Positions 1 through 64,000 are shown, counted from the first letter of the stretch. The stretch: 64,000 nucleotides of DNA from Candidatus Heimdallarchaeota archaeon (GCA_016840095.1 JAEOSZ010000024.1:44958-108957); one strand, 5' to 3'. Notes: a model not told the origin generated them from the letters alone. Program-made: numbers and translations.

Positions 1-1545
1 AAAGAAATTCTGGAAGTCTCTCAGGAGCTTGATGAGATAGTTAAGAAAGAGAGACAAATGATGAAAGCTTACCCTATGAGACGAGCTTTTGGAGAAGTCA
101 TCAATGTAGCTATTGGTACTCCATTGATTATTATAGCTATCCCAACAATAATTGTAAGAATATTCAAAATAGGATATGCAGTCTTCTTTTTCTCTTTCCC
201 CCATTTATCAACACTAGGACCTTTGGGTGCCCCCAATTTATTCAAAAATCTTGATCTAATTTATATTTTCGAACATTGGTTTAATCTCAAACCTATATGG
301 ACAATAACTCTCTTTGGTACTGGTCTTCTTGTTGTTTCTTGGATAGCAACAATTTTTGGTCCAATTTATGCATTATTTCATCAGTGTAGTCTATATCTTA
401 TGAGATGGGGAGCTTATAGATGGGCAAACATATACAGAAGTCTTGAAAACTTCTTTTCTCTGCCATATCATGCAGCTAAATCTTCTTTTAGCTTTTTTGA
501 TGCACCACCTGTTTCTACGGAAACAATGGTTGACTTTAGATTAGAAATCACGGAGGAAGTAACCGCTATGAAAGAGAAAGTTCAACAACTGCTTACTCTT
601 GATTCAAGAAAAGTTCCAGATAGATCTAAAGGGAATCTTGAAAGTTTGTTAAACGAAGCGGAACTCTCACTAAACGAATTAGATATATCCAAAATTACTA
701 GCCAAACTGGAAGAATCTTTGCTCTATTAATTTGGGATAATGAATCCTCTGCTATACCTTGGATCAGACAAGAAGCAAAAATTAGATTTGCCAAGAAAAA
801 TGATATGAGCAGAAAAGAAGTTAATAAAGCTTTCAAAGTTATTCTCAAAAAAATAGATGAAGGATATATTAGTGAAGATCTCTTCTCCTCAGTTCTTATA
901 ACTGGAGCCCTCAAAGGAGTAGCTAAGCAACAGACAAAATATGAGCAGATCATGCCAGATGTAGAATATCACAAACTTGCTATCTCTTTAGCTCTTGGTG
1001 CTCAACAATACATCAAAGATGAATTTACAGGTATTCCATGGTATATTAAATATGGTAAAAAACTAGCTGTGTTGATTGTTGCACCTTTAATGCCTTTTGT
1101 GATGTTGTTTTACATCTTCTACAGATATATTAGACATATTCTAGTTTCATTCTTCACAACTATTCTATCAATAGGTACAAGAAAAACTATTAGATTTTTC
1201 TCACACAGATTTAAAGAAATATCTGAAACTCTTACTACAACTTATGATTCTGTTAGACAAAGGGGGAGATCCTTTAGTTTCAAGGAAGATCTTAACATTG
1301 ATTTTGTTTCAATTTTCAAGACTGGTTTAATCTTTCTCATCAAACTTATTCCAATGATAATATGGTTATTCTTTAAGGGAATCTATAATTTCATAAGTCC
1401 AATCTGGACAAGAAGAAGTTTAGAAGAAAAACAACAAAGATCCTTTGAAAGAGATTTAACTACAGAATCTCTAATTGCAATGTACGAAGAAATATATGAC
1501 AAATTATTGATAACAGATTTACTTCTAACTCGTGAAACTGTTTGA
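1..1545 (+). CDS. Multi-pass membrane protein of unknown function, 5'-truncated by the window edge; paralog of 1602..3338
   Basis: Frame is open from base 1 (KEILEVSQELDEIVKKERQMMKAYPMRR), aligning with KEISEVANELDELSLRENKVMKNYPLRR inside the next gene, so the true start is upstream of the window. Shared motifs GAYRWA, AAKSSFSFFDAPP, ITGALKG, LAISLALG, LTTESL. Confidence 0.85.
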   Translation, partial: KEILEVSQELDEIVKKERQMMKAYPMRRAFGEVINVAIGTPLIIIAIPTIIVRIFKIGYAVFFFSFPHLSTLGPLGAPNLFKNLDLIYIFEHWFNLKPIWTITLFGTGLLVVSWIATIFGPIYALFHQCSLYLMRWGAYRWANIYRSLENFFSLPYHAAKSSFSFFDAPPVSTETMVDFRLEITEEVTAMKEKVQQLLTLDSRKVPDRSKGNLESLLNEAELSLNELDISKITSQTGRIFALLIWDNESSAIPWIRQEAKIRFAKKNDMSRKEVNKAFKVILKKIDEGYISEDLFSSVLITGALKGVAKQQTKYEQIMPDVEYHKLAISLALGAQQYIKDEFTGIPWYIKYGKKLAVLIVAPLMPFVMLFYIFYRYIRHILVSFFTTILSIGTRKTIRFFSHRFKEISETLTTTYDSVRQRGRSFSFKEDLNIDFVSIFKTGLIFLIKLIPMIIWLFFKGIYNFISPIWTRRSLEEKQQRSFERDLTTESLIAMYEEIYDKLLITDLLLTRETV

Positions 1546-1601
1546 TTTTCCCTTTTGATAGTTACGCAACTTTAAAATTTACCTTTGATATTGTTTATGT
1601 A

Positions 1602-3338
1602 ATGGCTTTTTCAGAGAGTGAGAACAAGTCTAAGAAAGTAGATGAAGAAGTGGATGAAGAAACCACAGAAGAAACTCCTGAATCCAAAGAAAAGGATAAA
1701 AACGAGAAATCTAAGGATAGGAAAATATCATTCACTATTTTATCAATTCTAATCACCATAATTTCAGTAAGTGCAAAATTTGCATTGGTAATTTTTGATA
1801 TCTTTATCCCAAAAGCTTTGCGTGAATATGTTCCGTTCTTTAATATGATTAGAAAAATAACTCTTCCAGTCTCTGAAATAATGGCAGGAAAGAAATCAAA
1901 AGAAATTTCTGAAGTTGCAAATGAGTTAGACGAACTATCTCTGAGAGAGAACAAAGTCATGAAAAACTATCCATTAAGAAGAACAATTGGTCAAGCAATG
2001 AGTATGGGAATTTCACCCATAATCTTGGTATTAATTCCAACAATAATTTGGGGGGAGGGAATTGTGAACATGGTTAAAGCACAATGGCCAGCTTTGCCAA
2101 CAGCTATCATAATTATTGGAATGGGAACTATAATGTTACTTATATCATGGCTAGTAACTTTATTTGGTCCTCTCTATGTAGTATTTCATAATTCTAGTAA
2201 ATATTTACTTAAGATGGGAGCTTATAGATGGGCTTCTATCTATCAAGACTTAGAAAATTTCTTTGCTATACCCTATTATGCTGCAAAGTCATCATTTTCG
2301 TTCTTTGACGCACCTCCAATTTCTAGTGAAACTCTAGAGGAATTCAAGCTGGATATAAAGGAGGAAATAGATACTGTAAAAGAGAAAGTTGAAGGCTTAT
2401 TAGCTTTGGATACTAAAAATGTCCCAGAAAGATCAAAACAGGAACTAGAAAAACTTCTCAAGAAAATCGATATACCTATAACAGAATTTGATTTAGCTAA
2501 AGTTAAGGATTCTACTTCTAGAACATTTGCACTATTAATCTGGAGTAAGGAACAGTCTATTCTTCCTTGGAGAAGAAAAGAAGCTTTAGAACGATTTGCT
2601 GTAAGAAATCAGTTGACTCCAGAAAAAGCTGAAGAAGCATTCTATACCTTAAATAGAAAAAGGAAAGAAGAAGGAATAGAAGAAGAAACAATCAAGTCAA
2701 TTTTAATTACAGGTGCTTTGAAAGGAATTGAAAAACAAGAGGAGAAATACAAACAAATCATTACTGATATAGAAATTAACAAGCTAGCAATATCACTTGC
2801 TTTGGGTACAGAACAGTATTTGGAAGACATTTATCGTACTTTACCAAAATTCGTTGTTGTTTTGAAAGCAATTGGAGTTTCAATACTAGCCATTTTGATG
2901 CCATTTCTATTAATTGTACTAGCAATCTTACTATATATAAAACACATAATATTTACTTTAGTCAAAACTATTTTCTCAAGAGGTACCATACAAATACACA
3001 AGTATATTGGTAAGAGATTTTCAGAAATCAAAGGTAATCTGATCGAAACTTATCAATCAGTTAAGAAGAAAGGTAAAGAATTCAGTTTCAAAGAAGATTT
3101 GAATTTCAATTTCAAAAATTCTTTCATAATTTTTAGTAAATTTTTCCTTAAATTCTTATTAGCATTGATCAAATTAGTAACTTTATGGCCATTCTGGAAA
3201 GCTCTCTATATCCGAATTGTCAAACTTATTCAAAGAAGAAGACCTGAGAATAAAATGAGAAAAATGTTTGAAAAAGAACTTACAACAGAATCTCTAGTTT
3301 TTATGTATCAGGAGATTTATGAGAAGTTTATTGTTTAA
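1602..3338 (+). CDS. Multi-pass membrane protein of unknown function, tandem paralog of the upstream gene
   Basis: ORF 1542..3338. ATG 1602 (MAFSESEN) preferred because TTTAAAA at 1571-1577 lies about 25-30 bp upstream. Charged N-terminus and several hydrophobic segments. Confidence 0.85.
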   Translation: MAFSESENKSKKVDEEVDEETTEETPESKEKDKNEKSKDRKISFTILSILITIISVSAKFALVIFDIFIPKALREYVPFFNMIRKITLPVSEIMAGKKSKEISEVANELDELSLRENKVMKNYPLRRTIGQAMSMGISPIILVLIPTIIWGEGIVNMVKAQWPALPTAIIIIGMGTIMLLISWLVTLFGPLYVVFHNSSKYLLKMGAYRWASIYQDLENFFAIPYYAAKSSFSFFDAPPISSETLEEFKLDIKEEIDTVKEKVEGLLALDTKNVPERSKQELEKLLKKIDIPITEFDLAKVKDSTSRTFALLIWSKEQSILPWRRKEALERFAVRNQLTPEKAEEAFYTLNRKRKEEGIEEETIKSILITGALKGIEKQEEKYKQIITDIEINKLAISLALGTEQYLEDIYRTLPKFVVVLKAIGVSILAILMPFLLIVLAILLYIKHIIFTLVKTIFSRGTIQIHKYIGKRFSEIKGNLIETYQSVKKKGKEFSFKEDLNFNFKNSFIIFSKFFLKFLLALIKLVTLWPFWKALYIRIVKLIQRRRPENKMRKMFEKELTTESLVFMYQEIYEKFIV

Positions 3339-3443
3339 TAGAAAATAAGACACATACTCACTTCTGGGTAGCAAAACTTAAAAACGTGACACAATCTAAT
3401 TTTCTTGCTCCTAAGAACATAGATTCAATAGAGAGGTAGAATT

Positions 3444-4508
3444 ATGACAAAAACTGATGAACCAGCTCTTAAAAAATTTGGACCTGCTTTGGTTTCTCTA
3501 GCTAACGCAGCACGAGCCTTCGATGCACCTGTGAGATATCCAGTTTTATTTAGTGCACCATTTCTAGGAAGTGGTGGATTCAAAGGAACAATGGCTTTTC
3601 CAAGAATGTCTTCATTTGTTACTTTGATTGAACATTTCTTTGGTTTAATCATCCTCTTTCCAATACTATTATTTGCAAGGGGATTTAGTAAACTGAAAGA
3701 AGCTATGAAAAGTTTTACTAAACTTGAATGGTTTGCAGTTATCTTCATCTCAGTAGGAGGGTCTGCTCTAGGATTATTTTTCTTCCTGGTCTCCTTCGCA
3801 TTAGGTAATCCAACTATTGCTATTCTTTTGCAAAAAGCTCAACCTCTAATTACATTTATTTTTGCTTTTTTTATTCTGAAGGAGAGACCTACTAAATGGT
3901 TTTGGGGTGCTTTAGCTCTATCATTAATTGGAATTGGGCTTATAGTTACACCTGATATTATCGCAAGCTCACAGACATTCGATTATTCAGGATTAGTTGC
4001 AATATTATGTTCATTAATTGCAGCAACTTTGTGGGGAGGTTCTACAGTATTTGGAAGAATATTAACTAAAAAAGTCGATTACTGGGATCTTACTTTACTA
4101 CGATATGTTGGAGGTTTTCTTTTCTTACTAATTTTCAACATTATTCTCTTTACTTATACTAAAGATTATTATGGGATGCTTGGTCAATCAGTTAGCGTAT
4201 TTGGGCCATTTAACTGGAACTGGCCAATAATTGTATGTATTTTATTCTCAACAATTTTTACAGGAGGTATTCTACCTCTTGCTCTATATTATTTTGGTCT
4301 AAAAAGATCTAAAGCTTCAGTAGCAGGTTTAGCAGAATTAGCTTTTCCTCTACTAGCAATTGTTGTGAATTATTACTTCTTAGGATTCGGACTTGATTGG
4401 TTTCAAGGAGCTGGAGCAATAATACTTCTCATAACGATTTCAGCATTATCATTTATTAATGCTAAAGAAATGGAGAAAAAACCAAATAATCTGAAAGAAA
4501 CAAAGTAA
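3444..4508 (+). CDS. DMT/EamA family transporter
   Basis: About 10 hydrophobic helices in two EamA-like halves (ILLQKAQPLITFIFAFFILKERP; ALYYFGLKRSKASVAGLAELAFP); GAGGT ribosome-binding site upstream. Confidence 0.9.
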   Translation: MTKTDEPALKKFGPALVSLANAARAFDAPVRYPVLFSAPFLGSGGFKGTMAFPRMSSFVTLIEHFFGLIILFPILLFARGFSKLKEAMKSFTKLEWFAVIFISVGGSALGLFFFLVSFALGNPTIAILLQKAQPLITFIFAFFILKERPTKWFWGALALSLIGIGLIVTPDIIASSQTFDYSGLVAILCSLIAATLWGGSTVFGRILTKKVDYWDLTLLRYVGGFLFLLIFNIILFTYTKDYYGMLGQSVSVFGPFNWNWPIIVCILFSTIFTGGILPLALYYFGLKRSKASVAGLAELAFPLLAIVVNYYFLGFGLDWFQGAGAIILLITISALSFINAKEMEKKPNNLKETK

Positions 4509-4510
4509 AG

Positions 4511-5074
4511 TTACCAATCGATTCCAAAGGTTATTTCCAGAATATTAGGTCCCAGAACTTTACCTTGATTGAAGTTAAGCAGAGTAATTCTATTCTTAAG
4601 ATAAGAGCGAACATCATTTAACAAAATTTCATAACTGGTACTATCTATTTCTTTTTCAAGATGAAGAGTTACTCCAAACATTTTCATTGCACTGTCATAT
4701 TCGATATCGACTTCTGTAAAAGTGTGTTTGAAAAATTTAGATGAAAACATTTCTTGAATTTCTGTATATCTTTCAGTCAAGAACCATTCTGGTACAAGTT
4801 CAGCTTCTTCTTCAGTAACTTCTTTGTATGCTTCCTTCTTCTTATCGTGGTAATCACCTAAAAGCTTGAAGATTAGTTCATTAACTCTTAAGAGAAGATA
4901 ATCATTTAAACTATCACCTGGAAGAATTCTCCTCTTAACATGTTCATAGTAATCACTAAACATCTCATCACTATAATGAATCATTTTAGATTCAAACCAT
5001 TTTCCCACTATATCTAATACATTGCTTATATCGAATTCAAATATAATCTTGTTTGTTTTTTCTTCTTCAGTCAT
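4511..5074 (-). CDS. Hypothetical acidic protein
   Basis: Long ORF filling the gap; ATG 5074 (MTEEEK) has GGGAG upstream. No recognisable motif. Confidence 0.7.
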   Translation of the reverse strand: MTEEEKTNKIIFEFDISNVLDIVGKWFESKMIHYSDEMFSDYYEHVKRRILPGDSLNDYLLLRVNELIFKLLGDYHDKKKEAYKEVTEEEAELVPEWFLTERYTEIQEMFSSKFFKHTFTEVDIEYDSAMKMFGVTLHLEKEIDSTSYEILLNDVRSYLKNRITLLNFNQGKVLGPNILEITFGIDW

Positions 5075-5212
5075 CTGAAGCACTCCCAAGTGAATATTAT
5101 AGTATATATGTAACTTCTTGCTTATATATTATTCTGATATTCCAAAAAGATTCAAAGACAGGTCGAAAAAAATAAAGAAAAGGAAGATATAGTTAAAGTA
5201 AATTCTCTTTCA

Positions 5213-5362
5213 CTAGTATCTTTTTCTATGTTTTTGATGACATTCCCTGCAATAAACTGGTCTTTCTCCATCAGGTTTGAATGGTACTTCTGCTTCTTGT
5301 CCACAGTCAGAACAGTTGATTTTGTGCATCTCTCTGGGTTCATCATTACGTCTATATCCCAT
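5213..5362 (-). CDS. CxxC-x17-CxxC zinc-ribbon protein, 49 aa (missing from ORF track)
   Basis: Read manually: MGYRRNDEPREMHKINCSDCGQEAEVPFKPDGERPVYCRECHQKHRKRY*. It has the family signature CSDCG..AEVPFKP..RPVYCREC and a GGTGA ribosome-binding site at 5368-5372. Confidence 0.9.
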   Translation of the reverse strand: MGYRRNDEPREMHKINCSDCGQEAEVPFKPDGERPVYCRECHQKHRKRY

Positions 5363-5514
5363 TTAATTCACCTATGTTTTGCATTATAATACCTCAGACC
5401 AAAGAAAGAAGAAGAAACTAATTTACTTATACTACTACTCAATTTAGAAACTCACTATTATATGCTTTGCTTTGGTTAATTGATTGGTATTAAAACTTAT
5501 TCATGAATAGAATT

Positions 5515-6738
5515 TTACAACTCATAATCGAATATTACTTTTATTGCTTGATTTTTCCGTTTATTAAAGGCTAAACTTATAGCACTTTTATAATCTGATA
5601 GAGGGAATCTATGAGTAATAATTTCAGAAATAGTAGAAGGAATTTTCTTAGTTTTTAGCAAATCAATTACAATCTCAAAAGTTGATTTTTTCTCTCCATT
5701 CCAATCTTCAATTCCATGAATAAGTGATCCTAGTAAATCAACTTCCTGATACCATACAGGGGAGAAATCAAATTTACCTTGCTTAAGATCAATTCCTAAA
5801 ACCATAACCTTTCCTTTACCTTTTGCCCATCTTAAAGAATTGTGTATAGTTGATGGATTTCCTACACAGTCAAAAATCAGATCAAATCCTCCAATGTAGG
5901 TTCTATTACCAAAGTATCCTTTGTACTGGACAGCTCTAGTTTTGTTTATTAGAAAATCATCTATTTCCTTGATTCCTAAAGTTTCATTTGCTCCAAGTTT
6001 TTTAGCAATTTCAGCTTGAAAACCATATTTAGCCATAACAACTATGTTAGCGTTTGGTTGGATAGCTTTTAAACTTGCCAAAGTACATAATCCGATAGTT
6101 CCTGCACCGATTATGAGAATGTTAGTATCAACAACAGGTTTAGCTCTAAGCACACCTCTCAGAGAACAAGATAAAGGTTCAATCAAGATCGCTTGATCAT
6201 TAGTAATTTCTTCAGGTAGAACCACAAGCTGATTTTCATGATATTTGAAAGCTGTACTCCATCCTCCAGCTGCATCATATTCTGTGAATTCTGCAAATTG
6301 ACCTGCTTTCTCACATAACCAAAAATCACCTTCTTCACATCTGGGACAGATTTCTTCTTCCTGATGCAAAATACAACATGGACCTTTCTGTACAACTGTT
6401 CTATCCCCTTTCTTCAATTTTGACACACTTTCTCCTAATTCTACAATTTCTCCTACACATTCATGTCCCATGTGTCTTGGGGATGGAGAAGGAACTATAG
6501 TTGGTGCTACATCTAAATCAAAATCTAGATCAATAAGATGTAAATCTGACCCACAAATACCACCTCTAAGTGTCTTTGTTAGAACCTCATTAGATTTCTC
6601 TATTTCAAAGGTGTGGTTCTTCTTATGGACAATAGGTCCAACTTTGGAGAAAATGACTTTGCTCCAAAATGGTTTCAAAGCTTTTGATAAAAGAACTTTA
6701 GGAATTGATGGATCAAAATAAACAACTTCAGCATCCAT
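5515..6738 (-). CDS. Zinc-dependent alcohol dehydrogenase (MDR family)
   Basis: GICGSD and GHE catalytic zinc motifs, structural-zinc Cys cluster, GAGTIG Rossmann motif. Confidence 0.9.
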   Translation of the reverse strand: MDAEVVYFDPSIPKVLLSKALKPFWSKVIFSKVGPIVHKKNHTFEIEKSNEVLTKTLRGGICGSDLHLIDLDFDLDVAPTIVPSPSPRHMGHECVGEIVELGESVSKLKKGDRTVVQKGPCCILHQEEEICPRCEEGDFWLCEKAGQFAEFTEYDAAGGWSTAFKYHENQLVVLPEEITNDQAILIEPLSCSLRGVLRAKPVVDTNILIIGAGTIGLCTLASLKAIQPNANIVVMAKYGFQAEIAKKLGANETLGIKEIDDFLINKTRAVQYKGYFGNRTYIGGFDLIFDCVGNPSTIHNSLRWAKGKGKVMVLGIDLKQGKFDFSPVWYQEVDLLGSLIHGIEDWNGEKKSTFEIVIDLLKTKKIPSTISEIITHRFPLSDYKSAISLAFNKRKNQAIKVIFDYEL

Positions 6739-6770
6739 ACAAGAATGTAGAATAACTTGTTTTTATAGAT

Positions 6771-7622
6771 TTAGGGTTTCTCTATATCATAGAATATTTC
6801 TTTGTTTTTCTTCAGATATCCATGTCTCCATAATCTTTCTAATATATCTACTAAATCGTGGTAGAATTTTTCAAGATTTCCAGGTATCGAAAGTTGTATT
6901 GGGATCCCATGAGCTTTTGCATAATAGTTAAAATACTGAAAATCAAAAAATGGAAGTTCTGTTCTAGAAAATTCCCAGTCTAGAAGTTTGACATCACCAT
7001 CATTAATAATGAAATTTGGAGGTATCAAATCTCCATGAACATGAGTAATGTATTTAGAATGATCATCTAGTATTTCAGATTGTCTTATTGTTAATTTCCT
7101 TAGTTTGTCTATCAGTTTCTTCGGATATTCATCTGTTGAAGAGGAAACCAACTCAAGTATTGATGAATAGTATTTGAGTACATCATCTTTCAAAGACTTT
7201 GACTCTTTTCTTGTTTTCTTGTGAACTTTCTTAATTAGCTCAGTTATGAGAGCTGGATTCAGATTATTATAATCTACTAAGTGGAGCTCTACTCCTACTA
7301 AGTATTCATAAACAATGATACCTGATTTACTTGACCAGATCAGTTGAGGTGCTATATCTCCTCCGAATAGTTCGAGTGAATGTTTTTCTCTTTCAAATCT
7401 TAATTCAGATTTATAGATTTCATTTTTTGAGAATATTTTGCAAACAGCTAATGGATTATTCTTCTTTCCAGAAATTAGATACTTTTGATTAGTATAGCCT
7501 TTCTCAATAGGTTGCCAACTAAACTCTTGATAATCTTTAAAAGATTCAATTATAGCTATTTCTATTTTAGTTTTTAACTCCTCAGAAATCAGATTAGAAC
7601 GACCTCCGATGAAGAAACACAA
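6771..7622 (-). CDS. Aminoglycoside phosphotransferase/choline kinase fold enzyme; candidate thiamine kinase
   Basis: KGYTN loop, HGDLIPPNF Brenner motif, LLDWEFS. It overlaps the thiQ stop; the probable start is CTG at 7592 behind GGAGGT. Substrate is inferred from context only. Confidence 0.75.
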   Translation of the reverse strand: MCFFIGGRSNLISEELKTKIEIAIIESFKDYQEFSWQPIEKGYTNQKYLISGKKNNPLAVCKIFSKNEIYKSELRFEREKHSLELFGGDIAPQLIWSSKSGIIVYEYLVGVELHLVDYNNLNPALITELIKKVHKKTRKESKSLKDDVLKYYSSILELVSSSTDEYPKKLIDKLRKLTIRQSEILDDHSKYITHVHGDLIPPNFIINDGDVKLLDWEFSRTELPFFDFQYFNYYAKAHGIPIQLSIPGNLEKFYHDLVDILERLWRHGYLKKNKEIFYDIEKP

Positions 7623-8665
7623 ATCTTCAATATTTTATTGGAAGCAGTGTCAATATTAAATGTTGCTTTCTTACAATCAGCCTTAATATATTCGTGATTA
7701 GTGTCTTCCAAATCTATAACAAGACGATAATATTCTTCATCTTTCTCGATGATTGATTTTACTCTCCCATGAAGTTCTAGATTATCTTCAAGTGCACAGT
7801 CATTTTGTGTTATTTTGATTGAGGTAGGTGGAACTCTAATACCTGTTATTTTTCTATCAATTTTAAAAGGTAAATTAAAGGTACCTATAGAGGTTGATAG
7901 TTTAGTTCCTTCATCTTTAGAATTAATGTAATCTACCGACCAGATATTTGGAGTGCCCATGATTTTTGCTATTAGGTAATTTTTAGGAATTTTGTCAACT
8001 TCTATTACACTACCAATTTGTTGGATTTTGCCATCGTACATTACAGCTACTCTGTCACTGATTAGTCTGCTTTCCTCTTGGTTGTGTGTAACATAAAGAG
8101 TAGTAATTTCTGTTTCCTTTTGAATTCGTCTTATTGTTAAAGCTAAAGATTCCCTACTAGAAGCATCGATGCTTGAAAGAGGTTCATCGAGCAGTAGTAG
8201 ATTGGGTTTTATAGCTAGTGCTCGAGCTAGCGCTACTCGCTGTTTTTGCCCCCCACTGATTTCACTTGGTAATCGTTCTAATAATTCCTGAATTTGAGTA
8301 ATTTCAGAAATCCACTTTATTCTCTCTTCAACTTCTTCTTTAGGTAATTTATGAGCTTCTAATCCAAAAGCAATATTCCGTTTTATGTTCATGTGTGGAA
8401 ATAGCACTTGAGCTTGAGGAACATACCCAACTTTCCTTCTTTGAGGTTTAAAGTCAGTTATATCTTCCTGATCAAATAGAATTTCTCCCTCTTCAGGTTG
8501 TATGATTCCAGCTATTATCTTCAGAAGACTTGTCTTTCCACATCCACTCTCTCCAAGAAGAACTAATAATTCACCATCAAGGATTTCCAAATCAAAATTG
8601 TCTATTATCAGTTTTTTTTCATATTTCATTGATAAACTCTTTATGTTAACATTAACCATTTTCAC
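7589..8665 (-). CDS. thiQ: ABC transporter ATP-binding subunit (thiamine, ThiQ-equivalent)
   Basis: Walker A GESGCGKT, signature ISGGQKQR, Walker B LLLLDEP, H-loop VTHN; coupled to thiP. Confidence 0.8.
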   Translation of the reverse strand: MKMVNVNIKSLSMKYEKKLIIDNFDLEILDGELLVLLGESGCGKTSLLKIIAGIIQPEEGEILFDQEDITDFKPQRRKVGYVPQAQVLFPHMNIKRNIAFGLEAHKLPKEEVEERIKWISEITQIQELLERLPSEISGGQKQRVALARALAIKPNLLLLDEPLSSIDASSRESLALTIRRIQKETEITTLYVTHNQEESRLISDRVAVMYDGKIQQIGSVIEVDKIPKNYLIAKIMGTPNIWSVDYINSKDEGTKLSTSIGTFNLPFKIDRKITGIRVPPTSIKITQNDCALEDNLELHGRVKSIIEKDEEYYRLVIDLEDTNHEYIKADCKKATFNIDTASNKILKICVSSSEVVLI

Positions 8666-10407
8666 ACCTTCAACTCAATATCTCCTAATTTGTTAATCAG
8701 ATAGAAACATAATGCTGTGATTATCACCAATATACTTGCCATTGCTGTTGAAATCTGTAATGTTTGGGACTTCAGAAGCTTGTATATACCAATTGATAAT
8801 GTCTCAAAATTTGCTCTTGCCAACAGATATGTTGCACCAAATTCTCCTAAACTTATTGCAAAGGAAAAAATTCCACCAACTATTATTCCTCTTTTAATCA
8901 AAGGAAACTCTATCTTCCTAAAAATTGTGAATCTTGACGCCCCCAATGAAGATGCAACATTTAGTAGTTCTACGTCAATTCTGCTATATGCTACTAATAT
9001 TGATCTCGTTACAAAAGGTATACTGATTAAAACATGAGACATAATTATGAAAATCCACACAGCATTATAGTATGAACTTAAGTTCCCAAAATTCAGATAC
9101 AATCCTAGACCTAGTGTTATTGATGAGGTTGCCATCGGGAGAATTACTAGATAGGATACTAAACTCTCAGAAATTGATTTTTCGTATTTCTTTATTCTCT
9201 GATATCTATTTCTTAAGATAAAGACTATTAGAACTGAAAGCAACAGGCTAATAGCTGATGCAATTAATGCAAAGAGAAATGTATTTCCGAACAGTCTTAA
9301 TGTAGTTGTACTTAGAGGTGTAATTTTCTGTTGAGTGAATATTTGAGAATATCCCCACAAAGGAGATACAATAGTATTGTCTGGAATAAATGATTTAACT
9401 ATTATTGCAATTATTGGAGCAAAAGAGAATATTAGAACAATTATGATGAATAAAAGATAAGAAATCAATGCCATTCGGGATTTCCAATTTCTAGCTTTCA
9501 GAGATAATTTCTCAGTTTTTAGTCCTTTTTCCTTTCCTTCTGCCATTTTTCTAGATTTTCGTTCAACAGCTAGATAGAGAATAATAATCAAACTATTAAT
9601 GATAAGCTGTACAATTGCTAGCGATGCTCCTGCTGAGAAATTTAGTGTGTCAAAAGATTCATAAATCAAAACTTCAAGAGTATAAAAATTAAAATTACCA
9701 AGTTTCATAACAATTGCAAAACTATTGAAAGTATAGATAAAAACTAGCAATGAGGAAGAAATTATTGCATTTTTTATTTGAGGAAGAGTAACTTTCCTGA
9801 ATATTCTATTTCTCTTTGCACCTAAAGTTGAAGAAACCTCTATTTGTTCATAATCTATGCTCTGCCAAGCAGGTATTGTTAGACGAATTATAACTGATAG
9901 ATTATAGAATACATGTGCAAGGACTATTCCTTGAACCGTTCCATCTATAGTAATCAAAGCACTACTTGAATTAGAAATATTTTGCCAAAGAAGATTTACC
10001 CAGCCTCCTTGACCATAAGTAACAGTAAATCCAATCAAAACTATAACTGGTGGTAGAACAAAAGGGATAGTTAGTAGATTAATTATCAGTTTTTTTCCTC
10101 TAAACTCATATTTTGCAAAGAAATAACCAACAGGCAATCCAAATAGGAGACATAAAATGGTTGAGAGAAAAGCTTGTAGGAAGGTAAAACCCATGAATTT
10201 AAGGTTAAACGGATCACTAATAGTTTCCCAAAAAACCTGAAAACTGTTTCCTGTTTCAGAGCTAAAAGCTGTCTGAAATATCCTAACTATTGGAACATAG
10301 AAAAAAGCTAAGAGGAATGATATTAGTGCTATAACTGACAGACCTATTATGAATTTATTAGATAAACCACCCATATCAGTTTTCTTTTTCTGAATAGATC
10401 TATGCAT
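8662..10407 (-). CDS. thiP: ABC transporter permease with two BPD_transp_1 halves (ThiP/FbpB type)
   Basis: Two EAA-like loops (EVSSTLGAKRNRIFRKVTLP; NVASSLGASRFTIFRKIEFP), LAHVFYN, SLGEFGAT; directly follows thiB. Confidence 0.85.
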   Translation of the reverse strand: MHRSIQKKKTDMGGLSNKFIIGLSVIALISFLLAFFYVPIVRIFQTAFSSETGNSFQVFWETISDPFNLKFMGFTFLQAFLSTILCLLFGLPVGYFFAKYEFRGKKLIINLLTIPFVLPPVIVLIGFTVTYGQGGWVNLLWQNISNSSSALITIDGTVQGIVLAHVFYNLSVIIRLTIPAWQSIDYEQIEVSSTLGAKRNRIFRKVTLPQIKNAIISSSLLVFIYTFNSFAIVMKLGNFNFYTLEVLIYESFDTLNFSAGASLAIVQLIINSLIIILYLAVERKSRKMAEGKEKGLKTEKLSLKARNWKSRMALISYLLFIIIVLIFSFAPIIAIIVKSFIPDNTIVSPLWGYSQIFTQQKITPLSTTTLRLFGNTFLFALIASAISLLLSVLIVFILRNRYQRIKKYEKSISESLVSYLVILPMATSSITLGLGLYLNFGNLSSYYNAVWIFIIMSHVLISIPFVTRSILVAYSRIDVELLNVASSLGASRFTIFRKIEFPLIKRGIIVGGIFSFAISLGEFGATYLLARANFETLSIGIYKLLKSQTLQISTAMASILVIITALCFYLINKLGDIELKV

Positions 10408-10422
10408 AGTTATTTTACCTAC

Positions 10423-11640
10423 TTAGTTTCTGCGATTCTTCAAGATAATATAAGCTATAGTTAAGGTCAAAAAGGAAAATATAATTCCTGTGAAATTGCT
10501 GAATGGAGCTACTTCTGTTTTCCAATCACTTTTCCACTTCTCAAGATTGTCATTCAACACCTCAGGTGATATTAGATCATTCAAGATATCTACATCATTG
10601 GGATTGATTGAATTGTCTATAAAGCAACTGGAGATAGTAGCGTTATTATGAACTGGATACATCCAATTATTGAGAGCAATATTATCCTGCAACTCTTTGC
10701 TTAGAAACCAATCAATAAATTGCTTGCCATTGTCAGGATGATTTGCATTTTTCACCAAACCAATACCTTCTATTTGTAACCATGCATTATCAAAATCTAA
10801 TTCATGAGATAATAAAGCAGCTGAAGGAGGAGGATTACCTTCTCCTACACCATATAGAGGATGGCAAACATCATAAGCAGGACTAGTACCATAAGAAACC
10901 ATCATTGGTCTATTTTCTTCCTCAGTATAGTAGATACTGAATGCATCTCCCCAACTTGAAGCTATGCGTAAGTCTTTCTTTGCTTCTTTCCACCAATTTC
11001 TCCAATCCTGACCTAACAACCCTTCAAACTCAATTTGAGGGTCACCATATACTGCTATAGTCCATAGCAAGAAACCTAATCCTGGAGAACTGAAATTTGG
11101 GTTTTCAACTACTAGTTTTTTATCTAAATCATAATCTAGAATATCTTGCAATTCTAGTCCATCTAATTCAGGATTTGTAGATGTATTAAGTCTGCTAAGT
11201 GAGTGCCATAAAGCAATTACTCCCATATCATATGGAATAACATACTTTTCAGGATCCAAATTGTCTACTATGCTTTGAGATATATTAACCAAAGCTGGTG
11301 AATTATATGTCTGTAAAATTTCTTGTTCCTTTGCTGTGTGAATTAGAACGTTATCTATTCCAATTAACACATCTGCGACTGGATTATTTTTTTCTAACGC
11401 AGCTTGAGTAACTACAGAGTTAGCATCATCTAGAAGAATAACTTGTATCTCTTCTTCAGGTATTCCACTATAGTTCGAAAATCCTGAGATATAGTCATAA
11501 CCTGGATCTGCAAGAAGAGATTCATATGTGTAAATTACCAAAGAATAATCTTCTACTGCATAGTTGTAACCTTCAGATTTCATCCCAATAGGTAATAGAA
11601 TCATTAAAACAATTAAACTTAGCAAAATGCTTTTTTTCAT
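10423..11640 (-). CDS. thiB: Thiamine ABC transporter substrate-binding protein with signal peptide and C-terminal membrane anchor
   Basis: ThiB motifs LVIYTYES, ADVLIGIDN, SSPGLGFL, MMVSYGTSPAY, LQIEG, NWMYPV. Confidence 0.9.
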   Translation of the reverse strand: MKKSILLSLIVLMILLPIGMKSEGYNYAVEDYSLVIYTYESLLADPGYDYISGFSNYSGIPEEEIQVILLDDANSVVTQAALEKNNPVADVLIGIDNVLIHTAKEQEILQTYNSPALVNISQSIVDNLDPEKYVIPYDMGVIALWHSLSRLNTSTNPELDGLELQDILDYDLDKKLVVENPNFSSPGLGFLLWTIAVYGDPQIEFEGLLGQDWRNWWKEAKKDLRIASSWGDAFSIYYTEEENRPMMVSYGTSPAYDVCHPLYGVGEGNPPPSAALLSHELDFDNAWLQIEGIGLVKNANHPDNGKQFIDWFLSKELQDNIALNNWMYPVHNNATISSCFIDNSINPNDVDILNDLISPEVLNDNLEKWKSDWKTEVAPFSNFTGIIFSFLTLTIAYIILKNRRN

Positions 11641-11678
11641 AGTATCATGCTAACTCAATGTATTTAGGTTTTAAATAT

Positions 11679-11702
11679 TAGGTTCACTATATAGGTGACC
11701 TA
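11679..11702. promoter_or_regulatory. Imperfect palindrome upstream of thiB, candidate ThiR operator
   Basis: TAGGT-TCA-CTATATAG-GTG-ACCTA abuts the TATA-like element near 11669-11677. GTCACCTATAT recurs in inverted orientation at 12620-12630 upstream of thiR. Confidence 0.5.
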
Positions 11703-11707
11703 TAGAA

Positions 11708-12616
11708 TTACAAGAGAATAGCAATAATATCTAGGATGTTCTTTTTTTCTTTTGCAAATATATACGAAATTGATTCAAATCCAGGACTTGCCTTATCAAT
11801 AAGAACTCTTATATCTATTATTCGATTTCCTTTTTCAATATCTGATAGAATCTGGTTTTTTTCCAGATCTAAATGCTCTGTTTCAATATATTTAATTTTG
11901 TTAGTTTGAAGAATTTTTTTCAGTTCTTCCTTAGTTTTCAAGCTTAAAATCCATTGAATATCTGGATTATTTTTTTTCATCCACAATAAGAGAAGTGAAG
12001 AAGTTTTGGAGCAACCAAATTCAGGAGAACTAACATTAGTAATTTGATCTTTTACTTTAATTATTCTACCAGGAAAGCTAGCTACATCATCTAAATCTTT
12101 TGCATCAGTTCCACAATGAGCTAGTTGAGCACCAATTTCAGGGATCCATTGGTAGATATTCTCATTCCTTTTCATTTCTTCAAGAGCATCATTTAGATTC
12201 TGAATAATTTCAGATCTTGTTGTTAATGAAGGAATGGTGTCAAATCCTGAACAAATACTGCAATTTTTGATATCTTTTATCTCTGGAAGCATTTGCTTAT
12301 GAACTGAACAAATCGGACCACTCACCCTTAATGATTTACATTTAGTGCAAATTGTTCTCATAACAAATTCAAGTGATTCCTTTGAGTTGAGCATATCCGA
12401 AATAATTGTCGAAAGAGACTCTAAATGAGGATTAACTCGTTTATCTCCAATTTCATTCAATTTTTTCTGCAAATAAGAAACAATTACAGGTTGTTTCACA
12501 CCCAAAATTTCAGCTATATTGTTTTGAGACATTCCTCTATCTCTTAATTCATGAGCAACTCTAATTCTCAAATTAGGCAAAAATGATGAAGCAATAAATT
12601 CACAAGGAAAGCGCAT
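11708..12616 (-). CDS. thiR: ThiR-type regulator: HTH/Cys-rich domain fused to a ThiN (thiamine-phosphate synthase)-like sensor domain
   Basis: N-terminal PCE, HTH SQNNIAEILGVKQPVIVSYL, CxxC..C..H..CxxC; ThiN-like IPEIG..DVASFPGRI..PEFGCS; directly upstream of thiBPQ. Confidence 0.8.
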   Translation of the reverse strand: MRFPCEFIASSFLPNLRIRVAHELRDRGMSQNNIAEILGVKQPVIVSYLQKKLNEIGDKRVNPHLESLSTIISDMLNSKESLEFVMRTICTKCKSLRVSGPICSVHKQMLPEIKDIKNCSICSGFDTIPSLTTRSEIIQNLNDALEEMKRNENIYQWIPEIGAQLAHCGTDAKDLDDVASFPGRIIKVKDQITNVSSPEFGCSKTSSLLLLWMKKNNPDIQWILSLKTKEELKKILQTNKIKYIETEHLDLEKNQILSDIEKGNRIIDIRVLIDKASPGFESISYIFAKEKKNILDIIAILL

Positions 12617-12734
12617 TTCGTCACCTATATGGCCACTATAGAGCCCCCCTATTTAAAGATTTCAAGACAAAAGAATTATTGCTCATCGACAAAACAGATA
12701 TAAGCATCTAGTATTTCTTATGTTTGTAATAAAA

Positions 12735-12866
12735 ATGGTAAACGTCTTAAATTCAATTCTGGGTACAGTTGTTTTTCTTGCAATAAGTATAGTAATATCT
12801 TTCGCAGTATATATTATGTTCAAATATGCAGCTAAGGAAGAAACGATTGGTACTGAAGGAAAGTAA
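12735..12866 (+). CDS. Small single-pass membrane protein, 43 aa (missing from ORF track)
   Basis: MVNVLNSILGTVVFLAISIVISFAVYIMFKYAAKEETIGTEGK*; TATA-like GATATAAG at 12697-12704. Confidence 0.6.
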   Translation: MVNVLNSILGTVVFLAISIVISFAVYIMFKYAAKEETIGTEGK

Positions 12867-13001
12867 CAAGAATATAAACCATTAATTCAATTGAAATCAA
12901 ACAAAGATACGGTCTAAATAACCTTAATAAAGGCATCAGCAATAAAATAATACGCAACTCTAATAATTAGAATTGGGTATTTGAGCAGAAGGTAAGAAAA
13001 A

Positions 13002-13904
13002 ATGGCAATCGATGAGAATTATGATACAACTGGGACTCCTTATCTTGAACAAATTTTCAAGATAGCTCAAGATAGAAGATATTCTACTGCCATTGATGTC
13101 TGGGCCATTATCCTTGATGCTGAATTTTCAAATAGACGATATGAGAGTCTAGATGGAAAATCAATAATGGGGATTACTGCATCAGACATTGCATCTAGCC
13201 TAAATATGCATCTAAGCTCAGTTTATCACAATCTGAAAATACTTCAATCTGAAGAATTAGAACTTTTAGAAACTGATGATTTACTAATCTACAACGAAAA
13301 AGGAAGAAGAGTCAAACAGAAGGTTTATCGAATCCCTAGAATCTATTATGATGAATTTAGACAGATTCTTGGAGAGCTGCATCATGAAGGATTTAGAGCT
13401 CCACATAGAAAATTCACCTTTTTCAATCTTTTAAAAATCAAAGGAATTTTATCTCATTATGCTGCACTACTTCACAAGGATAGAGTACTTGTCGATAATG
13501 AAACTGAAGAAGTTGACAATTGGTATCTAGATTGGATGAATCCAATTAATTTACGAAATAATGTTGTTACACCTGGTGTTCTCTATAAATTCGCAAAAGA
13601 AGATATGAATAAAATTTTAAATAGTATAATTGATATTCTTGAAGATTATAAAGAAAGTTATAGTGAAGAACATGAAGCAAAAGGGATATTACCAATTTCT
13701 TTTACTTACTTGGTTTTAGTTCCTTACACTCAAAAAATGAGAGAAGGAGAATGGATGAATAGAGAAGAATACGAGGAAAGAATTGCTGAATCTTTAGCTA
13801 AAACTGCAAAAGACGACTTGCTTGAATGTAGAAAAGATCATGATACCTTTTTCAGATATGGACTCGCATGTCCGGTTTGTGGAGAGAAACCGAAAAAGAC
13901 CTAA
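13002..13904 (+). CDS. Winged-helix (ArsR-like) DNA-binding protein with C-terminal zinc ribbon
   Basis: ITASDIASSLNMHLSSVYHNLKIL helix-turn-helix with wing (KQKVYRI); C-terminal CRKDH..CPVCG. Confidence 0.75.
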   Translation: MAIDENYDTTGTPYLEQIFKIAQDRRYSTAIDVWAIILDAEFSNRRYESLDGKSIMGITASDIASSLNMHLSSVYHNLKILQSEELELLETDDLLIYNEKGRRVKQKVYRIPRIYYDEFRQILGELHHEGFRAPHRKFTFFNLLKIKGILSHYAALLHKDRVLVDNETEEVDNWYLDWMNPINLRNNVVTPGVLYKFAKEDMNKILNSIIDILEDYKESYSEEHEAKGILPISFTYLVLVPYTQKMREGEWMNREEYEERIAESLAKTAKDDLLECRKDHDTFFRYGLACPVCGEKPKKT

Positions 13905-13911
13905 GAGTGTA

Positions 13912-14691
13912 TTATCCTAATATTTGACCAGAATCTATTCTAATAACTTGACCATGGATATGACTTGTGGTCAATAGCAATTTTATCAGAGGATAAATAT
14001 CTTCAGGATCCAAAGATTGCTTCATTGGATTTTTACTTTTGATTTTATTCACAATATTTTCATAAGTATCTTCAGATTCTGTTGCTTTATATTTAAGCTC
14101 ATCAACATGCCGATCAGTCATAACATACCCAGGAGCAATAGTGTTTGTAATGATATTATATTCAGCTCCTTCCAGAGCAAAAGATAAAGTTAGATTATGA
14201 ATTGCAGCTTTAGCAACGCCATAAGGCATTTTTTTCATAGAAGGTCTTAATCCAGTAGTTGAACCAAAGAAGACTATATTTCCTCCGTTGTGCTCTTTCA
14301 TCCAGATATATCCTTCTCTACCTATAAGGAAAGTTGAATCAAGATTAACTGCTAAAACTTGTCTAAAGTCAGTATAGCTGATATCTTCTATAGTTTTGCT
14401 AAATAAACTTCCTCCTACAAAAATTAATAGTCCGTCTATCTTTGGTGTGAGTAGTTTGACTTCATTGAACGCTTCTATGACACTACTTTCGGAAGTATAA
14501 TCGCATTCTACAAAATCAATTGAATATCCGTTTTGATTTAGTACATCAACAAATTCCTTACTATTTTTTCCACCTATACCAATAACCCTGAAGTAATCTT
14601 TTATTAGTCTCTCTGTAACGATTTTTCCAATTCCACTTCCAGGAGCAGCAATTAAAACAGTTTTTTGATATTCTTGTGCCATTTTATCCAA
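13912..14691 (-). CDS. SDR family oxidoreductase
   Basis: APGSGIG nucleotide-binding loop, catalytic YGVAK, NTIAPGYVMTD, GQVIRIDSG. ATG 14682 is an alternative start. Confidence 0.9.
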   Translation of the reverse strand: MDKMAQEYQKTVLIAAPGSGIGKIVTERLIKDYFRVIGIGGKNSKEFVDVLNQNGYSIDFVECDYTSESSVIEAFNEVKLLTPKIDGLLIFVGGSLFSKTIEDISYTDFRQVLAVNLDSTFLIGREGYIWMKEHNGGNIVFFGSTTGLRPSMKKMPYGVAKAAIHNLTLSFALEGAEYNIITNTIAPGYVMTDRHVDELKYKATESEDTYENIVNKIKSKNPMKQSLDPEDIYPLIKLLLTTSHIHGQVIRIDSGQILG

Positions 14692-14796
14692 CTATACTAG
14701 ATTTTCAAGATGTTAAGTTTTTTTATGATTCAAATTTGAGGGCAATATTTAAGGAGAAGGAAAAATTATGTAAACTCAAATCTTGAGTGATTAATA

Positions 14797-15447
14797 ATGG
14801 AAACAGAAATATTTTCAGTAAATATTGACCAACTTAACTTGAATAAGATTCGAGAGGTAGCTAATGCGATTTCAGATGGACATATTGTTGCATTTCCAAC
14901 TGACACCTTATATGGTATGGGGTGTGATGTTTTCAATGAAGAAGCTGTAAGAACTTTGTATGAAATCAAAGGGAGACCAACAAATAAGCCAATTAATGTG
15001 TTGATCTCGAGTGTAGACCAAGTATATGATGTCGCAAAGAATATTAAACCCTTGTTCTTCAATTTAGCTGAGAAATTTTGGCCAGGAGCTTTAACTCTAG
15101 TAGTTGAAAAAAACACACAAGTTAGTAACGTTGTAACTTCAGGACTAGCTTCTGTTGGTGTTCGTTTTCCAGATAATAAAATAGTACAAGAGCTAATCAA
15201 TATAACTCACACACCTTTAGCTACTACTAGTGCTAACATTGCTGAAGAACCAAGCGCAACTAAAGCTAAAGAGGTACTCGAATATTTCAATGGAAAGATA
15301 CCATATATTATTGATGGAGGTACTGTTGAAATAGGACAAGCTTCTACAATTGTAGATATTTCTTCTAAACCTCCCAAAGTAGTAAGACACGGTGCTATAC
15401 CTTATGCTGAATTAAAACCTCATATCCGAGGATTAAGAAAGGAATAG
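14797..15447 (+). CDS. tsaC: L-threonylcarbamoyladenylate synthase (TsaC/YrdC single-domain form)
   Basis: AFPTDTLYG, KGRP, FWPGALT, VGVRFP, TSAN, STIVD, VRHGAI. Confidence 0.93.
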   Translation: METEIFSVNIDQLNLNKIREVANAISDGHIVAFPTDTLYGMGCDVFNEEAVRTLYEIKGRPTNKPINVLISSVDQVYDVAKNIKPLFFNLAEKFWPGALTLVVEKNTQVSNVVTSGLASVGVRFPDNKIVQELINITHTPLATTSANIAEEPSATKAKEVLEYFNGKIPYIIDGGTVEIGQASTIVDISSKPPKVVRHGAIPYAELKPHIRGLRKE

Positions 15448-15508
15448 GTAAAAAAGTACCAAATATAATCTTTTTAAAGAGGGAGAAAAATATACTAGGT
15501 TGATTTAA

Positions 15509-16147
15509 ATGACAACAGAAGTTGTATTCTGGGATGTAGATACTCAAGTAGATTTCATGAATTCAGAAGGAAAACTGTATGTACCTGGTGCTGAAAATCT
15601 GAAAGGAAATCTAGAGAAACTCACTCAATTTGCTAGAATGAACAACATTCGTATTCTTGGTTCAGTAGATTTTCATTCTGACACCGATCCTGAAATCGAG
15701 AAAGAGAATCCAGATTTTGAAGAGACTTTCCCCCCTCATTGCATGCAAAATGATCCAGGTCAAGAGAAGATAATTGAAACAAGATCTGATTTAACTCAAT
15801 GGATTGATCCTGTTACATATCCAGATGAAAAACTAGAAAGAATCATCGCATCTAAAGGACCAATTATCATAAGAAAAACAGCACTAAGCGCTTTTTCAAA
15901 TCCAAATTTAATGCCGTTAATTGGATTAATCAAACCTCAAAAAATAGTTATTTATGGAGTAGCAATTGACTTCTGTGTTAAAACAGCAATTGAGGGATTT
16001 CTCAACTTTGGAAATTTAGAGATTTATCTTGTTATAGATGCAATTGAAGGGATAAATGAAGAAGAATCAAGAAGATTAATAGAAGAGTGGATACAAAAAG
16101 GGGTTCATACTGTTACAACGGAAGCAGTTCTTCAGGGATATATTTGA
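15509..16147 (+). CDS. pncA: Nicotinamidase/isochorismatase family cysteine hydrolase
   Basis: DVDTQVDF, G.LYVPGA, D.H, FPPHC, catalytic Lys, GVAIDFCV. Confidence 0.8.
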   Translation: MTTEVVFWDVDTQVDFMNSEGKLYVPGAENLKGNLEKLTQFARMNNIRILGSVDFHSDTDPEIEKENPDFEETFPPHCMQNDPGQEKIIETRSDLTQWIDPVTYPDEKLERIIASKGPIIIRKTALSAFSNPNLMPLIGLIKPQKIVIYGVAIDFCVKTAIEGFLNFGNLEIYLVIDAIEGINEEESRRLIEEWIQKGVHTVTTEAVLQGYI

Positions 16148-16154
16148 AAATATT

Positions 16155-16490
16155 CTAGAATGTAAGTTGATACCATCCTTCTTTCAACATTTCAGTTACA
16201 AATGTTCCAACATACCGGACATCTATGCCGATTTTTTCAAGTTCATCGCTGACTCCAAAATTATCACTACAAGCTTTACAAGCATAAACTTCTACACCTG
16301 CAACTTGCCAAGCTTTTATCAACTCTTGAAATTTTCTATCTTCAGCAGCCATCTTTTCTGTAGGTCCCCATAATATCACGCGAACCTGATCCATCCAACC
16401 TTGTTTTTTTGAGTTGAACGCATAAGGAAAACTTAATTCTTCATGCACTACTTTATCAGCTGAACTTAGAATCATAAACACTCTATCCAT
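16155..16490 (-). CDS. DsrE family protein
   Basis: VRVILWGP, ACKACSD, LKEGW pattern of small DsrE-like proteins. Confidence 0.85.
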   Translation of the reverse strand: MDRVFMILSSADKVVHEELSFPYAFNSKKQGWMDQVRVILWGPTEKMAAEDRKFQELIKAWQVAGVEVYACKACSDNFGVSDELEKIGIDVRYVGTFVTEMLKEGWYQLTF

Positions 16491-16585
16491 AAATTTTCAA
16501 ATCTTCTTCAATTTAAAACAATTGAGTTTTTACAATTTTGTAAGTTGTTAATATTTATATGTCGACATTGAGAATTTGCTTAACT

Positions 16586-17029
16586 ATGAAGAAAAGAATA
16601 ATTGTGTTACTGATACTCAGCTTAACGATTTACTTTGCAGGTTCAAGCAGGGCTCATTCACCCACTAGTATAGAAATAGATTATGATTTTGAAACAAGCA
16701 TACTCACAGTTACGGTTTATCACTCAGTTACTGAGCCAGATATTCACTATATCAATCAAATAGATGTATGGGTTAATGATATTCTAAATACAACAGAATA
16801 CTATTCTAGACAATTTGAAACTACTTATCAATATGATACATTTAATATTACGGCAAATCATAGTGACACTATCAAAATCAAGGCTCATTGCAATGTTTCT
16901 GGAAGTCTAATTGATGAATTTATATTACAAGATCCTGTAATTCCTGAATTTGGAATTATTATTCCATTAATACTATTCACACTACTGAGTGCACTTCTAG
17001 GATTAAAAATTAGTAAGAAGAATAGTTAA
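16586..17029 (+). CDS. Secreted, C-terminally anchored protein with superoxide-reductase/desulfoferrodoxin-like metal motif and PEF(G)-CTERM tail
   Basis: Signal peptide MKKR..SRA then HSP, YHSV..HYINQI, HCNVSG; tail VIPEFG plus TM helix plus KISKK. Confidence 0.7.
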   Translation: MKKRIIVLLILSLTIYFAGSSRAHSPTSIEIDYDFETSILTVTVYHSVTEPDIHYINQIDVWVNDILNTTEYYSRQFETTYQYDTFNITANHSDTIKIKAHCNVSGSLIDEFILQDPVIPEFGIIIPLILFTLLSALLGLKISKKNS

Positions 17030-17141
17030 TTTCATTTTTTTCATCTTCATTTAGAATTTATTTAAATGTATTATTCACTAAATAATTGATTTAGTTGCAC
17101 CTATTAGAGCTAAGTGTTTCAAATTTACAATTAAAACCTTT

Positions 17142-17312
17142 TTACTCTCTTTTTTTTATTTCAAAAGAATATTTTTCCTTATCAATAATATGACAAACTG
17201 CACAGTTACTACAAGAACTACTGCAACTTCCTTGTGACAAAAAAATCTTTGCTAATCTTCTCCTAGCTTTCATCCAGAATGAAATTTCGGTAGTATTTTC
17301 TTTATCAGTCAT
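17142..17312 (-). CDS. FeoB-associated Cys-rich small protein, 56 aa (missing from ORF track)
   Basis: MTDKENTTEISFWMKARRRLAKIFLSQGSCSSSCSNCAVCHIIDKEKYSFEIKKRE*; starts 8 bp after the feoB stop with GGTGA at 17318-17322. Confidence 0.7.
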   Translation of the reverse strand: MTDKENTTEISFWMKARRRLAKIFLSQGSCSSSCSNCAVCHIIDKEKYSFEIKKRE

Positions 17313-17320
17313 ATTATCAC

Positions 17321-19468
17321 CTATAATATTGCAGTAAATATCTGAAACACTATCACTGTTAGAATAATCGTAACTATCAATGGATAGAAGAAACCAAGTG
17401 CTGTCATCTTCCAGCTTTTTGTTTCTGATTTAATTGTAGCCATGGTTGCAAAACATGGTGCATATGTTAGCTGAAACAATAGGAAGGATATTGCTTGAGG
17501 TATTGACCAGCTAGCTTTCAAAGCTGTCACAACACTTCCACCTCCTGAATAGAGGATACTAAGAGCAGAGATAATAGCTTCTTTGGCAGGAATTCCAAAA
17601 AGTAAAGGGACAACCATTTTCCAGTCAAATCCAAATAAAGGTTTAGTGATTACTGATAATCCTCTTCCAATGTATCCTGCAATTGTATATTCAGGAGCAA
17701 CTCCAAATGGTATATTACTTATGAACCAAATTAAAATTGATGCAAGAAAAATGAAAGTTCCAGCTTTCTTTAGAAAAACACCTGCTTTTTCCCAAGTTAA
17801 GTGTAAAACATTTCGTATTCTGGGACGTCTATATTCAGGTAGCTCCATTATCAATGGAAGCGGATCTTCTTTCCTATAAAAGATTTTGAATAGAAATCCA
17901 GTGAATAAAACTAGAAGAATACTTACTCCATATAATGAAAGCATAATAAGAGCTGCTAACCAAGGTTGAAAGAAAATACCTGTTATAAAAGCTATAACTC
18001 CTAATCTAGCAGCACAAGGAATGAAGGAATTTGCTATTATCATTGCAGTTCGATCCCGCTGATTCTTTACTGTTCTTGTAGCCATAATACCAGCTACATT
18101 ACATCCAAATCCCATAATTAGACTTAGAAAAGATGATCCTTGCATTCCAAATTTACCCATGACTCTGTCCATCAAATAGGCTGAACGAGCAAGATAGCCA
18201 GAGTCTTCTAAAAGTGCTATTAGAGCATAGAAAATCAAAATTATAGGGATAAAAAGAATAACTGCTGCTATACCTGCTATTACACCATCAACTAACAAAC
18301 TATTCAAAAATGCAGGACTATTAGCACTTTCAAGAGAAGTCATAACCCAAGTGGAAAATTGTACAACTACCCAATCAATTCCATCAATAATTGGAGATGA
18401 AGCATAGAAAGTCAATAAGAAGAATGCTGCAAAAATAGCTATTAGGATTGGATAACCCCAGATTTTGTGGAGAAGAACTCTATCAAATTTATCACTTACT
18501 GTTTCTTTGAAATCTTCATAACCTTGAAGTGCATCATGAACAATATGATGTAAAGCACTATATTTCCTCTTAGAAATTTCAGTTGCAGGATCAAACTTTT
18601 CTTCTTTTGCAAGTTGAGCAATTTTAGTTTCCATGTCTTCTAAATCATATTCTTTCGCTAATTCATCCTTAACTAAAGAATCACCCTCCAAAACTCTAAA
18701 AGCAATCCATCGAGTTGGATACTTTGTCATTGTTTCTCTATCTTCAATCTGAGTTGAGATATTTTGAATCATGTACTCAATTTTGGGAGAATAGACCACC
18801 ATAGCGGGATTGAAAAGATATTTCTTCGTGTGTAATGCATCATAGATGAATTTTTTGATACGAATTATACTATCATCCTCATATGCACAAACATAGACTA
18901 TAGGTACTCCAAGTTTTTTCTCTAAAAGCTGAGTATCTATATCAATGCATTCTTTCTCAGCTATGTCTTTCATATTAATTATAATTGCTACATTATCTGT
19001 TAGCTCCATAGCTTGAAGAGCAATAAAGAGTGTTCTCTCCAATCTAGTCGCATCAGCGATAACACAGACAAGATCTGGTTGTTCTTCCACAATGAACTGT
19101 CGAGTAACAAGTTCTTCATCTGATCTAGCAGATAGAGAATAAGCACCAGGTAAATCTACTAAGGAAAAATATTCATCTGATAAAATGAAATGTCCTTCTT
19201 TTCGTTCTACTGTTTTTCCCGGCCAGTTCCCAATATGTTGATGAGAGCCAGTCAAAGTATTAAATAAAGAAGATTTCCCAACATTAGGATTCCCCAAGAA
19301 AGCAATTTTATGTTCAATTGTATGATCATTGAAAGAGGATCTTTTACCTTTACCATGAAAACGAGATTGTCTCTTAGTAGATTCAAAGTCATTCTGAGAA
19401 ATTTTGATTCCTCTTTTATGTCTGTGAAACCTACCTTTTTTGCCACAATGTGGACAATTTTTTGTCAT
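17321..19468 (-). CDS. feoB: Ferrous iron transporter B
   Basis: GNPNVGKS, NWPGKTVE, DLPG, NMKD GTPase motifs; LEDSGYLAR, GFGCNV, FIPCAARL, MELPEY, YAPCFAT membrane motifs. Confidence 0.96.
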   Translation of the reverse strand: MTKNCPHCGKKGRFHRHKRGIKISQNDFESTKRQSRFHGKGKRSSFNDHTIEHKIAFLGNPNVGKSSLFNTLTGSHQHIGNWPGKTVERKEGHFILSDEYFSLVDLPGAYSLSARSDEELVTRQFIVEEQPDLVCVIADATRLERTLFIALQAMELTDNVAIIINMKDIAEKECIDIDTQLLEKKLGVPIVYVCAYEDDSIIRIKKFIYDALHTKKYLFNPAMVVYSPKIEYMIQNISTQIEDRETMTKYPTRWIAFRVLEGDSLVKDELAKEYDLEDMETKIAQLAKEEKFDPATEISKRKYSALHHIVHDALQGYEDFKETVSDKFDRVLLHKIWGYPILIAIFAAFFLLTFYASSPIIDGIDWVVVQFSTWVMTSLESANSPAFLNSLLVDGVIAGIAAVILFIPIILIFYALIALLEDSGYLARSAYLMDRVMGKFGMQGSSFLSLIMGFGCNVAGIMATRTVKNQRDRTAMIIANSFIPCAARLGVIAFITGIFFQPWLAALIMLSLYGVSILLVLFTGFLFKIFYRKEDPLPLIMELPEYRRPRIRNVLHLTWEKAGVFLKKAGTFIFLASILIWFISNIPFGVAPEYTIAGYIGRGLSVITKPLFGFDWKMVVPLLFGIPAKEAIISALSILYSGGGSVVTALKASWSIPQAISFLLFQLTYAPCFATMATIKSETKSWKMTALGFFYPLIVTIILTVIVFQIFTAIL

Positions 19469-19479
19469 AACTAGAACAC

Positions 19480-19716
19480 CTAAGAAACTTCTATTTTCTT
19501 GGCTAAACCTCTTCCAATAGCTACTCGAGTTCCCTTTACATCAACAATAATGGGACCTGTATCGTTTTTAACGACCCTGATTTTTTCTCCTTCGTGAATA
19601 CCTAAGTCAGCTAAGAATCTTTGTGCTTTATGTCCAGCATTGATAGTTTGAACTACAACTATACCATTCTCATGTGCATCATCTAAAGATACAGTCTGTG
19701 ACATAAAGCATCCCAC
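19480..19716 (-). CDS. feoA: Ferrous iron transport protein A
   Basis: RFLADLGIHEGEKIRV..GPIIVDVKGTRVAIGRGLAKKIEV; ATG 19704 is the likely start. Confidence 0.92.
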   Translation of the reverse strand: MGCFMSQTVSLDDAHENGIVVVQTINAGHKAQRFLADLGIHEGEKIRVVKNDTGPIIVDVKGTRVAIGRGLAKKIEVS

Positions 19717-19727
19717 ACTTCAAGAAT

Positions 19728-19832
19728 ATTTGGACGCATCCAAATCTCGTCTTGTGAATTTTCTTTGAAGGTTTTAAAAGATTGTTGTTATAACCGGTGA
19801 AAATTTGGATTAAAGAAGATTTGTCCAAATCT
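19728..19832. promoter_or_regulatory. feoAB promoter with two inverted repeats flanking the TATA box
   Basis: ATTTGGA-N4-TCCAAAT at 19728-19745, TTTTAAAA at 19772-19779, ATTTGGA-N14-TCCAAAT at 19803-19830. Confidence 0.55.
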
Positions 19833-19849
19833 AAAAGAAAAAGAAAAGA

Positions 19850-20536
19850 TTAGAAAAATGGAGTAGCTTTAGGATATAAATCAAAAGAATTCGCAGTTCC
19901 ATTAATACTATAAGTTGGATTCAAACCAATGTCAAACCAGTAATTTCCTAGAGTTGTAACATTGTTATACCAGAGATTCAAAGAGCCATTATCTAATGTT
20001 TGCGATAAACCTGCACCAGGTGTATTACTTACAAAATCATTATAGTATACAGAGATGTTTGTTGCAGTTAAACCCAATTTAATTGCATAACCAGCGTTTG
20101 TATGAAATCGACTATTATTGATAGTGAAATTTCCTGCTTTTGATACATCTATACCTACAGAGTTATTGTAAAGATACACATTCTGAATTAACATTTTTTC
20201 AGCAGTTACGTTCTCGATGTATATTGCTACATCTGTATTGGAAATGTTACATGATTGGATGTAGAAAGATTTTGTAGTATTAATTATTTTAATACCATAT
20301 GTTTGATCTATATCAAAAACATATTCTGTAATGATATATGGACTATCAGCAGTACCTTCTCCATCAAAATTATAATTTGACCAATCTGCATCAGACTCAA
20401 TCAGAATTCCTGTGATCGGACCAGGTCCTCTAAAACTTAGAGTTATTATTACTACAAACAAACCAATAAAAATGATACCATAAAAAACTTTTACAATATC
20501 CAGGTTTTTGAAATCTATTCGAAATCTTTTGCTCAT
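19850..20536 (-). CDS. Membrane-anchored right-handed beta-helix (NosD-like) protein
   Basis: N-terminal TM; GEGTADSPYII cap, Asn-ladder repeats, DNG..NLWY..GNYW..DLYP end motif; short relative of the divergent gene. Confidence 0.8.
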   Translation of the reverse strand: MSKRFRIDFKNLDIVKVFYGIIFIGLFVVIITLSFRGPGPITGILIESDADWSNYNFDGEGTADSPYIITEYVFDIDQTYGIKIINTTKSFYIQSCNISNTDVAIYIENVTAEKMLIQNVYLYNNSVGIDVSKAGNFTINNSRFHTNAGYAIKLGLTATNISVYYNDFVSNTPGAGLSQTLDNGSLNLWYNNVTTLGNYWFDIGLNPTYSINGTANSFDLYPKATPFF

Positions 20537-20692
20537 CTATATCACCAATTTTGTAATGTAAATATTGTAATTACACAGATAATTATTTGATATTCTTAAA
20601 AATATATCTAGATTGGACTATTCGACTAATTTAATTTAAAAAGATTTAAAACATCGAGTTATCTAATATACTATACAAGTTGAGGGTAAAAA

Positions 20693-22114
20693 ATGGGAAA
20701 GAGTAAGAATCTCCAGTATCTTTTGATAGTTTTTTTCACTTCATTTATAATCTTGAGTTCTTATAGTTGGAATAATAATTTAAATCTAAAACCTGAAACT
20801 TACGATTACTTTGCAAAGTCTACAAAAAATGACCTGAATACTCCTAGTTCAATTAATTATATTCCTCATGATTCTATAGAAATTACTAATGATTCAAATT
20901 TCACTGATTATGGATTTCCTGGATATGGTAATAGCACTCACCCATATATTATAGAAAATTATGAAATCATTACTGCAAATGACACGGGGATTTTAATTTC
21001 TCAAACAACAATGCACTTTCTCATCCGTAATTGTTATGTTAATGCAAACATCAATGGGATATATATTTATAATACGGCTCTAAACACAGCAGACCTAGTC
21101 AACAATACATGCATGAATAATGATGTTGGAATTTTTATAGAAGGATCAAGAGGTAACAAATTAATAGAAAATAGATGTAATTATAATCTATATGGAATTA
21201 CTGTTTCTTCAGCAATAGGAACATTAATCTCTGAAACCACATGTGACTTCAATACATTTGATGGAATTTCTTTAGTAGAGAACACGGATATTGTGAACAT
21301 AATTAACAGTGAATGCTCTAATAATGGGAGAGATGGCATCAGTTTAGATTTTGCTCAGAGTGTATACATTATATCAAGTACTTGTAGCGCTAATGGCAAT
21401 AACGGAATTGCACTTTATTCTGCATTTGATGTTCTCATCACGGATAATATAGTTAGTACAAATGATTTCCACGGTATTTCATTGGATAGATCTACAAATG
21501 CTGATGTTAAAAACTGTAGTTTTACTAATAATAGAGTTGATGGAATTTATGTCAGAGAAACAGATAGTTGTTCAATTTTTAATAACTCTGTTTCTGGAAA
21601 TCGAATTGCAATTAATATTGTTACAACTGATTCAAGCTTAATTACTTACAACAGAGTAAGTAACAATGAGTTATATGCTCTCAACCTAGGTTTTGTTAGT
21701 GAAAACAATATAATGCATCATAACAATTTCACTAATAACAACATAGGAAGTGAATCTCAAGCTATAGACAACGGGAAAAATAATCTTTGGTATGATGAGG
21801 AAACACTGGATGGTAATTGGTGGTCCGACTTAGGTTCTGACTGTACATATAAAATTGATGGAAAAGCTCGCTCAAAAGATAAGTATCCTTTGAATAGAGA
21901 TTTAGAATGTCCTAGTCCAAGTACTGTTAATTTGATATATATCTTAGCTGCAGTTTCAATATCATCAGTAGTAGCAACTTATCTATTTGTGAGATATATA
22001 ACCCCCAGATTGAAATTCCGCAAAAAACCATGCCCAAGTTGTAACAAGATTATAAGCTCGAAATCTTATTTCTGTGATTTTTGTGGGAGCAATCTATCTG
22101 AAGAAGCAAAATGA
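20693..22114 (+). CDS. Surface beta-helix (NosD/PbH1 repeat) protein with C-terminal TM and zinc ribbon
   Basis: Signal peptide, GYGNSTHPYIIENY cap, many N..GI repeats, GNWW..DKYP, TM helix, CPSC..CDFCG. Confidence 0.85.
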   Translation: MGKSKNLQYLLIVFFTSFIILSSYSWNNNLNLKPETYDYFAKSTKNDLNTPSSINYIPHDSIEITNDSNFTDYGFPGYGNSTHPYIIENYEIITANDTGILISQTTMHFLIRNCYVNANINGIYIYNTALNTADLVNNTCMNNDVGIFIEGSRGNKLIENRCNYNLYGITVSSAIGTLISETTCDFNTFDGISLVENTDIVNIINSECSNNGRDGISLDFAQSVYIISSTCSANGNNGIALYSAFDVLITDNIVSTNDFHGISLDRSTNADVKNCSFTNNRVDGIYVRETDSCSIFNNSVSGNRIAINIVTTDSSLITYNRVSNNELYALNLGFVSENNIMHHNNFTNNNIGSESQAIDNGKNNLWYDEETLDGNWWSDLGSDCTYKIDGKARSKDKYPLNRDLECPSPSTVNLIYILAAVSISSVVATYLFVRYITPRLKFRKKPCPSCNKIISSKSYFCDFCGSNLSEEAK

Positions 22115-22269
22115 AACAACTACAGAATTGATAACATCTTTTTGCCTTACATCTCCTTTAACCTACCTTTTTGTATACTCTCTTTTTAGATGGGGTTCTT
22201 ATTAAGAAGGGAGTGGGTTTATTTCCATTGGAAAAAAGAAGAAAAAAGAAATCTTAGTTTAAGAATTTC

Positions 22270-23571
22270 TCAAAGATATTTTGGTTCTATTGATATTTTT
22301 CTTCTAAGAACAACTAGTATTAGAAAACTAGAAATTGAGATTATAACTATAAATCCGTTAGCAGCTTCACATTCAAGCACGTCATATTTATGAACATACT
22401 CTGCAAGTAACATAGTTATATTGAAACATGCATCTCTACCTTCATCCATCCCCTGATTTAGAAAAGTGATAACGCCATAAGGAACTGTGGTATTTCCATT
22501 GTAATAGCCATAAGCTTTTGTGTGAAAGGCCCAAGAATCACCTTCAGTACCTCCCCAACCGCCCCACTGTATTAGTGGATCATCGGGGGACAACCATGCA
22601 GTTTGTAGATCAACCATTGTTTGCAAGGTTTCCTCTTCCAAGATACGCGTTCCATTTGAAACACCTCTATGTAAGAATACTTGTATAAATTTAGCTAAAT
22701 CAAAGATATCAGATCGTATTCCACCAGCTCCATAGTTTATTGAATTATAATGAGGATAAGCTTTATTCCCTGTAGATTCTGAATCTAACTCAAACAGATA
22801 AATGTACGGGATTGCAAGTCTTTCTAGATCAAAACTTGTATAATTATACCCTGTACTAACCATCCCTAAAGGATCATAAATGTTGTTCTGTAAATATTCC
22901 CAGATTGGTTCTCCTGAGATTACTTGTATAAGATAACCTAAAACATCATATCCAACATTGGAATATAATCGATTAGTTCCTGGTTCGTAAGGAGACCAAG
23001 CAATTGGTTCGTATAATGTACCGTTGGGAGTAAGATATCCCTCTATCCAATCAGGATATGGTAACCAATCAAAAGGATTTTCCCAGCCCATGTCTTGGAG
23101 CGCTTCACTCATTATTCCAAACCAATATGGATCAGAATCTTTGGTTAAACTAGATTTGTGTTGGAGAAGCATTGTGAAGGTTATAGGTGTGTTTGTGAAG
23201 TTAGGATGTCGTAAAGAGAAGGGTAAGTAATCATTGACATCATCATCGAGTTGAATTAAACCTTGGTCATATAATTGGAAAATGGCTGTTGCAGTGAATG
23301 TTTTAGTTACAGATCCAACCAGGTAAATAAGATCTAGGTCTGATTGCTCTCCATATCCCTTAGACCATATAATGGAGTTGTTTCTTATTACTGCAGTCGT
23401 AACAGATGGGATATAATATTGAGACATGATATCAGTTATTTGACCATCTACATTTGGATTGAAGTCAGGTAAACAAACTGATTCAACATTAGCGTATGAA
23501 ATAGATACGTGATTGATCAGACCAACAATTAAAAGAGTAAAAAGAAAATAGAATTTTGTTCTTCTTTTCAT
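22270..23571 (-). CDS. Secreted, membrane-anchored serine hydrolase (beta-lactamase/PBP class C-like), copy 1
   Basis: GSVTKTF (SxxK), LLQHKS, YSNVGY; signal peptide from ATG 23571 (MKRRTK); C-terminal TM plus RRK. Confidence 0.9.
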   Translation of the reverse strand: MKRRTKFYFLFTLLIVGLINHVSISYANVESVCLPDFNPNVDGQITDIMSQYYIPSVTTAVIRNNSIIWSKGYGEQSDLDLIYLVGSVTKTFTATAIFQLYDQGLIQLDDDVNDYLPFSLRHPNFTNTPITFTMLLQHKSSLTKDSDPYWFGIMSEALQDMGWENPFDWLPYPDWIEGYLTPNGTLYEPIAWSPYEPGTNRLYSNVGYDVLGYLIQVISGEPIWEYLQNNIYDPLGMVSTGYNYTSFDLERLAIPYIYLFELDSESTGNKAYPHYNSINYGAGGIRSDIFDLAKFIQVFLHRGVSNGTRILEEETLQTMVDLQTAWLSPDDPLIQWGGWGGTEGDSWAFHTKAYGYYNGNTTVPYGVITFLNQGMDEGRDACFNITMLLAEYVHKYDVLECEAANGFIVIISISSFLILVVLRRKISIEPKYL

Positions 23572-23793
23572 ATGTATCACCTAGATTTGGAAACATGGAC
23601 ATTTATAAAGAGAGCTAAATTTCAGAGCTAGAATATTCTACTATTGTTAAAATAAGATAGCTTCATATCCATCTTAGGTTTTTCAACATGATGTAAAAGA
23701 GAAGATTTTGCTAAATAGTACTATAATAAAGCAAAACAATTAATTAGTAGATTTACATCATTGAGTCTGATTATAAATTGAGATGGTTAATTA

Positions 23794-24972
23794 ATGATAA
23801 ACCAAGTGGAAGAATTATACAAACTCGGAAAAGAATATTTTGACCAGAAAAATTATGTTGATGCCGAAATTACATTTAAACAAGTGTTAGAATTAGAAGA
23901 AAATCACATAGACTCAAATTATTATCTTAGCCGTGTATACCAAGAACAAAAGAAATATGCTGAAGCACAGCAATATTTTTTGAAAACTTTACAGTTAGAC
24001 CCTAACAACAAATATGCTCAATTCAATCTTGGAAATGTTTTCTTTGTCCAAAAAAAATACTCTGATGCAGAAGTACAGTATAAGAAAGCTATTGAAATAG
24101 ATGAAAAATATCTATACGCAATTCATACTTTAGGTCGCACCTATTTAGAATTGAAGAAATTCGTAGAAGCTGAAAACCAGTTTAACCTAGTGATTAAATT
24201 AGATAAAGAATATATTGATGCGTGGTATTATCTTGGTATTTTATACTACAGAAAACAAGATTTTGCTAAGGCTGAATCTTGGTTTACAGAGGTAATCCAA
24301 TTAAAACCTGAATACAAGTCAGTGAGTTATTACCTTGGTAGAGTATATTTTTTTCAAAAGAATTTTGTAGATGCTGAGAAACAGTTAAGTAAAGCTGTAG
24401 ATCAAAATAAAAAGGATTTAGAATCTAATTTTTATCTTGGGATTGTATATATTAGCCAGGTTAAAGACCCATCTTCTTTAGCTATAGATACTTACAAGGA
24501 AGCAAATATCCTTTATAGCTCGAATGCTATAAAATATCTTGAACAAGTACTTGCAATTAATCCAAAACATAAGGAAGCGTTGTGCTTCTTAGGATTTGCA
24601 CATATTATTATCTATGATTATGATAAATCAACGAATCATGCTGATAAAGCAATGGTTTATGCTGATGAAGCTCTTAAAATTGATCCAAATTTTAGCTTAG
24701 CATGGGGTTTAAAAGGAACTACAAATTTAGCATTAGGAAGAAAGCTTGAAGCTATAGAATGTGTAATTCGTTCAAAGGATGATGAAGCAATTGAGAAATT
24801 TCTAAAAGCTACCTATTCATCAAATTACTCGAGAATTGAATCACAATGGAATTCTTTTAGATCTGGTAAGACACATAGAGAGGGCTTAGTTGCATCAATA
24901 ACAAAAGATGCAGCAAAAGGATTTGCAAAAGAATTTGCAAAAGGAATATTGAAAGGTTTTTTGGGTTTATGA
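23794..24972 (+). CDS. Tetratricopeptide repeat protein
   Basis: Consecutive 34-aa units (Y.LG..Y...K.Y..AE..F.K.L.LDP); amphipathic C-terminus. Confidence 0.9.
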   Translation: MINQVEELYKLGKEYFDQKNYVDAEITFKQVLELEENHIDSNYYLSRVYQEQKKYAEAQQYFLKTLQLDPNNKYAQFNLGNVFFVQKKYSDAEVQYKKAIEIDEKYLYAIHTLGRTYLELKKFVEAENQFNLVIKLDKEYIDAWYYLGILYYRKQDFAKAESWFTEVIQLKPEYKSVSYYLGRVYFFQKNFVDAEKQLSKAVDQNKKDLESNFYLGIVYISQVKDPSSLAIDTYKEANILYSSNAIKYLEQVLAINPKHKEALCFLGFAHIIIYDYDKSTNHADKAMVYADEALKIDPNFSLAWGLKGTTNLALGRKLEAIECVIRSKDDEAIEKFLKATYSSNYSRIESQWNSFRSGKTHREGLVASITKDAAKGFAKEFAKGILKGFLGL

Positions 24973-25028
24973 TATGATTCTGTGTGGGTGGATTAAGAGA
25001 GTAATAGAACGATTTAAAGAAACCTGAA

Positions 25029-26198
25029 GTGGATGCAATGAGTGGAAAGTATATAATTGAAGACTTTGATTTCTTTGGTGGAATACACTGCGAAACAAGC
25101 GCTGTGAGAAAAATCTTCCTCTATAATAACTTGCCAATTTCTGAAGAGATGTTATTCGGACTTGCAGGAGGAATAGGGTTCATTTATTGGTATGTAAAAC
25201 AAATGCCTGCCCCAGTTATAGGTGGAAGAGGAGGAGGAAGAGATTTCATTGAAAACGCAGCTCGAAGAGCTGGTGCTAAACTTGAAATTAGACGAACAAC
25301 TAGTAGTAAGAAAGGTTACGATTGGTTGATGGAAAAACTAGGAAATAATGAACCAACTGTTGTCTATGGGGATATGGCCTATTTACCATATTTAGGAGTG
25401 AGTGAAGATGCGCATTTTGGTCAACATGTTTTTGTTGTTTATGGAGTTGATGAAGAGGAAGATAAAGTATATATTTCTGATAGAGGTAACAAAGGAGTAA
25501 CAGTATCTATTGAAGATATTAAAAAAGCAAGAGCATCCAAATTTCCTCCTTGGCCACCAAAGCATGCTACATTTGATTTTAAATTTCCATCGAATCTAAA
25601 TATTACAAAACAAACAGTAATCGAATCTCTTGAGCAATGTGTAAATACTATGCTTAATCCACCAATCAGAAACATCGGAATAAGTGGTTTCGAAAAATGG
25701 GCTGATCTGGTGATTAAGTGGCCTGAAATATTCCCTGGAGAGAGATTATGGGAAGTTTTGTTCCAAGGTTTCATCTACATCGAAACAGGTGGAACAGGGG
25801 GAAGTGCATTTAGACCAATGTTTTGCAGATATCTAAAAGAGATTGAACCTATTCTCGAAATAGATTCTTTGAGTAAAACTATAGAATTGTTTGAAAAATC
25901 AGCAAAGCACTGGAGTGAAATTGCTAGATTATATTTGCCAGATGAGTATCCAACCTTAAAAAGTATGAGACAAAGAATTTTGGATTCAAATACAATATTT
26001 GAAGAGCAGAAATCAGACGCACTAACTCAAATGAAACTCTTAAACAAAGAAATAGCAGATAGTAAACAAGAAATAAATAAAGAACTCAAGGATGGTCCAA
26101 AGTTTCTTCCCAAGGTTCGAGAGAAAATTCTACAACTTAGAGATGTTGAAGCTGATGCTTTTACAAGTCTTCAAGAAACTATAAGTCAGTTAAAATAG
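25029..26198 (+). CDS. BtrH N-terminal/DUF4872 papain-like cysteine hydrolase
   Basis: HCETSA, ISEEMLFGLAGGIGF, LPY..HFGQHVFVVYGVD..YISD, GTGGSAFR. ATG 25038 is an alternative start. Confidence 0.85.
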   Translation: MDAMSGKYIIEDFDFFGGIHCETSAVRKIFLYNNLPISEEMLFGLAGGIGFIYWYVKQMPAPVIGGRGGGRDFIENAARRAGAKLEIRRTTSSKKGYDWLMEKLGNNEPTVVYGDMAYLPYLGVSEDAHFGQHVFVVYGVDEEEDKVYISDRGNKGVTVSIEDIKKARASKFPPWPPKHATFDFKFPSNLNITKQTVIESLEQCVNTMLNPPIRNIGISGFEKWADLVIKWPEIFPGERLWEVLFQGFIYIETGGTGGSAFRPMFCRYLKEIEPILEIDSLSKTIELFEKSAKHWSEIARLYLPDEYPTLKSMRQRILDSNTIFEEQKSDALTQMKLLNKEIADSKQEINKELKDGPKFLPKVREKILQLRDVEADAFTSLQETISQLK

Positions 26199-26265
26199 AT
26201 TAAAACTTAATTTCTAATACTCATGTAGTAATGATGATAACAAAAGAAAAAAGAAATATAGATAT

Positions 26266-27579
26266 CTACTTGATATCTTCATTGTATTTTTTTTGTTTAA
26301 TTGAAAACTTTCTTCTAAGAACAATTAATATCAGAAAACCAGAAATAGAGACAATGATTACAAATCCATTAGTAGGTTCACATTCAAGAACATCATACTT
26401 ATGAACATACTGAGCAAGCAACATAGTTATATCAAAACATGCATCTCTACCTTCATCCATTCCTTGATTCAAGAAAGTGATCACACCATAAGGAACTGTG
26501 GTATTTCCATCGTAATAACCCCAACCTTTTGTGTGAAAAGCCCAAGAATCACCTTCAGTACCTCCCCAACCGCCCCATTGTATTAGTGGGTCCGTTGGTT
26601 CTAACCATGCAGATTTTAGACTAACCATTGTTTGAAAGGTATCTTCTTCTAAGATACGTGTTCCATTTGAAACACCATTATGTAAGAATACTAGTAGAAA
26701 TTTTGCTAGATCAAAGATATTAGTTCGTATTCCACCGGCTCCATAATTTATTTGGTTATAATGAGGATAGGCTTTGTTCCCTGTAGATTCGGGATCTAAT
26801 TCAAACATGTAAATATAAGGAATTGCAAGACGTTCTAGCTCAAAACTGGTATAATTGTACCCAGTACTATCCATCCCCAAAGGATCACAAATATTGTGTT
26901 GTAAATAATCCCAAATTGGTTCTCCTGAGATAAGTTGTATAAGGTAGCCTAAAACATCATATCCAACATTGGAATATTCTCTAGTAGTTCCTGGTTCGTA
27001 AGGTGTCCAAGCAATTGGATCGTATAATGAGCCATTAGAAGCCAGATATCCCTCTATCCAATCAGGATATGGTAACCAATCATAAGGATTTTCCAACCCT
27101 AGATCTTGGAGTGCTTCTTCCATTGTTCCAAACCAATAATAATCTGATTCTTTACTTAAACCAGATTTATGCTGAAGAAGCATTCTGATGGTTATAGGTG
27201 TGTCTGTATAATTAGGATGTCGTAAAGAAAATGGTAAGTAATCATTGACATCATCATCTAGTTGAATCAATCCTTGATCATATAATTGGAGAATTGCTGT
27301 TGCTGTGAATGTTTTAGTTACGGATCCAAGAGGATAAATAAGATCTAGTTCTTGTTGCTCTCCATATCCCTTAGCCCATATAATAGAGTTGTTTCTTATT
27401 ACAGCAGTAGTTACTGAAGGAATATGTGTTTGAGTCATTATATCGTAAACTTCTTCTTCAATAGATGGTTCGAATGGAGGTAAACATTCAGAATCAACAT
27501 CTGCTTTTGCTGTGATTGGGTAGATTACAAAACTAGTTAGAAGAAGAATTATAAACAGAAGTTTGTGATTTTTAATCAT
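26266..27579 (-). CDS. Secreted, membrane-anchored serine hydrolase (beta-lactamase/PBP class C-like), copy 2
   Basis: GSVTKTF, LLQHKSGL, YSNVGY; colinear with 22270..23571 with long identical stretches. Confidence 0.9.
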   Translation of the reverse strand: MIKNHKLLFIILLLTSFVIYPITAKADVDSECLPPFEPSIEEEVYDIMTQTHIPSVTTAVIRNNSIIWAKGYGEQQELDLIYPLGSVTKTFTATAILQLYDQGLIQLDDDVNDYLPFSLRHPNYTDTPITIRMLLQHKSGLSKESDYYWFGTMEEALQDLGLENPYDWLPYPDWIEGYLASNGSLYDPIAWTPYEPGTTREYSNVGYDVLGYLIQLISGEPIWDYLQHNICDPLGMDSTGYNYTSFELERLAIPYIYMFELDPESTGNKAYPHYNQINYGAGGIRTNIFDLAKFLLVFLHNGVSNGTRILEEDTFQTMVSLKSAWLEPTDPLIQWGGWGGTEGDSWAFHTKGWGYYDGNTTVPYGVITFLNQGMDEGRDACFDITMLLAQYVHKYDVLECEPTNGFVIIVSISGFLILIVLRRKFSIKQKKYNEDIK

Positions 27580-27762
27580 GTATATCAGCTAGTTTTGGGC
27601 ACTTGAACATTTATAAACAGAGCTAAATCATTAGGATGGAGTTTTCTTAATTTCCATTTTCAATTATTCTATATTATTTGATGTTAGTTTTTTAAAAACT
27701 AAATTGTTAAACCAATGAACATTTAAACAAGTAAATAAAATCTAGTGTAGTTTTAGTTTAAA

Positions 27763-28665
27763 ATGGAGATTAAAATGAAAAAAGCAGATATAATGTCTAT
27801 TTTTGGTGTTTTGATTAGTACAGCAATTGGTACTGGAATTGCTTTTGCTGGAAGTTATGGTGGGATATTGATTGGTAAAATACCTTTATTCGCACTTTGT
27901 ATCATAATTGTTTTTGCGATTCAATGGATTGCTTTTATACCGGCTTTCCTATTGAAAACTGAGAAATTCTTTGATTTGACCGGAGCACTAACTTATATTA
28001 CTGTAATAGTACTCGGAGTTGTTTTGGGTACAGGTTTCACAGTCAGATCTACAATTATTATGGTTTTAGTAATTATTTGGGCATCTAGACTTGGATTCTT
28101 CTTGTTCAGACGTGTTCTGAAAGTAGGAGAAGATAAACGATTTGAGGAAATCAAGAAATCTTTCTTTAGATTCCTAATGACTTGGACCATTCAAGGTGTA
28201 TGGGTTACTTTCACTTTAGCTGCTGCACTAGCTACCGTCACAGCCTTTGAAACTACTCCTTATAGAATCTATGACTGGATTCTCCTTGCAATAGGTGGAG
28301 TAATCTGGTTAACAGGTTTCTCATTTGAAGCAATAGCTGATTTGCAAAAAAATAAATTCAGAGCTAATCCAGCTAATAAAGGGAAATTTATTACATCAGG
28401 ATTGTGGTCAATTTCTCGACATCCAAATTATTTTGGTGAAATTGTAATCTGGATAGGTATGGCTTTAATTGCATTACCATCTTTAGTAACTTGGAGATTT
28501 ATTACTTTGATCTCACCTTTATTCATAGCATTACAATTAACTCTCATAAGTGGAGTTAATATGTTGGAGAGAAGATCTGATGAGAAATGGGGAGGACAAG
28601 AAGATTACGAAGGTTACAAGAAGAAAACTGCTGTATTAATCCCATGGTTAAGGTTTAAAAAATAA
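27763..28665 (+). CDS. DUF1295 / steroid 5-alpha-reductase-like membrane protein
   Basis: EKFFDLTG, EDKRF, EAIADLQK, FITSGLWSISRHPNYFGE, SGVNMLE. Confidence 0.9.
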   Translation: MEIKMKKADIMSIFGVLISTAIGTGIAFAGSYGGILIGKIPLFALCIIIVFAIQWIAFIPAFLLKTEKFFDLTGALTYITVIVLGVVLGTGFTVRSTIIMVLVIIWASRLGFFLFRRVLKVGEDKRFEEIKKSFFRFLMTWTIQGVWVTFTLAAALATVTAFETTPYRIYDWILLAIGGVIWLTGFSFEAIADLQKNKFRANPANKGKFITSGLWSISRHPNYFGEIVIWIGMALIALPSLVTWRFITLISPLFIALQLTLISGVNMLERRSDEKWGGQEDYEGYKKKTAVLIPWLRFKK

Positions 28666-28732
28666 TCTTCTCTTTTTTTCTTAATATTTAAAAACAACCT
28701 ATATAAATCCAAACAAAGGATTTGAGCATGAG

Positions 28733-29779
28733 ATGAATTGGAAGTATTGGAAGAAATTAGGATTAAGATTTCTCATTTTTAATTTGATATTATGGTCTAT
28801 AATGGCTGCTGGAATTACTCTTGCTTTCGATAGCCCTGGACAGTACAAGTATAGTGATACTGATTGGGATAATTTCTCATACTCCCCAAACTATAATGAA
28901 ACTGAGTGGAACATTCTTTTTGATAGTCATAGTCACACCTATTTCTCAGATGGAAGTTTATCACCTAGACAAAATCTTCTATGGCACATGAGTATGGGAT
29001 TCAATGCTATGGCATTAACTGATCATAATACATTTGAAGGAATCAATGAGATCAGACAAATAGCTAGAACTGAATTCAACGATACTATTAAGGTTCTTAT
29101 AGGTATTGAGTGGACTTCTGACAAATGTCATTTGAATTTCATCCTACCACCATATACTTTGGAAGAAGAGTATAATCAATTAGTTACTTTTACTGGATAT
29201 GCATACACTCCAACTGATCAAGAAGTTCAAGATGCCATAGATAATGTTCACTTACTTGGTGGTATTGTGATAGTTAACCATTATCCTTGGTCTGAGGACT
29301 ACTGTAGAAATCAACCTACACGTGAAACATTTCGGGATTGGGGAGTAGACTATTTTGAAACTATAAATGAAAATCATTATGATAATGAGTCATATTACTT
29401 CAATTTGGATAATGGACTTGGTCAAATTGCTGGAACAGATATGCATGATCCTGAACCTGTTTATGGTTATACAACTCTCAATGTTTCGGAATTTTCAGAA
29501 CAAGCTATCTTTGATGAACTAGAAGCTAGAAGAACAGGATTACTTTATACAGGTATACCCTCCCCATATGATGTTGAACATCTAGTAAATCCAGTTTACA
29601 TAGTACTCTATCCCTTGATTAAGATAGGAGAAATGTTTGAAGGTATGTATTCAGGTGGATCTTTTGGACCTATGCTAACTGTTTTCTTTGCTTATACTTA
29701 CGGGGGATTTATCGTATACGAAGCTTTGAAGTTCACTATACCTTGGAGTATTAAAAAATTAAGAAAGGAAAAGACCTAG
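28733..29779 (+). CDS. Membrane-anchored PHP-domain metallohydrolase
   Basis: DSHSHTYFSDG, ALTDHN, GIEW, NHYP, GTDMH; hydrophobic helices at both ends. Confidence 0.85.
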   Translation: MNWKYWKKLGLRFLIFNLILWSIMAAGITLAFDSPGQYKYSDTDWDNFSYSPNYNETEWNILFDSHSHTYFSDGSLSPRQNLLWHMSMGFNAMALTDHNTFEGINEIRQIARTEFNDTIKVLIGIEWTSDKCHLNFILPPYTLEEEYNQLVTFTGYAYTPTDQEVQDAIDNVHLLGGIVIVNHYPWSEDYCRNQPTRETFRDWGVDYFETINENHYDNESYYFNLDNGLGQIAGTDMHDPEPVYGYTTLNVSEFSEQAIFDELEARRTGLLYTGIPSPYDVEHLVNPVYIVLYPLIKIGEMFEGMYSGGSFGPMLTVFFAYTYGGFIVYEALKFTIPWSIKKLRKEKT

Positions 29780-29794
29780 AGTTTCGGATAAATT

Positions 29795-30874
29795 CTATGT
29801 CTTGTTATTTTGTTTTCTTTCTGCATCTATTTTTTCCCATTCAATGTTAGGAAAAGTGAGTGTCATTCTGGTTCCAACTATTTCTCCCAAACGCTTGATA
29901 TTTTCAATTCTAAGAGTCAAATTATACCGATCCAACATGGTTTGTGTTACAGCAACATCAAGTTTCTTAGTATCTAACTCATCTATCTCAAGTATCTCTA
30001 ATCTAGCATCTTTGGAAAGGATTATTCCTTCAAAATGTAATTTAATATTGATCCTGTCTTGTTTAGGTTTAGTAACATAAATCTCAACCTCTACCTTATC
30101 TTCAGTATATTCCATCATTCGTACAATAAGATTAACAAGAATCCTGTAGAGGTATTCGTCTCCTAGAACAACTAAGTCCTCCATGTGAGTTATGTCTACT
30201 CTAATATGTTTTGCAAAAAAGTTATTTAGATATCTAATAGCATGATTCACAAAATCTTCAATTTTCTGATTAGATAAAGATCTATCTTCTTGTAAAAGCA
30301 GATTGATATTTGCATTTTGGATTAGATAAATAGATCTAATAGTTATATCTCTCATCTTTGCTAGAAGTTGCTCAGAAGTATCTGATAGTGATTCTTCTTT
30401 AGTTATTGTTTTTCTGAAAAAATCAATATAACCAACTTCTGCATGTAAATTATTTAGTAAATCATGCTGGAATAACTCAAAGAGAAACTTTCTTTGAAGA
30501 GCTGAATCAATAATATCTTGAATATCTCGGCATATAAGTACAATATAATTTTCTTCAATTGATTTGATTACATTTGCGGATATATGAAATGGAATCTCTG
30601 TTCTGTTTTTTGTTAAAAACACAAGTCGTTTAGATTGACTTTCTTTTTCAATTGTGTCTTTCAATAGTTCCAAAAACATTTTTTTATCTTTGATGTATTT
30701 CTTTATTTCTGTGTTTTTAATTTCTTGAAGTGTTCTACCTAGATACCTACAAGCTTGAATATTCGCATCGTGAATAATACCTTCATTGTCAATCAGATAT
30801 ATCATATCCATACTATTTTGGAAAATGATATCGAAGGTTTCTTGTATTAATGTTGCATTTTCTTCAGGATTCAT
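29795..30874 (-). CDS. PAS domain protein with degenerate histidine-kinase module
   Basis: PAS (IFQNSMDMIYLID.EG.I..AN..AC..LG..ICRDI), H-box-like HDLLN, N-box-like ILVNLI, no G-boxes. Confidence 0.8.
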   Translation of the reverse strand: MNPEENATLIQETFDIIFQNSMDMIYLIDNEGIIHDANIQACRYLGRTLQEIKNTEIKKYIKDKKMFLELLKDTIEKESQSKRLVFLTKNRTEIPFHISANVIKSIEENYIVLICRDIQDIIDSALQRKFLFELFQHDLLNNLHAEVGYIDFFRKTITKEESLSDTSEQLLAKMRDITIRSIYLIQNANINLLLQEDRSLSNQKIEDFVNHAIRYLNNFFAKHIRVDITHMEDLVVLGDEYLYRILVNLIVRMMEYTEDKVEVEIYVTKPKQDRINIKLHFEGIILSKDARLEILEIDELDTKKLDVAVTQTMLDRYNLTLRIENIKRLGEIVGTRMTLTFPNIEWEKIDAERKQNNKT

Positions 30875-30958
30875 AGGTAATTATCACTTTATATAACACT
30901 GATACTAGCATACACCGGATAAAAGCGTTTCGCAGTAACATATAAAAAAGTTGGTAAT

Positions 30959-31558
30959 TCAATACCAAACATCTTTTAATTTCAGGAAATAAGCTGCAAT
31001 ATTCGTAACGAAGTGCAACGCAGGAGTTACAATTATTAAAGCGACTACATAGAACCATAGATTACTTACACCCCATACAAAAGGTAAAGCAAACAATAAC
31101 CCAGTTACCATCCAGCTTCCTTGATCATAAAGAGGTAATGCTCCTCCAGATTGAATATTCATTCTTCTCTTAATGAAAGAACCTAATAAATCTGCAAAAT
31201 GATCACCTATACACATAAAGAATCCAACATACCAGGGATAGACAGGATATCCTGATTTTGTTGGTGTAATTGTAGGTGAATACTTTGTAGCAATCTCAAA
31301 AACATTCCATTTTACGGTACAAAGATACCATACCACTACACCTGCTACAGTTCCAAATATTATTCCAAAAATTATTCCTCTCCATGTTTTATGGTCACCA
31401 AAAATTCTTCTCCCATCCTTCCAATTTTTACCTCCATCTACTGGAACTCCAAGGAAAGGTATGAATTTACTTAGATTGGCAAAGGAATTACAGAAGTATA
31501 TTGGTGCTCCAAAAACGAGAGCATACCATACTAATAGGAAGAAAGTACCCGCATCCAT
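30959..31558 (-). CDS. carS: CDP-2,3-bis-(O-geranylgeranyl)-sn-glycerol synthase (CDP-archaeol synthase)
   Basis: PVDGGK..DGRRIFGDHKTWRG, DLLGSFIKRR..G..LP.YDQ, LKLKDVWY. Confidence 0.92.
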   Translation of the reverse strand: MDAGTFFLLVWYALVFGAPIYFCNSFANLSKFIPFLGVPVDGGKNWKDGRRIFGDHKTWRGIIFGIIFGTVAGVVVWYLCTVKWNVFEIATKYSPTITPTKSGYPVYPWYVGFFMCIGDHFADLLGSFIKRRMNIQSGGALPLYDQGSWMVTGLLFALPFVWGVSNLWFYVVALIIVTPALHFVTNIAAYFLKLKDVWY

Positions 31559-31651
31559 AGAGAGTGCAATACAGATGATGATTAAAAGATTTTTGTATAT
31601 TTTTTCCTATGAAAATATGATTTAGACCAGTTGAGTTAAAGAAAAATTAAT

Positions 31652-32602
31652 ATGGTATGCTGTTTTACAACTCTATATAGCACTGTAGAGGTCTATAAAT
31701 TGAGCATCAAAGGACGACGCAAAATCGATTACGAGTGCAATTTGTGTAAAAAAACTAGAATTCTCTATGTTCTACCTACTTTACATCAAAGTGTTGATGA
31801 AAGAGGGTATGTTGAATATGTAGATATTCATCCATGTGAGGATGACAGGTTAAATGCAAATATTCTCTACGTAGACAAAAGCATGGTTGTTCGATCTCAG
31901 GTACCAGTGAGAGTAGGTGATAACATGACTGCTCAAAGTATCTCTGCAATGCAGATTCCTGTTCCAAAGAAAGTTGATTTCAAAACTGCAATAATCGAAC
32001 CAGCTAAAGATTTCAAATATAAAAATGTCAAATCACTAAAAATTACTGATAGATTAAGACAAACCATTTTTCTGCTTGAAGAAAAAGGAGCTGGAAAGAA
32101 GCTACAAGTTACTTCTGATCTTGAATTTATCGACATTGAAATCAAAATTGCCAAAGGAGTTGACATAGACATTGCTGAAGACTGGTTAAAACAACTAGCT
32201 TCAATTTTAGAAGCAATTGTTCTTTTAGATGAAGAAATGTTAACATTTATGGCACTCTATCTTGATCCAAAAATCTCTAAACCACCTTCTGGAGAAAGCA
32301 TTATCGAACTTGATATGATTCTTCATGCTAAAAGTTCCTTTCCTATAGCATCACTGAAATCTTATGCTACATTCAGGAGACAATGGCCTAGAATCAAAAG
32401 TGAAAGAAAAGGAACTGATTTTGAATCTTACGAAAAATTGTTAACTTATTGCATCGGCAACCAGTACAAGACTCTTCTTGACATTTACTTCAAAGCTGAA
32501 TCAGCAATGAGTTTTCTAACATATATTGATAGAATAGAAGATATGTCAATGTTAGGATTAATCAATATTCGAAAAACAGAATTCTTCACAGTTGATGATT
32601 AA
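31652..32602 (+). CDS. Hypothetical protein with N-terminal CxxC..HxC zinc motif
   Basis: YECNLC..YVDIHPC. TTG 31700 after GAGGT is the likelier start. Confidence 0.7.
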   Translation: MVCCFTTLYSTVEVYKLSIKGRRKIDYECNLCKKTRILYVLPTLHQSVDERGYVEYVDIHPCEDDRLNANILYVDKSMVVRSQVPVRVGDNMTAQSISAMQIPVPKKVDFKTAIIEPAKDFKYKNVKSLKITDRLRQTIFLLEEKGAGKKLQVTSDLEFIDIEIKIAKGVDIDIAEDWLKQLASILEAIVLLDEEMLTFMALYLDPKISKPPSGESIIELDMILHAKSSFPIASLKSYATFRRQWPRIKSERKGTDFESYEKLLTYCIGNQYKTLLDIYFKAESAMSFLTYIDRIEDMSMLGLINIRKTEFFTVDD

Positions 32603-32645
32603 TTTTCTTCGAAAGAGATAAAAGTAACAATTTTGCAACTATGTT

Positions 32646-33815
32646 ATGAGCCAACTAGCTGATAGACTCTCTCTTTTTCAAGAATCAGTTATTCGAGAGA
32701 TGACCAGAAAAGCTATTGAAAATGATGCTATCAATCTTTCGCAAGGAATGCCTGATTACATCCCTCATGAACAATTAGTTGAAGGGATAAGGGAATCAAT
32801 CAAAGAAAATGAACATCAATATACAGTTACTTATGGTCGAGGAGATTTAAGAGAAAAAATTGCTGAGAAATATGTTTCCTTCAATAATATTCTCTACAAT
32901 TTTGAAGATGAGATTACCGTTACTTGTGGAGCAAGTGAAGCAATTGCTAGTAGCATACTAGCTGTTCTTAATCCTGACGATGAAATAATGATTTTATCTC
33001 CCTGGTATGAAAATTATGTTCCTATTACCTATCTTGCAGGGGGAAAGCCTATTTTTGTTGATCTGAATGATGAAGATTTTAGTCTTGATGAAGAAACTAT
33101 AAAGAAAGCAGTTACACCTAATACCAAAGCAGTAATCATCAATACACCACACAATCCTTCAGGAAAAGTTTTTTCAAAAAATGAATTGAAAACTTTGGCT
33201 GACATTTGTACAGATAATAACATACTAGCTATAACTGATGAAATCTATGAACATATTATCTATGACAATCTTGAGCATGTAAGCCCTGCTAGTATAGACA
33301 ATATGTTTGAGAGAACAATCACTATCTCAGGTTTCAGTAAAACTTATTCAATAACAGGTTGGAGAATTGGCTATGCATTGGCTGAAAAGAAATTAATGGA
33401 AGGAGTGAGGAAAGTTCATGATTACTTGACAATTTGTGCTCCTTCTCTTTTGCAATATGCTGCACTAAAAACATTTGATTTTCTTCCAGATTATTTTCAA
33501 AAATTGAAAGAAAGATACCAAACTAACAGAGATTTCATTGTCTCTAAGTTGAGGTCATTTGGCTTTAGAATCGTTGAACCAAAAGGTGCATATTATTTAC
33601 TAGCAGATGTATCTTCTTTTGACATGAATGACAAAGACTTCGCAGATTTTCTAGTTAAAGATAAGGGAGTTGCTACTGTTCCAGGTTCAAGTTTTTATGA
33701 GAAGGCAAATAGGGATGCTAAAGGTACAAATTACATAAGATTCTCCTTTTCACATAAATTAGAAACTTTGCAAGAAGCTATGTTAAGAATTGAGAAAAGA
33801 ATAAAAGAAAAATAA
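32646..33815 (+). CDS. PLP-dependent aminotransferase class I/II
   Basis: INLSQGMPD, NTPHNPSG, DEIY, SKTYSITGWRIG, YIRFSF. Confidence 0.93.
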   Translation: MSQLADRLSLFQESVIREMTRKAIENDAINLSQGMPDYIPHEQLVEGIRESIKENEHQYTVTYGRGDLREKIAEKYVSFNNILYNFEDEITVTCGASEAIASSILAVLNPDDEIMILSPWYENYVPITYLAGGKPIFVDLNDEDFSLDEETIKKAVTPNTKAVIINTPHNPSGKVFSKNELKTLADICTDNNILAITDEIYEHIIYDNLEHVSPASIDNMFERTITISGFSKTYSITGWRIGYALAEKKLMEGVRKVHDYLTICAPSLLQYAALKTFDFLPDYFQKLKERYQTNRDFIVSKLRSFGFRIVEPKGAYYLLADVSSFDMNDKDFADFLVKDKGVATVPGSSFYEKANRDAKGTNYIRFSFSHKLETLQEAMLRIEKRIKEK

Positions 33816-33827
33816 AGAAGGAAGAAA

Positions 33828-35186
33828 CTATTTTCTTCTTCGAATTATTGGTAGAATTATTAGAACAGAGAATATCAAATATACCCATGTGAAACCAGGT
33901 AATGACCAGGTGCTTCCAGGAGTATAATCTGGATTATCTGAACCATCTATCAGTACTGAGGATTCATCTGGTAAAAATACCATTTCAAAGTCAACAAAAT
34001 CTGGTATTCCAACTGTCAAAGTTCTAGTTATACCTGAAATGATGTTAATCTCAAAAGACATTGACCAACCATTTGCATCTCCTTCTGTGAATTCAAAAGC
34101 AACTGTCATATAGTCTCCTGCTGTTGAAATGACTGTGTCATTAATTCCTGGATCATTGAAATCTCTTGCATTGTGGATAGCTTCCATATTAAGTAGAGTT
34201 GCATTATATAATGTACAACTAAGAGGATTTGCCATTGTTAACCAGATTGTAAACTGAGCTCGAGTCATTTGTTCCATGCTGACAGGTTCATCTTCAAAAA
34301 ACACTTCGAAGAAACTAATATATTCATTTCCTGTATAATCACCACCATAATATTCCATAGGATCTGTAGGTATAGTGCTATACTCGAATGAGAACACATC
34401 ACCAACTGCTAAAGTTTTATTATTTACTTCCATTTCTCCTTCACTAGCAGGTGCATAAGTTATCTCAGTGTATTCCCAAGCAAGAACTGTTCCATCAACA
34501 AGACTTGGGTGGAAGTTGAGTGTATTGGTTGTATCTGTTCCTTCATCATCAATAGTTGATTCCCAGATATCTAGTTGGCCAAACATTTCACCAAAATCAT
34601 CTTCAATGAAGAAATCGGCAACAATTCCAGTTTGATTGTTCACTGTTATAATGAAAGAATCTATTAAATCATTATAGATACTAATTTGAACGTAGTTACC
34701 ACCAGTCATTGCATAACTAATTGATGTTATGTTTGGATCTAATGCTGCTCTGTGTTCTACAAATTGTGTGATGTTGTATGTTTCTCCAGAAACAGGTAGA
34801 AACATGAATGGGAGTATCATATACTGAATAGCTAAAGATGGTTCGTCCTCATCATTTAGATCATATAATGAAACCTCATTATAATCTACGTAAAGTTTGA
34901 AGAAGTTTGGAGGATGACCAGAATCATATACATCATCATATAATGTAGGTATAGTATCGTTTATCTCCATAGCTAAAACACTGCCTAGAATAATGTCTAC
35001 TCCTCCTAGAGTTGGGGGATCAGCAGGATCGTGTAGAGCTTGATGTACTATTCTCCAAGCAATAACTTCGTCATCTAAACTTGTATGCCATACAATAACA
35101 TCTGATACTGCTTGAGTTTGCAATGGGATTAAAATTCCCGCAAGAATTAATGTGGTTATTAATGTAAAAATTGTTTTTCTTTTCAT
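33828..35186 (-). CDS. Acidic cell-surface protein with two internal domain repeats and PGF-CTERM sorting signal
   Basis: Signal peptide from ATG 35186 (MKRKT); WHTSLDDEVIAW versus FHPSLVDGTVLAW; tail LPGF plus TM plus RRRK. Confidence 0.8.
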   Translation of the reverse strand: MKRKTIFTLITTLILAGILIPLQTQAVSDVIVWHTSLDDEVIAWRIVHQALHDPADPPTLGGVDIILGSVLAMEINDTIPTLYDDVYDSGHPPNFFKLYVDYNEVSLYDLNDEDEPSLAIQYMILPFMFLPVSGETYNITQFVEHRAALDPNITSISYAMTGGNYVQISIYNDLIDSFIITVNNQTGIVADFFIEDDFGEMFGQLDIWESTIDDEGTDTTNTLNFHPSLVDGTVLAWEYTEITYAPASEGEMEVNNKTLAVGDVFSFEYSTIPTDPMEYYGGDYTGNEYISFFEVFFEDEPVSMEQMTRAQFTIWLTMANPLSCTLYNATLLNMEAIHNARDFNDPGINDTVISTAGDYMTVAFEFTEGDANGWSMSFEINIISGITRTLTVGIPDFVDFEMVFLPDESSVLIDGSDNPDYTPGSTWSLPGFTWVYLIFSVLIILPIIRRRK

Positions 35187-35348
35187 AATTATTGAACCCC
35201 TGTAATTCACTGTCAAAGTCCTTTTTCCAGCTAATAAATCTATTGCTCATTGCAAGTAGAAGTAGAATTAGGGAATTAAGAATTTAGAATCAATAAACTT
35301 ACAACCAGTAGACGAAATACTTATCTGTGTCTCATTACTCAATTCTTC

Positions 35349-35840
35349 ATGAATACTAAAGAAGAAATCTCTGTTGAGATAATAAAGGGAAAAGTAACCC
35401 GAATTCACTTGTTAATGTTTATAGTGAACCTTGTAATTCCAATCATTCTAGACCATTATGCAATAGTAAGAGATTCGATGTTTCTTAACCCAATTATTAT
35501 TGCATTTAATCCTGATCTCTTTGATGTTAATCCAGCTTTCAATTACAATATCTCAATGATTCTTTCAATAGTATTAGTAGCTGTGTACATTATTGTTGCG
35601 TTAGTGATTTCATTGATCAAATCTTTTGAATTCAGTTACTTGAATGTAACAGCTATGATATCTGCACTGTTATATCTTCTTTATTTCTTTGTCTTCCTTT
35701 ATCCTCCTTTAGGAGGACTACATCTGTATATACTCTTTATTGCATATATTGGCAGATATTTTGTTGTTCTTGGTGGAGTGCTCTACTTGGTTTTGTTGAT
35801 GTGGCAAACAAAAAGAGAAGTAGAAGAATTTTATGAGTAG
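35349..35840 (+). CDS. Hypothetical membrane protein (about 4 TM)
   Basis: Mostly hydrophobic ORF upstream of an ABC exporter. Confidence 0.7.
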   Translation: MNTKEEISVEIIKGKVTRIHLLMFIVNLVIPIILDHYAIVRDSMFLNPIIIAFNPDLFDVNPAFNYNISMILSIVLVAVYIIVALVISLIKSFEFSYLNVTAMISALLYLLYFFVFLYPPLGGLHLYILFIAYIGRYFVVLGGVLYLVLLMWQTKREVEEFYE

Positions 35841-35897
35841 ATGAATTCATAAGTATACTTTTTTAAATATCTCTAAGAGGAATATACCTCGTATAGC

Positions 35898-36857
35898 ATG
35901 AGTACCACCTCAAACTCTGAAGTCATTGTTGTTCAAAACTTAACTAAAGTCTATGGTAAAGAATATACTATACCTGGAAGGGAGAGTGCAAAAAGATTCA
36001 ATAAAATTGGGAGGAAAGTTATAGCTGTAAAGAATGCTAACTTCATTGTAAGAAAGGGAGAAATATATGGTTTTCTTGGACCAAATGGTTCTGGAAAAAC
36101 AACTACTATAAGGTGTATACTCGATTATCTCCATATCAAAACTGGTTCCATTTCAGTTCTTGGTTTAGATTATCACAAAGATAAAATAGAGATTAGAAAG
36201 AAAATTGGATACATACCTGGAGATTTAGCTTTATATGACAATTTTACAGGTAATGAACTGATCAATTTTTATGGAAAATTTCGTTCAATAGATACTAAAT
36301 TTCTAGAAGAGCTTAAACAAAATTTCAAAGTAGATTTAACATTGAAGATTAGAAATCTCTCATCGGGAAATAGACAACAAGTTGGGTTAATAGCAGCTCT
36401 TGCATCTAAACCTGAGTTACTATTGCTAGATGAACCCACTTCTGGTTTGGATCCATTGATGACAGCTAGATTTCACAGTGTATTGAAGAAGCTTCGAGTT
36501 GAGGGAATAACAATCTTCCTTAGCTCTCACGATCTTGCAGAAGTTCAATCTATTTGTGATAGAGTTGCCATTATAAAAGAAGGTGAAATTGTTCTTATTG
36601 AAGCAATAAGCGATTTAAAGAGAAAATTCTTACAAAATGTTATAGTTGAATTTGATTCTTCAAACTGTCCAGATTCTGAGTTTTTTGATAAATTTGAATT
36701 CATCATTAATATCCAAAAAATCAACGATTACTCTTTCAAATTACATATCAAGGAAAATATTGATGAACTCATTAGACTCCTTACTCAATTCAAGATAAGC
36801 AGGTTATCAGTTGAGGATGCTACTTTAGAGGAAATCTTTCTACATTATTATGAATAA
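35898..36857 (+). CDS. ABC-2 type transporter ATP-binding protein
   Basis: GPNGSGKT, LSSGNRQQ, LLLLDEPTSGLDP, SSH, TLEEIFLHYY. Confidence 0.93.
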   Translation: MSTTSNSEVIVVQNLTKVYGKEYTIPGRESAKRFNKIGRKVIAVKNANFIVRKGEIYGFLGPNGSGKTTTIRCILDYLHIKTGSISVLGLDYHKDKIEIRKKIGYIPGDLALYDNFTGNELINFYGKFRSIDTKFLEELKQNFKVDLTLKIRNLSSGNRQQVGLIAALASKPELLLLDEPTSGLDPLMTARFHSVLKKLRVEGITIFLSSHDLAEVQSICDRVAIIKEGEIVLIEAISDLKRKFLQNVIVEFDSSNCPDSEFFDKFEFIINIQKINDYSFKLHIKENIDELIRLLTQFKISRLSVEDATLEEIFLHYYE

Positions 36858-37664
36858 GTGAAAACAATGGTCAAAATATATCTCAAAAATATGAAAAAAA
36901 ATTGGAAAAGTGGAATCATTCCTCCTGCAGTAGTTGCTATAATTGTACCTATAATTGCTGCAATTTGGCCAGAACTTGAAGAGTTTTCAGAATTATTTCA
37001 AACATTTCTTGAAAATCCATTTTTTGAGGCTTTTCTTGGACATCTAGGTATAGGAGATCTTTCTACTTGGATGGGGGTTTACTACATGTACATTTTTATT
37101 TGGTTGGAATTAATTTTAGTATTTTTAGTAATTTTCTTTCCTTCTAGAATAATAACAACTGAAGTAGATAAACAAACCTTGGATATGACACTAAGTTTAC
37201 CAATACCTAGATGGAGATTCTTACTAGAGAAATTCTCTGTATATCTAACTTACAACCTCATTTATCCAGTAATGATAATAGTATTAACAGTGATAAGTAC
37301 TAGGGCAATGAATGAAGAGATGAACTATTTAGTTTTGACCTATTCATTAATTGGCATTTGGATGTGGTTTTTCGTTCTCGGTGCAATTTCATTACTTTGT
37401 GGTGCTCTTTTTCTTGAATCTAGAAAAACACTTGCTGCTTCTGCTACTATAATTATTACAATGTTTATAATTGTTCGAATAGGAGGAATGCTTGAATCTC
37501 TAAAAATACTGAAGTACTTCTCTGTTTTCAATTATATGTCAGCAGGAAGAATTCGAGATGCTGGAGTTTTTCCGGTAGGTGATTTCTTCATTCTATTGGG
37601 TATAGGTTTGACAGCACTACTTGGAGCACTTTTCATATTTCAAAAAAGAGAGCTAACTTACTAG
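36858..37664 (+). CDS. ABC-2 type transporter permease
   Basis: About 6 TM, EVDKQTLDMTLSLPIPRWRFLLEK, FQKREL end; abuts the ATPase gene. Confidence 0.88.
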   Translation: MKTMVKIYLKNMKKNWKSGIIPPAVVAIIVPIIAAIWPELEEFSELFQTFLENPFFEAFLGHLGIGDLSTWMGVYYMYIFIWLELILVFLVIFFPSRIITTEVDKQTLDMTLSLPIPRWRFLLEKFSVYLTYNLIYPVMIIVLTVISTRAMNEEMNYLVLTYSLIGIWMWFFVLGAISLLCGALFLESRKTLAASATIIITMFIIVRIGGMLESLKILKYFSVFNYMSAGRIRDAGVFPVGDFFILLGIGLTALLGALFIFQKRELTY

Positions 37665-38680
37665 CTCTTACTCTTTACATATTTCAATCCTATTTCCTTA
37701 ATTGTTTCTAATGCATTTTCTGAAAACACTGGAAGATTTTCTCGTTCAGTAACTATAGAATTATTATATAATTCAAAGAATCTGAATGGATTTCCTATTG
37801 TTCTTATCAAATCATCAAAATTAGAATTTTTGATTATAATATTAGTCAGATAGTATCCTAGAGGATGACCAGCTAGTGGAATAGCTTTCTTCATTTCCTC
37901 ACCTAATTCAGCTAATGAAATAACATTCTCTACATACCTATCAAATAGCGTATTAATCTTAATAATCTGTTCTGGTGCTTTTTCTAGGCTTTCCTTAAAG
38001 TGTTTAACATAAGCTTTAGGAAATGATGTTTCAACACCACCAAAAATGAAGTAGTCCTTATCTATATGATCAGCAATTCCTTCAGCTTGAATCTGATTTA
38101 GAATCCAGATTAAATCTTTATCTTCTTCCTCTATGTCTTCTTTATCATAGACTAGAAGCTGATTTCTGTAGAAATGATGAACCTCATGAGCTGTTAACGA
38201 AACAAAATCCTCTATTTGACTAGCAAAAATTGCGTCCATTACAATAGTATCATAACCTCTTGCATCTGTATCAAAAATCAAAATTGAAACTGTTGGATCC
38301 TTCTCTGGTTCCTTAAATGGAAGAAAAGCTAAAGCCCTAGCATAGATAGTCTCATCTAGTTTTTCCCATTTATCTTTTATCACCTTTATTTTCTCTTTGT
38401 AAAATTCTTTATTCTTTCTTACATGAGTATAATATTTTAGATATCGACTTGTTTTACCTTCAAGTAACTTATCTAAAGTTTCTCCTCTCTCAGAATCAAA
38501 GACAACGAGAAAGCTTTGCTTAAAGAAATCTATATTAAATTCAGATGCTGTTAGAGTTTTGTATCCTGGAGTATCAAATAATGATTTCCATTCCTCTTCT
38601 GTAGGTTCTATAGAATTTTCAATAATTTCAGTTATTTCCCAAAATTTCTCAATACTTGATAAATCAAGCCTAATCTTCAT
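37661..38680 (-). CDS. Putative zinc-dependent protease (DUF5700-like)
   Basis: AHEVHH (HExxH) with downstream QAEGIAD and GHPLGYY; ATG 38680 overlaps the upstream stop. Confidence 0.75.
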
Positions 38681-40763
38681 TTTTTGACAATTCCTCAATC
38701 ATTAATTCAGGATCATTTGTAGGTTGTTTACAAACATAATCCTTGCATACGTATGCAGTTACTTGATTATTTATCATCTTGTAATCTTTTAAGATTTCTA
38801 TATTCTTTACTAGTGTATCATCTTCTTCATGTTTTAGGATTACAACTTTATTTGGAATATATTGCTCATTAATTTTCTCTATAAATTTGCTTATTTCCTT
38901 GTCTTCTTTTTTTGTTACAAGTATTATTTCAAAAGAAGGACCTATGGCAAAATCAAGAGAAGTCAAAATAAAGGAAAATGCTGAAGGTATTCTGTTAATT
39001 TGTTTTGCAAAATTCTTCATCAAGTCATCAGCTTTCTTTTCCAAATTAGCTTTTGATGTCAACTTGGCTATTTTGATTAGATTAAGCATTGAAACCGAAT
39101 TTCCGGAAGGAATAGAACCGTCATAAACAGGTTTTTCTCTAACTAGAAGCTCTTCACCATCATCAGGTGTAAAGAAAAATCCACCTGATTTATCGTCCCA
39201 AAAATGTTTGATGACAATAGAATTCTGATTAATAGCTTCAGTTAAGTAACTAGGATTAAAACTGGTTTCATATAATTCTAATAATCCCCATATCATGAAG
39301 GCATAATCATCAAGATTTGCAGTTATTCCAGCATTTCCATTTCTGTATCGGTGAAGTAATCGATCATCTTTTTGCTTCAAGTGTGTTTGAATAAATTTTG
39401 TAGCTTTTTCTGCAGTTTGTAGATATTTATCTTTATTGAATACTCTGGAAGCTTTTGAAAAAGCAGCAATCATTAAACCATTCCAGTCGGTCAGAATTTT
39501 ATCATCCTTTAGAGGGTGGATTCTCTCTTTTCTATTTCTGAAAAGTTTGTCTCGGATGGTTTCAAATTTTACATTGAACTCTTCTTTACTCATCTTTAAA
39601 TCTTCAAGAATTTCTGAAATTGGTTTAGTGAGATGTAGTATGTTTGAAGAAGATTTCTTTTGAGTAGCTTCATCTAGAAAGTTCCCTGTTGATGATATAT
39701 TGAATATCTTAACAGCTAGTTCAGCTTCGTCTTTGTTAAGGATTTTAGCAATTTCTTTATGAGACCAGATGTAGAATTTTCCTTCTTCTCCTTCACTATC
39801 TGCATCTTCAGCAGAATAAAATCCACCTTCTTCTGAAGTCATATCTCTCTGAACATACTCAAGAATTTCTTCTGCTGTCTGTTTGTAAATATCTTTTTTT
39901 GTTATTTGATAAGCTTCAGTATAAGCAATTACTAGCATAGCTTGATCATAGAGCATTTTCTCAAAATGAGGTACTAACCAATGTCTATCTGTAGAGTATC
40001 TATGAAAACCGAATCCTATGTGATCGTAAATACCTCCCAATCTCATTTTGAGTAAAGTATTTTCAACCATTTGTAATGCTACATTATCTTTAAATCTATT
40101 CCAATATCTCAGCAAGAAGAGTAAATTGTGAGGTGAAGGAAATTTAGGTTGAGAACCAAACCCACCAAGTACTTCGTCATATCTACTATCTAGTTCATCG
40201 AATCCCCTAACTAATAGTTCTACTCCATCATAGTTTGCTTGAGAGGATATTGTAGACTCTTCGAGATGAACAGTAACTTGCTCAGCTGTTTGATAAACAT
40301 CTTGTCTTTTTGTTTTCCATACTTCTATAATCTGAGTAAGCAAATCAATCAATCCTGTCATACCAAACCTTCCTTCTTTGGGAATGTATGTTCCAGCAAA
40401 AAATGGTTTCTTATCAGGTGTCATGATAATTGTCATAGGCCACCCTCCTCTTCTAGTCATCATCTGAGTTACTGTCATATAGATACTATCTATATCAGGA
40501 CGTTCTTCCCTATCTACTTTAATTGAGATGAAATTGTCATTCAAAATTGTAGCTACATCATGATCCTCGAATGATTCATGTTCCATTACATGACACCAAT
40601 GACAGGTAGCATAGCCAACTGAAAGGAAGATAGGTTTGTCCTCTTTTTTTGCCTTGTTAAAAGCTTCTTCTCCCCATGGATACCAGTTTACTGGATTATA
40701 GGCATGTTGGAGCAAATAAGGACTTTGTTCATTTATCAGATTATTTGGTCTGGTCATCTTCAT
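38670..40763 (-). CDS. Thioredoxin-domain protein, YyaL/SPATA20 family
   Basis: [75 protein letters not shown]. Confidence 0.95.
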
Positions 40764-40919
40764 TTCAAAGTATTTTCTTCAGCTTTAAATAGTATCCAAA
40801 GAACAAAATTCTTGCCGTACTTAAGTCAGACTTCAAATATTTGAAGCATAATATAGATATATCCATTAAATTATAGATAATTCAAAACCGCTCCTTCACA
40901 TTTAGGAAGTATTGCCACA

Positions 40920-42518
40920 ATGAATAGTCAAACTAAAAACAAAGCTTCATCCATTCTCATTATTTTGATTATTTGTCTTAGTTTAACTCCTTCTAGCAGC
41001 TTTCTTCAAACCTCCTCCTTCTCTATTGTTCAGGTAGGCAAATCTACTATCAATGAAGAGAGTACTAACCGATTTGAAGGTTATAATCTATTTGTTGTAG
41101 AAAGGAGGAGTTCTCTCGGTTGGACTATGATTAATAGAACAATGTTGATTACAGATTTAGATGGAAATATTTATTTCGAGAGAGAATTGGGTTATAGTGG
41201 TACATTAGCTGACAGTGCTGCAGAATTTATTAACTCTACAACCATTCTATATGGTGATGCTGGGCATGCATATTTATGGAATATAGAAACAGATGTAACT
41301 AAATATCTGAATTTGACTGGGCATCATGATTTTGAGAGAAACTATGCAAATAATACTTATTTTGTTCTTAAGGGAGGTGTAATTGAAATTAATGGATCAG
41401 AATATCTTTATGATAAGATACATGAATATTCACAGGAAGGAGATCTTGTTTGGGAGTTCAACACTTTGGATGTAGTTAATGAATCATATTGGTGTCCATT
41501 TGAGGATATGGAATCAGGTTTTAGGGATTTAACACACTCGAATACAGTATTCTATGATGAAACAGAAGATGTCATTTACTTAAACATGAGAAATATCAAC
41601 ACATTTTACAAAATAGATCATAAAACTGGAAAGGTATTATGGGGACTGGGTGAGTTTGGAAATTTTACATTGTATGATATTTTTGGTTATCAACAAGAAA
41701 ACATCTTCTTCCACACGCATTCTCTTGAAAAAACTGGAAACAATACTTTCTTAGTTTTCGATAATGATATGCACAACCAAACCAACGCAAATAATCTTAA
41801 TTCTAGATTGCTAGAAATGACTGTAGATGAAGACAAAATGATCGCGAATGTTTCATGGCATTGGATCTCTACTGTAGATTATTTCAGTGGTTGGTGGGGA
41901 GATTGTGATGGTCTTCCTAACAACAATGTACTTGGTGTTTTTGGTGCAACTGGGCATCCAGAAACTGAATATGGAGCAAGGCTAGTTGAAGTAAATCGAA
42001 ATCAAGAAATTGTTTGGGAGTATAATTTTCCCAAAGTTGGAGATGAGGTTTTCGGTGTCTATAAGATTGAAAGAGTTAGATTTGCTCCAATAGTTTCAAC
42101 ACCTCGTTTTATTGAGGAAGTAAATGCAAGTTACCTGGAATGGGATGTCTGGTACAACTTTAGATCAAAAACAAAATTTGATGGAACATATTATGTTGAT
42201 ATTGATGGTGTTGCAGTTGAAACTGGTCAGATTGAATTTCCATTATTTTGGCAATCAACACAAGTTCAATATTTAGTTGATGAGTTAACTGCTGGAAGTC
42301 ACAATATTTCTTTGATTGTTTCTGATGAAGCAGGTCATTTATCTAACGAATCTGATAGATACAGTTCTACTGGATCAATTATCATAACTAAATTAATTGG
42401 AAAATCGTTAATTTTTGGTTTATCTATTGGAATACCAAGCTCTGTATTATTTATTGCACTAACAATTCTTTTCATATTTCTAAAGAAGAAAGGATTTCTA
42501 AAAAGAAAGAGAGGATGA
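40920..42518 (+). CDS. Arylsulfate sulfotransferase family protein, secreted and C-terminally anchored, copy 1
   Basis: GHHDF, THSNT, NMRN, HTHSL, VFDND, LPNNN motifs; signal peptide; C-terminal TM plus basic tail. Confidence 0.8.
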   Translation: MNSQTKNKASSILIILIICLSLTPSSSFLQTSSFSIVQVGKSTINEESTNRFEGYNLFVVERRSSLGWTMINRTMLITDLDGNIYFERELGYSGTLADSAAEFINSTTILYGDAGHAYLWNIETDVTKYLNLTGHHDFERNYANNTYFVLKGGVIEINGSEYLYDKIHEYSQEGDLVWEFNTLDVVNESYWCPFEDMESGFRDLTHSNTVFYDETEDVIYLNMRNINTFYKIDHKTGKVLWGLGEFGNFTLYDIFGYQQENIFFHTHSLEKTGNNTFLVFDNDMHNQTNANNLNSRLLEMTVDEDKMIANVSWHWISTVDYFSGWWGDCDGLPNNNVLGVFGATGHPETEYGARLVEVNRNQEIVWEYNFPKVGDEVFGVYKIERVRFAPIVSTPRFIEEVNASYLEWDVWYNFRSKTKFDGTYYVDIDGVAVETGQIEFPLFWQSTQVQYLVDELTAGSHNISLIVSDEAGHLSNESDRYSSTGSIIITKLIGKSLIFGLSIGIPSSVLFIALTILFIFLKKKGFLKRKRG

Positions 42519-42605
42519 TAACAATAAAATCTAGAGAATCACTTCAATTTTAGTAGGCGGTTCTTACACAAAACATAAAATATACAATGTTTATCATCGG
42601 TTGGA

Positions 42606-44189
42606 ATGAGTATTACTAGAGAATTTCAAATGTCCAAATCTGGAAAGTTAATGCTATTGGTACTAATCCTCAGTTTGATGACTATTCAAATAACAGGAAC
42701 AAATGGATATTTTGCTACTTCACCAGAGGTTCAGATTCTCGATGCTCAGAACATAGTTGCAACTGAACGATTTGAAGGATACAATCTCTATGCTCGGGAA
42801 CTAATGACATATGATACTTCTATTCTTATTGACCGAAAGATAGTGATCACAGATATGGAAGGGAACATTTATGCTGAAAGAGAGATAAGTCATGATAATT
42901 CTATTTCTGATTGTCCGGTTGAATTTATCAATTCTACTACCTTGGTATATGGAGAAACAGGTGGAACTAAACTCTGGAATTTAGAAACTAATGTTACTGT
43001 AAACCTCAATTTTGAAGGACATCATGAAGTTGAATATGATTATCTTAGTGAGACTTACTATACATTCAACCGTTATATAACTGAAATTGATGAAGAATTT
43101 TATGGCTTTGATTATGTTAGTGAATATAATTCAAGTGGTGATCTTTTAAGCTCAATAGATACTATCAATTATTCCAATATTACTGAGATCTGTCCATTTG
43201 AAGATCTCTTTAATTCGAGTATAGATGTCTTCCATGCTAATTCTTTGGTTTTCGATGAAGAAGAAGATGCAATATATCTGAATAGCAGAGGTCTCAATAC
43301 CTTTTATAAAATTGATCGTCAAACTGGTGATTTGATATGGGCTTTAGGGAGATATGGCAATTTTACTTTATTCGATTATTATGGTAATCAAAGAGATTTT
43401 CTTTGGTTCCATAGTCACAGTCTTGAAAAGGTTGATGATGATAAATTCTTACTATTTGACAATGATACTCACAACCAGACAGATGCAACTAACCAAGAAT
43501 CAAGACTTGTAGAACTCACTATTGATGAGGACAAAATGCAAGCAAATGTAACTTGGCAATGGATTGGTCCAGAAGATTATTGGAGTGCTATTTGGGGAGA
43601 CTGTGACTTACTTCCAAATGGTAATAAGCTAGGAGTTTTTGGCTATACTCTGTACAAAGGAAAAACAGAAGGAGCTAAAATCGTTGAAGTAAATACTGAT
43701 GGAGAGATACTTTGGAGCCTCACATCTCCAAAAGAACAAAATCTAAAATATGGAATTTATGCTATGGACAGAGTAAGATTTGCTCCTTTTACATCAGAAT
43801 CAAGATTAGTAAATCCAAAAAGTAATGCGTACTTTGAATGGGATATCTGGTATAACTTTAGATCAAAAACAAATTTTACAGGAGAATACTTTATCTATCT
43901 AGATGACCAACTTGTAGAAAGTGACACTATTATCTTTCCCAAATATTGGCACCCAAAAACAATAAGATATATTCTTCCTGAAGTAGTTGATGGCAAACAT
44001 AAAATCTCGATAGTCGTTGCTGATGAAGGGGGACATCTTTCACTTGATTCAGATTTCTACGATGGTGAAGGAACAACTACCTTCCGTTTGAAATTGAAAC
44101 TTGAATTAGTATTTGGATTGTCACTTGGTATTGGAGTACCAGTTATTTCAGCATCTGTTTTTGTTTGGTTGAAGTTTTTTAAGAAATAA
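42606..44189 (+). CDS. Arylsulfate sulfotransferase family protein, secreted and C-terminally anchored, copy 2
   Basis: GHHEV, FHANS, NSRG, HSHSL, LFDND, LPNGN; colinear paralog of copy 1. Confidence 0.8.
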   Translation: MSITREFQMSKSGKLMLLVLILSLMTIQITGTNGYFATSPEVQILDAQNIVATERFEGYNLYARELMTYDTSILIDRKIVITDMEGNIYAEREISHDNSISDCPVEFINSTTLVYGETGGTKLWNLETNVTVNLNFEGHHEVEYDYLSETYYTFNRYITEIDEEFYGFDYVSEYNSSGDLLSSIDTINYSNITEICPFEDLFNSSIDVFHANSLVFDEEEDAIYLNSRGLNTFYKIDRQTGDLIWALGRYGNFTLFDYYGNQRDFLWFHSHSLEKVDDDKFLLFDNDTHNQTDATNQESRLVELTIDEDKMQANVTWQWIGPEDYWSAIWGDCDLLPNGNKLGVFGYTLYKGKTEGAKIVEVNTDGEILWSLTSPKEQNLKYGIYAMDRVRFAPFTSESRLVNPKSNAYFEWDIWYNFRSKTNFTGEYFIYLDDQLVESDTIIFPKYWHPKTIRYILPEVVDGKHKISIVVADEGGHLSLDSDFYDGEGTTTFRLKLKLELVFGLSLGIGVPVISASVFVWLKFFKK

Positions 44190-44240
44190 AATAAAATGAA
44201 CTAAAAACTATCATGTTGATAATTAGGTTGATATTAATTA

Positions 44241-45086
44241 TCAATTATCTTCATCAAATTCTGATGCTGGTGGAGATGGAACTCTAGCAACTTCTATTTT
44301 CCCGTCTGCTCCTATCATAGGTCTTGGAGGAGGTGCACTTGGTGCTGGAATTGCTGGTGGTGGAGGGGTATCTCTCATCACTGGTGCAATAAATCTTATG
44401 TGATTCTTCAAATTTACAAATGCGAACACATAGAGAATATTGCCCACTATTATTCCTATGAAGAAATAGATATCCAAGAACATCAAAATTGCAAATATTA
44501 TCTGAATAAAGCTTCCAAGAAGAACATGATAAGCAGTATTTCTATAGACTGTGGGTTTAAATCCATACCTGCCGAGAATTAGATTAAAGAAGTAAAAAGC
44601 TGCATTTAAACTAATATTAGCTAATATCAGAGCTATAATCCACCCAAAAGCTGGCAAGAAGAATGCTAAACCCATTAATATGCAGTAAATGAGTAAACTC
44701 AGTCTAATTTTTGTAGCTTGAATTAAGGTTTTCTCTGCTTCTCCAATTTTCTTGAATTCTACACTTAACTTGAAGATAGAGAATAATACAATTACAGAAG
44801 CAGCAAAGAATAGAATTGAAAGAATTATTGCTATATATCCTGTAATCTGTCCTAGAAGAGTAACGAATTGAGATGTAGCTGTTAATCCACTAGTAATTGA
44901 ATATATGTCGATAAAATTAGAAGCAACAAATACAACAGGGGATCCAAAGAAAACTAGTTCCACAATAATGAAGAAGAATATTCCTACTATAGTAGCCAAA
45001 ATTGTCTGAAATATAATTAAATTTGATATTTCTTTTGAAATCTTTGAAATTGAAGTTTTTATATTATCTAGTACTTCTTTAATCAA
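44241..45086 (-). CDS. Multi-pass membrane protein with proline-rich, acidic C-terminal tail
   Basis: About 6 hydrophobic helices, then TPPPPAIPAPSAPPPRP..PSPPASEFDEDN. Confidence 0.8.
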   Translation of the reverse strand: MIKEVLDNIKTSISKISKEISNLIIFQTILATIVGIFFFIIVELVFFGSPVVFVASNFIDIYSITSGLTATSQFVTLLGQITGYIAIILSILFFAASVIVLFSIFKLSVEFKKIGEAEKTLIQATKIRLSLLIYCILMGLAFFLPAFGWIIALILANISLNAAFYFFNLILGRYGFKPTVYRNTAYHVLLGSFIQIIFAILMFLDIYFFIGIIVGNILYVFAFVNLKNHIRFIAPVMRDTPPPPAIPAPSAPPPRPMIGADGKIEVARVPSPPASEFDEDN

Positions 45087-45169
45087 TTTAAAGTCCCCTT
45101 ATCAATAGTAATTATTTGTTTCTTCTTAAAAGATTATTGCTTTTCTCAGTAATATATGCAACATGATGA

Positions 45170-45733
45170 TTAGTCATTCAGATCAATTTTTGCATATTCC
45201 TCAAACGGTCTTCTCACAGATCTTTTAGTTTCTAATTCTTGATGCTTTTCACCTAGTTTACTAAGATTATCAGATTTCTTACCAACAGCTATAAGAGTAA
45301 TCAGTTTATTCTCTTCTGGAATGTGTAAAACCTTTTTTGCCAAATCCTCGTTAAATCCTGCCATAGCATGAGCAACTAATCCTCTATCAACAATAGACAA
45401 CATTAGCTGTGCAGTTGCTAAACCTGTTCCAAACAAATAATATTCTCTGCTACCAATCAAGCATCCATATTCTAGATTAGAATGAACAGCTATTAACATG
45501 GATGCTTCTTTTGCCCAATAGTTTCCACCACTTAATGCTTCATGAAGACTGGTTAAAACTATTTTATCCTTAACAAAAGCAAATCTCCAAGGTTGTTTAT
45601 TTGCACAAGATGGAGCTCTTGAAGCTTGATAAGCTATTTCTTTGATAAATTCATCAGTTATTTCAACTGGCTCTAAAGCTCTATGAGCTGCACGTTTTTC
45701 TATAACTTCTGTTAGTTCCATTTCTATTTTCAC
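45170..45733 (-). CDS. Nitroreductase family protein
   Basis: IEKRAAHR, APSCANKQPWRF, AHAMAGF, LIAVG, R. ATG 45721 is an alternative start. Confidence 0.9.
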   Translation of the reverse strand: MKIEMELTEVIEKRAAHRALEPVEITDEFIKEIAYQASRAPSCANKQPWRFAFVKDKIVLTSLHEALSGGNYWAKEASMLIAVHSNLEYGCLIGSREYYLFGTGLATAQLMLSIVDRGLVAHAMAGFNEDLAKKVLHIPEENKLITLIAVGKKSDNLSKLGEKHQELETKRSVRRPFEEYAKIDLND

Positions 45734-46197
45734 TTGCCTTTCAATTCAATTAAAGAATCCTTAACATCTTGAATGTGACCCATAACATTGACTTTACTCC
45801 AAACCTTAGCTATGTTACCTTGAGGATTAATCAGATATGTAACTCTCTTAACTTCAGAAATCATTTTACCTAGAAAAGATCTATTTCTAGCATGATAAGC
45901 TTCAATAACATCAAGTTTTTCATCACTAAGCAGTATTATTGATATCTCTTTTTTTGCTTTGAAATTTTTATGGCTTTCAGGAGAATCTGCACTGACTCCT
46001 AAAACTACGGCATTTAATTCTGCAAAAGCTTTGTAATTATCAGTAAAATCACAAGCTTCTTTCGTACATCCAGGAGTTTGATCCTTAGGATAAAAATAGA
46101 GTACTATCCATTTATTCAGGAATTCTTTAAGACAAATATCCTTATTATTTTCATCTGGTAAACAGAATTCTGGAGCTTTTTCACCAATTTTAAGCAT
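45730..46197 (-). CDS. bcp: Peroxiredoxin Q/BCP (CxxxxC type)
   Basis: YFYPKDQTPGCTKEAC, GVSAD, RVTYLI. Confidence 0.92.
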   Translation of the reverse strand: MLKIGEKAPEFCLPDENNKDICLKEFLNKWIVLYFYPKDQTPGCTKEACDFTDNYKAFAELNAVVLGVSADSPESHKNFKAKKEISIILLSDEKLDVIEAYHARNRSFLGKMISEVKRVTYLINPQGNIAKVWSKVNVMGHIQDVKDSLIELKGK

Positions 46198-46209
46198 TTT
46201 ATATCCTCT

Positions 46210-46677
46210 CTAAAGATATAATTCTGTTAACAAGTTCTTAACTTCTTCTGCATGTCCTTTAACTTTAACTTTATCCCAGACTTTAACTATAGTACCATCA
46301 GGGTTAATCAGAAATGTACTTCTTTGAATACCCATGTATTCTTTACCATACATCTTTTTCAAAACCCAAGCACCATACTGTTCGATAACTTTATTTTCTG
46401 GATCACTCAATAAAGTAATTTTCAAATCATGTTTTTCAACAAACTTACATAATTTGGATTCAGAATCTTTGCTGATTCCTAATATTACTGCATTCTTCAA
46501 TTTGAATTCTTCAAGATATGCAGTAAAATCTATTGCTTCAACGGTACACCCTGGAGTGTCTGCTTTGGGATAAAAATAAACAATTACCCATTGATTCTCA
46601 AAATCTTTTAAGTTGACCAAATTTCCATTTTGATCATTAAGAGAAAAATCAGGAGCTTTTTGACCTTCTTTTAGCAT
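46210..46677 (-). CDS. bcp: Peroxiredoxin Q/BCP (helix-3 Cys type)
   Basis: YFYPKADTPGCTVEA, second Cys in SKLCKF, YGKEYMGIQRSTFLI; ATG 46677. Confidence 0.92.
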   Translation of the reverse strand: MLKEGQKAPDFSLNDQNGNLVNLKDFENQWVIVYFYPKADTPGCTVEAIDFTAYLEEFKLKNAVILGISKDSESKLCKFVEKHDLKITLLSDPENKVIEQYGAWVLKKMYGKEYMGIQRSTFLINPDGTIVKVWDKVKVKGHAEEVKNLLTELYL

Positions 46678-46685
46678 TTTAATCA

Positions 46686-47159
46686 CTAGAGTTCTCTACG
46701 CTTTTTCCGTTCCTTTCTGATAAAATCAGTAATTTCATCAAGATTAGGAACAGTTGACATTTCATAAACCTTCATAAAAACTATTTCCTTGTTTTTACCA
46801 ACAAGAATATTAGCTCTTTTTGAAACCCCTTTATCATCTTGGAAAACACCTAGAGTACTAGAAAGTTCGCCATGAGGCCAGAAGTCAGCTAATAGTTGAG
46901 TTTCTTTGATTCCTAATTCTTCAGCCCATGCTTTTTTTGTAGGATCAGAATCAACACTTACTCCAACAGCAATTACATCTAATTCATCAAATTCAGATTT
47001 TGCATTTTCTAATGATTGCATTTGTTTTGCACACACTCCAGTCCAAGCTAGAGGGTGAAAAGAAAGTAAAACCATCTTATCTTTGATATCGTAGAGTTCG
47101 AATTCTTCACGATTTTGATCTTTCAGAGTAAAATTAGGTACAGTATCACCTATTTTCAT
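46686..47159 (-). CDS. Peroxiredoxin, AhpE-like 1-Cys
   Basis: FHPLAWTGVC, SVDS, LLADFWPHG, RA; only one Cys; ATG 47159. Confidence 0.88.
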   Translation of the reverse strand: MKIGDTVPNFTLKDQNREEFELYDIKDKMVLLSFHPLAWTGVCAKQMQSLENAKSEFDELDVIAVGVSVDSDPTKKAWAEELGIKETQLLADFWPHGELSSTLGVFQDDKGVSKRANILVGKNKEIVFMKVYEMSTVPNLDEITDFIRKERKKRREL

Positions 47160-47350
47160 TGTTATCACAAATTAAAGTAGTTGAAATAAATTTTTAAAGA
47201 CTAGTTTTGTGCAAGAAAATAAATTTTCAGAAATCTAAATAGTAGAAGAGATATGTAATTGTCTAGAAAAGATTTTTGAAGTAGAAACAACTATAGTTGA
47301 GACATAATAAGATTTAAATTCTTTTAGGATAAAATGAGGTAGAATCCCCA

Positions 47351-47911
47351 ATGCCATCTGAACTAGGAAGAATATTTAAAGTGGTACTAATCGGTGACGG
47401 AGCTGTTGGAAAAACTAGTCTTCGAAGAAACTATCTTGGAAAAAGTTTTAGAGAAAATTATTTAATGACCATAGGAGCAGATTTCAGCGTGAAACAGGTT
47501 CCCTATGAGGATTATGTAGTAAGTCTCCAGATTTGGGATTTAGCAGGACAACCTAGGTTTTCAGAAGTAAGAGGAGCATATTATGCTAACACTTATGGTG
47601 CTCTGGTAGTTTTTGATGTAACCAGACCTAATACATTTACCAATATTGATTTTTGGATAAATGAGATGATTAAATACAATGATAATAAGCTCATTCCAAT
47701 GCTTATCATAGGAAATAAAATTGACTTAAGAGGAGAACTTCCAGATGAGGTTCAAGTAGATAAAACTTCAGCAATGACCTATGCTCAGATTTTATCTGAA
47801 TGGGGAGGAATAAAAGTTGAATATATCGAAACCTCTGCTAAAACAGGGCAGAATGTTGGTTCTGCATTTGAAAGGCTGATTGACAGGATATACTTCCAAA
47901 TGGGATTATAA
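47351..47911 (+). CDS. Rab-like small GTPase (Ras superfamily)
   Basis: GDGAVGKT, MTIGADF, LQIWDLAGQ, YY..T.GALVVFDVT, GNKID, ETSAK; no C-terminal Cys. Confidence 0.93.
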   Translation: MPSELGRIFKVVLIGDGAVGKTSLRRNYLGKSFRENYLMTIGADFSVKQVPYEDYVVSLQIWDLAGQPRFSEVRGAYYANTYGALVVFDVTRPNTFTNIDFWINEMIKYNDNKLIPMLIIGNKIDLRGELPDEVQVDKTSAMTYAQILSEWGGIKVEYIETSAKTGQNVGSAFERLIDRIYFQMGL

Positions 47912-47960
47912 ACAATTACCTCTTTTAGTTTTGAAAAGTGAAAGTAAAAAAAGTTAGTAC

Positions 47961-48104
47961 TTACTTTGTCGTTTTATAAGAAGTATCTGAATGAGATTTA
48001 GTATCTCGCAAAGCCTTAACAAATATAACCAAAAATGCTAAACCTACAGCTGTAGCTAGTGTCGTAATTATAACAGTCAGGTAAGGAAACGTAAATGTTG
48101 CCAT
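47961..48104 (-). CDS. Single-pass membrane micropeptide, 47 aa (missing from ORF track)
   Basis: MATFTFPYLTVIITTLATAVGLAFLVIFVKALRDTKSHSDTSYKTTK*; AAGGTGA ribosome-binding site 5 nt upstream of the ATG. Confidence 0.65.
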   Translation of the reverse strand: MATFTFPYLTVIITTLATAVGLAFLVIFVKALRDTKSHSDTSYKTTK

Positions 48105-48225
48105 TTCATTCACCTTTTGCAATTACATAGATACTAACAGAGTAATTCTTAAAACTTTCCCGACAAAAATCAATCGTCGCTAGGAAATATTTAAAAAGAG
48201 AAAAAGGGCGACATAAAAGCCCAAA

Positions 48226-51036
48226 CTAGAGACAAACACTAGGATCAAAGTCTGGAACATATCTAGTAGGTTGTATTTTATTGACTATGAATTTACGAAG
48301 TTCTTCAACAGCAGCTATTGGTAACATTGTGAGTAGAATGATCCCCCAGTGTATTCCAGATAGTGGGAAAGTTTTGATTGCAGGTTGTAAGAAAGGAATG
48401 TAAATTGCTGCCATTAATAGAATAACTCCTAAAGCAATTGCACCAAAGAGGGATTTGTTCTGGAAGATTCTTCTAGAAAAGATTGTTCGACCTCTACTAG
48501 TTGAAAGAGAGTTGGCTAATTGATAAATTACTAATGAAGCAAAGACCATAGTTTGACCAATCTTGATGTTCTCTTCAGTAATAGCTGAACCAAACCCTAT
48601 GGCCCAATAGAAAACAAACATTGAACCAATAGCATAGAGAACACCAGTTATAGCTATCTTGATTAACATAACCTTGTCAAGAAGAGGTTCGTTAGGATCT
48701 CTTGGAGGACGTTGCATGACATTTTCTTCAGGAGCGCTAAGACCTAAAGCTAGTGCAGGAAAAGCATCTGTAACGATATTAATGAAGAGCAATTGAATAG
48801 CTAGAACTGGGAGAACGATGTTATCTAAAACAATAGCACCAATGATTAAACCAAAGAGAACTGTAAGGATTTCTCCAGCATTAGCAGAGAGTAAGTAAGC
48901 AATGAATTTTTTCATGTTATCATAAATTAATCTACCTTCAGAAACAGCATCAATAATATTAGCAAAATTATCATCAACAAGTATCATGTCACTAGCTTCT
49001 TTAGCAACGTCAGTACCAGCAATACCCATAGCAACACCAATGTCAGAGCGTTTAAGAGCAGGTGCATCATTCACACCATCGCCAGTCATAATTACTACTT
49101 CTCCATTCCTTTTTAGAGCATTTACTATTCTAAGCTTATGAGCTGGATTGACTCTAGCAAATATTTCTGTTTCATCAACAGCTTCGTAGAGTTTTTCATC
49201 TGACATCTCATCTAATTCTCTGCCTGATATTGGTTCAGTATCCTTACACAGAGTAATAGAACGACCAATTGCTCTAGCTGTAGTCATATGATCTCCAGTT
49301 ATCATTGTAACTTTGATTCCAGCTTGCCTTGCTCTATCAATTGATGGTTTGGACTGATCTCTTGGTGGATCAATCATTGATACGAACCCAACGAAAGTTA
49401 GATTTTTTTCAGCATCTTCTTGGAAACCAGAGAGAATTAGTTTAGTTGATGTTTCTGAATCGAGGGTTCTCATTGCTAAACCTAAGATTCTATAAGCATA
49501 ATGATCAGAATAAGCATTACTTATATTAAGAATCTCATGCTTTTCCGCTTCTTCTAACGGGTGAATCATCCCATTAACATATTTAGTATCACAAATATCA
49601 AGTAATACATCAGTTGCTCCCTTAACTAAGAGTTGGTCTTGTCCAGTTTTTTTGTTAGTAACAATAACACTCATTCTTTTTCTTTCACTGTCAAATGGGA
49701 AAAGGTATTGTCGAGACCAATCTTCTTCTATTTCTTGTTTTAAGCCGCTTTTCTCAGCTAATACAAGCAAAGAAACCTCAGTAGGGTCACCAAAAATTTC
49801 AAAGTTCAAATCATCATCTTTAACAGTGATATTAGCTTCATTGGCCAATGTACAAATCTCCAAAGATTTCAGAAGAGAAGCATCGTTTCTAGCATTTGCA
49901 TGTTCAGCAGATTCAGAATAATGAATATTACCCTCACCAGAATACCCAGTTCCAGTGACATTATAGACGTTTTCTAAAGTCCAGACATTTTTTGCTGTCA
50001 TTTCATTTTTGGTTAATGTTCCAGTTTTATCACTACAAATGATTGTAGCAGAACCAAGAACTTCTACAGCTGGCAATTTTCGTATGAGAGATCTTTTACG
50101 AGCCATTCTAGTGACTCCAATAGCCATTGTTAATGTAAGTACAACAGGTAATCCTTCTGGTACAGCTGCAACAGCTAAACCTATTGCAAAAATAATTGTT
50201 TCTGATATTGTAGTATCTTTCATTAAGAATATACCTATTAACAGAATAATTACAGATAGAACTGCTATCCCTATAGTTAGTTGTTTTGCTAATTTAGCAA
50301 GTTTCTTTTGAATAGGAGTATCATCTTGTTCAATTTCCATCAACGACGATGCTATTTTACCTAATTCTGTACCTAATCCAGTTGCAACAACTATACCTAT
50401 ACCAGAACCGTTAACTACTGTAGTTCCTTTATAGAGCATATTTATCCTATCAGCAAGAGGTGTTTTTTCTGGAAGAACATTTGTTTGTTTCTTAATTGGT
50501 AAAGATTCACCTGTAAGTATTCCCTCAATGGTTCTTACTTCATAACTCTCAACTAAGCGTATATCAGCTGCAATTGTACTACCAGCTTCAAGAGCTACAA
50601 TATCTCCTGGAACAAGTAGTTCAGATTTGATTAGTTTCTTCTTCTTGTCTCTAACTACAATAACTTCACTTACAGCTAGACTCTTCAAAGAGTTGATAGC
50701 TTTTTCTGCAGATAATTCTTGATAAAATCCTAAACCAGCATTTATAGCTACTACAACAAAAATAGCTACGATTTCAACTATAGATTCTTTGTCCTTCTCA
50801 ACAATACCTATTATACCAGTAATTAATCCAGAAACTAGTAAGATGATGACTAAAAGGTCTGTAAATTGATTTAAAAGAATTTTCCAAGGACTTACTGCTC
50901 TCCCAGATGGGATAACATTTTCACCATGTTCCAGTAATTTCTCCTCTGCTTCTTTTGTTGATAAACCTTCAAATCGAGAATCGAGTTCTTCGTAAAGTTG
51001 TTCAGCTGTCTTATTGTGTCCTTCCATTAAACTCAA
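48226..51036 (-). CDS. P-type ATPase, type IIA (SERCA-like, probable Ca2+ pump)
   Basis: TGES, VPEGLP, CSDKTGTLT, KGA, MIDPPR, MITGD, TGDGVNDAPALK; M5 LSANAGE, M6 INIVTD. ATG 51027 is the likely start. Confidence 0.93.
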   Translation of the reverse strand: MSLMEGHNKTAEQLYEELDSRFEGLSTKEAEEKLLEHGENVIPSGRAVSPWKILLNQFTDLLVIILLVSGLITGIIGIVEKDKESIVEIVAIFVVVAINAGLGFYQELSAEKAINSLKSLAVSEVIVVRDKKKKLIKSELLVPGDIVALEAGSTIAADIRLVESYEVRTIEGILTGESLPIKKQTNVLPEKTPLADRINMLYKGTTVVNGSGIGIVVATGLGTELGKIASSLMEIEQDDTPIQKKLAKLAKQLTIGIAVLSVIILLIGIFLMKDTTISETIIFAIGLAVAAVPEGLPVVLTLTMAIGVTRMARKRSLIRKLPAVEVLGSATIICSDKTGTLTKNEMTAKNVWTLENVYNVTGTGYSGEGNIHYSESAEHANARNDASLLKSLEICTLANEANITVKDDDLNFEIFGDPTEVSLLVLAEKSGLKQEIEEDWSRQYLFPFDSERKRMSVIVTNKKTGQDQLLVKGATDVLLDICDTKYVNGMIHPLEEAEKHEILNISNAYSDHYAYRILGLAMRTLDSETSTKLILSGFQEDAEKNLTFVGFVSMIDPPRDQSKPSIDRARQAGIKVTMITGDHMTTARAIGRSITLCKDTEPISGRELDEMSDEKLYEAVDETEIFARVNPAHKLRIVNALKRNGEVVIMTGDGVNDAPALKRSDIGVAMGIAGTDVAKEASDMILVDDNFANIIDAVSEGRLIYDNMKKFIAYLLSANAGEILTVLFGLIIGAIVLDNIVLPVLAIQLLFINIVTDAFPALALGLSAPEENVMQRPPRDPNEPLLDKVMLIKIAITGVLYAIGSMFVFYWAIGFGSAITEENIKIGQTMVFASLVIYQLANSLSTSRGRTIFSRRIFQNKSLFGAIALGVILLMAAIYIPFLQPAIKTFPLSGIHWGIILLTMLPIAAVEELRKFIVNKIQPTRYVPDFDPSVCL

Positions 51037-51115
51037 ATAATCTGATAAAATAACTTAAATTTAAAATTTCGGAAGGACAAAAATTCCTATACATCCACTT
51101 AAAATACTTCAAAAG

Positions 51116-52069
51116 TCATGAATTCTTTACTTTTACAATCTCTGCAGCAATACTAATAGCAATTTCTTCAGGAGTATCACTTTTAATCCTCATACCAATT
51201 GGAGAATATACTTTTTCAAGAAGTTCAGTAGAAACGCCTTTTTGTTCTAGGTTTGCAAACAATTGTACTCTCTTAGCGGGGCTAGCCATCATACCCAAGT
51301 ATTTTAGTTTTTTATTGATAATCTTTTCTAGAACCATCTCATCAGATTTATGTCCAAAAGTCATGATTGCAACATAGATATTGTTTCCTTCAGGAATATA
51401 TTCCTCTACATCGTTAAAGGAAATTACTTCTTTTCTATTAGCATATATGTTAGCAATCATAGTAGGAAGATCTTCTCTATCATCAAGAACTGTAATATGA
51501 TAATCGAGTGTTTCCATGATTTTTGAAAGGGCAAGAGATACATGCCCACCACCACAAATAAAGAGTCTATTTTGCATTCCAATGTTTTGTTGATAAATCC
51601 AATAAGTATCATCTTCTGTATACACAATATTATCTTCTTGAAATCTGTTCGTTTCAACACTTAATTCCTCGTTACTAATACTAAGGATTCCAGGAATTGC
51701 TTCTGAATATGCTTTGATTATTTGTTTAATTGAATTCTTATTTTCTATGGTTAATGGAACTAATGCAAACTTCTGTGACCCAGAACATATCATACCAGAA
51801 CTAAATTCAGTTGCAGAATCATCATGAACAAGATGCAATCTTTCAATAGTATTTATTCTTTGATCTAACATCTCCTTTGCTAGATTAGCTAATTTATGTT
51901 CAGAATTACCTCCTCCAACTGTACCAATAATTGTCTCTGAAGTAACAAGCATCTTTGCTCCAGGAACATTTGGAGCTGAACCTTCTCGATGCATAATTAT
52001 TACAACAACTACAGGAGTTCCAGTTTCAATATCACTAAGAACCTCTTTCCAAAATAGTTCTTCATTCAT
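51116..52069 (-). CDS. xdhC: XdhC/CoxI family molybdenum cofactor insertion chaperone
   Basis: GSAP..GAKM, GTVGGG, GMICSG, GGGHVS, YLGMM, SPIG..SDTPEEIAISIAAEI. Confidence 0.92.
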   Translation of the reverse strand: MNEELFWKEVLSDIETGTPVVVVIIMHREGSAPNVPGAKMLVTSETIIGTVGGGNSEHKLANLAKEMLDQRINTIERLHLVHDDSATEFSSGMICSGSQKFALVPLTIENKNSIKQIIKAYSEAIPGILSISNEELSVETNRFQEDNIVYTEDDTYWIYQQNIGMQNRLFICGGGHVSLALSKIMETLDYHITVLDDREDLPTMIANIYANRKEVISFNDVEEYIPEGNNIYVAIMTFGHKSDEMVLEKIINKKLKYLGMMASPAKRVQLFANLEQKGVSTELLEKVYSPIGMRIKSDTPEEIAISIAAEIVKVKNS

Positions 52070-52080
52070 GCAATAATCTC

Positions 52081-54318
52081 CTAATCATCATATAAAAAGA
52101 ACAAGAGTCTTTCATTAGTCAATGGAGCAACAAAACTCCATTCCTTTTCTTTTCGAAATGCTTTTGCTGCATCTTTCAGTGCAAGATAGGCTCCAATACC
52201 ATACATGAAAGGAGGTTCTCCTATTGCCTTTGATTTCAACACCGCATATGGATTTTCTACATTTTCAAGGAATTTCACTTTTATCTCTGGTGCAAAATGA
52301 ACATCTGGTACTTTATAGGTAGCTAGTGCATCAGAAATCAATTTTCCATTTTCATACATTAGTTCCTCTAAAGTCAACCAACCCATACCTTGAACTAAAC
52401 CACCTTCAGCTTGTCCAAGGTCTATTAGATGATTCAAACTTTTTCCAGCATCATGGGCAATGTGGACTTTGTCAAATTTGTAAGTACCTCTTAAGCAGTC
52501 AACAGTTGCTTCTGTAACAGCTGTTCCAAACACATGATAAGCAAAAGGTTTGCCTTCTTCTTTATCGTGATCATAATAAATTCCTGGAGTTGCATACAAT
52601 GCCTGAGCTGCAAGGTTGACTCTTTTTAGATAAGCTTCGTTAACAAGATCTTCCCAAACCAAATCTGTTTTTTGACCATTTAAGTAGACCACTTCATCTT
52701 CAAAAGTTATTTCTCCTTCACCTACTTTTTCAGTGGCTATTTCGCGTAGTCGTTCAACAATTATCTGACAAGCTATCTCTGTTGCTTTCCCATTCATGTC
52801 AGCTCCACTACTTGCTGAAGTAGGAGATGTATTAATAACTCGACCAGTATTAGTACTTTCGATTCGAACTCGATCAGGTTTGATAGATAAAGCTTGAGCT
52901 GCAATAGATTTGATTTTCATGTTTACCCCCTGTCCCATTTCAACAGCACCTGTACTCACATTCACACTTCCATCATAGTAAATGTTCACTAGAGCTCCAG
53001 CTTGATTCATGAAAGTCGAAGTGAATGAGATACCAAAACACACTGGAGTGATGGAAATTCCTTTCTTAACAAATTTATTTGTCTCATTGAATTCGAATTG
53101 TTTGAGTTTTAATTCCTCATATTTAGAATCTTGAAGAGCTTGTTCGAAGCTTCGTTTTGTTGTTGTATTTTCTACTCTCATTCCATAAGGGAACTGATCT
53201 CTTTCATCAAGCAGATTTTTTTCTTGCAATTCTTTTATTGGGATACCAGAAACATCAGCTGCGTGAGATAAAACACATTCCATGACAAACATTCCTTGAG
53301 GAGCACCAAATCCTCTAAATGCAGTGAAAGGAACAAGATTTGTTCTACATGAATAAGCTGTTACTTTCACATTGGGGATGAAATAAGCATTAGTTACGTG
53401 AAATAAGGTTCTACCAAGAATTGCAGTTGATAAATCTGCTGCTGCTCCTGCATTTTGATAATATTCAGCTTCTAAAGCAAGAATTTTACCTTCTTTATCC
53501 AAACCTAGTTTATAATCAGTTGAATAAGGATGACGTTTTCCGGTTATTATTATATCCTCTTGTCTGTCTAGAACTAGCTTTACAGGTCTTCCAGTATGAT
53601 AAGCTCCTAAAGCACAGATAGCTGACCAATGAGTAGCTTGATCTTCTTTTCCTCCAAAACCTCCACCTAATCTCTTTACATCTACTTCAATTTTGTTCAT
53701 ATCTACTCCTAGTATATTAGCTACAATATTTTGAACTGTAGATGGATTTTGAGTTCCAGAGTAAATAAGAAAATCTCCATCTTCTTTTGGAATAACTAAA
53801 GACGCTTGGGTTTCCATGTAGATGTGCTCTTGACCACCAGATTCAACAACACCCTCAACAATTGTTTCACATCTCTCCCAGATACTATCAACATTCCCAA
53901 GAGATATTGTTCGTGAAGGAGCAATTAAAGATCCATTTTTTGCAGCCTCTCTAGCATCAAAAACTGCTGGAAGAGGTTCGTATTCTATTGATATTAGTTC
54001 TCTAGCATTGTTTGCATCTTTCTTAGTTTCTGCAAACACAACAGCTATAGGATGACCAATGAAATCAACTTTATGTTCAGCAAGGAGTTCTTCATCCTGA
54101 ATAATTCTACCAACTTGATTTTCACCAGGGATATCCTCAAATGTAATAACTTTCACCACTCCCTCACTTTCTTTAGCCTTTTCTAAATTAAGTCTTATGA
54201 TTTTCCCATGAGGAATACTGGAAACGAAAACAGCTGTATGTAGCATGTTTTTAGGTTCAGGAATATCATCAACAAATACTGATTCACCTGTAGTATGTGG
54301 AGGTATTAAGTCATTCAA
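52081..54318 (-). CDS. xdhB: Xanthine dehydrogenase molybdopterin-binding subunit
   Basis: GQEHIYME, RLGGGFGGKE, AFRGFGAPQ, EMGQG, TSASSGADMNG, SKAIGEPP. Confidence 0.93.
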   Translation of the reverse strand: MNDLIPPHTTGESVFVDDIPEPKNMLHTAVFVSSIPHGKIIRLNLEKAKESEGVVKVITFEDIPGENQVGRIIQDEELLAEHKVDFIGHPIAVVFAETKKDANNARELISIEYEPLPAVFDAREAAKNGSLIAPSRTISLGNVDSIWERCETIVEGVVESGGQEHIYMETQASLVIPKEDGDFLIYSGTQNPSTVQNIVANILGVDMNKIEVDVKRLGGGFGGKEDQATHWSAICALGAYHTGRPVKLVLDRQEDIIITGKRHPYSTDYKLGLDKEGKILALEAEYYQNAGAAADLSTAILGRTLFHVTNAYFIPNVKVTAYSCRTNLVPFTAFRGFGAPQGMFVMECVLSHAADVSGIPIKELQEKNLLDERDQFPYGMRVENTTTKRSFEQALQDSKYEELKLKQFEFNETNKFVKKGISITPVCFGISFTSTFMNQAGALVNIYYDGSVNVSTGAVEMGQGVNMKIKSIAAQALSIKPDRVRIESTNTGRVINTSPTSASSGADMNGKATEIACQIIVERLREIATEKVGEGEITFEDEVVYLNGQKTDLVWEDLVNEAYLKRVNLAAQALYATPGIYYDHDKEEGKPFAYHVFGTAVTEATVDCLRGTYKFDKVHIAHDAGKSLNHLIDLGQAEGGLVQGMGWLTLEELMYENGKLISDALATYKVPDVHFAPEIKVKFLENVENPYAVLKSKAIGEPPFMYGIGAYLALKDAAKAFRKEKEWSFVAPLTNERLLFFLYDD

Positions 54319-55673
54319 AAAGACACCTCCAGTTCTGGAAACAGTTTCACAAAATGAGCATAAATTAACTGACGAAGGAGTAAAGTTTTGTATTTTGCTG
54401 TTCCTCTAACATCATCTATAGGACTGATTTCTGTTCCAGCTATACGAGCAGCTTCTTTGATTACTTCAACAGAAGGTTCCTTATTATTGAGATATTCTGA
54501 AGCTTTAGAAAAATACTTGGGAATTGGTCCAATTCCACCTCCAGAGAGATGAGATTCTTTAATATGATTAAGTTCAATTCTACAAGAAAATGCACTATTA
54601 ACGCTAGCTATATCCATATGCATTCTCTTTGCTACTTTTTCAAAAGAGAGAAGTCTTTTCTTCTTTTTTATTCTAAACCATTCTAAAATTTCCCCTTCCT
54701 CCAAATCTAAAACTTTGTAACCCTTAAAGAAATCCTTCAATTTGATCAATCTTCTATTTTCTCCTAGAAGCAAACTTATGTCAGCATCCAATGCTAGAAA
54801 ATAAATTGTAAGATCACCTATTGGTGAAGCATTAACTACATTTCCACCAATTGTTGCTTGTTGACGAATAGGAAGAGAGGATACCCTAATCAAATGATTA
54901 GCTGTATCAAAAAGAGCATTCAAATCTTCTGAAGTACGAATAGATTCGATATCAGCAGCTGCACCAACATAAATGTATTCTTCATCAGACCATATTTTGT
55001 CATAACCGAGTTCAGAAAGGAAAACAGGATCATCAACAAATTTTCTATGAACAAACAAATCAGTTCCTCCAGCTACAAAAATTCCTTTCTTTAGTTGAGG
55101 TTGAATTTGAATTTCCTTTAACTTGTCTTCAATCTGTAAGAAATACGTAGGGAGATAATTTGCTTCAACTAAAGCCTGGATTCTTTCTTTAGTACTATCT
55201 AAAGATAGAACTTTGTTGTTAACCTTTTCAGCTGCACGAAGTATTGAGTTATACCCAGTGCATCTACAAATATTGCCTTCAATTGCAGTTACGATATCAG
55301 TGTTCTTTAAGTCTGCATTCATGAAATAAGCCATTAATGCTACAATAAAGCCGGGTGTACAATAACCACACTGTGAAGCACCTTCATCTACGAAAGCTTG
55401 TTGAACAGGATTAAGTTCATCTAGATTCAATCCTTCTATCGTTACAACATGTTTGCCTTCAACTTTTCCCAATGGTAATATGCAGGAGTTGATAGCTCTG
55501 TATCTTACTTTATCATCAGTAAGTTCTCCAATCAAAACCATACATGCTCCACAATCCCCTTCATGACATCCTTCCTTTACTCCTTTGAAACCTTTCTTTC
55601 TTAGGAAATCTAAAGTATGAAAGCTAGGAGACGCGTCAGTCTCCATTATTTCTCTGTTGAGTATGAATTTCAT
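54315..55673 (-). CDS. xdhA: Xanthine dehydrogenase small subunit (2x[2Fe-2S] plus FAD domain)
   Basis: KEGCHEGDCGAC..SC, QCGYCTPG..GNICRCTGY, AGGTD, ATIGGN..NASPIGD, PIDDVRG. Confidence 0.93.
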   Translation of the reverse strand: MKFILNREIMETDASPSFHTLDFLRKKGFKGVKEGCHEGDCGACMVLIGELTDDKVRYRAINSCILPLGKVEGKHVVTIEGLNLDELNPVQQAFVDEGASQCGYCTPGFIVALMAYFMNADLKNTDIVTAIEGNICRCTGYNSILRAAEKVNNKVLSLDSTKERIQALVEANYLPTYFLQIEDKLKEIQIQPQLKKGIFVAGGTDLFVHRKFVDDPVFLSELGYDKIWSDEEYIYVGAAADIESIRTSEDLNALFDTANHLIRVSSLPIRQQATIGGNVVNASPIGDLTIYFLALDADISLLLGENRRLIKLKDFFKGYKVLDLEEGEILEWFRIKKKKRLLSFEKVAKRMHMDIASVNSAFSCRIELNHIKESHLSGGGIGPIPKYFSKASEYLNNKEPSVEVIKEAARIAGTEISPIDDVRGTAKYKTLLLRQLIYAHFVKLFPELEVSF

Positions 55674-56881
55674 TATTCAAACCTTTCAATAACTTCTTCA
55701 GCTGTGAATGTTGTTTTACTAATTGCCCCTTCTAATGCTTTGACATCTTTAAGGCCATTTCCAGTAATAACTAGACACACTTTGTCTGTTTTAGTTATTT
55801 TTCCCTCGTAAATAAGTTTTTTCAGCCCTCCGTAAGGAACAGCACCAGCAGGTTCTGCAAAGATTCCGGTCTTTCCTAATTCCTTGATTGCATCAAGAAT
55901 TTCAGCATCATTAAGAGAAATGAAATATCCACCACTTGCTTCAACATAAGTACAAGCTTTAATGACATCTCTAGGTTTCCCTACAGAAATACTATCAGCT
56001 AATGTAGCTCCTGAGATTGATATTGGTTTGTATGGTTTTCCCTTTTCAAATGCTTCCTTAATTGCAGGAATACCTTCAGCTTGAACTCCAATAATTTTTG
56101 GTATTTTATCAGTTAGTCCTATTTCCTTAAACTCCCAAAAACCTTTGTAAAGAGAACTAACAACAGTACCATCTCCTACACCTATGAAGACATAATCAGG
56201 AACCTCAAAGTTGTTCTGGATTACTATTTCAAAAGCTCCTGTTTTCTTTCCTTCTAGAAGATAAGGATTAATTGCAGCATGTCTACAATACCAACCTTTC
56301 TCAAGACCTAAATCTAGAGAGAGATCATAAACTTCATCGTAAGTTCCTTCAACTGCATATACTTCTGCACCAGAAATTTCTAATTGAGCTCTTTTACCAG
56401 CTGGTATAGCTGCGGGAACAAAAATGTATGTTTTCATGGGAGTATGAGCATTAAGCATAGCTAAAGATGAAGCAGCATTACCAGTTGATGCACAAAAAAG
56501 GATTTCATTACCTTCATCTATTGCTTTGTTAATAGCAATAGAACTAGCACGATCTTTATAGGAACTAGAAGGATTAGAACCATCATATTTTACGAGTACA
56601 TCTTTCAAACCGAGAAGATCAAATTTGTACAATGGTGTGCCACCAACATATTCATCCAACTTCAATTTTGATTCTGTTGGCAGCAAAAAATCAAATTGAT
56701 ACATAGAAGCTTTGTTATAGAATAGTCTCTCTTTGATAGAAGCATCTGCTTTAAGAGATTCATAATCATAAATAACTTCTAATGTACCCATAATTTTTCC
56801 ACAATCTTCACAATAGTAAAGACCGGGTTTTGGTTCAAATTCCTTTTTGCAGGTTATACACCTTAAGATATAAGTTGTCAT
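55673..56881 (-). CDS. Threonine-synthase-like fold-type II PLP enzyme with N-terminal zinc ribbon
   Basis: CITC..CEDC, NPSSSYKDR, ASTGNAA, EGKKT, GVGDG, EPAGA, TGNGLKD. ATG 56881 forms an ATGA overlap with the upstream stop. Confidence 0.85.
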   Translation of the reverse strand: MTTYILRCITCKKEFEPKPGLYYCEDCGKIMGTLEVIYDYESLKADASIKERLFYNKASMYQFDFLLPTESKLKLDEYVGGTPLYKFDLLGLKDVLVKYDGSNPSSSYKDRASSIAINKAIDEGNEILFCASTGNAASSLAMLNAHTPMKTYIFVPAAIPAGKRAQLEISGAEVYAVEGTYDEVYDLSLDLGLEKGWYCRHAAINPYLLEGKKTGAFEIVIQNNFEVPDYVFIGVGDGTVVSSLYKGFWEFKEIGLTDKIPKIIGVQAEGIPAIKEAFEKGKPYKPISISGATLADSISVGKPRDVIKACTYVEASGGYFISLNDAEILDAIKELGKTGIFAEPAGAVPYGGLKKLIYEGKITKTDKVCLVITGNGLKDVKALEGAISKTTFTAEEVIERFE

Positions 56882-57957
56882 CTTAACACTCCATAAATTG
56901 CATCTACAGGACAACGAGACTCACACAATCCACAATGTATACATTTCTCTTTGTCTACTACAATGTGATCTTCAGCAGCTGAAAGTGCTACAGCTGGACA
57001 GATTTTTACACAAATCATACACATAGTACATTTTTCATTAAAGGATGGGTGATTATCAACAGCTGTATCAACCTCTTTGAAAATTGTAGTTTTTCTAGTT
57101 TGTCTGATTTCTTCAATAGATGAAAAACCATATTTTTCAAGTGCTTTTGGAAGATCCTTAACAATTTTATCATAAAGACCTCTTCCTTTAATCAAAGCAG
57201 AAGAAAGCATTTGTACCAAGTCTGCTCCAGCAAGGATGAACTCAAGAACATCTTCAGCTTTTGCGATACCACCAACTCCAATAATGGGAATGTCTGGAAA
57301 AGCTTTTCTAATGTTGTAAATCCGATGGAGTGCAACTGGTTTTATTGGTGGACCACTCATCCAGATTTGTTCTGCTAATAAAACTGATCTTGCCTTAAGA
57401 TCTATAGCTGTTCCTGGACCGAGTGAGTTTATAGCAACTATTCCTGTTGCCCCTGAATCAATTACTGTTTTTACAAAACCAACGAAATCAACAATGTGAG
57501 GACTAAGTTTCATAAAAATAGGTTTATCTGTATTTGCTCTTATACTCTTGACTATTCCTGGAAGCAAATCTTCTGAAACATAATGAGTTGAAATTTCAAA
57601 CATATCTGCAAAAGGATCAAGTTTTGGAATCAGATATCCGAAATCTTCTTCTTTGTACCCAGCACTGATAACGATTGGTTTTTTCTTCTCTTTGTGGATC
57701 ACAGGAAGGATATCCTTTATCCAAACATCTGAGTGGTGTTCAGACCATAACTCACAATTATAGATTACATTTGTTGTTCCTGCTATGCAAGGTTTAGGTA
57801 CAACTGCACCTTCAACAGATATAGTTTTAGCAACATTGTAACCACATGAATTATTGTTGAAAAATTGCATGTTTTCTAGACCCTCAACAATTGGTCCTGC
57901 TGCGGGTCCAAGAGGGTTGTTAAATTTTAAACCTAGAATTTTAACTGATAAGTCCAT
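56878..57957 (-). CDS. Dihydroorotate/dihydropyrimidine dehydrogenase (PreA)-like FMN barrel with C-terminal 2x[4Fe-4S] domain
   Basis: AAGP, AKTIS, KLSP, AINS, SGPPIKP, IGVGGI, GADLVQ; CTMCMICVKICP and CIHCGLCESRCP. Confidence 0.85.
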   Translation of the reverse strand: MDLSVKILGLKFNNPLGPAAGPIVEGLENMQFFNNNSCGYNVAKTISVEGAVVPKPCIAGTTNVIYNCELWSEHHSDVWIKDILPVIHKEKKKPIVISAGYKEEDFGYLIPKLDPFADMFEISTHYVSEDLLPGIVKSIRANTDKPIFMKLSPHIVDFVGFVKTVIDSGATGIVAINSLGPGTAIDLKARSVLLAEQIWMSGPPIKPVALHRIYNIRKAFPDIPIIGVGGIAKAEDVLEFILAGADLVQMLSSALIKGRGLYDKIVKDLPKALEKYGFSSIEEIRQTRKTTIFKEVDTAVDNHPSFNEKCTMCMICVKICPAVALSAAEDHIVVDKEKCIHCGLCESRCPVDAIYGVLR

Positions 57958-59274
57958 TTAAGCATCTCCTAATCTTTCCCAAACTGCTTGAGAAGCTATT
58001 TGAGCGTTCTTATATAATGTTTCCTCATTAAAGATACTCTTGTAGTTCTCTATGAGAGTTTTTCCTTTAACTATTACACAAGAAGGTCTGAAGTTTTCGA
58101 ATAGTCCAAAGAAAACATGACCAAAAGCGTTAGTTTTATCCATATTAGTAGGATTGATATAAGGAATAAGTACAAAATCGGCAACATAGCCATTTTTGAT
58201 TTTACCAATCTTAATACCCATTCGACGTCCGAAATATTCATATGAATCGTTGATGTATTTTAGTAGTTCATCAAAACCTATTCCTGCTGCATCTTTAATT
58301 CCGGCTTTACCAGCAAAGAAGAAGTATGTCCATTCTTTTGCAATATTTGTCCCTAAACCATCATTCCCAATAAGAATCTGAATATTATTTTTTCTAAAAA
58401 GATCGATATTGAAAGCTCCAACTGCATTGTTCATGTTTGATGTAGGATTAAGGGCGATCACTGCTTTATTTTGATTGATGAATTTAGCTTCATCTTCATC
58501 AATATGGACACAATGAGCAAGTATAGAATCTTTGTTGAGCATTCCAAATTTTAGGTATCGGTTGACTACTCTCGAATTGTATTTCTCGAGTGAGTCAAAT
58601 TCGTCTTCAATACTTTCTGCAACATGAACATGGATAGGTGCTCCAGCTAGAACTCTTGATACTTTATCGAGTGTTTCCTCTGAAAGACTCATTGAAGCAT
58701 GCAATCCAAACATTCCTTTAGCATCAAAAGCATCATACTTCAGTCCTGCTAAGTTTTCTTCAATACATTCATCTACATTGAACCGATCACTTGTTTCGAA
58801 GCAGAATATCCCTCTCATTCCAAGCTTATCAACAATTGCGCTCTTAAGTGCATCAAGACTACCAATGATATCAATACCACTAGCATGATGATCAATCAAA
58901 GAAGTTACTCCACTTTTCAATGATTCTAAACCATAAACCATAGCACTATGGAAAGTAGCAGTATTATCTAATTTGCTATCAAACTTCCACCAAAGCTGTT
59001 CTAAAATGTCTTTGAAGCTTTTAGGACTAAAAGGAATAGCTGCACCTCTAACAAGAGTTGAATAAATGTGAGTATGGAAGTTAATTAAACCTGGAAGAAG
59101 AATTTTACCTTTTCCATCAATGATTTCACCATCAAATTTTGGAAATTTCTCCATACTTCCAACTTCAATGATCTCCTTACCATAAATACAAAAACCATTT
59201 TCAAAATAGGTCTCATAATCATAGATTTTAACGTTGATTATAGCCTTCATGATTTTACTATTACCTTCTTTCAT
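57958..59274 (-). CDS. ssnA: SsnA-like metal-dependent amidohydrolase
   Basis: PGLINFHTHIYS, ILEQLWWKFD, GVTSLIDHHAS, CFETSDR, GLHAS, HVHVAES, AHCVH, GNDG. ATG 59250 is an alternative start. Confidence 0.85.
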   Translation of the reverse strand: MKEGNSKIMKAIINVKIYDYETYFENGFCIYGKEIIEVGSMEKFPKFDGEIIDGKGKILLPGLINFHTHIYSTLVRGAAIPFSPKSFKDILEQLWWKFDSKLDNTATFHSAMVYGLESLKSGVTSLIDHHASGIDIIGSLDALKSAIVDKLGMRGIFCFETSDRFNVDECIEENLAGLKYDAFDAKGMFGLHASMSLSEETLDKVSRVLAGAPIHVHVAESIEDEFDSLEKYNSRVVNRYLKFGMLNKDSILAHCVHIDEDEAKFINQNKAVIALNPTSNMNNAVGAFNIDLFRKNNIQILIGNDGLGTNIAKEWTYFFFAGKAGIKDAAGIGFDELLKYINDSYEYFGRRMGIKIGKIKNGYVADFVLIPYINPTNMDKTNAFGHVFFGLFENFRPSCVIVKGKTLIENYKSIFNEETLYKNAQIASQAVWERLGDA

Positions 59275-59422
59275 AAGAATTTTTTCTTTTCATGTAAATA
59301 AGAGAGAAATAATTGATTTTATAGAAATTTCAGAAAAAAGGGAAAATACTTTTCATTTAGATGCTGTAAGATAATTATCATATGAAAAATTAAATTCTCA
59401 ATTTATTTGAGAGGTTAGAAAA

Positions 59423-61168
59423 ATGAAAAAAAGTAATAATAAACAGATTATAGTTTTAAGTATTCTAATTTTAGGTTTTTTAATAAGTGCTTCTTCATGG
59501 AATACTTATAATTCAAAAGCTATTGTTAATGAAATAATAAATCAAAATGAAATAGAATTATACAATCCTTTAGCTTGGAATTGGAATTTGACAGAAGTAA
59601 TATCAACAGATAGTATTAGTCAATCAGGAACTCCTTCTATTGGAGCAGATCTTGAAGGGAATATCCACATAGTTTGGGGGGATGCATATAATTATAGTGA
59701 CTCTGGCTCTGATTGGGATATATGCTATAAACGTTGGAACTCTTCCACTTCTTCATGGACAGCTATAGAAGTTATTTCTCCTGAAAGCACAGAACAGTCT
59801 ATTTTTACTTCTTTAGATGTGGATATAGCTGGAAATGTACATGTAGTTTGGCGGGATGCTACTGATTATGCAAGTGCTGGAACTGATCAAGATATATTTT
59901 ACAAACGATGGGATGCTTCTACTAGCACATGGGGTGCTCTAGAGGTTGTTTCAACAGAGAGTACCCAAAATTCTGGTAGCCCATCTATAGATGCAGATAA
60001 TAAAGGAAATATTCATGTTGTATGGAGTGACAGTACTGATTATGCAAGTGCTGGAACAGACATAGATATATTTTACAAAAGATGGGATATTATAACTTCC
60101 TCATGGACAACAACAGAGGTTGTATCTACAGAAAGCACATCTCTATCAGACGATTCTTCAGTAACAACAGATGCTTTTGGAAACATTCATGTGGTTTGGA
60201 TTGATTTCACTAATTATGATGGTTCTGGAACAGACACAGATATATTTTATAAACGATGGGATGCTTCTATCTCCTCATGGACAACAACAGAGGTTGTGTC
60301 AACTGAGAGTACAGATTTTTCTTTTTCCCCCTCTATCACAGTGGATTCATCTTATTTTATCCATATAGCCTGGCAGGATGAAACCGATTATGCAAATGCT
60401 GGAACAGATAGAGATATCTTCTATAAACAATGGAATTCCGCTACTTCCTCATGGACTACAACGGGTGTCATTTCTACAGAAAGCACAGGTGATTCTTACG
60501 TACCTAAAATAGCGATAGATTCTCAGAATAATTTGCATATTGTTTGGTATGATTACACTAACATTGTGGATTCAGGTTCAGATGAAGACATTTTTTACAG
60601 ACGCTTGAATGCTAAAAGTCAAACTTGGTCTCCTCTAGAAGTTGTTTCTACAGAAAGTACGAGTGGTTCAATGGGATCATCTATGATTGTTGATTCTGCA
60701 GATCAAATCCTAACGGTTTGGGTTGACTCCACTGATTATGAAGAAGCAGAGACAGATCAAGATATTTTCTTCAAAAGAACTTTAGATTTTCCTGATGCAC
60801 CTGAACTTGCTTTTATTGTCCCTAATCCTACTGAAACTTCTATTGTTTCAATTGACTGGAATAATATCTCAAGAGCAAATAGCTACTTCATCTACCGATC
60901 TGATTATTACATCTGGTCAGTAGAAGAACTCACTCCTATTGATGAAGTAAGCAATAGTTACTATGCTGATACCTTACCTACTGAAGGTTTCTTTTACTAT
61001 GTAATTGTTGCAAGCAATTATGTAGGAAATAGTTCTCATTCAAACTGTCAATATGTTGAATACAGACTCCCTCATGTCAGAGAGTTCACAATAATTTCTA
61101 GTTTAATCATCGGAGCTATGGTAATATCCTTAGTAGTGATGAAAACTCGAAGAAACAAAATATCATGA
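59423..61168 (+). CDS. Surface protein with seven 58-aa repeats (probable beta-propeller), FN3-like domain and C-terminal anchor, copy 1
   Basis: Signal peptide; 7 x W...EV(V/I)STES..S..PSI..D..GN(I/V)H(I/V)VW.D.T(D/N)Y...G.D.DIFYKRW; PELAFIVPNP..YYVIVA; LPHVREF plus TM plus KTRRNK. Confidence 0.88.
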   Translation: MKKSNNKQIIVLSILILGFLISASSWNTYNSKAIVNEIINQNEIELYNPLAWNWNLTEVISTDSISQSGTPSIGADLEGNIHIVWGDAYNYSDSGSDWDICYKRWNSSTSSWTAIEVISPESTEQSIFTSLDVDIAGNVHVVWRDATDYASAGTDQDIFYKRWDASTSTWGALEVVSTESTQNSGSPSIDADNKGNIHVVWSDSTDYASAGTDIDIFYKRWDIITSSWTTTEVVSTESTSLSDDSSVTTDAFGNIHVVWIDFTNYDGSGTDTDIFYKRWDASISSWTTTEVVSTESTDFSFSPSITVDSSYFIHIAWQDETDYANAGTDRDIFYKQWNSATSSWTTTGVISTESTGDSYVPKIAIDSQNNLHIVWYDYTNIVDSGSDEDIFYRRLNAKSQTWSPLEVVSTESTSGSMGSSMIVDSADQILTVWVDSTDYEEAETDQDIFFKRTLDFPDAPELAFIVPNPTETSIVSIDWNNISRANSYFIYRSDYYIWSVEELTPIDEVSNSYYADTLPTEGFFYYVIVASNYVGNSSHSNCQYVEYRLPHVREFTIISSLIIGAMVISLVVMKTRRNKIS

Positions 61169-61196
61169 ACTAGTAATTCTAGTTCTTACTTTTTTT
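61167..61196 (+). terminator. Hairpin plus T-tract terminator
   Basis: GAACTAG-TAATT-CTAGTTC overlapping the stop codon, then T7; the same structure follows the next paralog. Confidence 0.6.
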
Positions 61197-61306
61197 CTTG
61201 ATATATATTCTAGAAAATGTTTTTATTTCTAGCACTTATTGTGTACAATTTGAAAAAATTCGCTTACACTTTATCGAATTGAAAAATTTGAAAAAAAGTT
61301 GATATT

Positions 61307-63052
61307 ATGAATTGCAAAATCAAAAAATTTTATGTTAGCTTGAGTAGTCTGATGATTTGTTTTTTAGTAAGTGGTTTAATTTTCAATACTCTAAGCTCAG
61401 AAGCTCTATCAGAAAAGGAAAATAATCGATACAATACTAACAATTTTGATAGATCTATTCCGAAATGGAATTCAACAGAGGTTGTTTCCACAGAAAGTAT
61501 AAGTACTTCTCACGTTCCTTCTCTTGCAATCGATTCTGCAGGGAATGTACATATAGCGTGGTGTGATAATACTAATTACGCTGGAGCGGGGAGTGATTGG
61601 GATATCTTCTATAAACAATGGGATACTTCTACTTCCTCATGGTCAACCACAGAAATTGTTTCTACAGAGAGTATAACGCATTCTTACTACCCATCTCTTG
61701 CAGTCGATTCAGTTGGGAATGTTTATGTAGTGTGGGGAGATGAAACCGATTATGCTGGAGCGGGAAGCGATCGGGATATATTCTATAAACGATGGAATGC
61801 TACCTCATCTTCGTGGACAACTACAGAAGTGGTTTCCACAGAAAGTACAGGTTATTCTCACGATTCTTCTATTGATGTAGATTCTGTAGGGAATGTACAT
61901 ATAGCCTGGGAAGATTGGACTGACTATGCTGGAGCTGGTACAGATAATGATATTTTCTATAAACGATGGAATGCTACCTCATCTTCGTGGACAACTACAG
62001 AAGTGGTTTCTACAGAAAGTACAACACATTCTTACTACCCATCTCTTGCAGTCGATTCAGTTGGGAATGTTTATGTAGTGTGGGGAGATGACACCAATTA
62101 TGCTGGAGCGGGAAGTGATCGGGATATCTTCTATAAACGATGGGATACTTCCACTTCCTCATGGACAACTACAGAAGTGGTTTCCACAGAAAGTACAGGT
62201 TATTCTCACGATTCTTCTATTGATGTAGATTCTGTAGGGAATGTCTATATAGCATGGGAAGATGTGACTAATTATGCTGGAGCTGGTAATGATGAAGATA
62301 TTTTCTACAAAAGTTGGGACGTTTTTTCTTCCGCATGGACCTCAACAGAAGTAGTTTCTACAGAAAGTACAGGTAATTCCAATGTGCCTTCTCTTGCAGT
62401 CGATTCTGTAGGGAATATCCACATATCATGGGGTGATAATACTGATTATGCTGGAGAGGGTGCAGATGAAGACATTTTCTACAAAAGTTGGGACGTTTTT
62501 TCTTCCGCATGGACCTCAACAGAAGTAGTTTCCACAGGAACCACAGGGAATTCTCACGATTCTTCTCTTGCAGTCGATTCTGTAGGGAATGTCTATATAG
62601 CATGGTGTGATAATACTGATTACGCTGGAGCGGGGAGTGATTGGGATATCTTCTATAAGTTTTCCAATATTTTTCCTATAGCACCTGAACTAGCTTTTAT
62701 AGTTCCCAATCCTACAGATGTAAATACTATTTTTCTCGATTGGAATAATATTACTTCAGCTACAAGTTACTTTGTTTATCGTAACACATATTACATCTGG
62801 TCAGCGGATGAACTAGTTCCAATTGCTGAAGTTACTACTAGTTTTTATGTTGATACTCTACCAGCAGAAGGTTATTTCTACTATGTTATTGTTGCCACTA
62901 ACTTTGTTGGAAACAGGTCTCAATCTAATTGTCAATATGTTGAATACAAACTCCCTCATGTAAGAGAATTCACATTAATTACTGGATTAATACTTGGAGT
63001 AATAGTAGTCTCAATAGTTATTCTGAGAACAAGAAGAACTAAACTAAAATGA
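61307..63052 (+). CDS. Surface protein with seven 58-aa repeats (probable beta-propeller), FN3-like domain and C-terminal anchor, copy 2
   Basis: Same architecture and length (581 aa) as copy 1, with more homogeneous repeats. Confidence 0.88.
   Translation: MNCKIKKFYVSLSSLMICFLVSGLIFNTLSSEALSEKENNRYNTNNFDRSIPKWNSTEVVSTESISTSHVPSLAIDSAGNVHIAWCDNTNYAGAGSDWDIFYKQWDTSTSSWSTTEIVSTESITHSYYPSLAVDSVGNVYVVWGDETDYAGAGSDRDIFYKRWNATSSSWTTTEVVSTESTGYSHDSSIDVDSVGNVHIAWEDWTDYAGAGTDNDIFYKRWNATSSSWTTTEVVSTESTTHSYYPSLAVDSVGNVYVVWGDDTNYAGAGSDRDIFYKRWDTSTSSWTTTEVVSTESTGYSHDSSIDVDSVGNVYIAWEDVTNYAGAGNDEDIFYKSWDVFSSAWTSTEVVSTESTGNSNVPSLAVDSVGNIHISWGDNTDYAGEGADEDIFYKSWDVFSSAWTSTEVVSTGTTGNSHDSSLAVDSVGNVYIAWCDNTDYAGAGSDWDIFYKFSNIFPIAPELAFIVPNPTDVNTIFLDWNNITSATSYFVYRNTYYIWSADELVPIAEVTTSFYVDTLPAEGYFYYVIVATNFVGNRSQSNCQYVEYKLPHVREFTLITGLILGVIVVSIVILRTRRTKLK
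61466..62658 (+). repeat. Intragenic 174-bp tandem repeat, 7 units, with identical segments between non-adjacent units
   Basis: Identical blocks 61679-61743/62027-62091, 61814-61896/62162-62244, 61781-61836/61955-62010, 62300-62358/62474-62532. Confidence 0.9.
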
Positions 63053-63081
63053 ACTAGTTCAATCTAGTTCTAACTTTTTTT
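63051..63081 (+). terminator. Hairpin plus T-tract terminator
   Basis: GAACTAG-TTCAAT-CTAGTTC then T7. Confidence 0.6.
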
Positions 63082-63186
63082 CTTTCTCATAATCTATGTG
63101 AAAAACATTTTTTTACATCTAGCAACTATTGATACTAATATACAATTCTCTTAAAACTGAAAGAGAACATATTAAAAGGTGATTTT

Positions 63187-64000
63187 ATGAAAAAAAATGC
63201 AAAAAAAATTTCATTAATTGTCAGTTTTACAGTTAGTTTTTTGATTATTACTTCTTCACCTAATGTACTAAATTCTAGTGCATTCTTGGGAGAAAGTAAG
63301 ACTCAATTTACCTTAGATTCTTATGACAAATCTAGTTGGGCTTGGGGAATAACTGAAGTAGTTTCAACTGAAAGCGATGGTCACTCAAATAGTGCTTCAA
63401 TGTTTGTTGATTCTGAAGGTGATATACATGTGACTTGGCACGATCAATCTGAGATTCTTGGAGCAGCGAATGATTCAGACATTTTTTATAAGAGATGGGA
63501 TGCTTCAAAAACCACTTGGACAACAACTGAACTTATCTCAACAGAGAGTACTGATCACTCCAATGATCCAACAATTTTTGTTGATACTTCTCTTAACATC
63601 CACATTGTGTGGGAGGATAGTACAAATTATGATTCATCAGGTGACGACTATGATATATTCTATCGATTTAAGAGTGCTCTTGATACCTCATGGTCAGCAA
63701 TAAAGGTTGTATCTAATGATAGTACTCTGTACTCATACAATCCTGTTATTGCAGTTGATTCAAAAGGTGATTCACATATAGCATGGTACGATGCAACGGA
63801 CTATAATGGAGCTGGAATAGATCAGGATATCTTCTATAAGAAATATGATAGAACTAATGATACTTGGTCTCAAACACAGGTAGTTTCGGATGTTAGTGAT
63901 GCACATTCTCAACATCCATCTATTACCATTGATCTAGATGACAATGTACATTTCGCATGGGCTGACCAGTCTACATATGCTGCTTCAGGGACTGACTGGG
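63187..64000 (+). CDS. Third 58-aa repeat surface protein, 3'-truncated by the window edge (missing from ORF track)
   Basis: AAGGTGA then ATG 63187: MKKNAKKISLIVSF..WGITEVVSTESDGHSNSASMFVDSEGDIHVTWHDQSEILGAANDSDIFYKRWD..; frame stays open to base 64000. Confidence 0.88.
   Translation, partial: MKKNAKKISLIVSFTVSFLIITSSPNVLNSSAFLGESKTQFTLDSYDKSSWAWGITEVVSTESDGHSNSASMFVDSEGDIHVTWHDQSEILGAANDSDIFYKRWDASKTTWTTTELISTESTDHSNDPTIFVDTSLNIHIVWEDSTNYDSSGDDYDIFYRFKSALDTSWSAIKVVSNDSTLYSYNPVIAVDSKGDSHIAWYDATDYNGAGIDQDIFYKKYDRTNDTWSQTQVVSDVSDAHSQHPSITIDLDDNVHFAWADQSTYAASGTDW

Follow-up and report, generated by a model that had tools for sequence, protein, structure and literature searches.

A six-gene operon in Heimdallarchaeaceae with a UacX-type reductase and a threonine-synthase-like enzyme: a putative module for reductive urate degradation

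Six coupled genes on the minus strand

The window analyzed here is a 64-kb stretch of DNA from a Candidatus Heimdallarchaeota archaeon, and six genes at 51116–59274, all on its minus strand, form an operon. In the order of transcription, the features are:

59275..59422, no strand assigned: divergent intergenic region upstream of ssnA, AT-rich, 148 bp, the presumed operon promoter
57958..59274, minus strand: ssnA-like amidohydrolase, variant SsnA subgroup, 438 aa
56878..57957, minus strand: UacX-type reductase (the barrel), FMN (DHO_dh) barrel with C-terminal 2x[4Fe-4S] domain, 359 aa
55673..56881, minus strand: ThrCL, a ThrC-like PLP enzyme with N-terminal 4-Cys zinc ribbon, 402 aa
54315..55673, minus strand: xdhA, fused [2Fe-2S] and FAD subunit of xanthine dehydrogenase, 452 aa
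52081..54318, minus strand: xdhB, molybdopterin subunit of xanthine dehydrogenase, 745 aa, TTG start
51116..52069, minus strand: xdhC, XdhC-family Mo-cofactor insertion chaperone, 317 aa

The first-pass annotation had claimed six tightly coupled genes, and all six ORFs and their junctions were found as described. The stop codon of ssnA directly abuts the start codon of the barrel gene (TAA, ATG; gap 0), the barrel and thrC-like genes share an ATGA overlap, and the thrC-like gene meets xdhA in TAATG, with an overlap of 1 nt. The start of the thrC-like gene is the ATG at 56881; a longer TTG frame (from 56914) is not the true start. xdhA and xdhB overlap in TTGA, xdhB starting at the TTG at 54318 with the adjacent ATG out of frame, and an 11-bp gap with GGAG ahead of the xdhC ATG separates xdhB from xdhC. 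A TCTATAAAATC stretch on the minus strand, ∼45 nt ahead of the ssnA ATG, might be a TATA box; a scan upstream of ssnA with a bacterial-type promoter model gave matches no commoner than in shuffled sequence. As had also been stated, no PreT/PyrK or threonine-pathway gene adjoins the operon, and none of hyuA, ygeW and ygeY lies within the window. Three tandem peroxiredoxin genes are located 4 kb downstream of the operon.

SsnA, the putative ring reductase and xanthine dehydrogenase

The first protein is matched best by far by SsnA (NF005540, 349 bits; TIGR03314, 321 bits; next family, 132 bits), yet the NF005540 score lies below the curated cut-off of 444 bits. Clostridia carry the same subgroup (290–376 bits), and where their neighborhoods were inspected (loci L038, L116, L118, and L119 of genomes G004, G291, G440, and G239, respectively), the gene adjoins that of UacX. 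The archaeal ssnA-like gene likewise abuts the uacX-type gene, and the SsnA-beside-ring-reductase feature of the 2,8-dioxopurine pathway cluster is present. In the SsnA tree, the archaeal protein is sister to that of a Peptostreptococcaceae MAG.

The second protein matches PF01180 (135 bits), with the DHO_dh domain at residues 3–273 and two CxxCxxCxxxCP motifs in residues 309–355, and carries no FAD/NAD(P)H domain. It resembles PreA and the C-terminal half of dihydropyrimidine dehydrogenase in the order of FMN barrel and 2x[4Fe-4S], but differs from PreA and class 1B dihydroorotate dehydrogenase (DHODH) in having no PreT/PyrK partner and a shorter E-I-S-T-H-Y for N-x-S-C-P. The motif had been picked out in the first-pass annotation; it takes the place of 'ELNISCPNVKHGG...', the loop sequence of DHODH 1B, and shortens the loop by ∼12 residues. 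Both FE[ILV]STHY and the shortened loop are invariant in 41 homologues linked to ThrCL-type clusters. The STHY subfamily also adjoins SsnA in Clostridium clusters that keep DpaL, and the barrel is 49%–55% identical, with the same FEISTHY motif, to UacX of the DpaL-bearing clusters L118 and L119 (Clostridium sp. SHJSY1). Assignment of the barrel to DHODH 1B or PreA was rejected: the protein scores below the DHODH cut-off (166 versus 269 bits) and the PreA cut-off (NF006183, 123 versus 335 bits), the N-x-S-C-P loop is replaced and shortened, and a separate PyrD is encoded on contig C163 (213 bits to PF01180). YgfK was not found in the genome, where the best match covers part of the protein at 26% identity.

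The name UacX was given to an FAD-less, SsnA-linked reductase type that stands in for YgfK (Li et al., 2025; PMC12507026). According to that account, YgfK and UacX alternate beside SsnA and UacX is "likely relying on Fdx"; its main text gives assay methods, and a UacX assay result was not found there. By its domain composition, the barrel is assigned to the UacX type, being likened to the C. difficile protein Q181U4 by description, not by sequence. The earlier suggestion that the barrel stands in for YgfK agrees with the UacX concept as published (PMC12507026) and is right, though not new: replacement of YgfK by a small Fe-S flavoenzyme is already in the literature.

XdhA contains Fer2_2, FAD_binding_5, and CO_deh_flav_C domains and scores 326 bits with TIGR02963 (cut-off 467), while XdhB narrowly misses the cut-off of TIGR02965 (807 versus 849.5 bits). 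Against human XOR, XdhB scores 582 bits, and GGFGGKE, FRGFG, FGISFT, and GEPP are all aligned, motifs that presumably provide the catalytic Glu, Arg, and Glu and the substrate Phe residues. The Arg of the (M/L)xR(A/T)LFH stretch is aligned as well (MERALFH in the human enzyme, LGRTLFH here), and XdhC has XdhC_C and XdhC_CoxI domains. XdhAB is classed by domains and motifs as a xanthine dehydrogenase of the Rhodobacter/eukaryote type.

An antioxidant role has been proposed for Xdh of Hodarchaeales and Heimdallarchaeales (bioRxiv 10.1101/2025.02.26.640444), in which case the enzyme would make urate as an antioxidant and the neighboring genes would be unrelated to its role. That published reading and the peroxiredoxin genes downstream are in its favor. 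However, xdhABC is translationally coupled to ssnA-uacX-thrCL, the order is the same in all sufficiently long Heimdallarchaeaceae loci, and urate-consuming steps are also encoded in the genome; an antioxidant role is therefore highly improbable here.

The threonine-synthase-like enzyme and DpaL

ThrCL is a ThrC-like PALP protein (208 bits) that passes one curated ThrC model (TIGR00260, 186 bits; cut-off 167) and fails another (NF006050, 207 bits; cut-off 303). The bona fide ThrC of the genome is encoded on contig C11 (NF006050, 561 bits); ThrCL is 27% identical to it and 54% identical to a bacterial cluster copy. ThrCL shares with zinc-ribbon threonine synthases (NF006050; solved structures 2ZSJ, 6CGQ, and 1UIM) the fold, the PLP lysine, the STGN loop, and the N-terminal 4-Cys ribbon, but has no threonine-pathway context and departs from them at two sites: GDG, invariant in 84 ThrCL sequences, replaces the GNAG/GGG loop, and the Arg of NPYRxEG, conserved in true ThrC, is Leu in 82 of the 84. 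This Arg, which we take to be a ligand of the phosphate of O-phosphohomoserine, is retained in the genome's own ThrC, in two solved ThrCs, and in two of three other Asgard ThrCs (in the third, the motif was not recovered). ThrCL is not the threonine synthase of this genome.

Public annotations name ThrCL "threonine synthase" and the barrel DHODH. These names and the TIGR00260 match would fit a housekeeping view, in which a dihydroorotate dehydrogenase and a threonine synthase lie beside xdh by chance, but that view is already contradicted and its probability negligible. Separate PyrD and ThrC genes exist, so that the operon copies are not the sole ones, the barrel has no catalytic Cys loop, the ThrC Arg is Leu in ThrCL, and some ten phyla share the linkage to purine genes.

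No DpaL model (TIGR03528/TIGR01747) appeared for ThrCL among the best 25 of 34 families listed, and ThrCL is, judged by its sequence, an analogue of DpaL and not a member. The genome holds nine PALP matches; seven of these genes, outside the window, were scanned against NCBIfam and none matched a DpaL family, and a tblastn search of the genome with E. coli YgeX gave no match. DpaL is also absent from the Heimdall relatives G001–G003. ThrC-family enzymes can deaminate by β-elimination (PMC12172450).

About ten bacterial phyla have ThrCL in their purine clusters; in 52 of 79 loci, its gene directly follows that for UacX or YgfK. Its commonest neighbor is the reductase and not the genes of downstream steps, which is odd for a last-step enzyme. 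DpaL is absent from all 79 loci and from the whole genome in 47 of the 50 genomes with ThrCL; the other three also have DpaL. The 34 SsnA-bearing Clostridia divide into 18 with DpaL and 16 with ThrCL, none having both or neither, and on the SsnA tree this distribution can be explained only with four or more independent switches between the two. In YgfK-type clusters, the position that ygeX takes in E. coli, amid ygeW, ygeY, and the carbamate kinase gene, is occupied by ThrCL and a CysK-like gene.

This CysK-like PLP enzyme, which keeps the PLP Lys and the STGN loop and is encoded on contig C119 in the present genome, accompanies ThrCL in 45 of 50 genomes (15 of 16 in Clostridia), often from an adjacent gene. 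Phyletic complementarity, including the absence of overlap in Clostridia, lends strong support to the first-pass idea that the thrC-like enzyme stands in for DpaL, with a refinement: because the CysK-like enzyme nearly always accompanies ThrCL, the pair probably does the job of DpaL. No paper describing replacement of DpaL by a remodeled "threonine synthase" was found.

Alternatively, the CysK-like enzyme could be the real DpaL substitute, with ThrCL an accessory at the same stage, for example in racemizing or epimerizing D-diaminopropionate or D-albizziin or in salvaging the C3 unit as serine or cysteine by β-replacement. CysK-family enzymes use an aminoacrylate route on β-substituted alanines, which, with the frequent co-occurrence and the retained PLP Lys and STGN loop, counts for this arrangement; the intermediates are moreover thought to be D-configured, as described in PMC12507026, and a second enzyme could therefore be needed. 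Against it, exclusivity with DpaL is stricter for ThrCL, present in none of the 18 clostridial DpaL genomes, than for the CysK-like gene, found in two (one copy with an internal stop), and ThrCL is the sole PLP gene in several Thermotogota clusters. The arrangement is considered unlikely, and a joint role of the two enzymes is preferred.

A proposed pathway, its origin and known systems

The remaining pathway genes are on two other contigs. C11 encodes an XdhD/DOPDH-type Mo enzyme (TIGR03311, 868–870 bits; cut-off 830), a carbamate kinase over its cut-off (372–402 bits), a hydantoinase-like (HyuA-like) protein below it (286 versus 393 bits), and an OTC/YgeW-like protein (257 and 206 bits, below cut-offs) of the same OTC-like type as in bacterial clusters; C119 carries the CysK-like gene. 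An adenine deaminase is encoded on C95. Genes selD, yqeB, and yqeC were not found in the genome, though the Mo enzyme matches a "selenium-dependent" family. YgeY was not found in this 89%-complete genome either (best match 137 bits; cut-off 321); three relatives have it near the Mo enzyme (629–634 bits). In the complete genome of Ca. Heimdallarchaeum endolithica (L037), a single cluster holds the Mo enzyme, YgeY, OTC-like, CysK-like, HyuA-like, SsnA, UacX, ThrCL, and XdhABC.

Each step that follows is proposed from homology, gene context, or chemistry. XdhAB, matured by XdhC, would convert hypoxanthine and xanthine to urate, and the XdhD/DOPDH-type enzyme would remove the 6-oxo group to give 2,8-dioxopurine. 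UacX would pass low-potential electrons, from ferredoxin, through its two [4Fe-4S] clusters to FMN and reduce the pyrimidine ring, using the shortened S-T-H-Y loop in place of the Cys loop of DHODH and dihydropyrimidine dehydrogenase. Hydrolytic opening of the reduced ring by SsnA could pull this unfavorable reduction forward. The hydantoinase-like and OTC-like proteins and carbamate kinase would then break open the second ring, with ATP gained from one of the ureido groups. ThrCL, probably with the CysK-like enzyme, would form pyruvate and ammonia by β-elimination from albizziin or 2,3-diaminopropionate, which would be the sole intermediates with a free α-amino group. Starting from hypoxanthine, two oxidations balance two reductions, and the operon would thus couple electron-yielding and electron-consuming steps.

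A different N-heterocycle (another oxopurine, a pteridine, or a pyrimidine-like compound) might be the substrate, so that UacX and SsnA would differ in specificity from YgfK and SsnA. SsnA, XdhA, XdhB, and the OTC-like and HyuA-like proteins all fall below curated equivalog cut-offs, and the UacX active-site loop is unlike that of every characterized relative. However, clostridial clusters that encode genuine YgeY and YgeW along with carbamate kinase and DpaL (L118) contain the same UacX and SsnA subgroups, the xanthine-binding residues are kept in XdhB, and the bacterial clusters are bordered by adenine and guanine deaminase genes; another substrate is thus improbable.

Trees of SsnA, UacX, and ThrCL each nest the archaeal clade inside Bacillota, bearing out the bacterial origin that the first-pass annotation had raised for checking. 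Of 28 further Heimdallarchaeaceae genomes sampled, 23 have orthologues, whereas 15 genomes from the order's other families yielded none. Every Heimdallarchaeaceae locus that extends far enough preserves the gene order, and the ssnA-barrel-thrC-like-xdh linkage recurs in eight other loci of the family and dozens of bacterial ones. The genes were apparently acquired by one old transfer from Clostridia-like bacteria, giving a clean example of multi-gene transfer from Bacillota to an Asgard family, in which the genes have since been dispersed to several loci. An "archaeal version" of the pathway holds in that the missing lower-pathway genes lie elsewhere in the genome, and together in L037, but it is a bacterial import and not an archaeal invention. 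We consider it likely that the operon represents the upper module of the reductive urate (2,8-dioxopurine) pathway together with its terminal lyase, and that it passed in a single event from Bacillota to the ancestor of Heimdallarchaeaceae and was joined to a canonical xanthine dehydrogenase.

More tentatively, ThrCL and the CysK-like enzyme may form a widespread, uncharacterized two-enzyme ending of the anaerobic urate pathway that replaced DpaL at least four times, and Heimdallarchaeaceae may ferment purines for ATP with the imported pathway, so that their Xdh would be catabolic and not antioxidant. In many anaerobes, unstudied enzymes of other kinds appear to carry out the final step of this pathway, which bears on gout and the gut microbiome. 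The putative last-step enzymes are annotated "threonine synthase" and "cysteine synthase," and surveys for YgeX by BLAST identity would miss both. The published genome-neighborhood network colors any PF00291 protein as YgeX (PMC12507026), and the swap between DpaL and ThrCL would therefore be hidden. The operon suggests purine fermentation, with ATP from carbamate kinase, in a family among the closer archaeal relatives of eukaryotes; this differs from the antioxidant/aerotolerance role given to Xdh in a recent argument on eukaryogenesis (bioRxiv 10.1101/2025.02.26.640444).

The anaerobic uric-acid breakdown pathway was solved in 2025; the E. coli cluster comprises xdhD-ygfM, ygfK, ssnA, hyuA, ygeW, yqeA, ygeY, and ygeX, and C. 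sporogenes also has the pathway (PMC12507026; bioRxiv 10.1101/2025.04.24.650524). As in these bacteria, SsnA lies beside a ring reductase and is tied to Mo hydroxylases, and the archaeal genome has genes for an XdhD-type enzyme and carbamate kinase, with hydantoinase-like and carbamoyltransferase-like candidates. The archaeon differs in its spread over three contigs with YgeY not found, in the canonical XdhABC inside the operon, in UacX for YgfK, and in ThrCL with the CysK-like enzyme for DpaL/YgeX. The barrel resembles C. difficile UacX, by description, in its PF01180 barrel, Fe-S clusters, missing FAD domain, place beside SsnA, and presumed feeding by ferredoxin, but C. difficile keeps YgeX and uses UacY, where the archaeon has an OTC-like protein with carbamate kinase, and ThrCL (PMC12507026). 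Like DpaL/YgeX (2,3-diaminopropionate ammonia-lyase), ThrCL is a PLP enzyme of fold type II with a proposed place in the same pathway and a complementary phyletic pattern; unlike it, ThrCL has no TIGR03528 match, is not homologous at the family level, and has a zinc-ribbon N terminus and usually a CysK-like companion. Closest are the Bacillota clusters of a Peptostreptococcaceae MAG (L038, JAMOQG010000002.1) and "delta proteobacterium ML8_F1" (L002, LQBE01000027.1), with the same SsnA-UacX-ThrCL core followed by a Mo hydroxylase. In these, however, YgfM, FeS, and XdhD-type subunits follow ThrCL, where the archaeon has XdhABC of the eukaryote/Rhodobacter type, and the YgeY, OTC-like, CysK-like, and HyuA-like genes stand upstream in one block. 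Proteins of this cluster type are 53%–62% identical to the archaeal ones and are their closest relatives on all three gene trees.

The six-gene operon and its host

Positions 51116–59274 of the window are occupied by six ORFs, all read from the minus strand, and Pfam and NCBIfam searches give the following assignments.

Genes of the operon, in the order ssnA to xdhC
minus strand: ssnA-like, amidohydrolase
minus strand: uacX-type FMN barrel, 359 aa, DHO_dh domain plus two CxxCxxCxxxCP ferredoxin motifs
minus strand: ThrC-like PLP enzyme (ThrCL), ATG at 56881, 402 aa
minus strand: xdhA, 2Fe-2S plus FAD
minus strand: xdhB, Mo subunit, TTG start
minus strand: xdhC, XdhC

The junctions, taken in the same order, are TAA/ATG, ATGA, TAATG, TTGA and then an 11-bp gap containing GGAG. 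The tightly coupled six-gene operon seen in the first-pass annotation is borne out. Its G+C content (0.35–0.36) is only slightly higher than that of the window. A scan with sigma-70 promoter and terminator models, which are ill-suited to an archaeon, gave no more matches than were found in shuffled sequence.

The genome bin is 89% complete with 7.8% contamination. The contig is judged to be archaeal rather than a bin contaminant, because close homologues are annotated as Heimdallarchaeaceae or Heimdallarchaeota, a Ras-family GTPase gene lies 3 kb from the operon, and the operon recurs on the complete Ca. Heimdallarchaeum endolithica chromosome.

Several other genes were noted in the window. 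Three tandem AhpC/TSA peroxiredoxin paralogues of 155–160 aa (45730–47168, minus strand) are followed by a nitroreductase-family gene (45170–45733), and two tandem arylsulfotransferase (ASST)-like genes of ∼530 aa occupy 40920–42518 and 42606–44189 (plus strand). Divergent from the operon are two tandem plus-strand genes of 581 aa (59423–61168 and 61307–63052) with weak PDIAV-lipoprotein matches, the second also matching SBBP beta-propeller repeats, and a third plus-strand gene (63187–63999) that has no Pfam match and runs past the window end.

The FMN barrel as a proposed ring reductase

The barrel falls short of the NCBIfam cut-offs for DHODH and PreA, and it is not the sole such protein, another DHO_dh gene (213 bits) being present elsewhere in the genome. 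Comparison with DHODH-1B structures reveals that the catalytic 'ELNISCPNVKHGG..' loop of these enzymes is replaced by a shorter 'FEISTHY' in the barrel. The pattern FE[ILV]STHY is shared without exception by 41 homologues adjoining SsnA and/or ThrCL.

Li et al. (2025; PMC12507026) describe the replacement in C. difficile of YgfK, the usual ring reductase, by a PF01180 Fe-S protein without FAD. This protein, named UacX, is presumed there to be ferredoxin-fed, and SsnA neighbourhoods are shown to hold either YgfK or UacX. The first-pass proposal that the barrel stands in for YgfK was therefore right, yet already published. UacX proteins from Clostridia clusters that retain DpaL (L118, and L119 of Clostridium sp. 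SHJSY1) also bear the STHY motif and are 49%–55% identical to that of the window. Two Clostridium UacX proteins gave no match on exact look-up, and a homologue search from one of them showed no C. difficile protein among its best 120 matches. The barrel is filed as UacX-type, its tie to the C. difficile protein Q181U4 being indirect.

A third reductase arrangement is found in an uncultured bacterium (CAZSXU010000002.1), where a PydA/PreA-like barrel retaining the S-C-P loop adjoins a YgfK-like gene. This cluster also holds SsnA, two OTC-like genes, carbamate kinase and ThrCL.

ThrCL as a proposed replacement of DpaL

ThrCL retains the PLP lysine, the STGN loop and the N-terminal four-cysteine ribbon, and its PLP-phosphate loop is GDG without exception. 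It is 54% identical to a copy from a bacterial purine cluster. The genuine ThrC of the genome lies on contig C11 (NF006050, 561 bits) and shares 27% identity with ThrCL. In ThrC, the arginine of the NPYRxEG motif binds the phosphate of O-phosphohomoserine. Solved ThrC structures, the ThrC encoded by this genome and two of three further Asgard ThrCs examined all keep this residue; in 82 of 84 ThrCL sequences it is leucine.

A scan of species-representative genomes gave 80 ThrCL loci, which were annotated against a reference set that included the E. coli cluster; the 79 with a ThrCL ORF were used for neighbour counts. The 80 loci span Heimdallarchaeota, Bacillota, Thermotogota, Bipolaricaulota, Synergistota, Chloroflexota, Elusimicrobiota and others. 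The immediate upstream neighbour is UacX in 38/79 and YgfK in 14/79, an Xdh-family subunit lies downstream in 47/79, and SsnA is found in 41/79. DpaL (YgeX; 2,3-diaminopropionate ammonia-lyase), the usual terminal lyase, occurs in none of the 79. Two YgfK-type Clostridia clusters (L114 and L115) carry ThrCL and a second, CysK-like PLP gene amid ygeW, a carbamate kinase gene and ygeY, at the position corresponding to that of ygeX in E. coli.

At genome scale, DpaL is absent from 47 of 50 ThrCL genomes. A sample of 399 Clostridia genomes contained 34 with SsnA, which is canonical in 20 and in 14 belongs to the same variant subgroup as the window's copy; of the 34, 18 carry DpaL and 16 ThrCL, with none having both and none neither (naive Fisher p = 4.5e-10). 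On the SsnA tree the DpaL/ThrCL label changes at least four times, all four changes being forced by well-supported branches. ThrCL is on the contig of SsnA, 2–9 kb away, in 13 of the 16. In the other three the ThrCL ORF is cut by a contig end, two adjoining a CysK-like gene; the third is counted among the 13.

Of the 50 ThrCL genomes, 45 contain the CysK-like gene; it occurs in 15/16 ThrCL Clostridia compared with 2/18 DpaL Clostridia, where one copy has an internal stop. In the window's genome it is found on contig C119 with the PLP lysine and STGN loop intact. ThrCL is taken as the analogue of DpaL because its exclusivity with DpaL is stricter than that of the CysK-like gene, and the CysK-like enzyme is probably a helper of ThrCL. 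The split of 18 and 16 without overlap supports the earlier suggestion that the ThrC-like enzyme stands in for DpaL, as a putative function, and adds the CysK-like helper to it.

A PLP enzyme needs a free α-amine on its substrate. Among the intermediates of the published pathway, only albizziin and diaminopropionate carry one, which narrows the step of ThrCL to one of these two. Deamination by β-elimination is known for ThrC-family enzymes (PMC12172450).

Two further arrangements were observed. In seven Thermotogota loci (L071, L073 and L089–L093) UacX and ThrCL form an isolated pair with no other recognisable purine gene within 10 kb, and searches of the whole sequence located a CysK-like gene at a separate site in the genomes of L071, L073, L089, L091 and L093. 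DpaL is also present in three of the ThrCL genomes; one of these, the Bacillota MAG of locus L039, contains a 3-kb contig (G005:C287) on which DpaL directly adjoins a CysK-like gene fragment; this may be a transitional state or a binning artefact.

Pathway context, origin and known systems

A second purine locus lies outside the window at C11:72000–91999. Its genes encode a MocA-like protein, an XdhD/'Se-dependent XDH'-type Mo enzyme that scores 870 bits on TIGR03311 (cut-off 830), carbamate kinase, a hydantoinase-like protein and an OTC/YgeW-like protein, the last directly adjoining an ATCase-like gene. An adenine deaminase gene is on C95. YgeY was not found in the 89%-complete genome, the best match being 137 bits at C119:24275–25372; in three Heimdall relatives (G001–G003) it scores 629–634 bits and adjoins the Mo enzyme (G003) or lies 1.4–3.2 kb from it (G001 and G002). 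Genome-wide searches found no selD above cut-off, no yqeB and no yqeC, although the score of the C11 Mo enzyme exceeds the cut-off of the 'selenium-dependent xanthine dehydrogenase' model. Two readings offer themselves: the enzyme does not depend on selenium here, or the three genes are among the 11% of the genome that is missing.

XdhB matches human XOR with 582 bits and should make urate, since the catalytic and substrate motifs are conserved. By electron counting, conversion of hypoxanthine to urate would release four electrons and the two reductive steps would use four. In a preprint, the Xdh of Heimdallarchaeia was read as a source of antioxidant urate (bioRxiv 10.1101/2025.02.26.640444). 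A catabolic Xdh is favoured in Heimdallarchaeaceae because translational coupling ties xdhABC to genes for urate consumption.

Small GTPase and P-type ATPase genes stand beside both purine loci. A SERCA-like P-type ATPase (48226–51036, minus strand) and a Ras-family small GTPase (47351–47911, plus strand) adjoin xdhC; the C11 locus has two small GTPases upstream, along with genes for a P-type ATPase and a cysteine-desulfurase-like protein. Since each purine locus has an ATPase beside it, splitting of the cluster by recent duplication was considered, but the idea was rejected: the two ATPases share only 35% identity, and no ATPase accompanies the cluster of a relative. The shared neighbours look like coincidence.

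In the trees of ThrCL and UacX, the Heimdall sequences form a single clade (SH-aLRT 99) nested within a Bacillota group (support 100); the SsnA tree, in which the window's copy is the only Heimdall sequence, likewise places it inside Bacillota. One Peptostreptococcaceae MAG lies beside the Heimdall clade and is its sister on the ThrCL and SsnA trees. Each tree is rooted on a single long outgroup, so nesting is the basis for inferring the direction of transfer. In a sample of 301 genomes of the phylum, ThrCL orthologues (at least 620 bits, plus one split copy) were counted in 23 of the family's 28 other genomes, against 0 of 15 genomes belonging to other families of this order. A looser tally of 48/301 genomes at E ≤ 1e-80 was discarded, the matches of 270–316 bits outside the family being ordinary ThrC; of three such loci, NP[YF]RLEGQKT was recovered in two, and purine genes were nearby in none.

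The operon is real, and the first reading of it is correct. ThrCL, the CysK-like enzyme and archaea go unmentioned in the pathway papers, the 2022 preprint and the 2025 commentary. The published network coloured every PF00291 protein as YgeX (PMC12507026), which would mask an exchange of DpaL for ThrCL. The pathway and UacX are already known; new relative to the papers searched are the predicted replacement of DpaL by ThrCL, with the CysK-like enzyme, and any archaeal instance.
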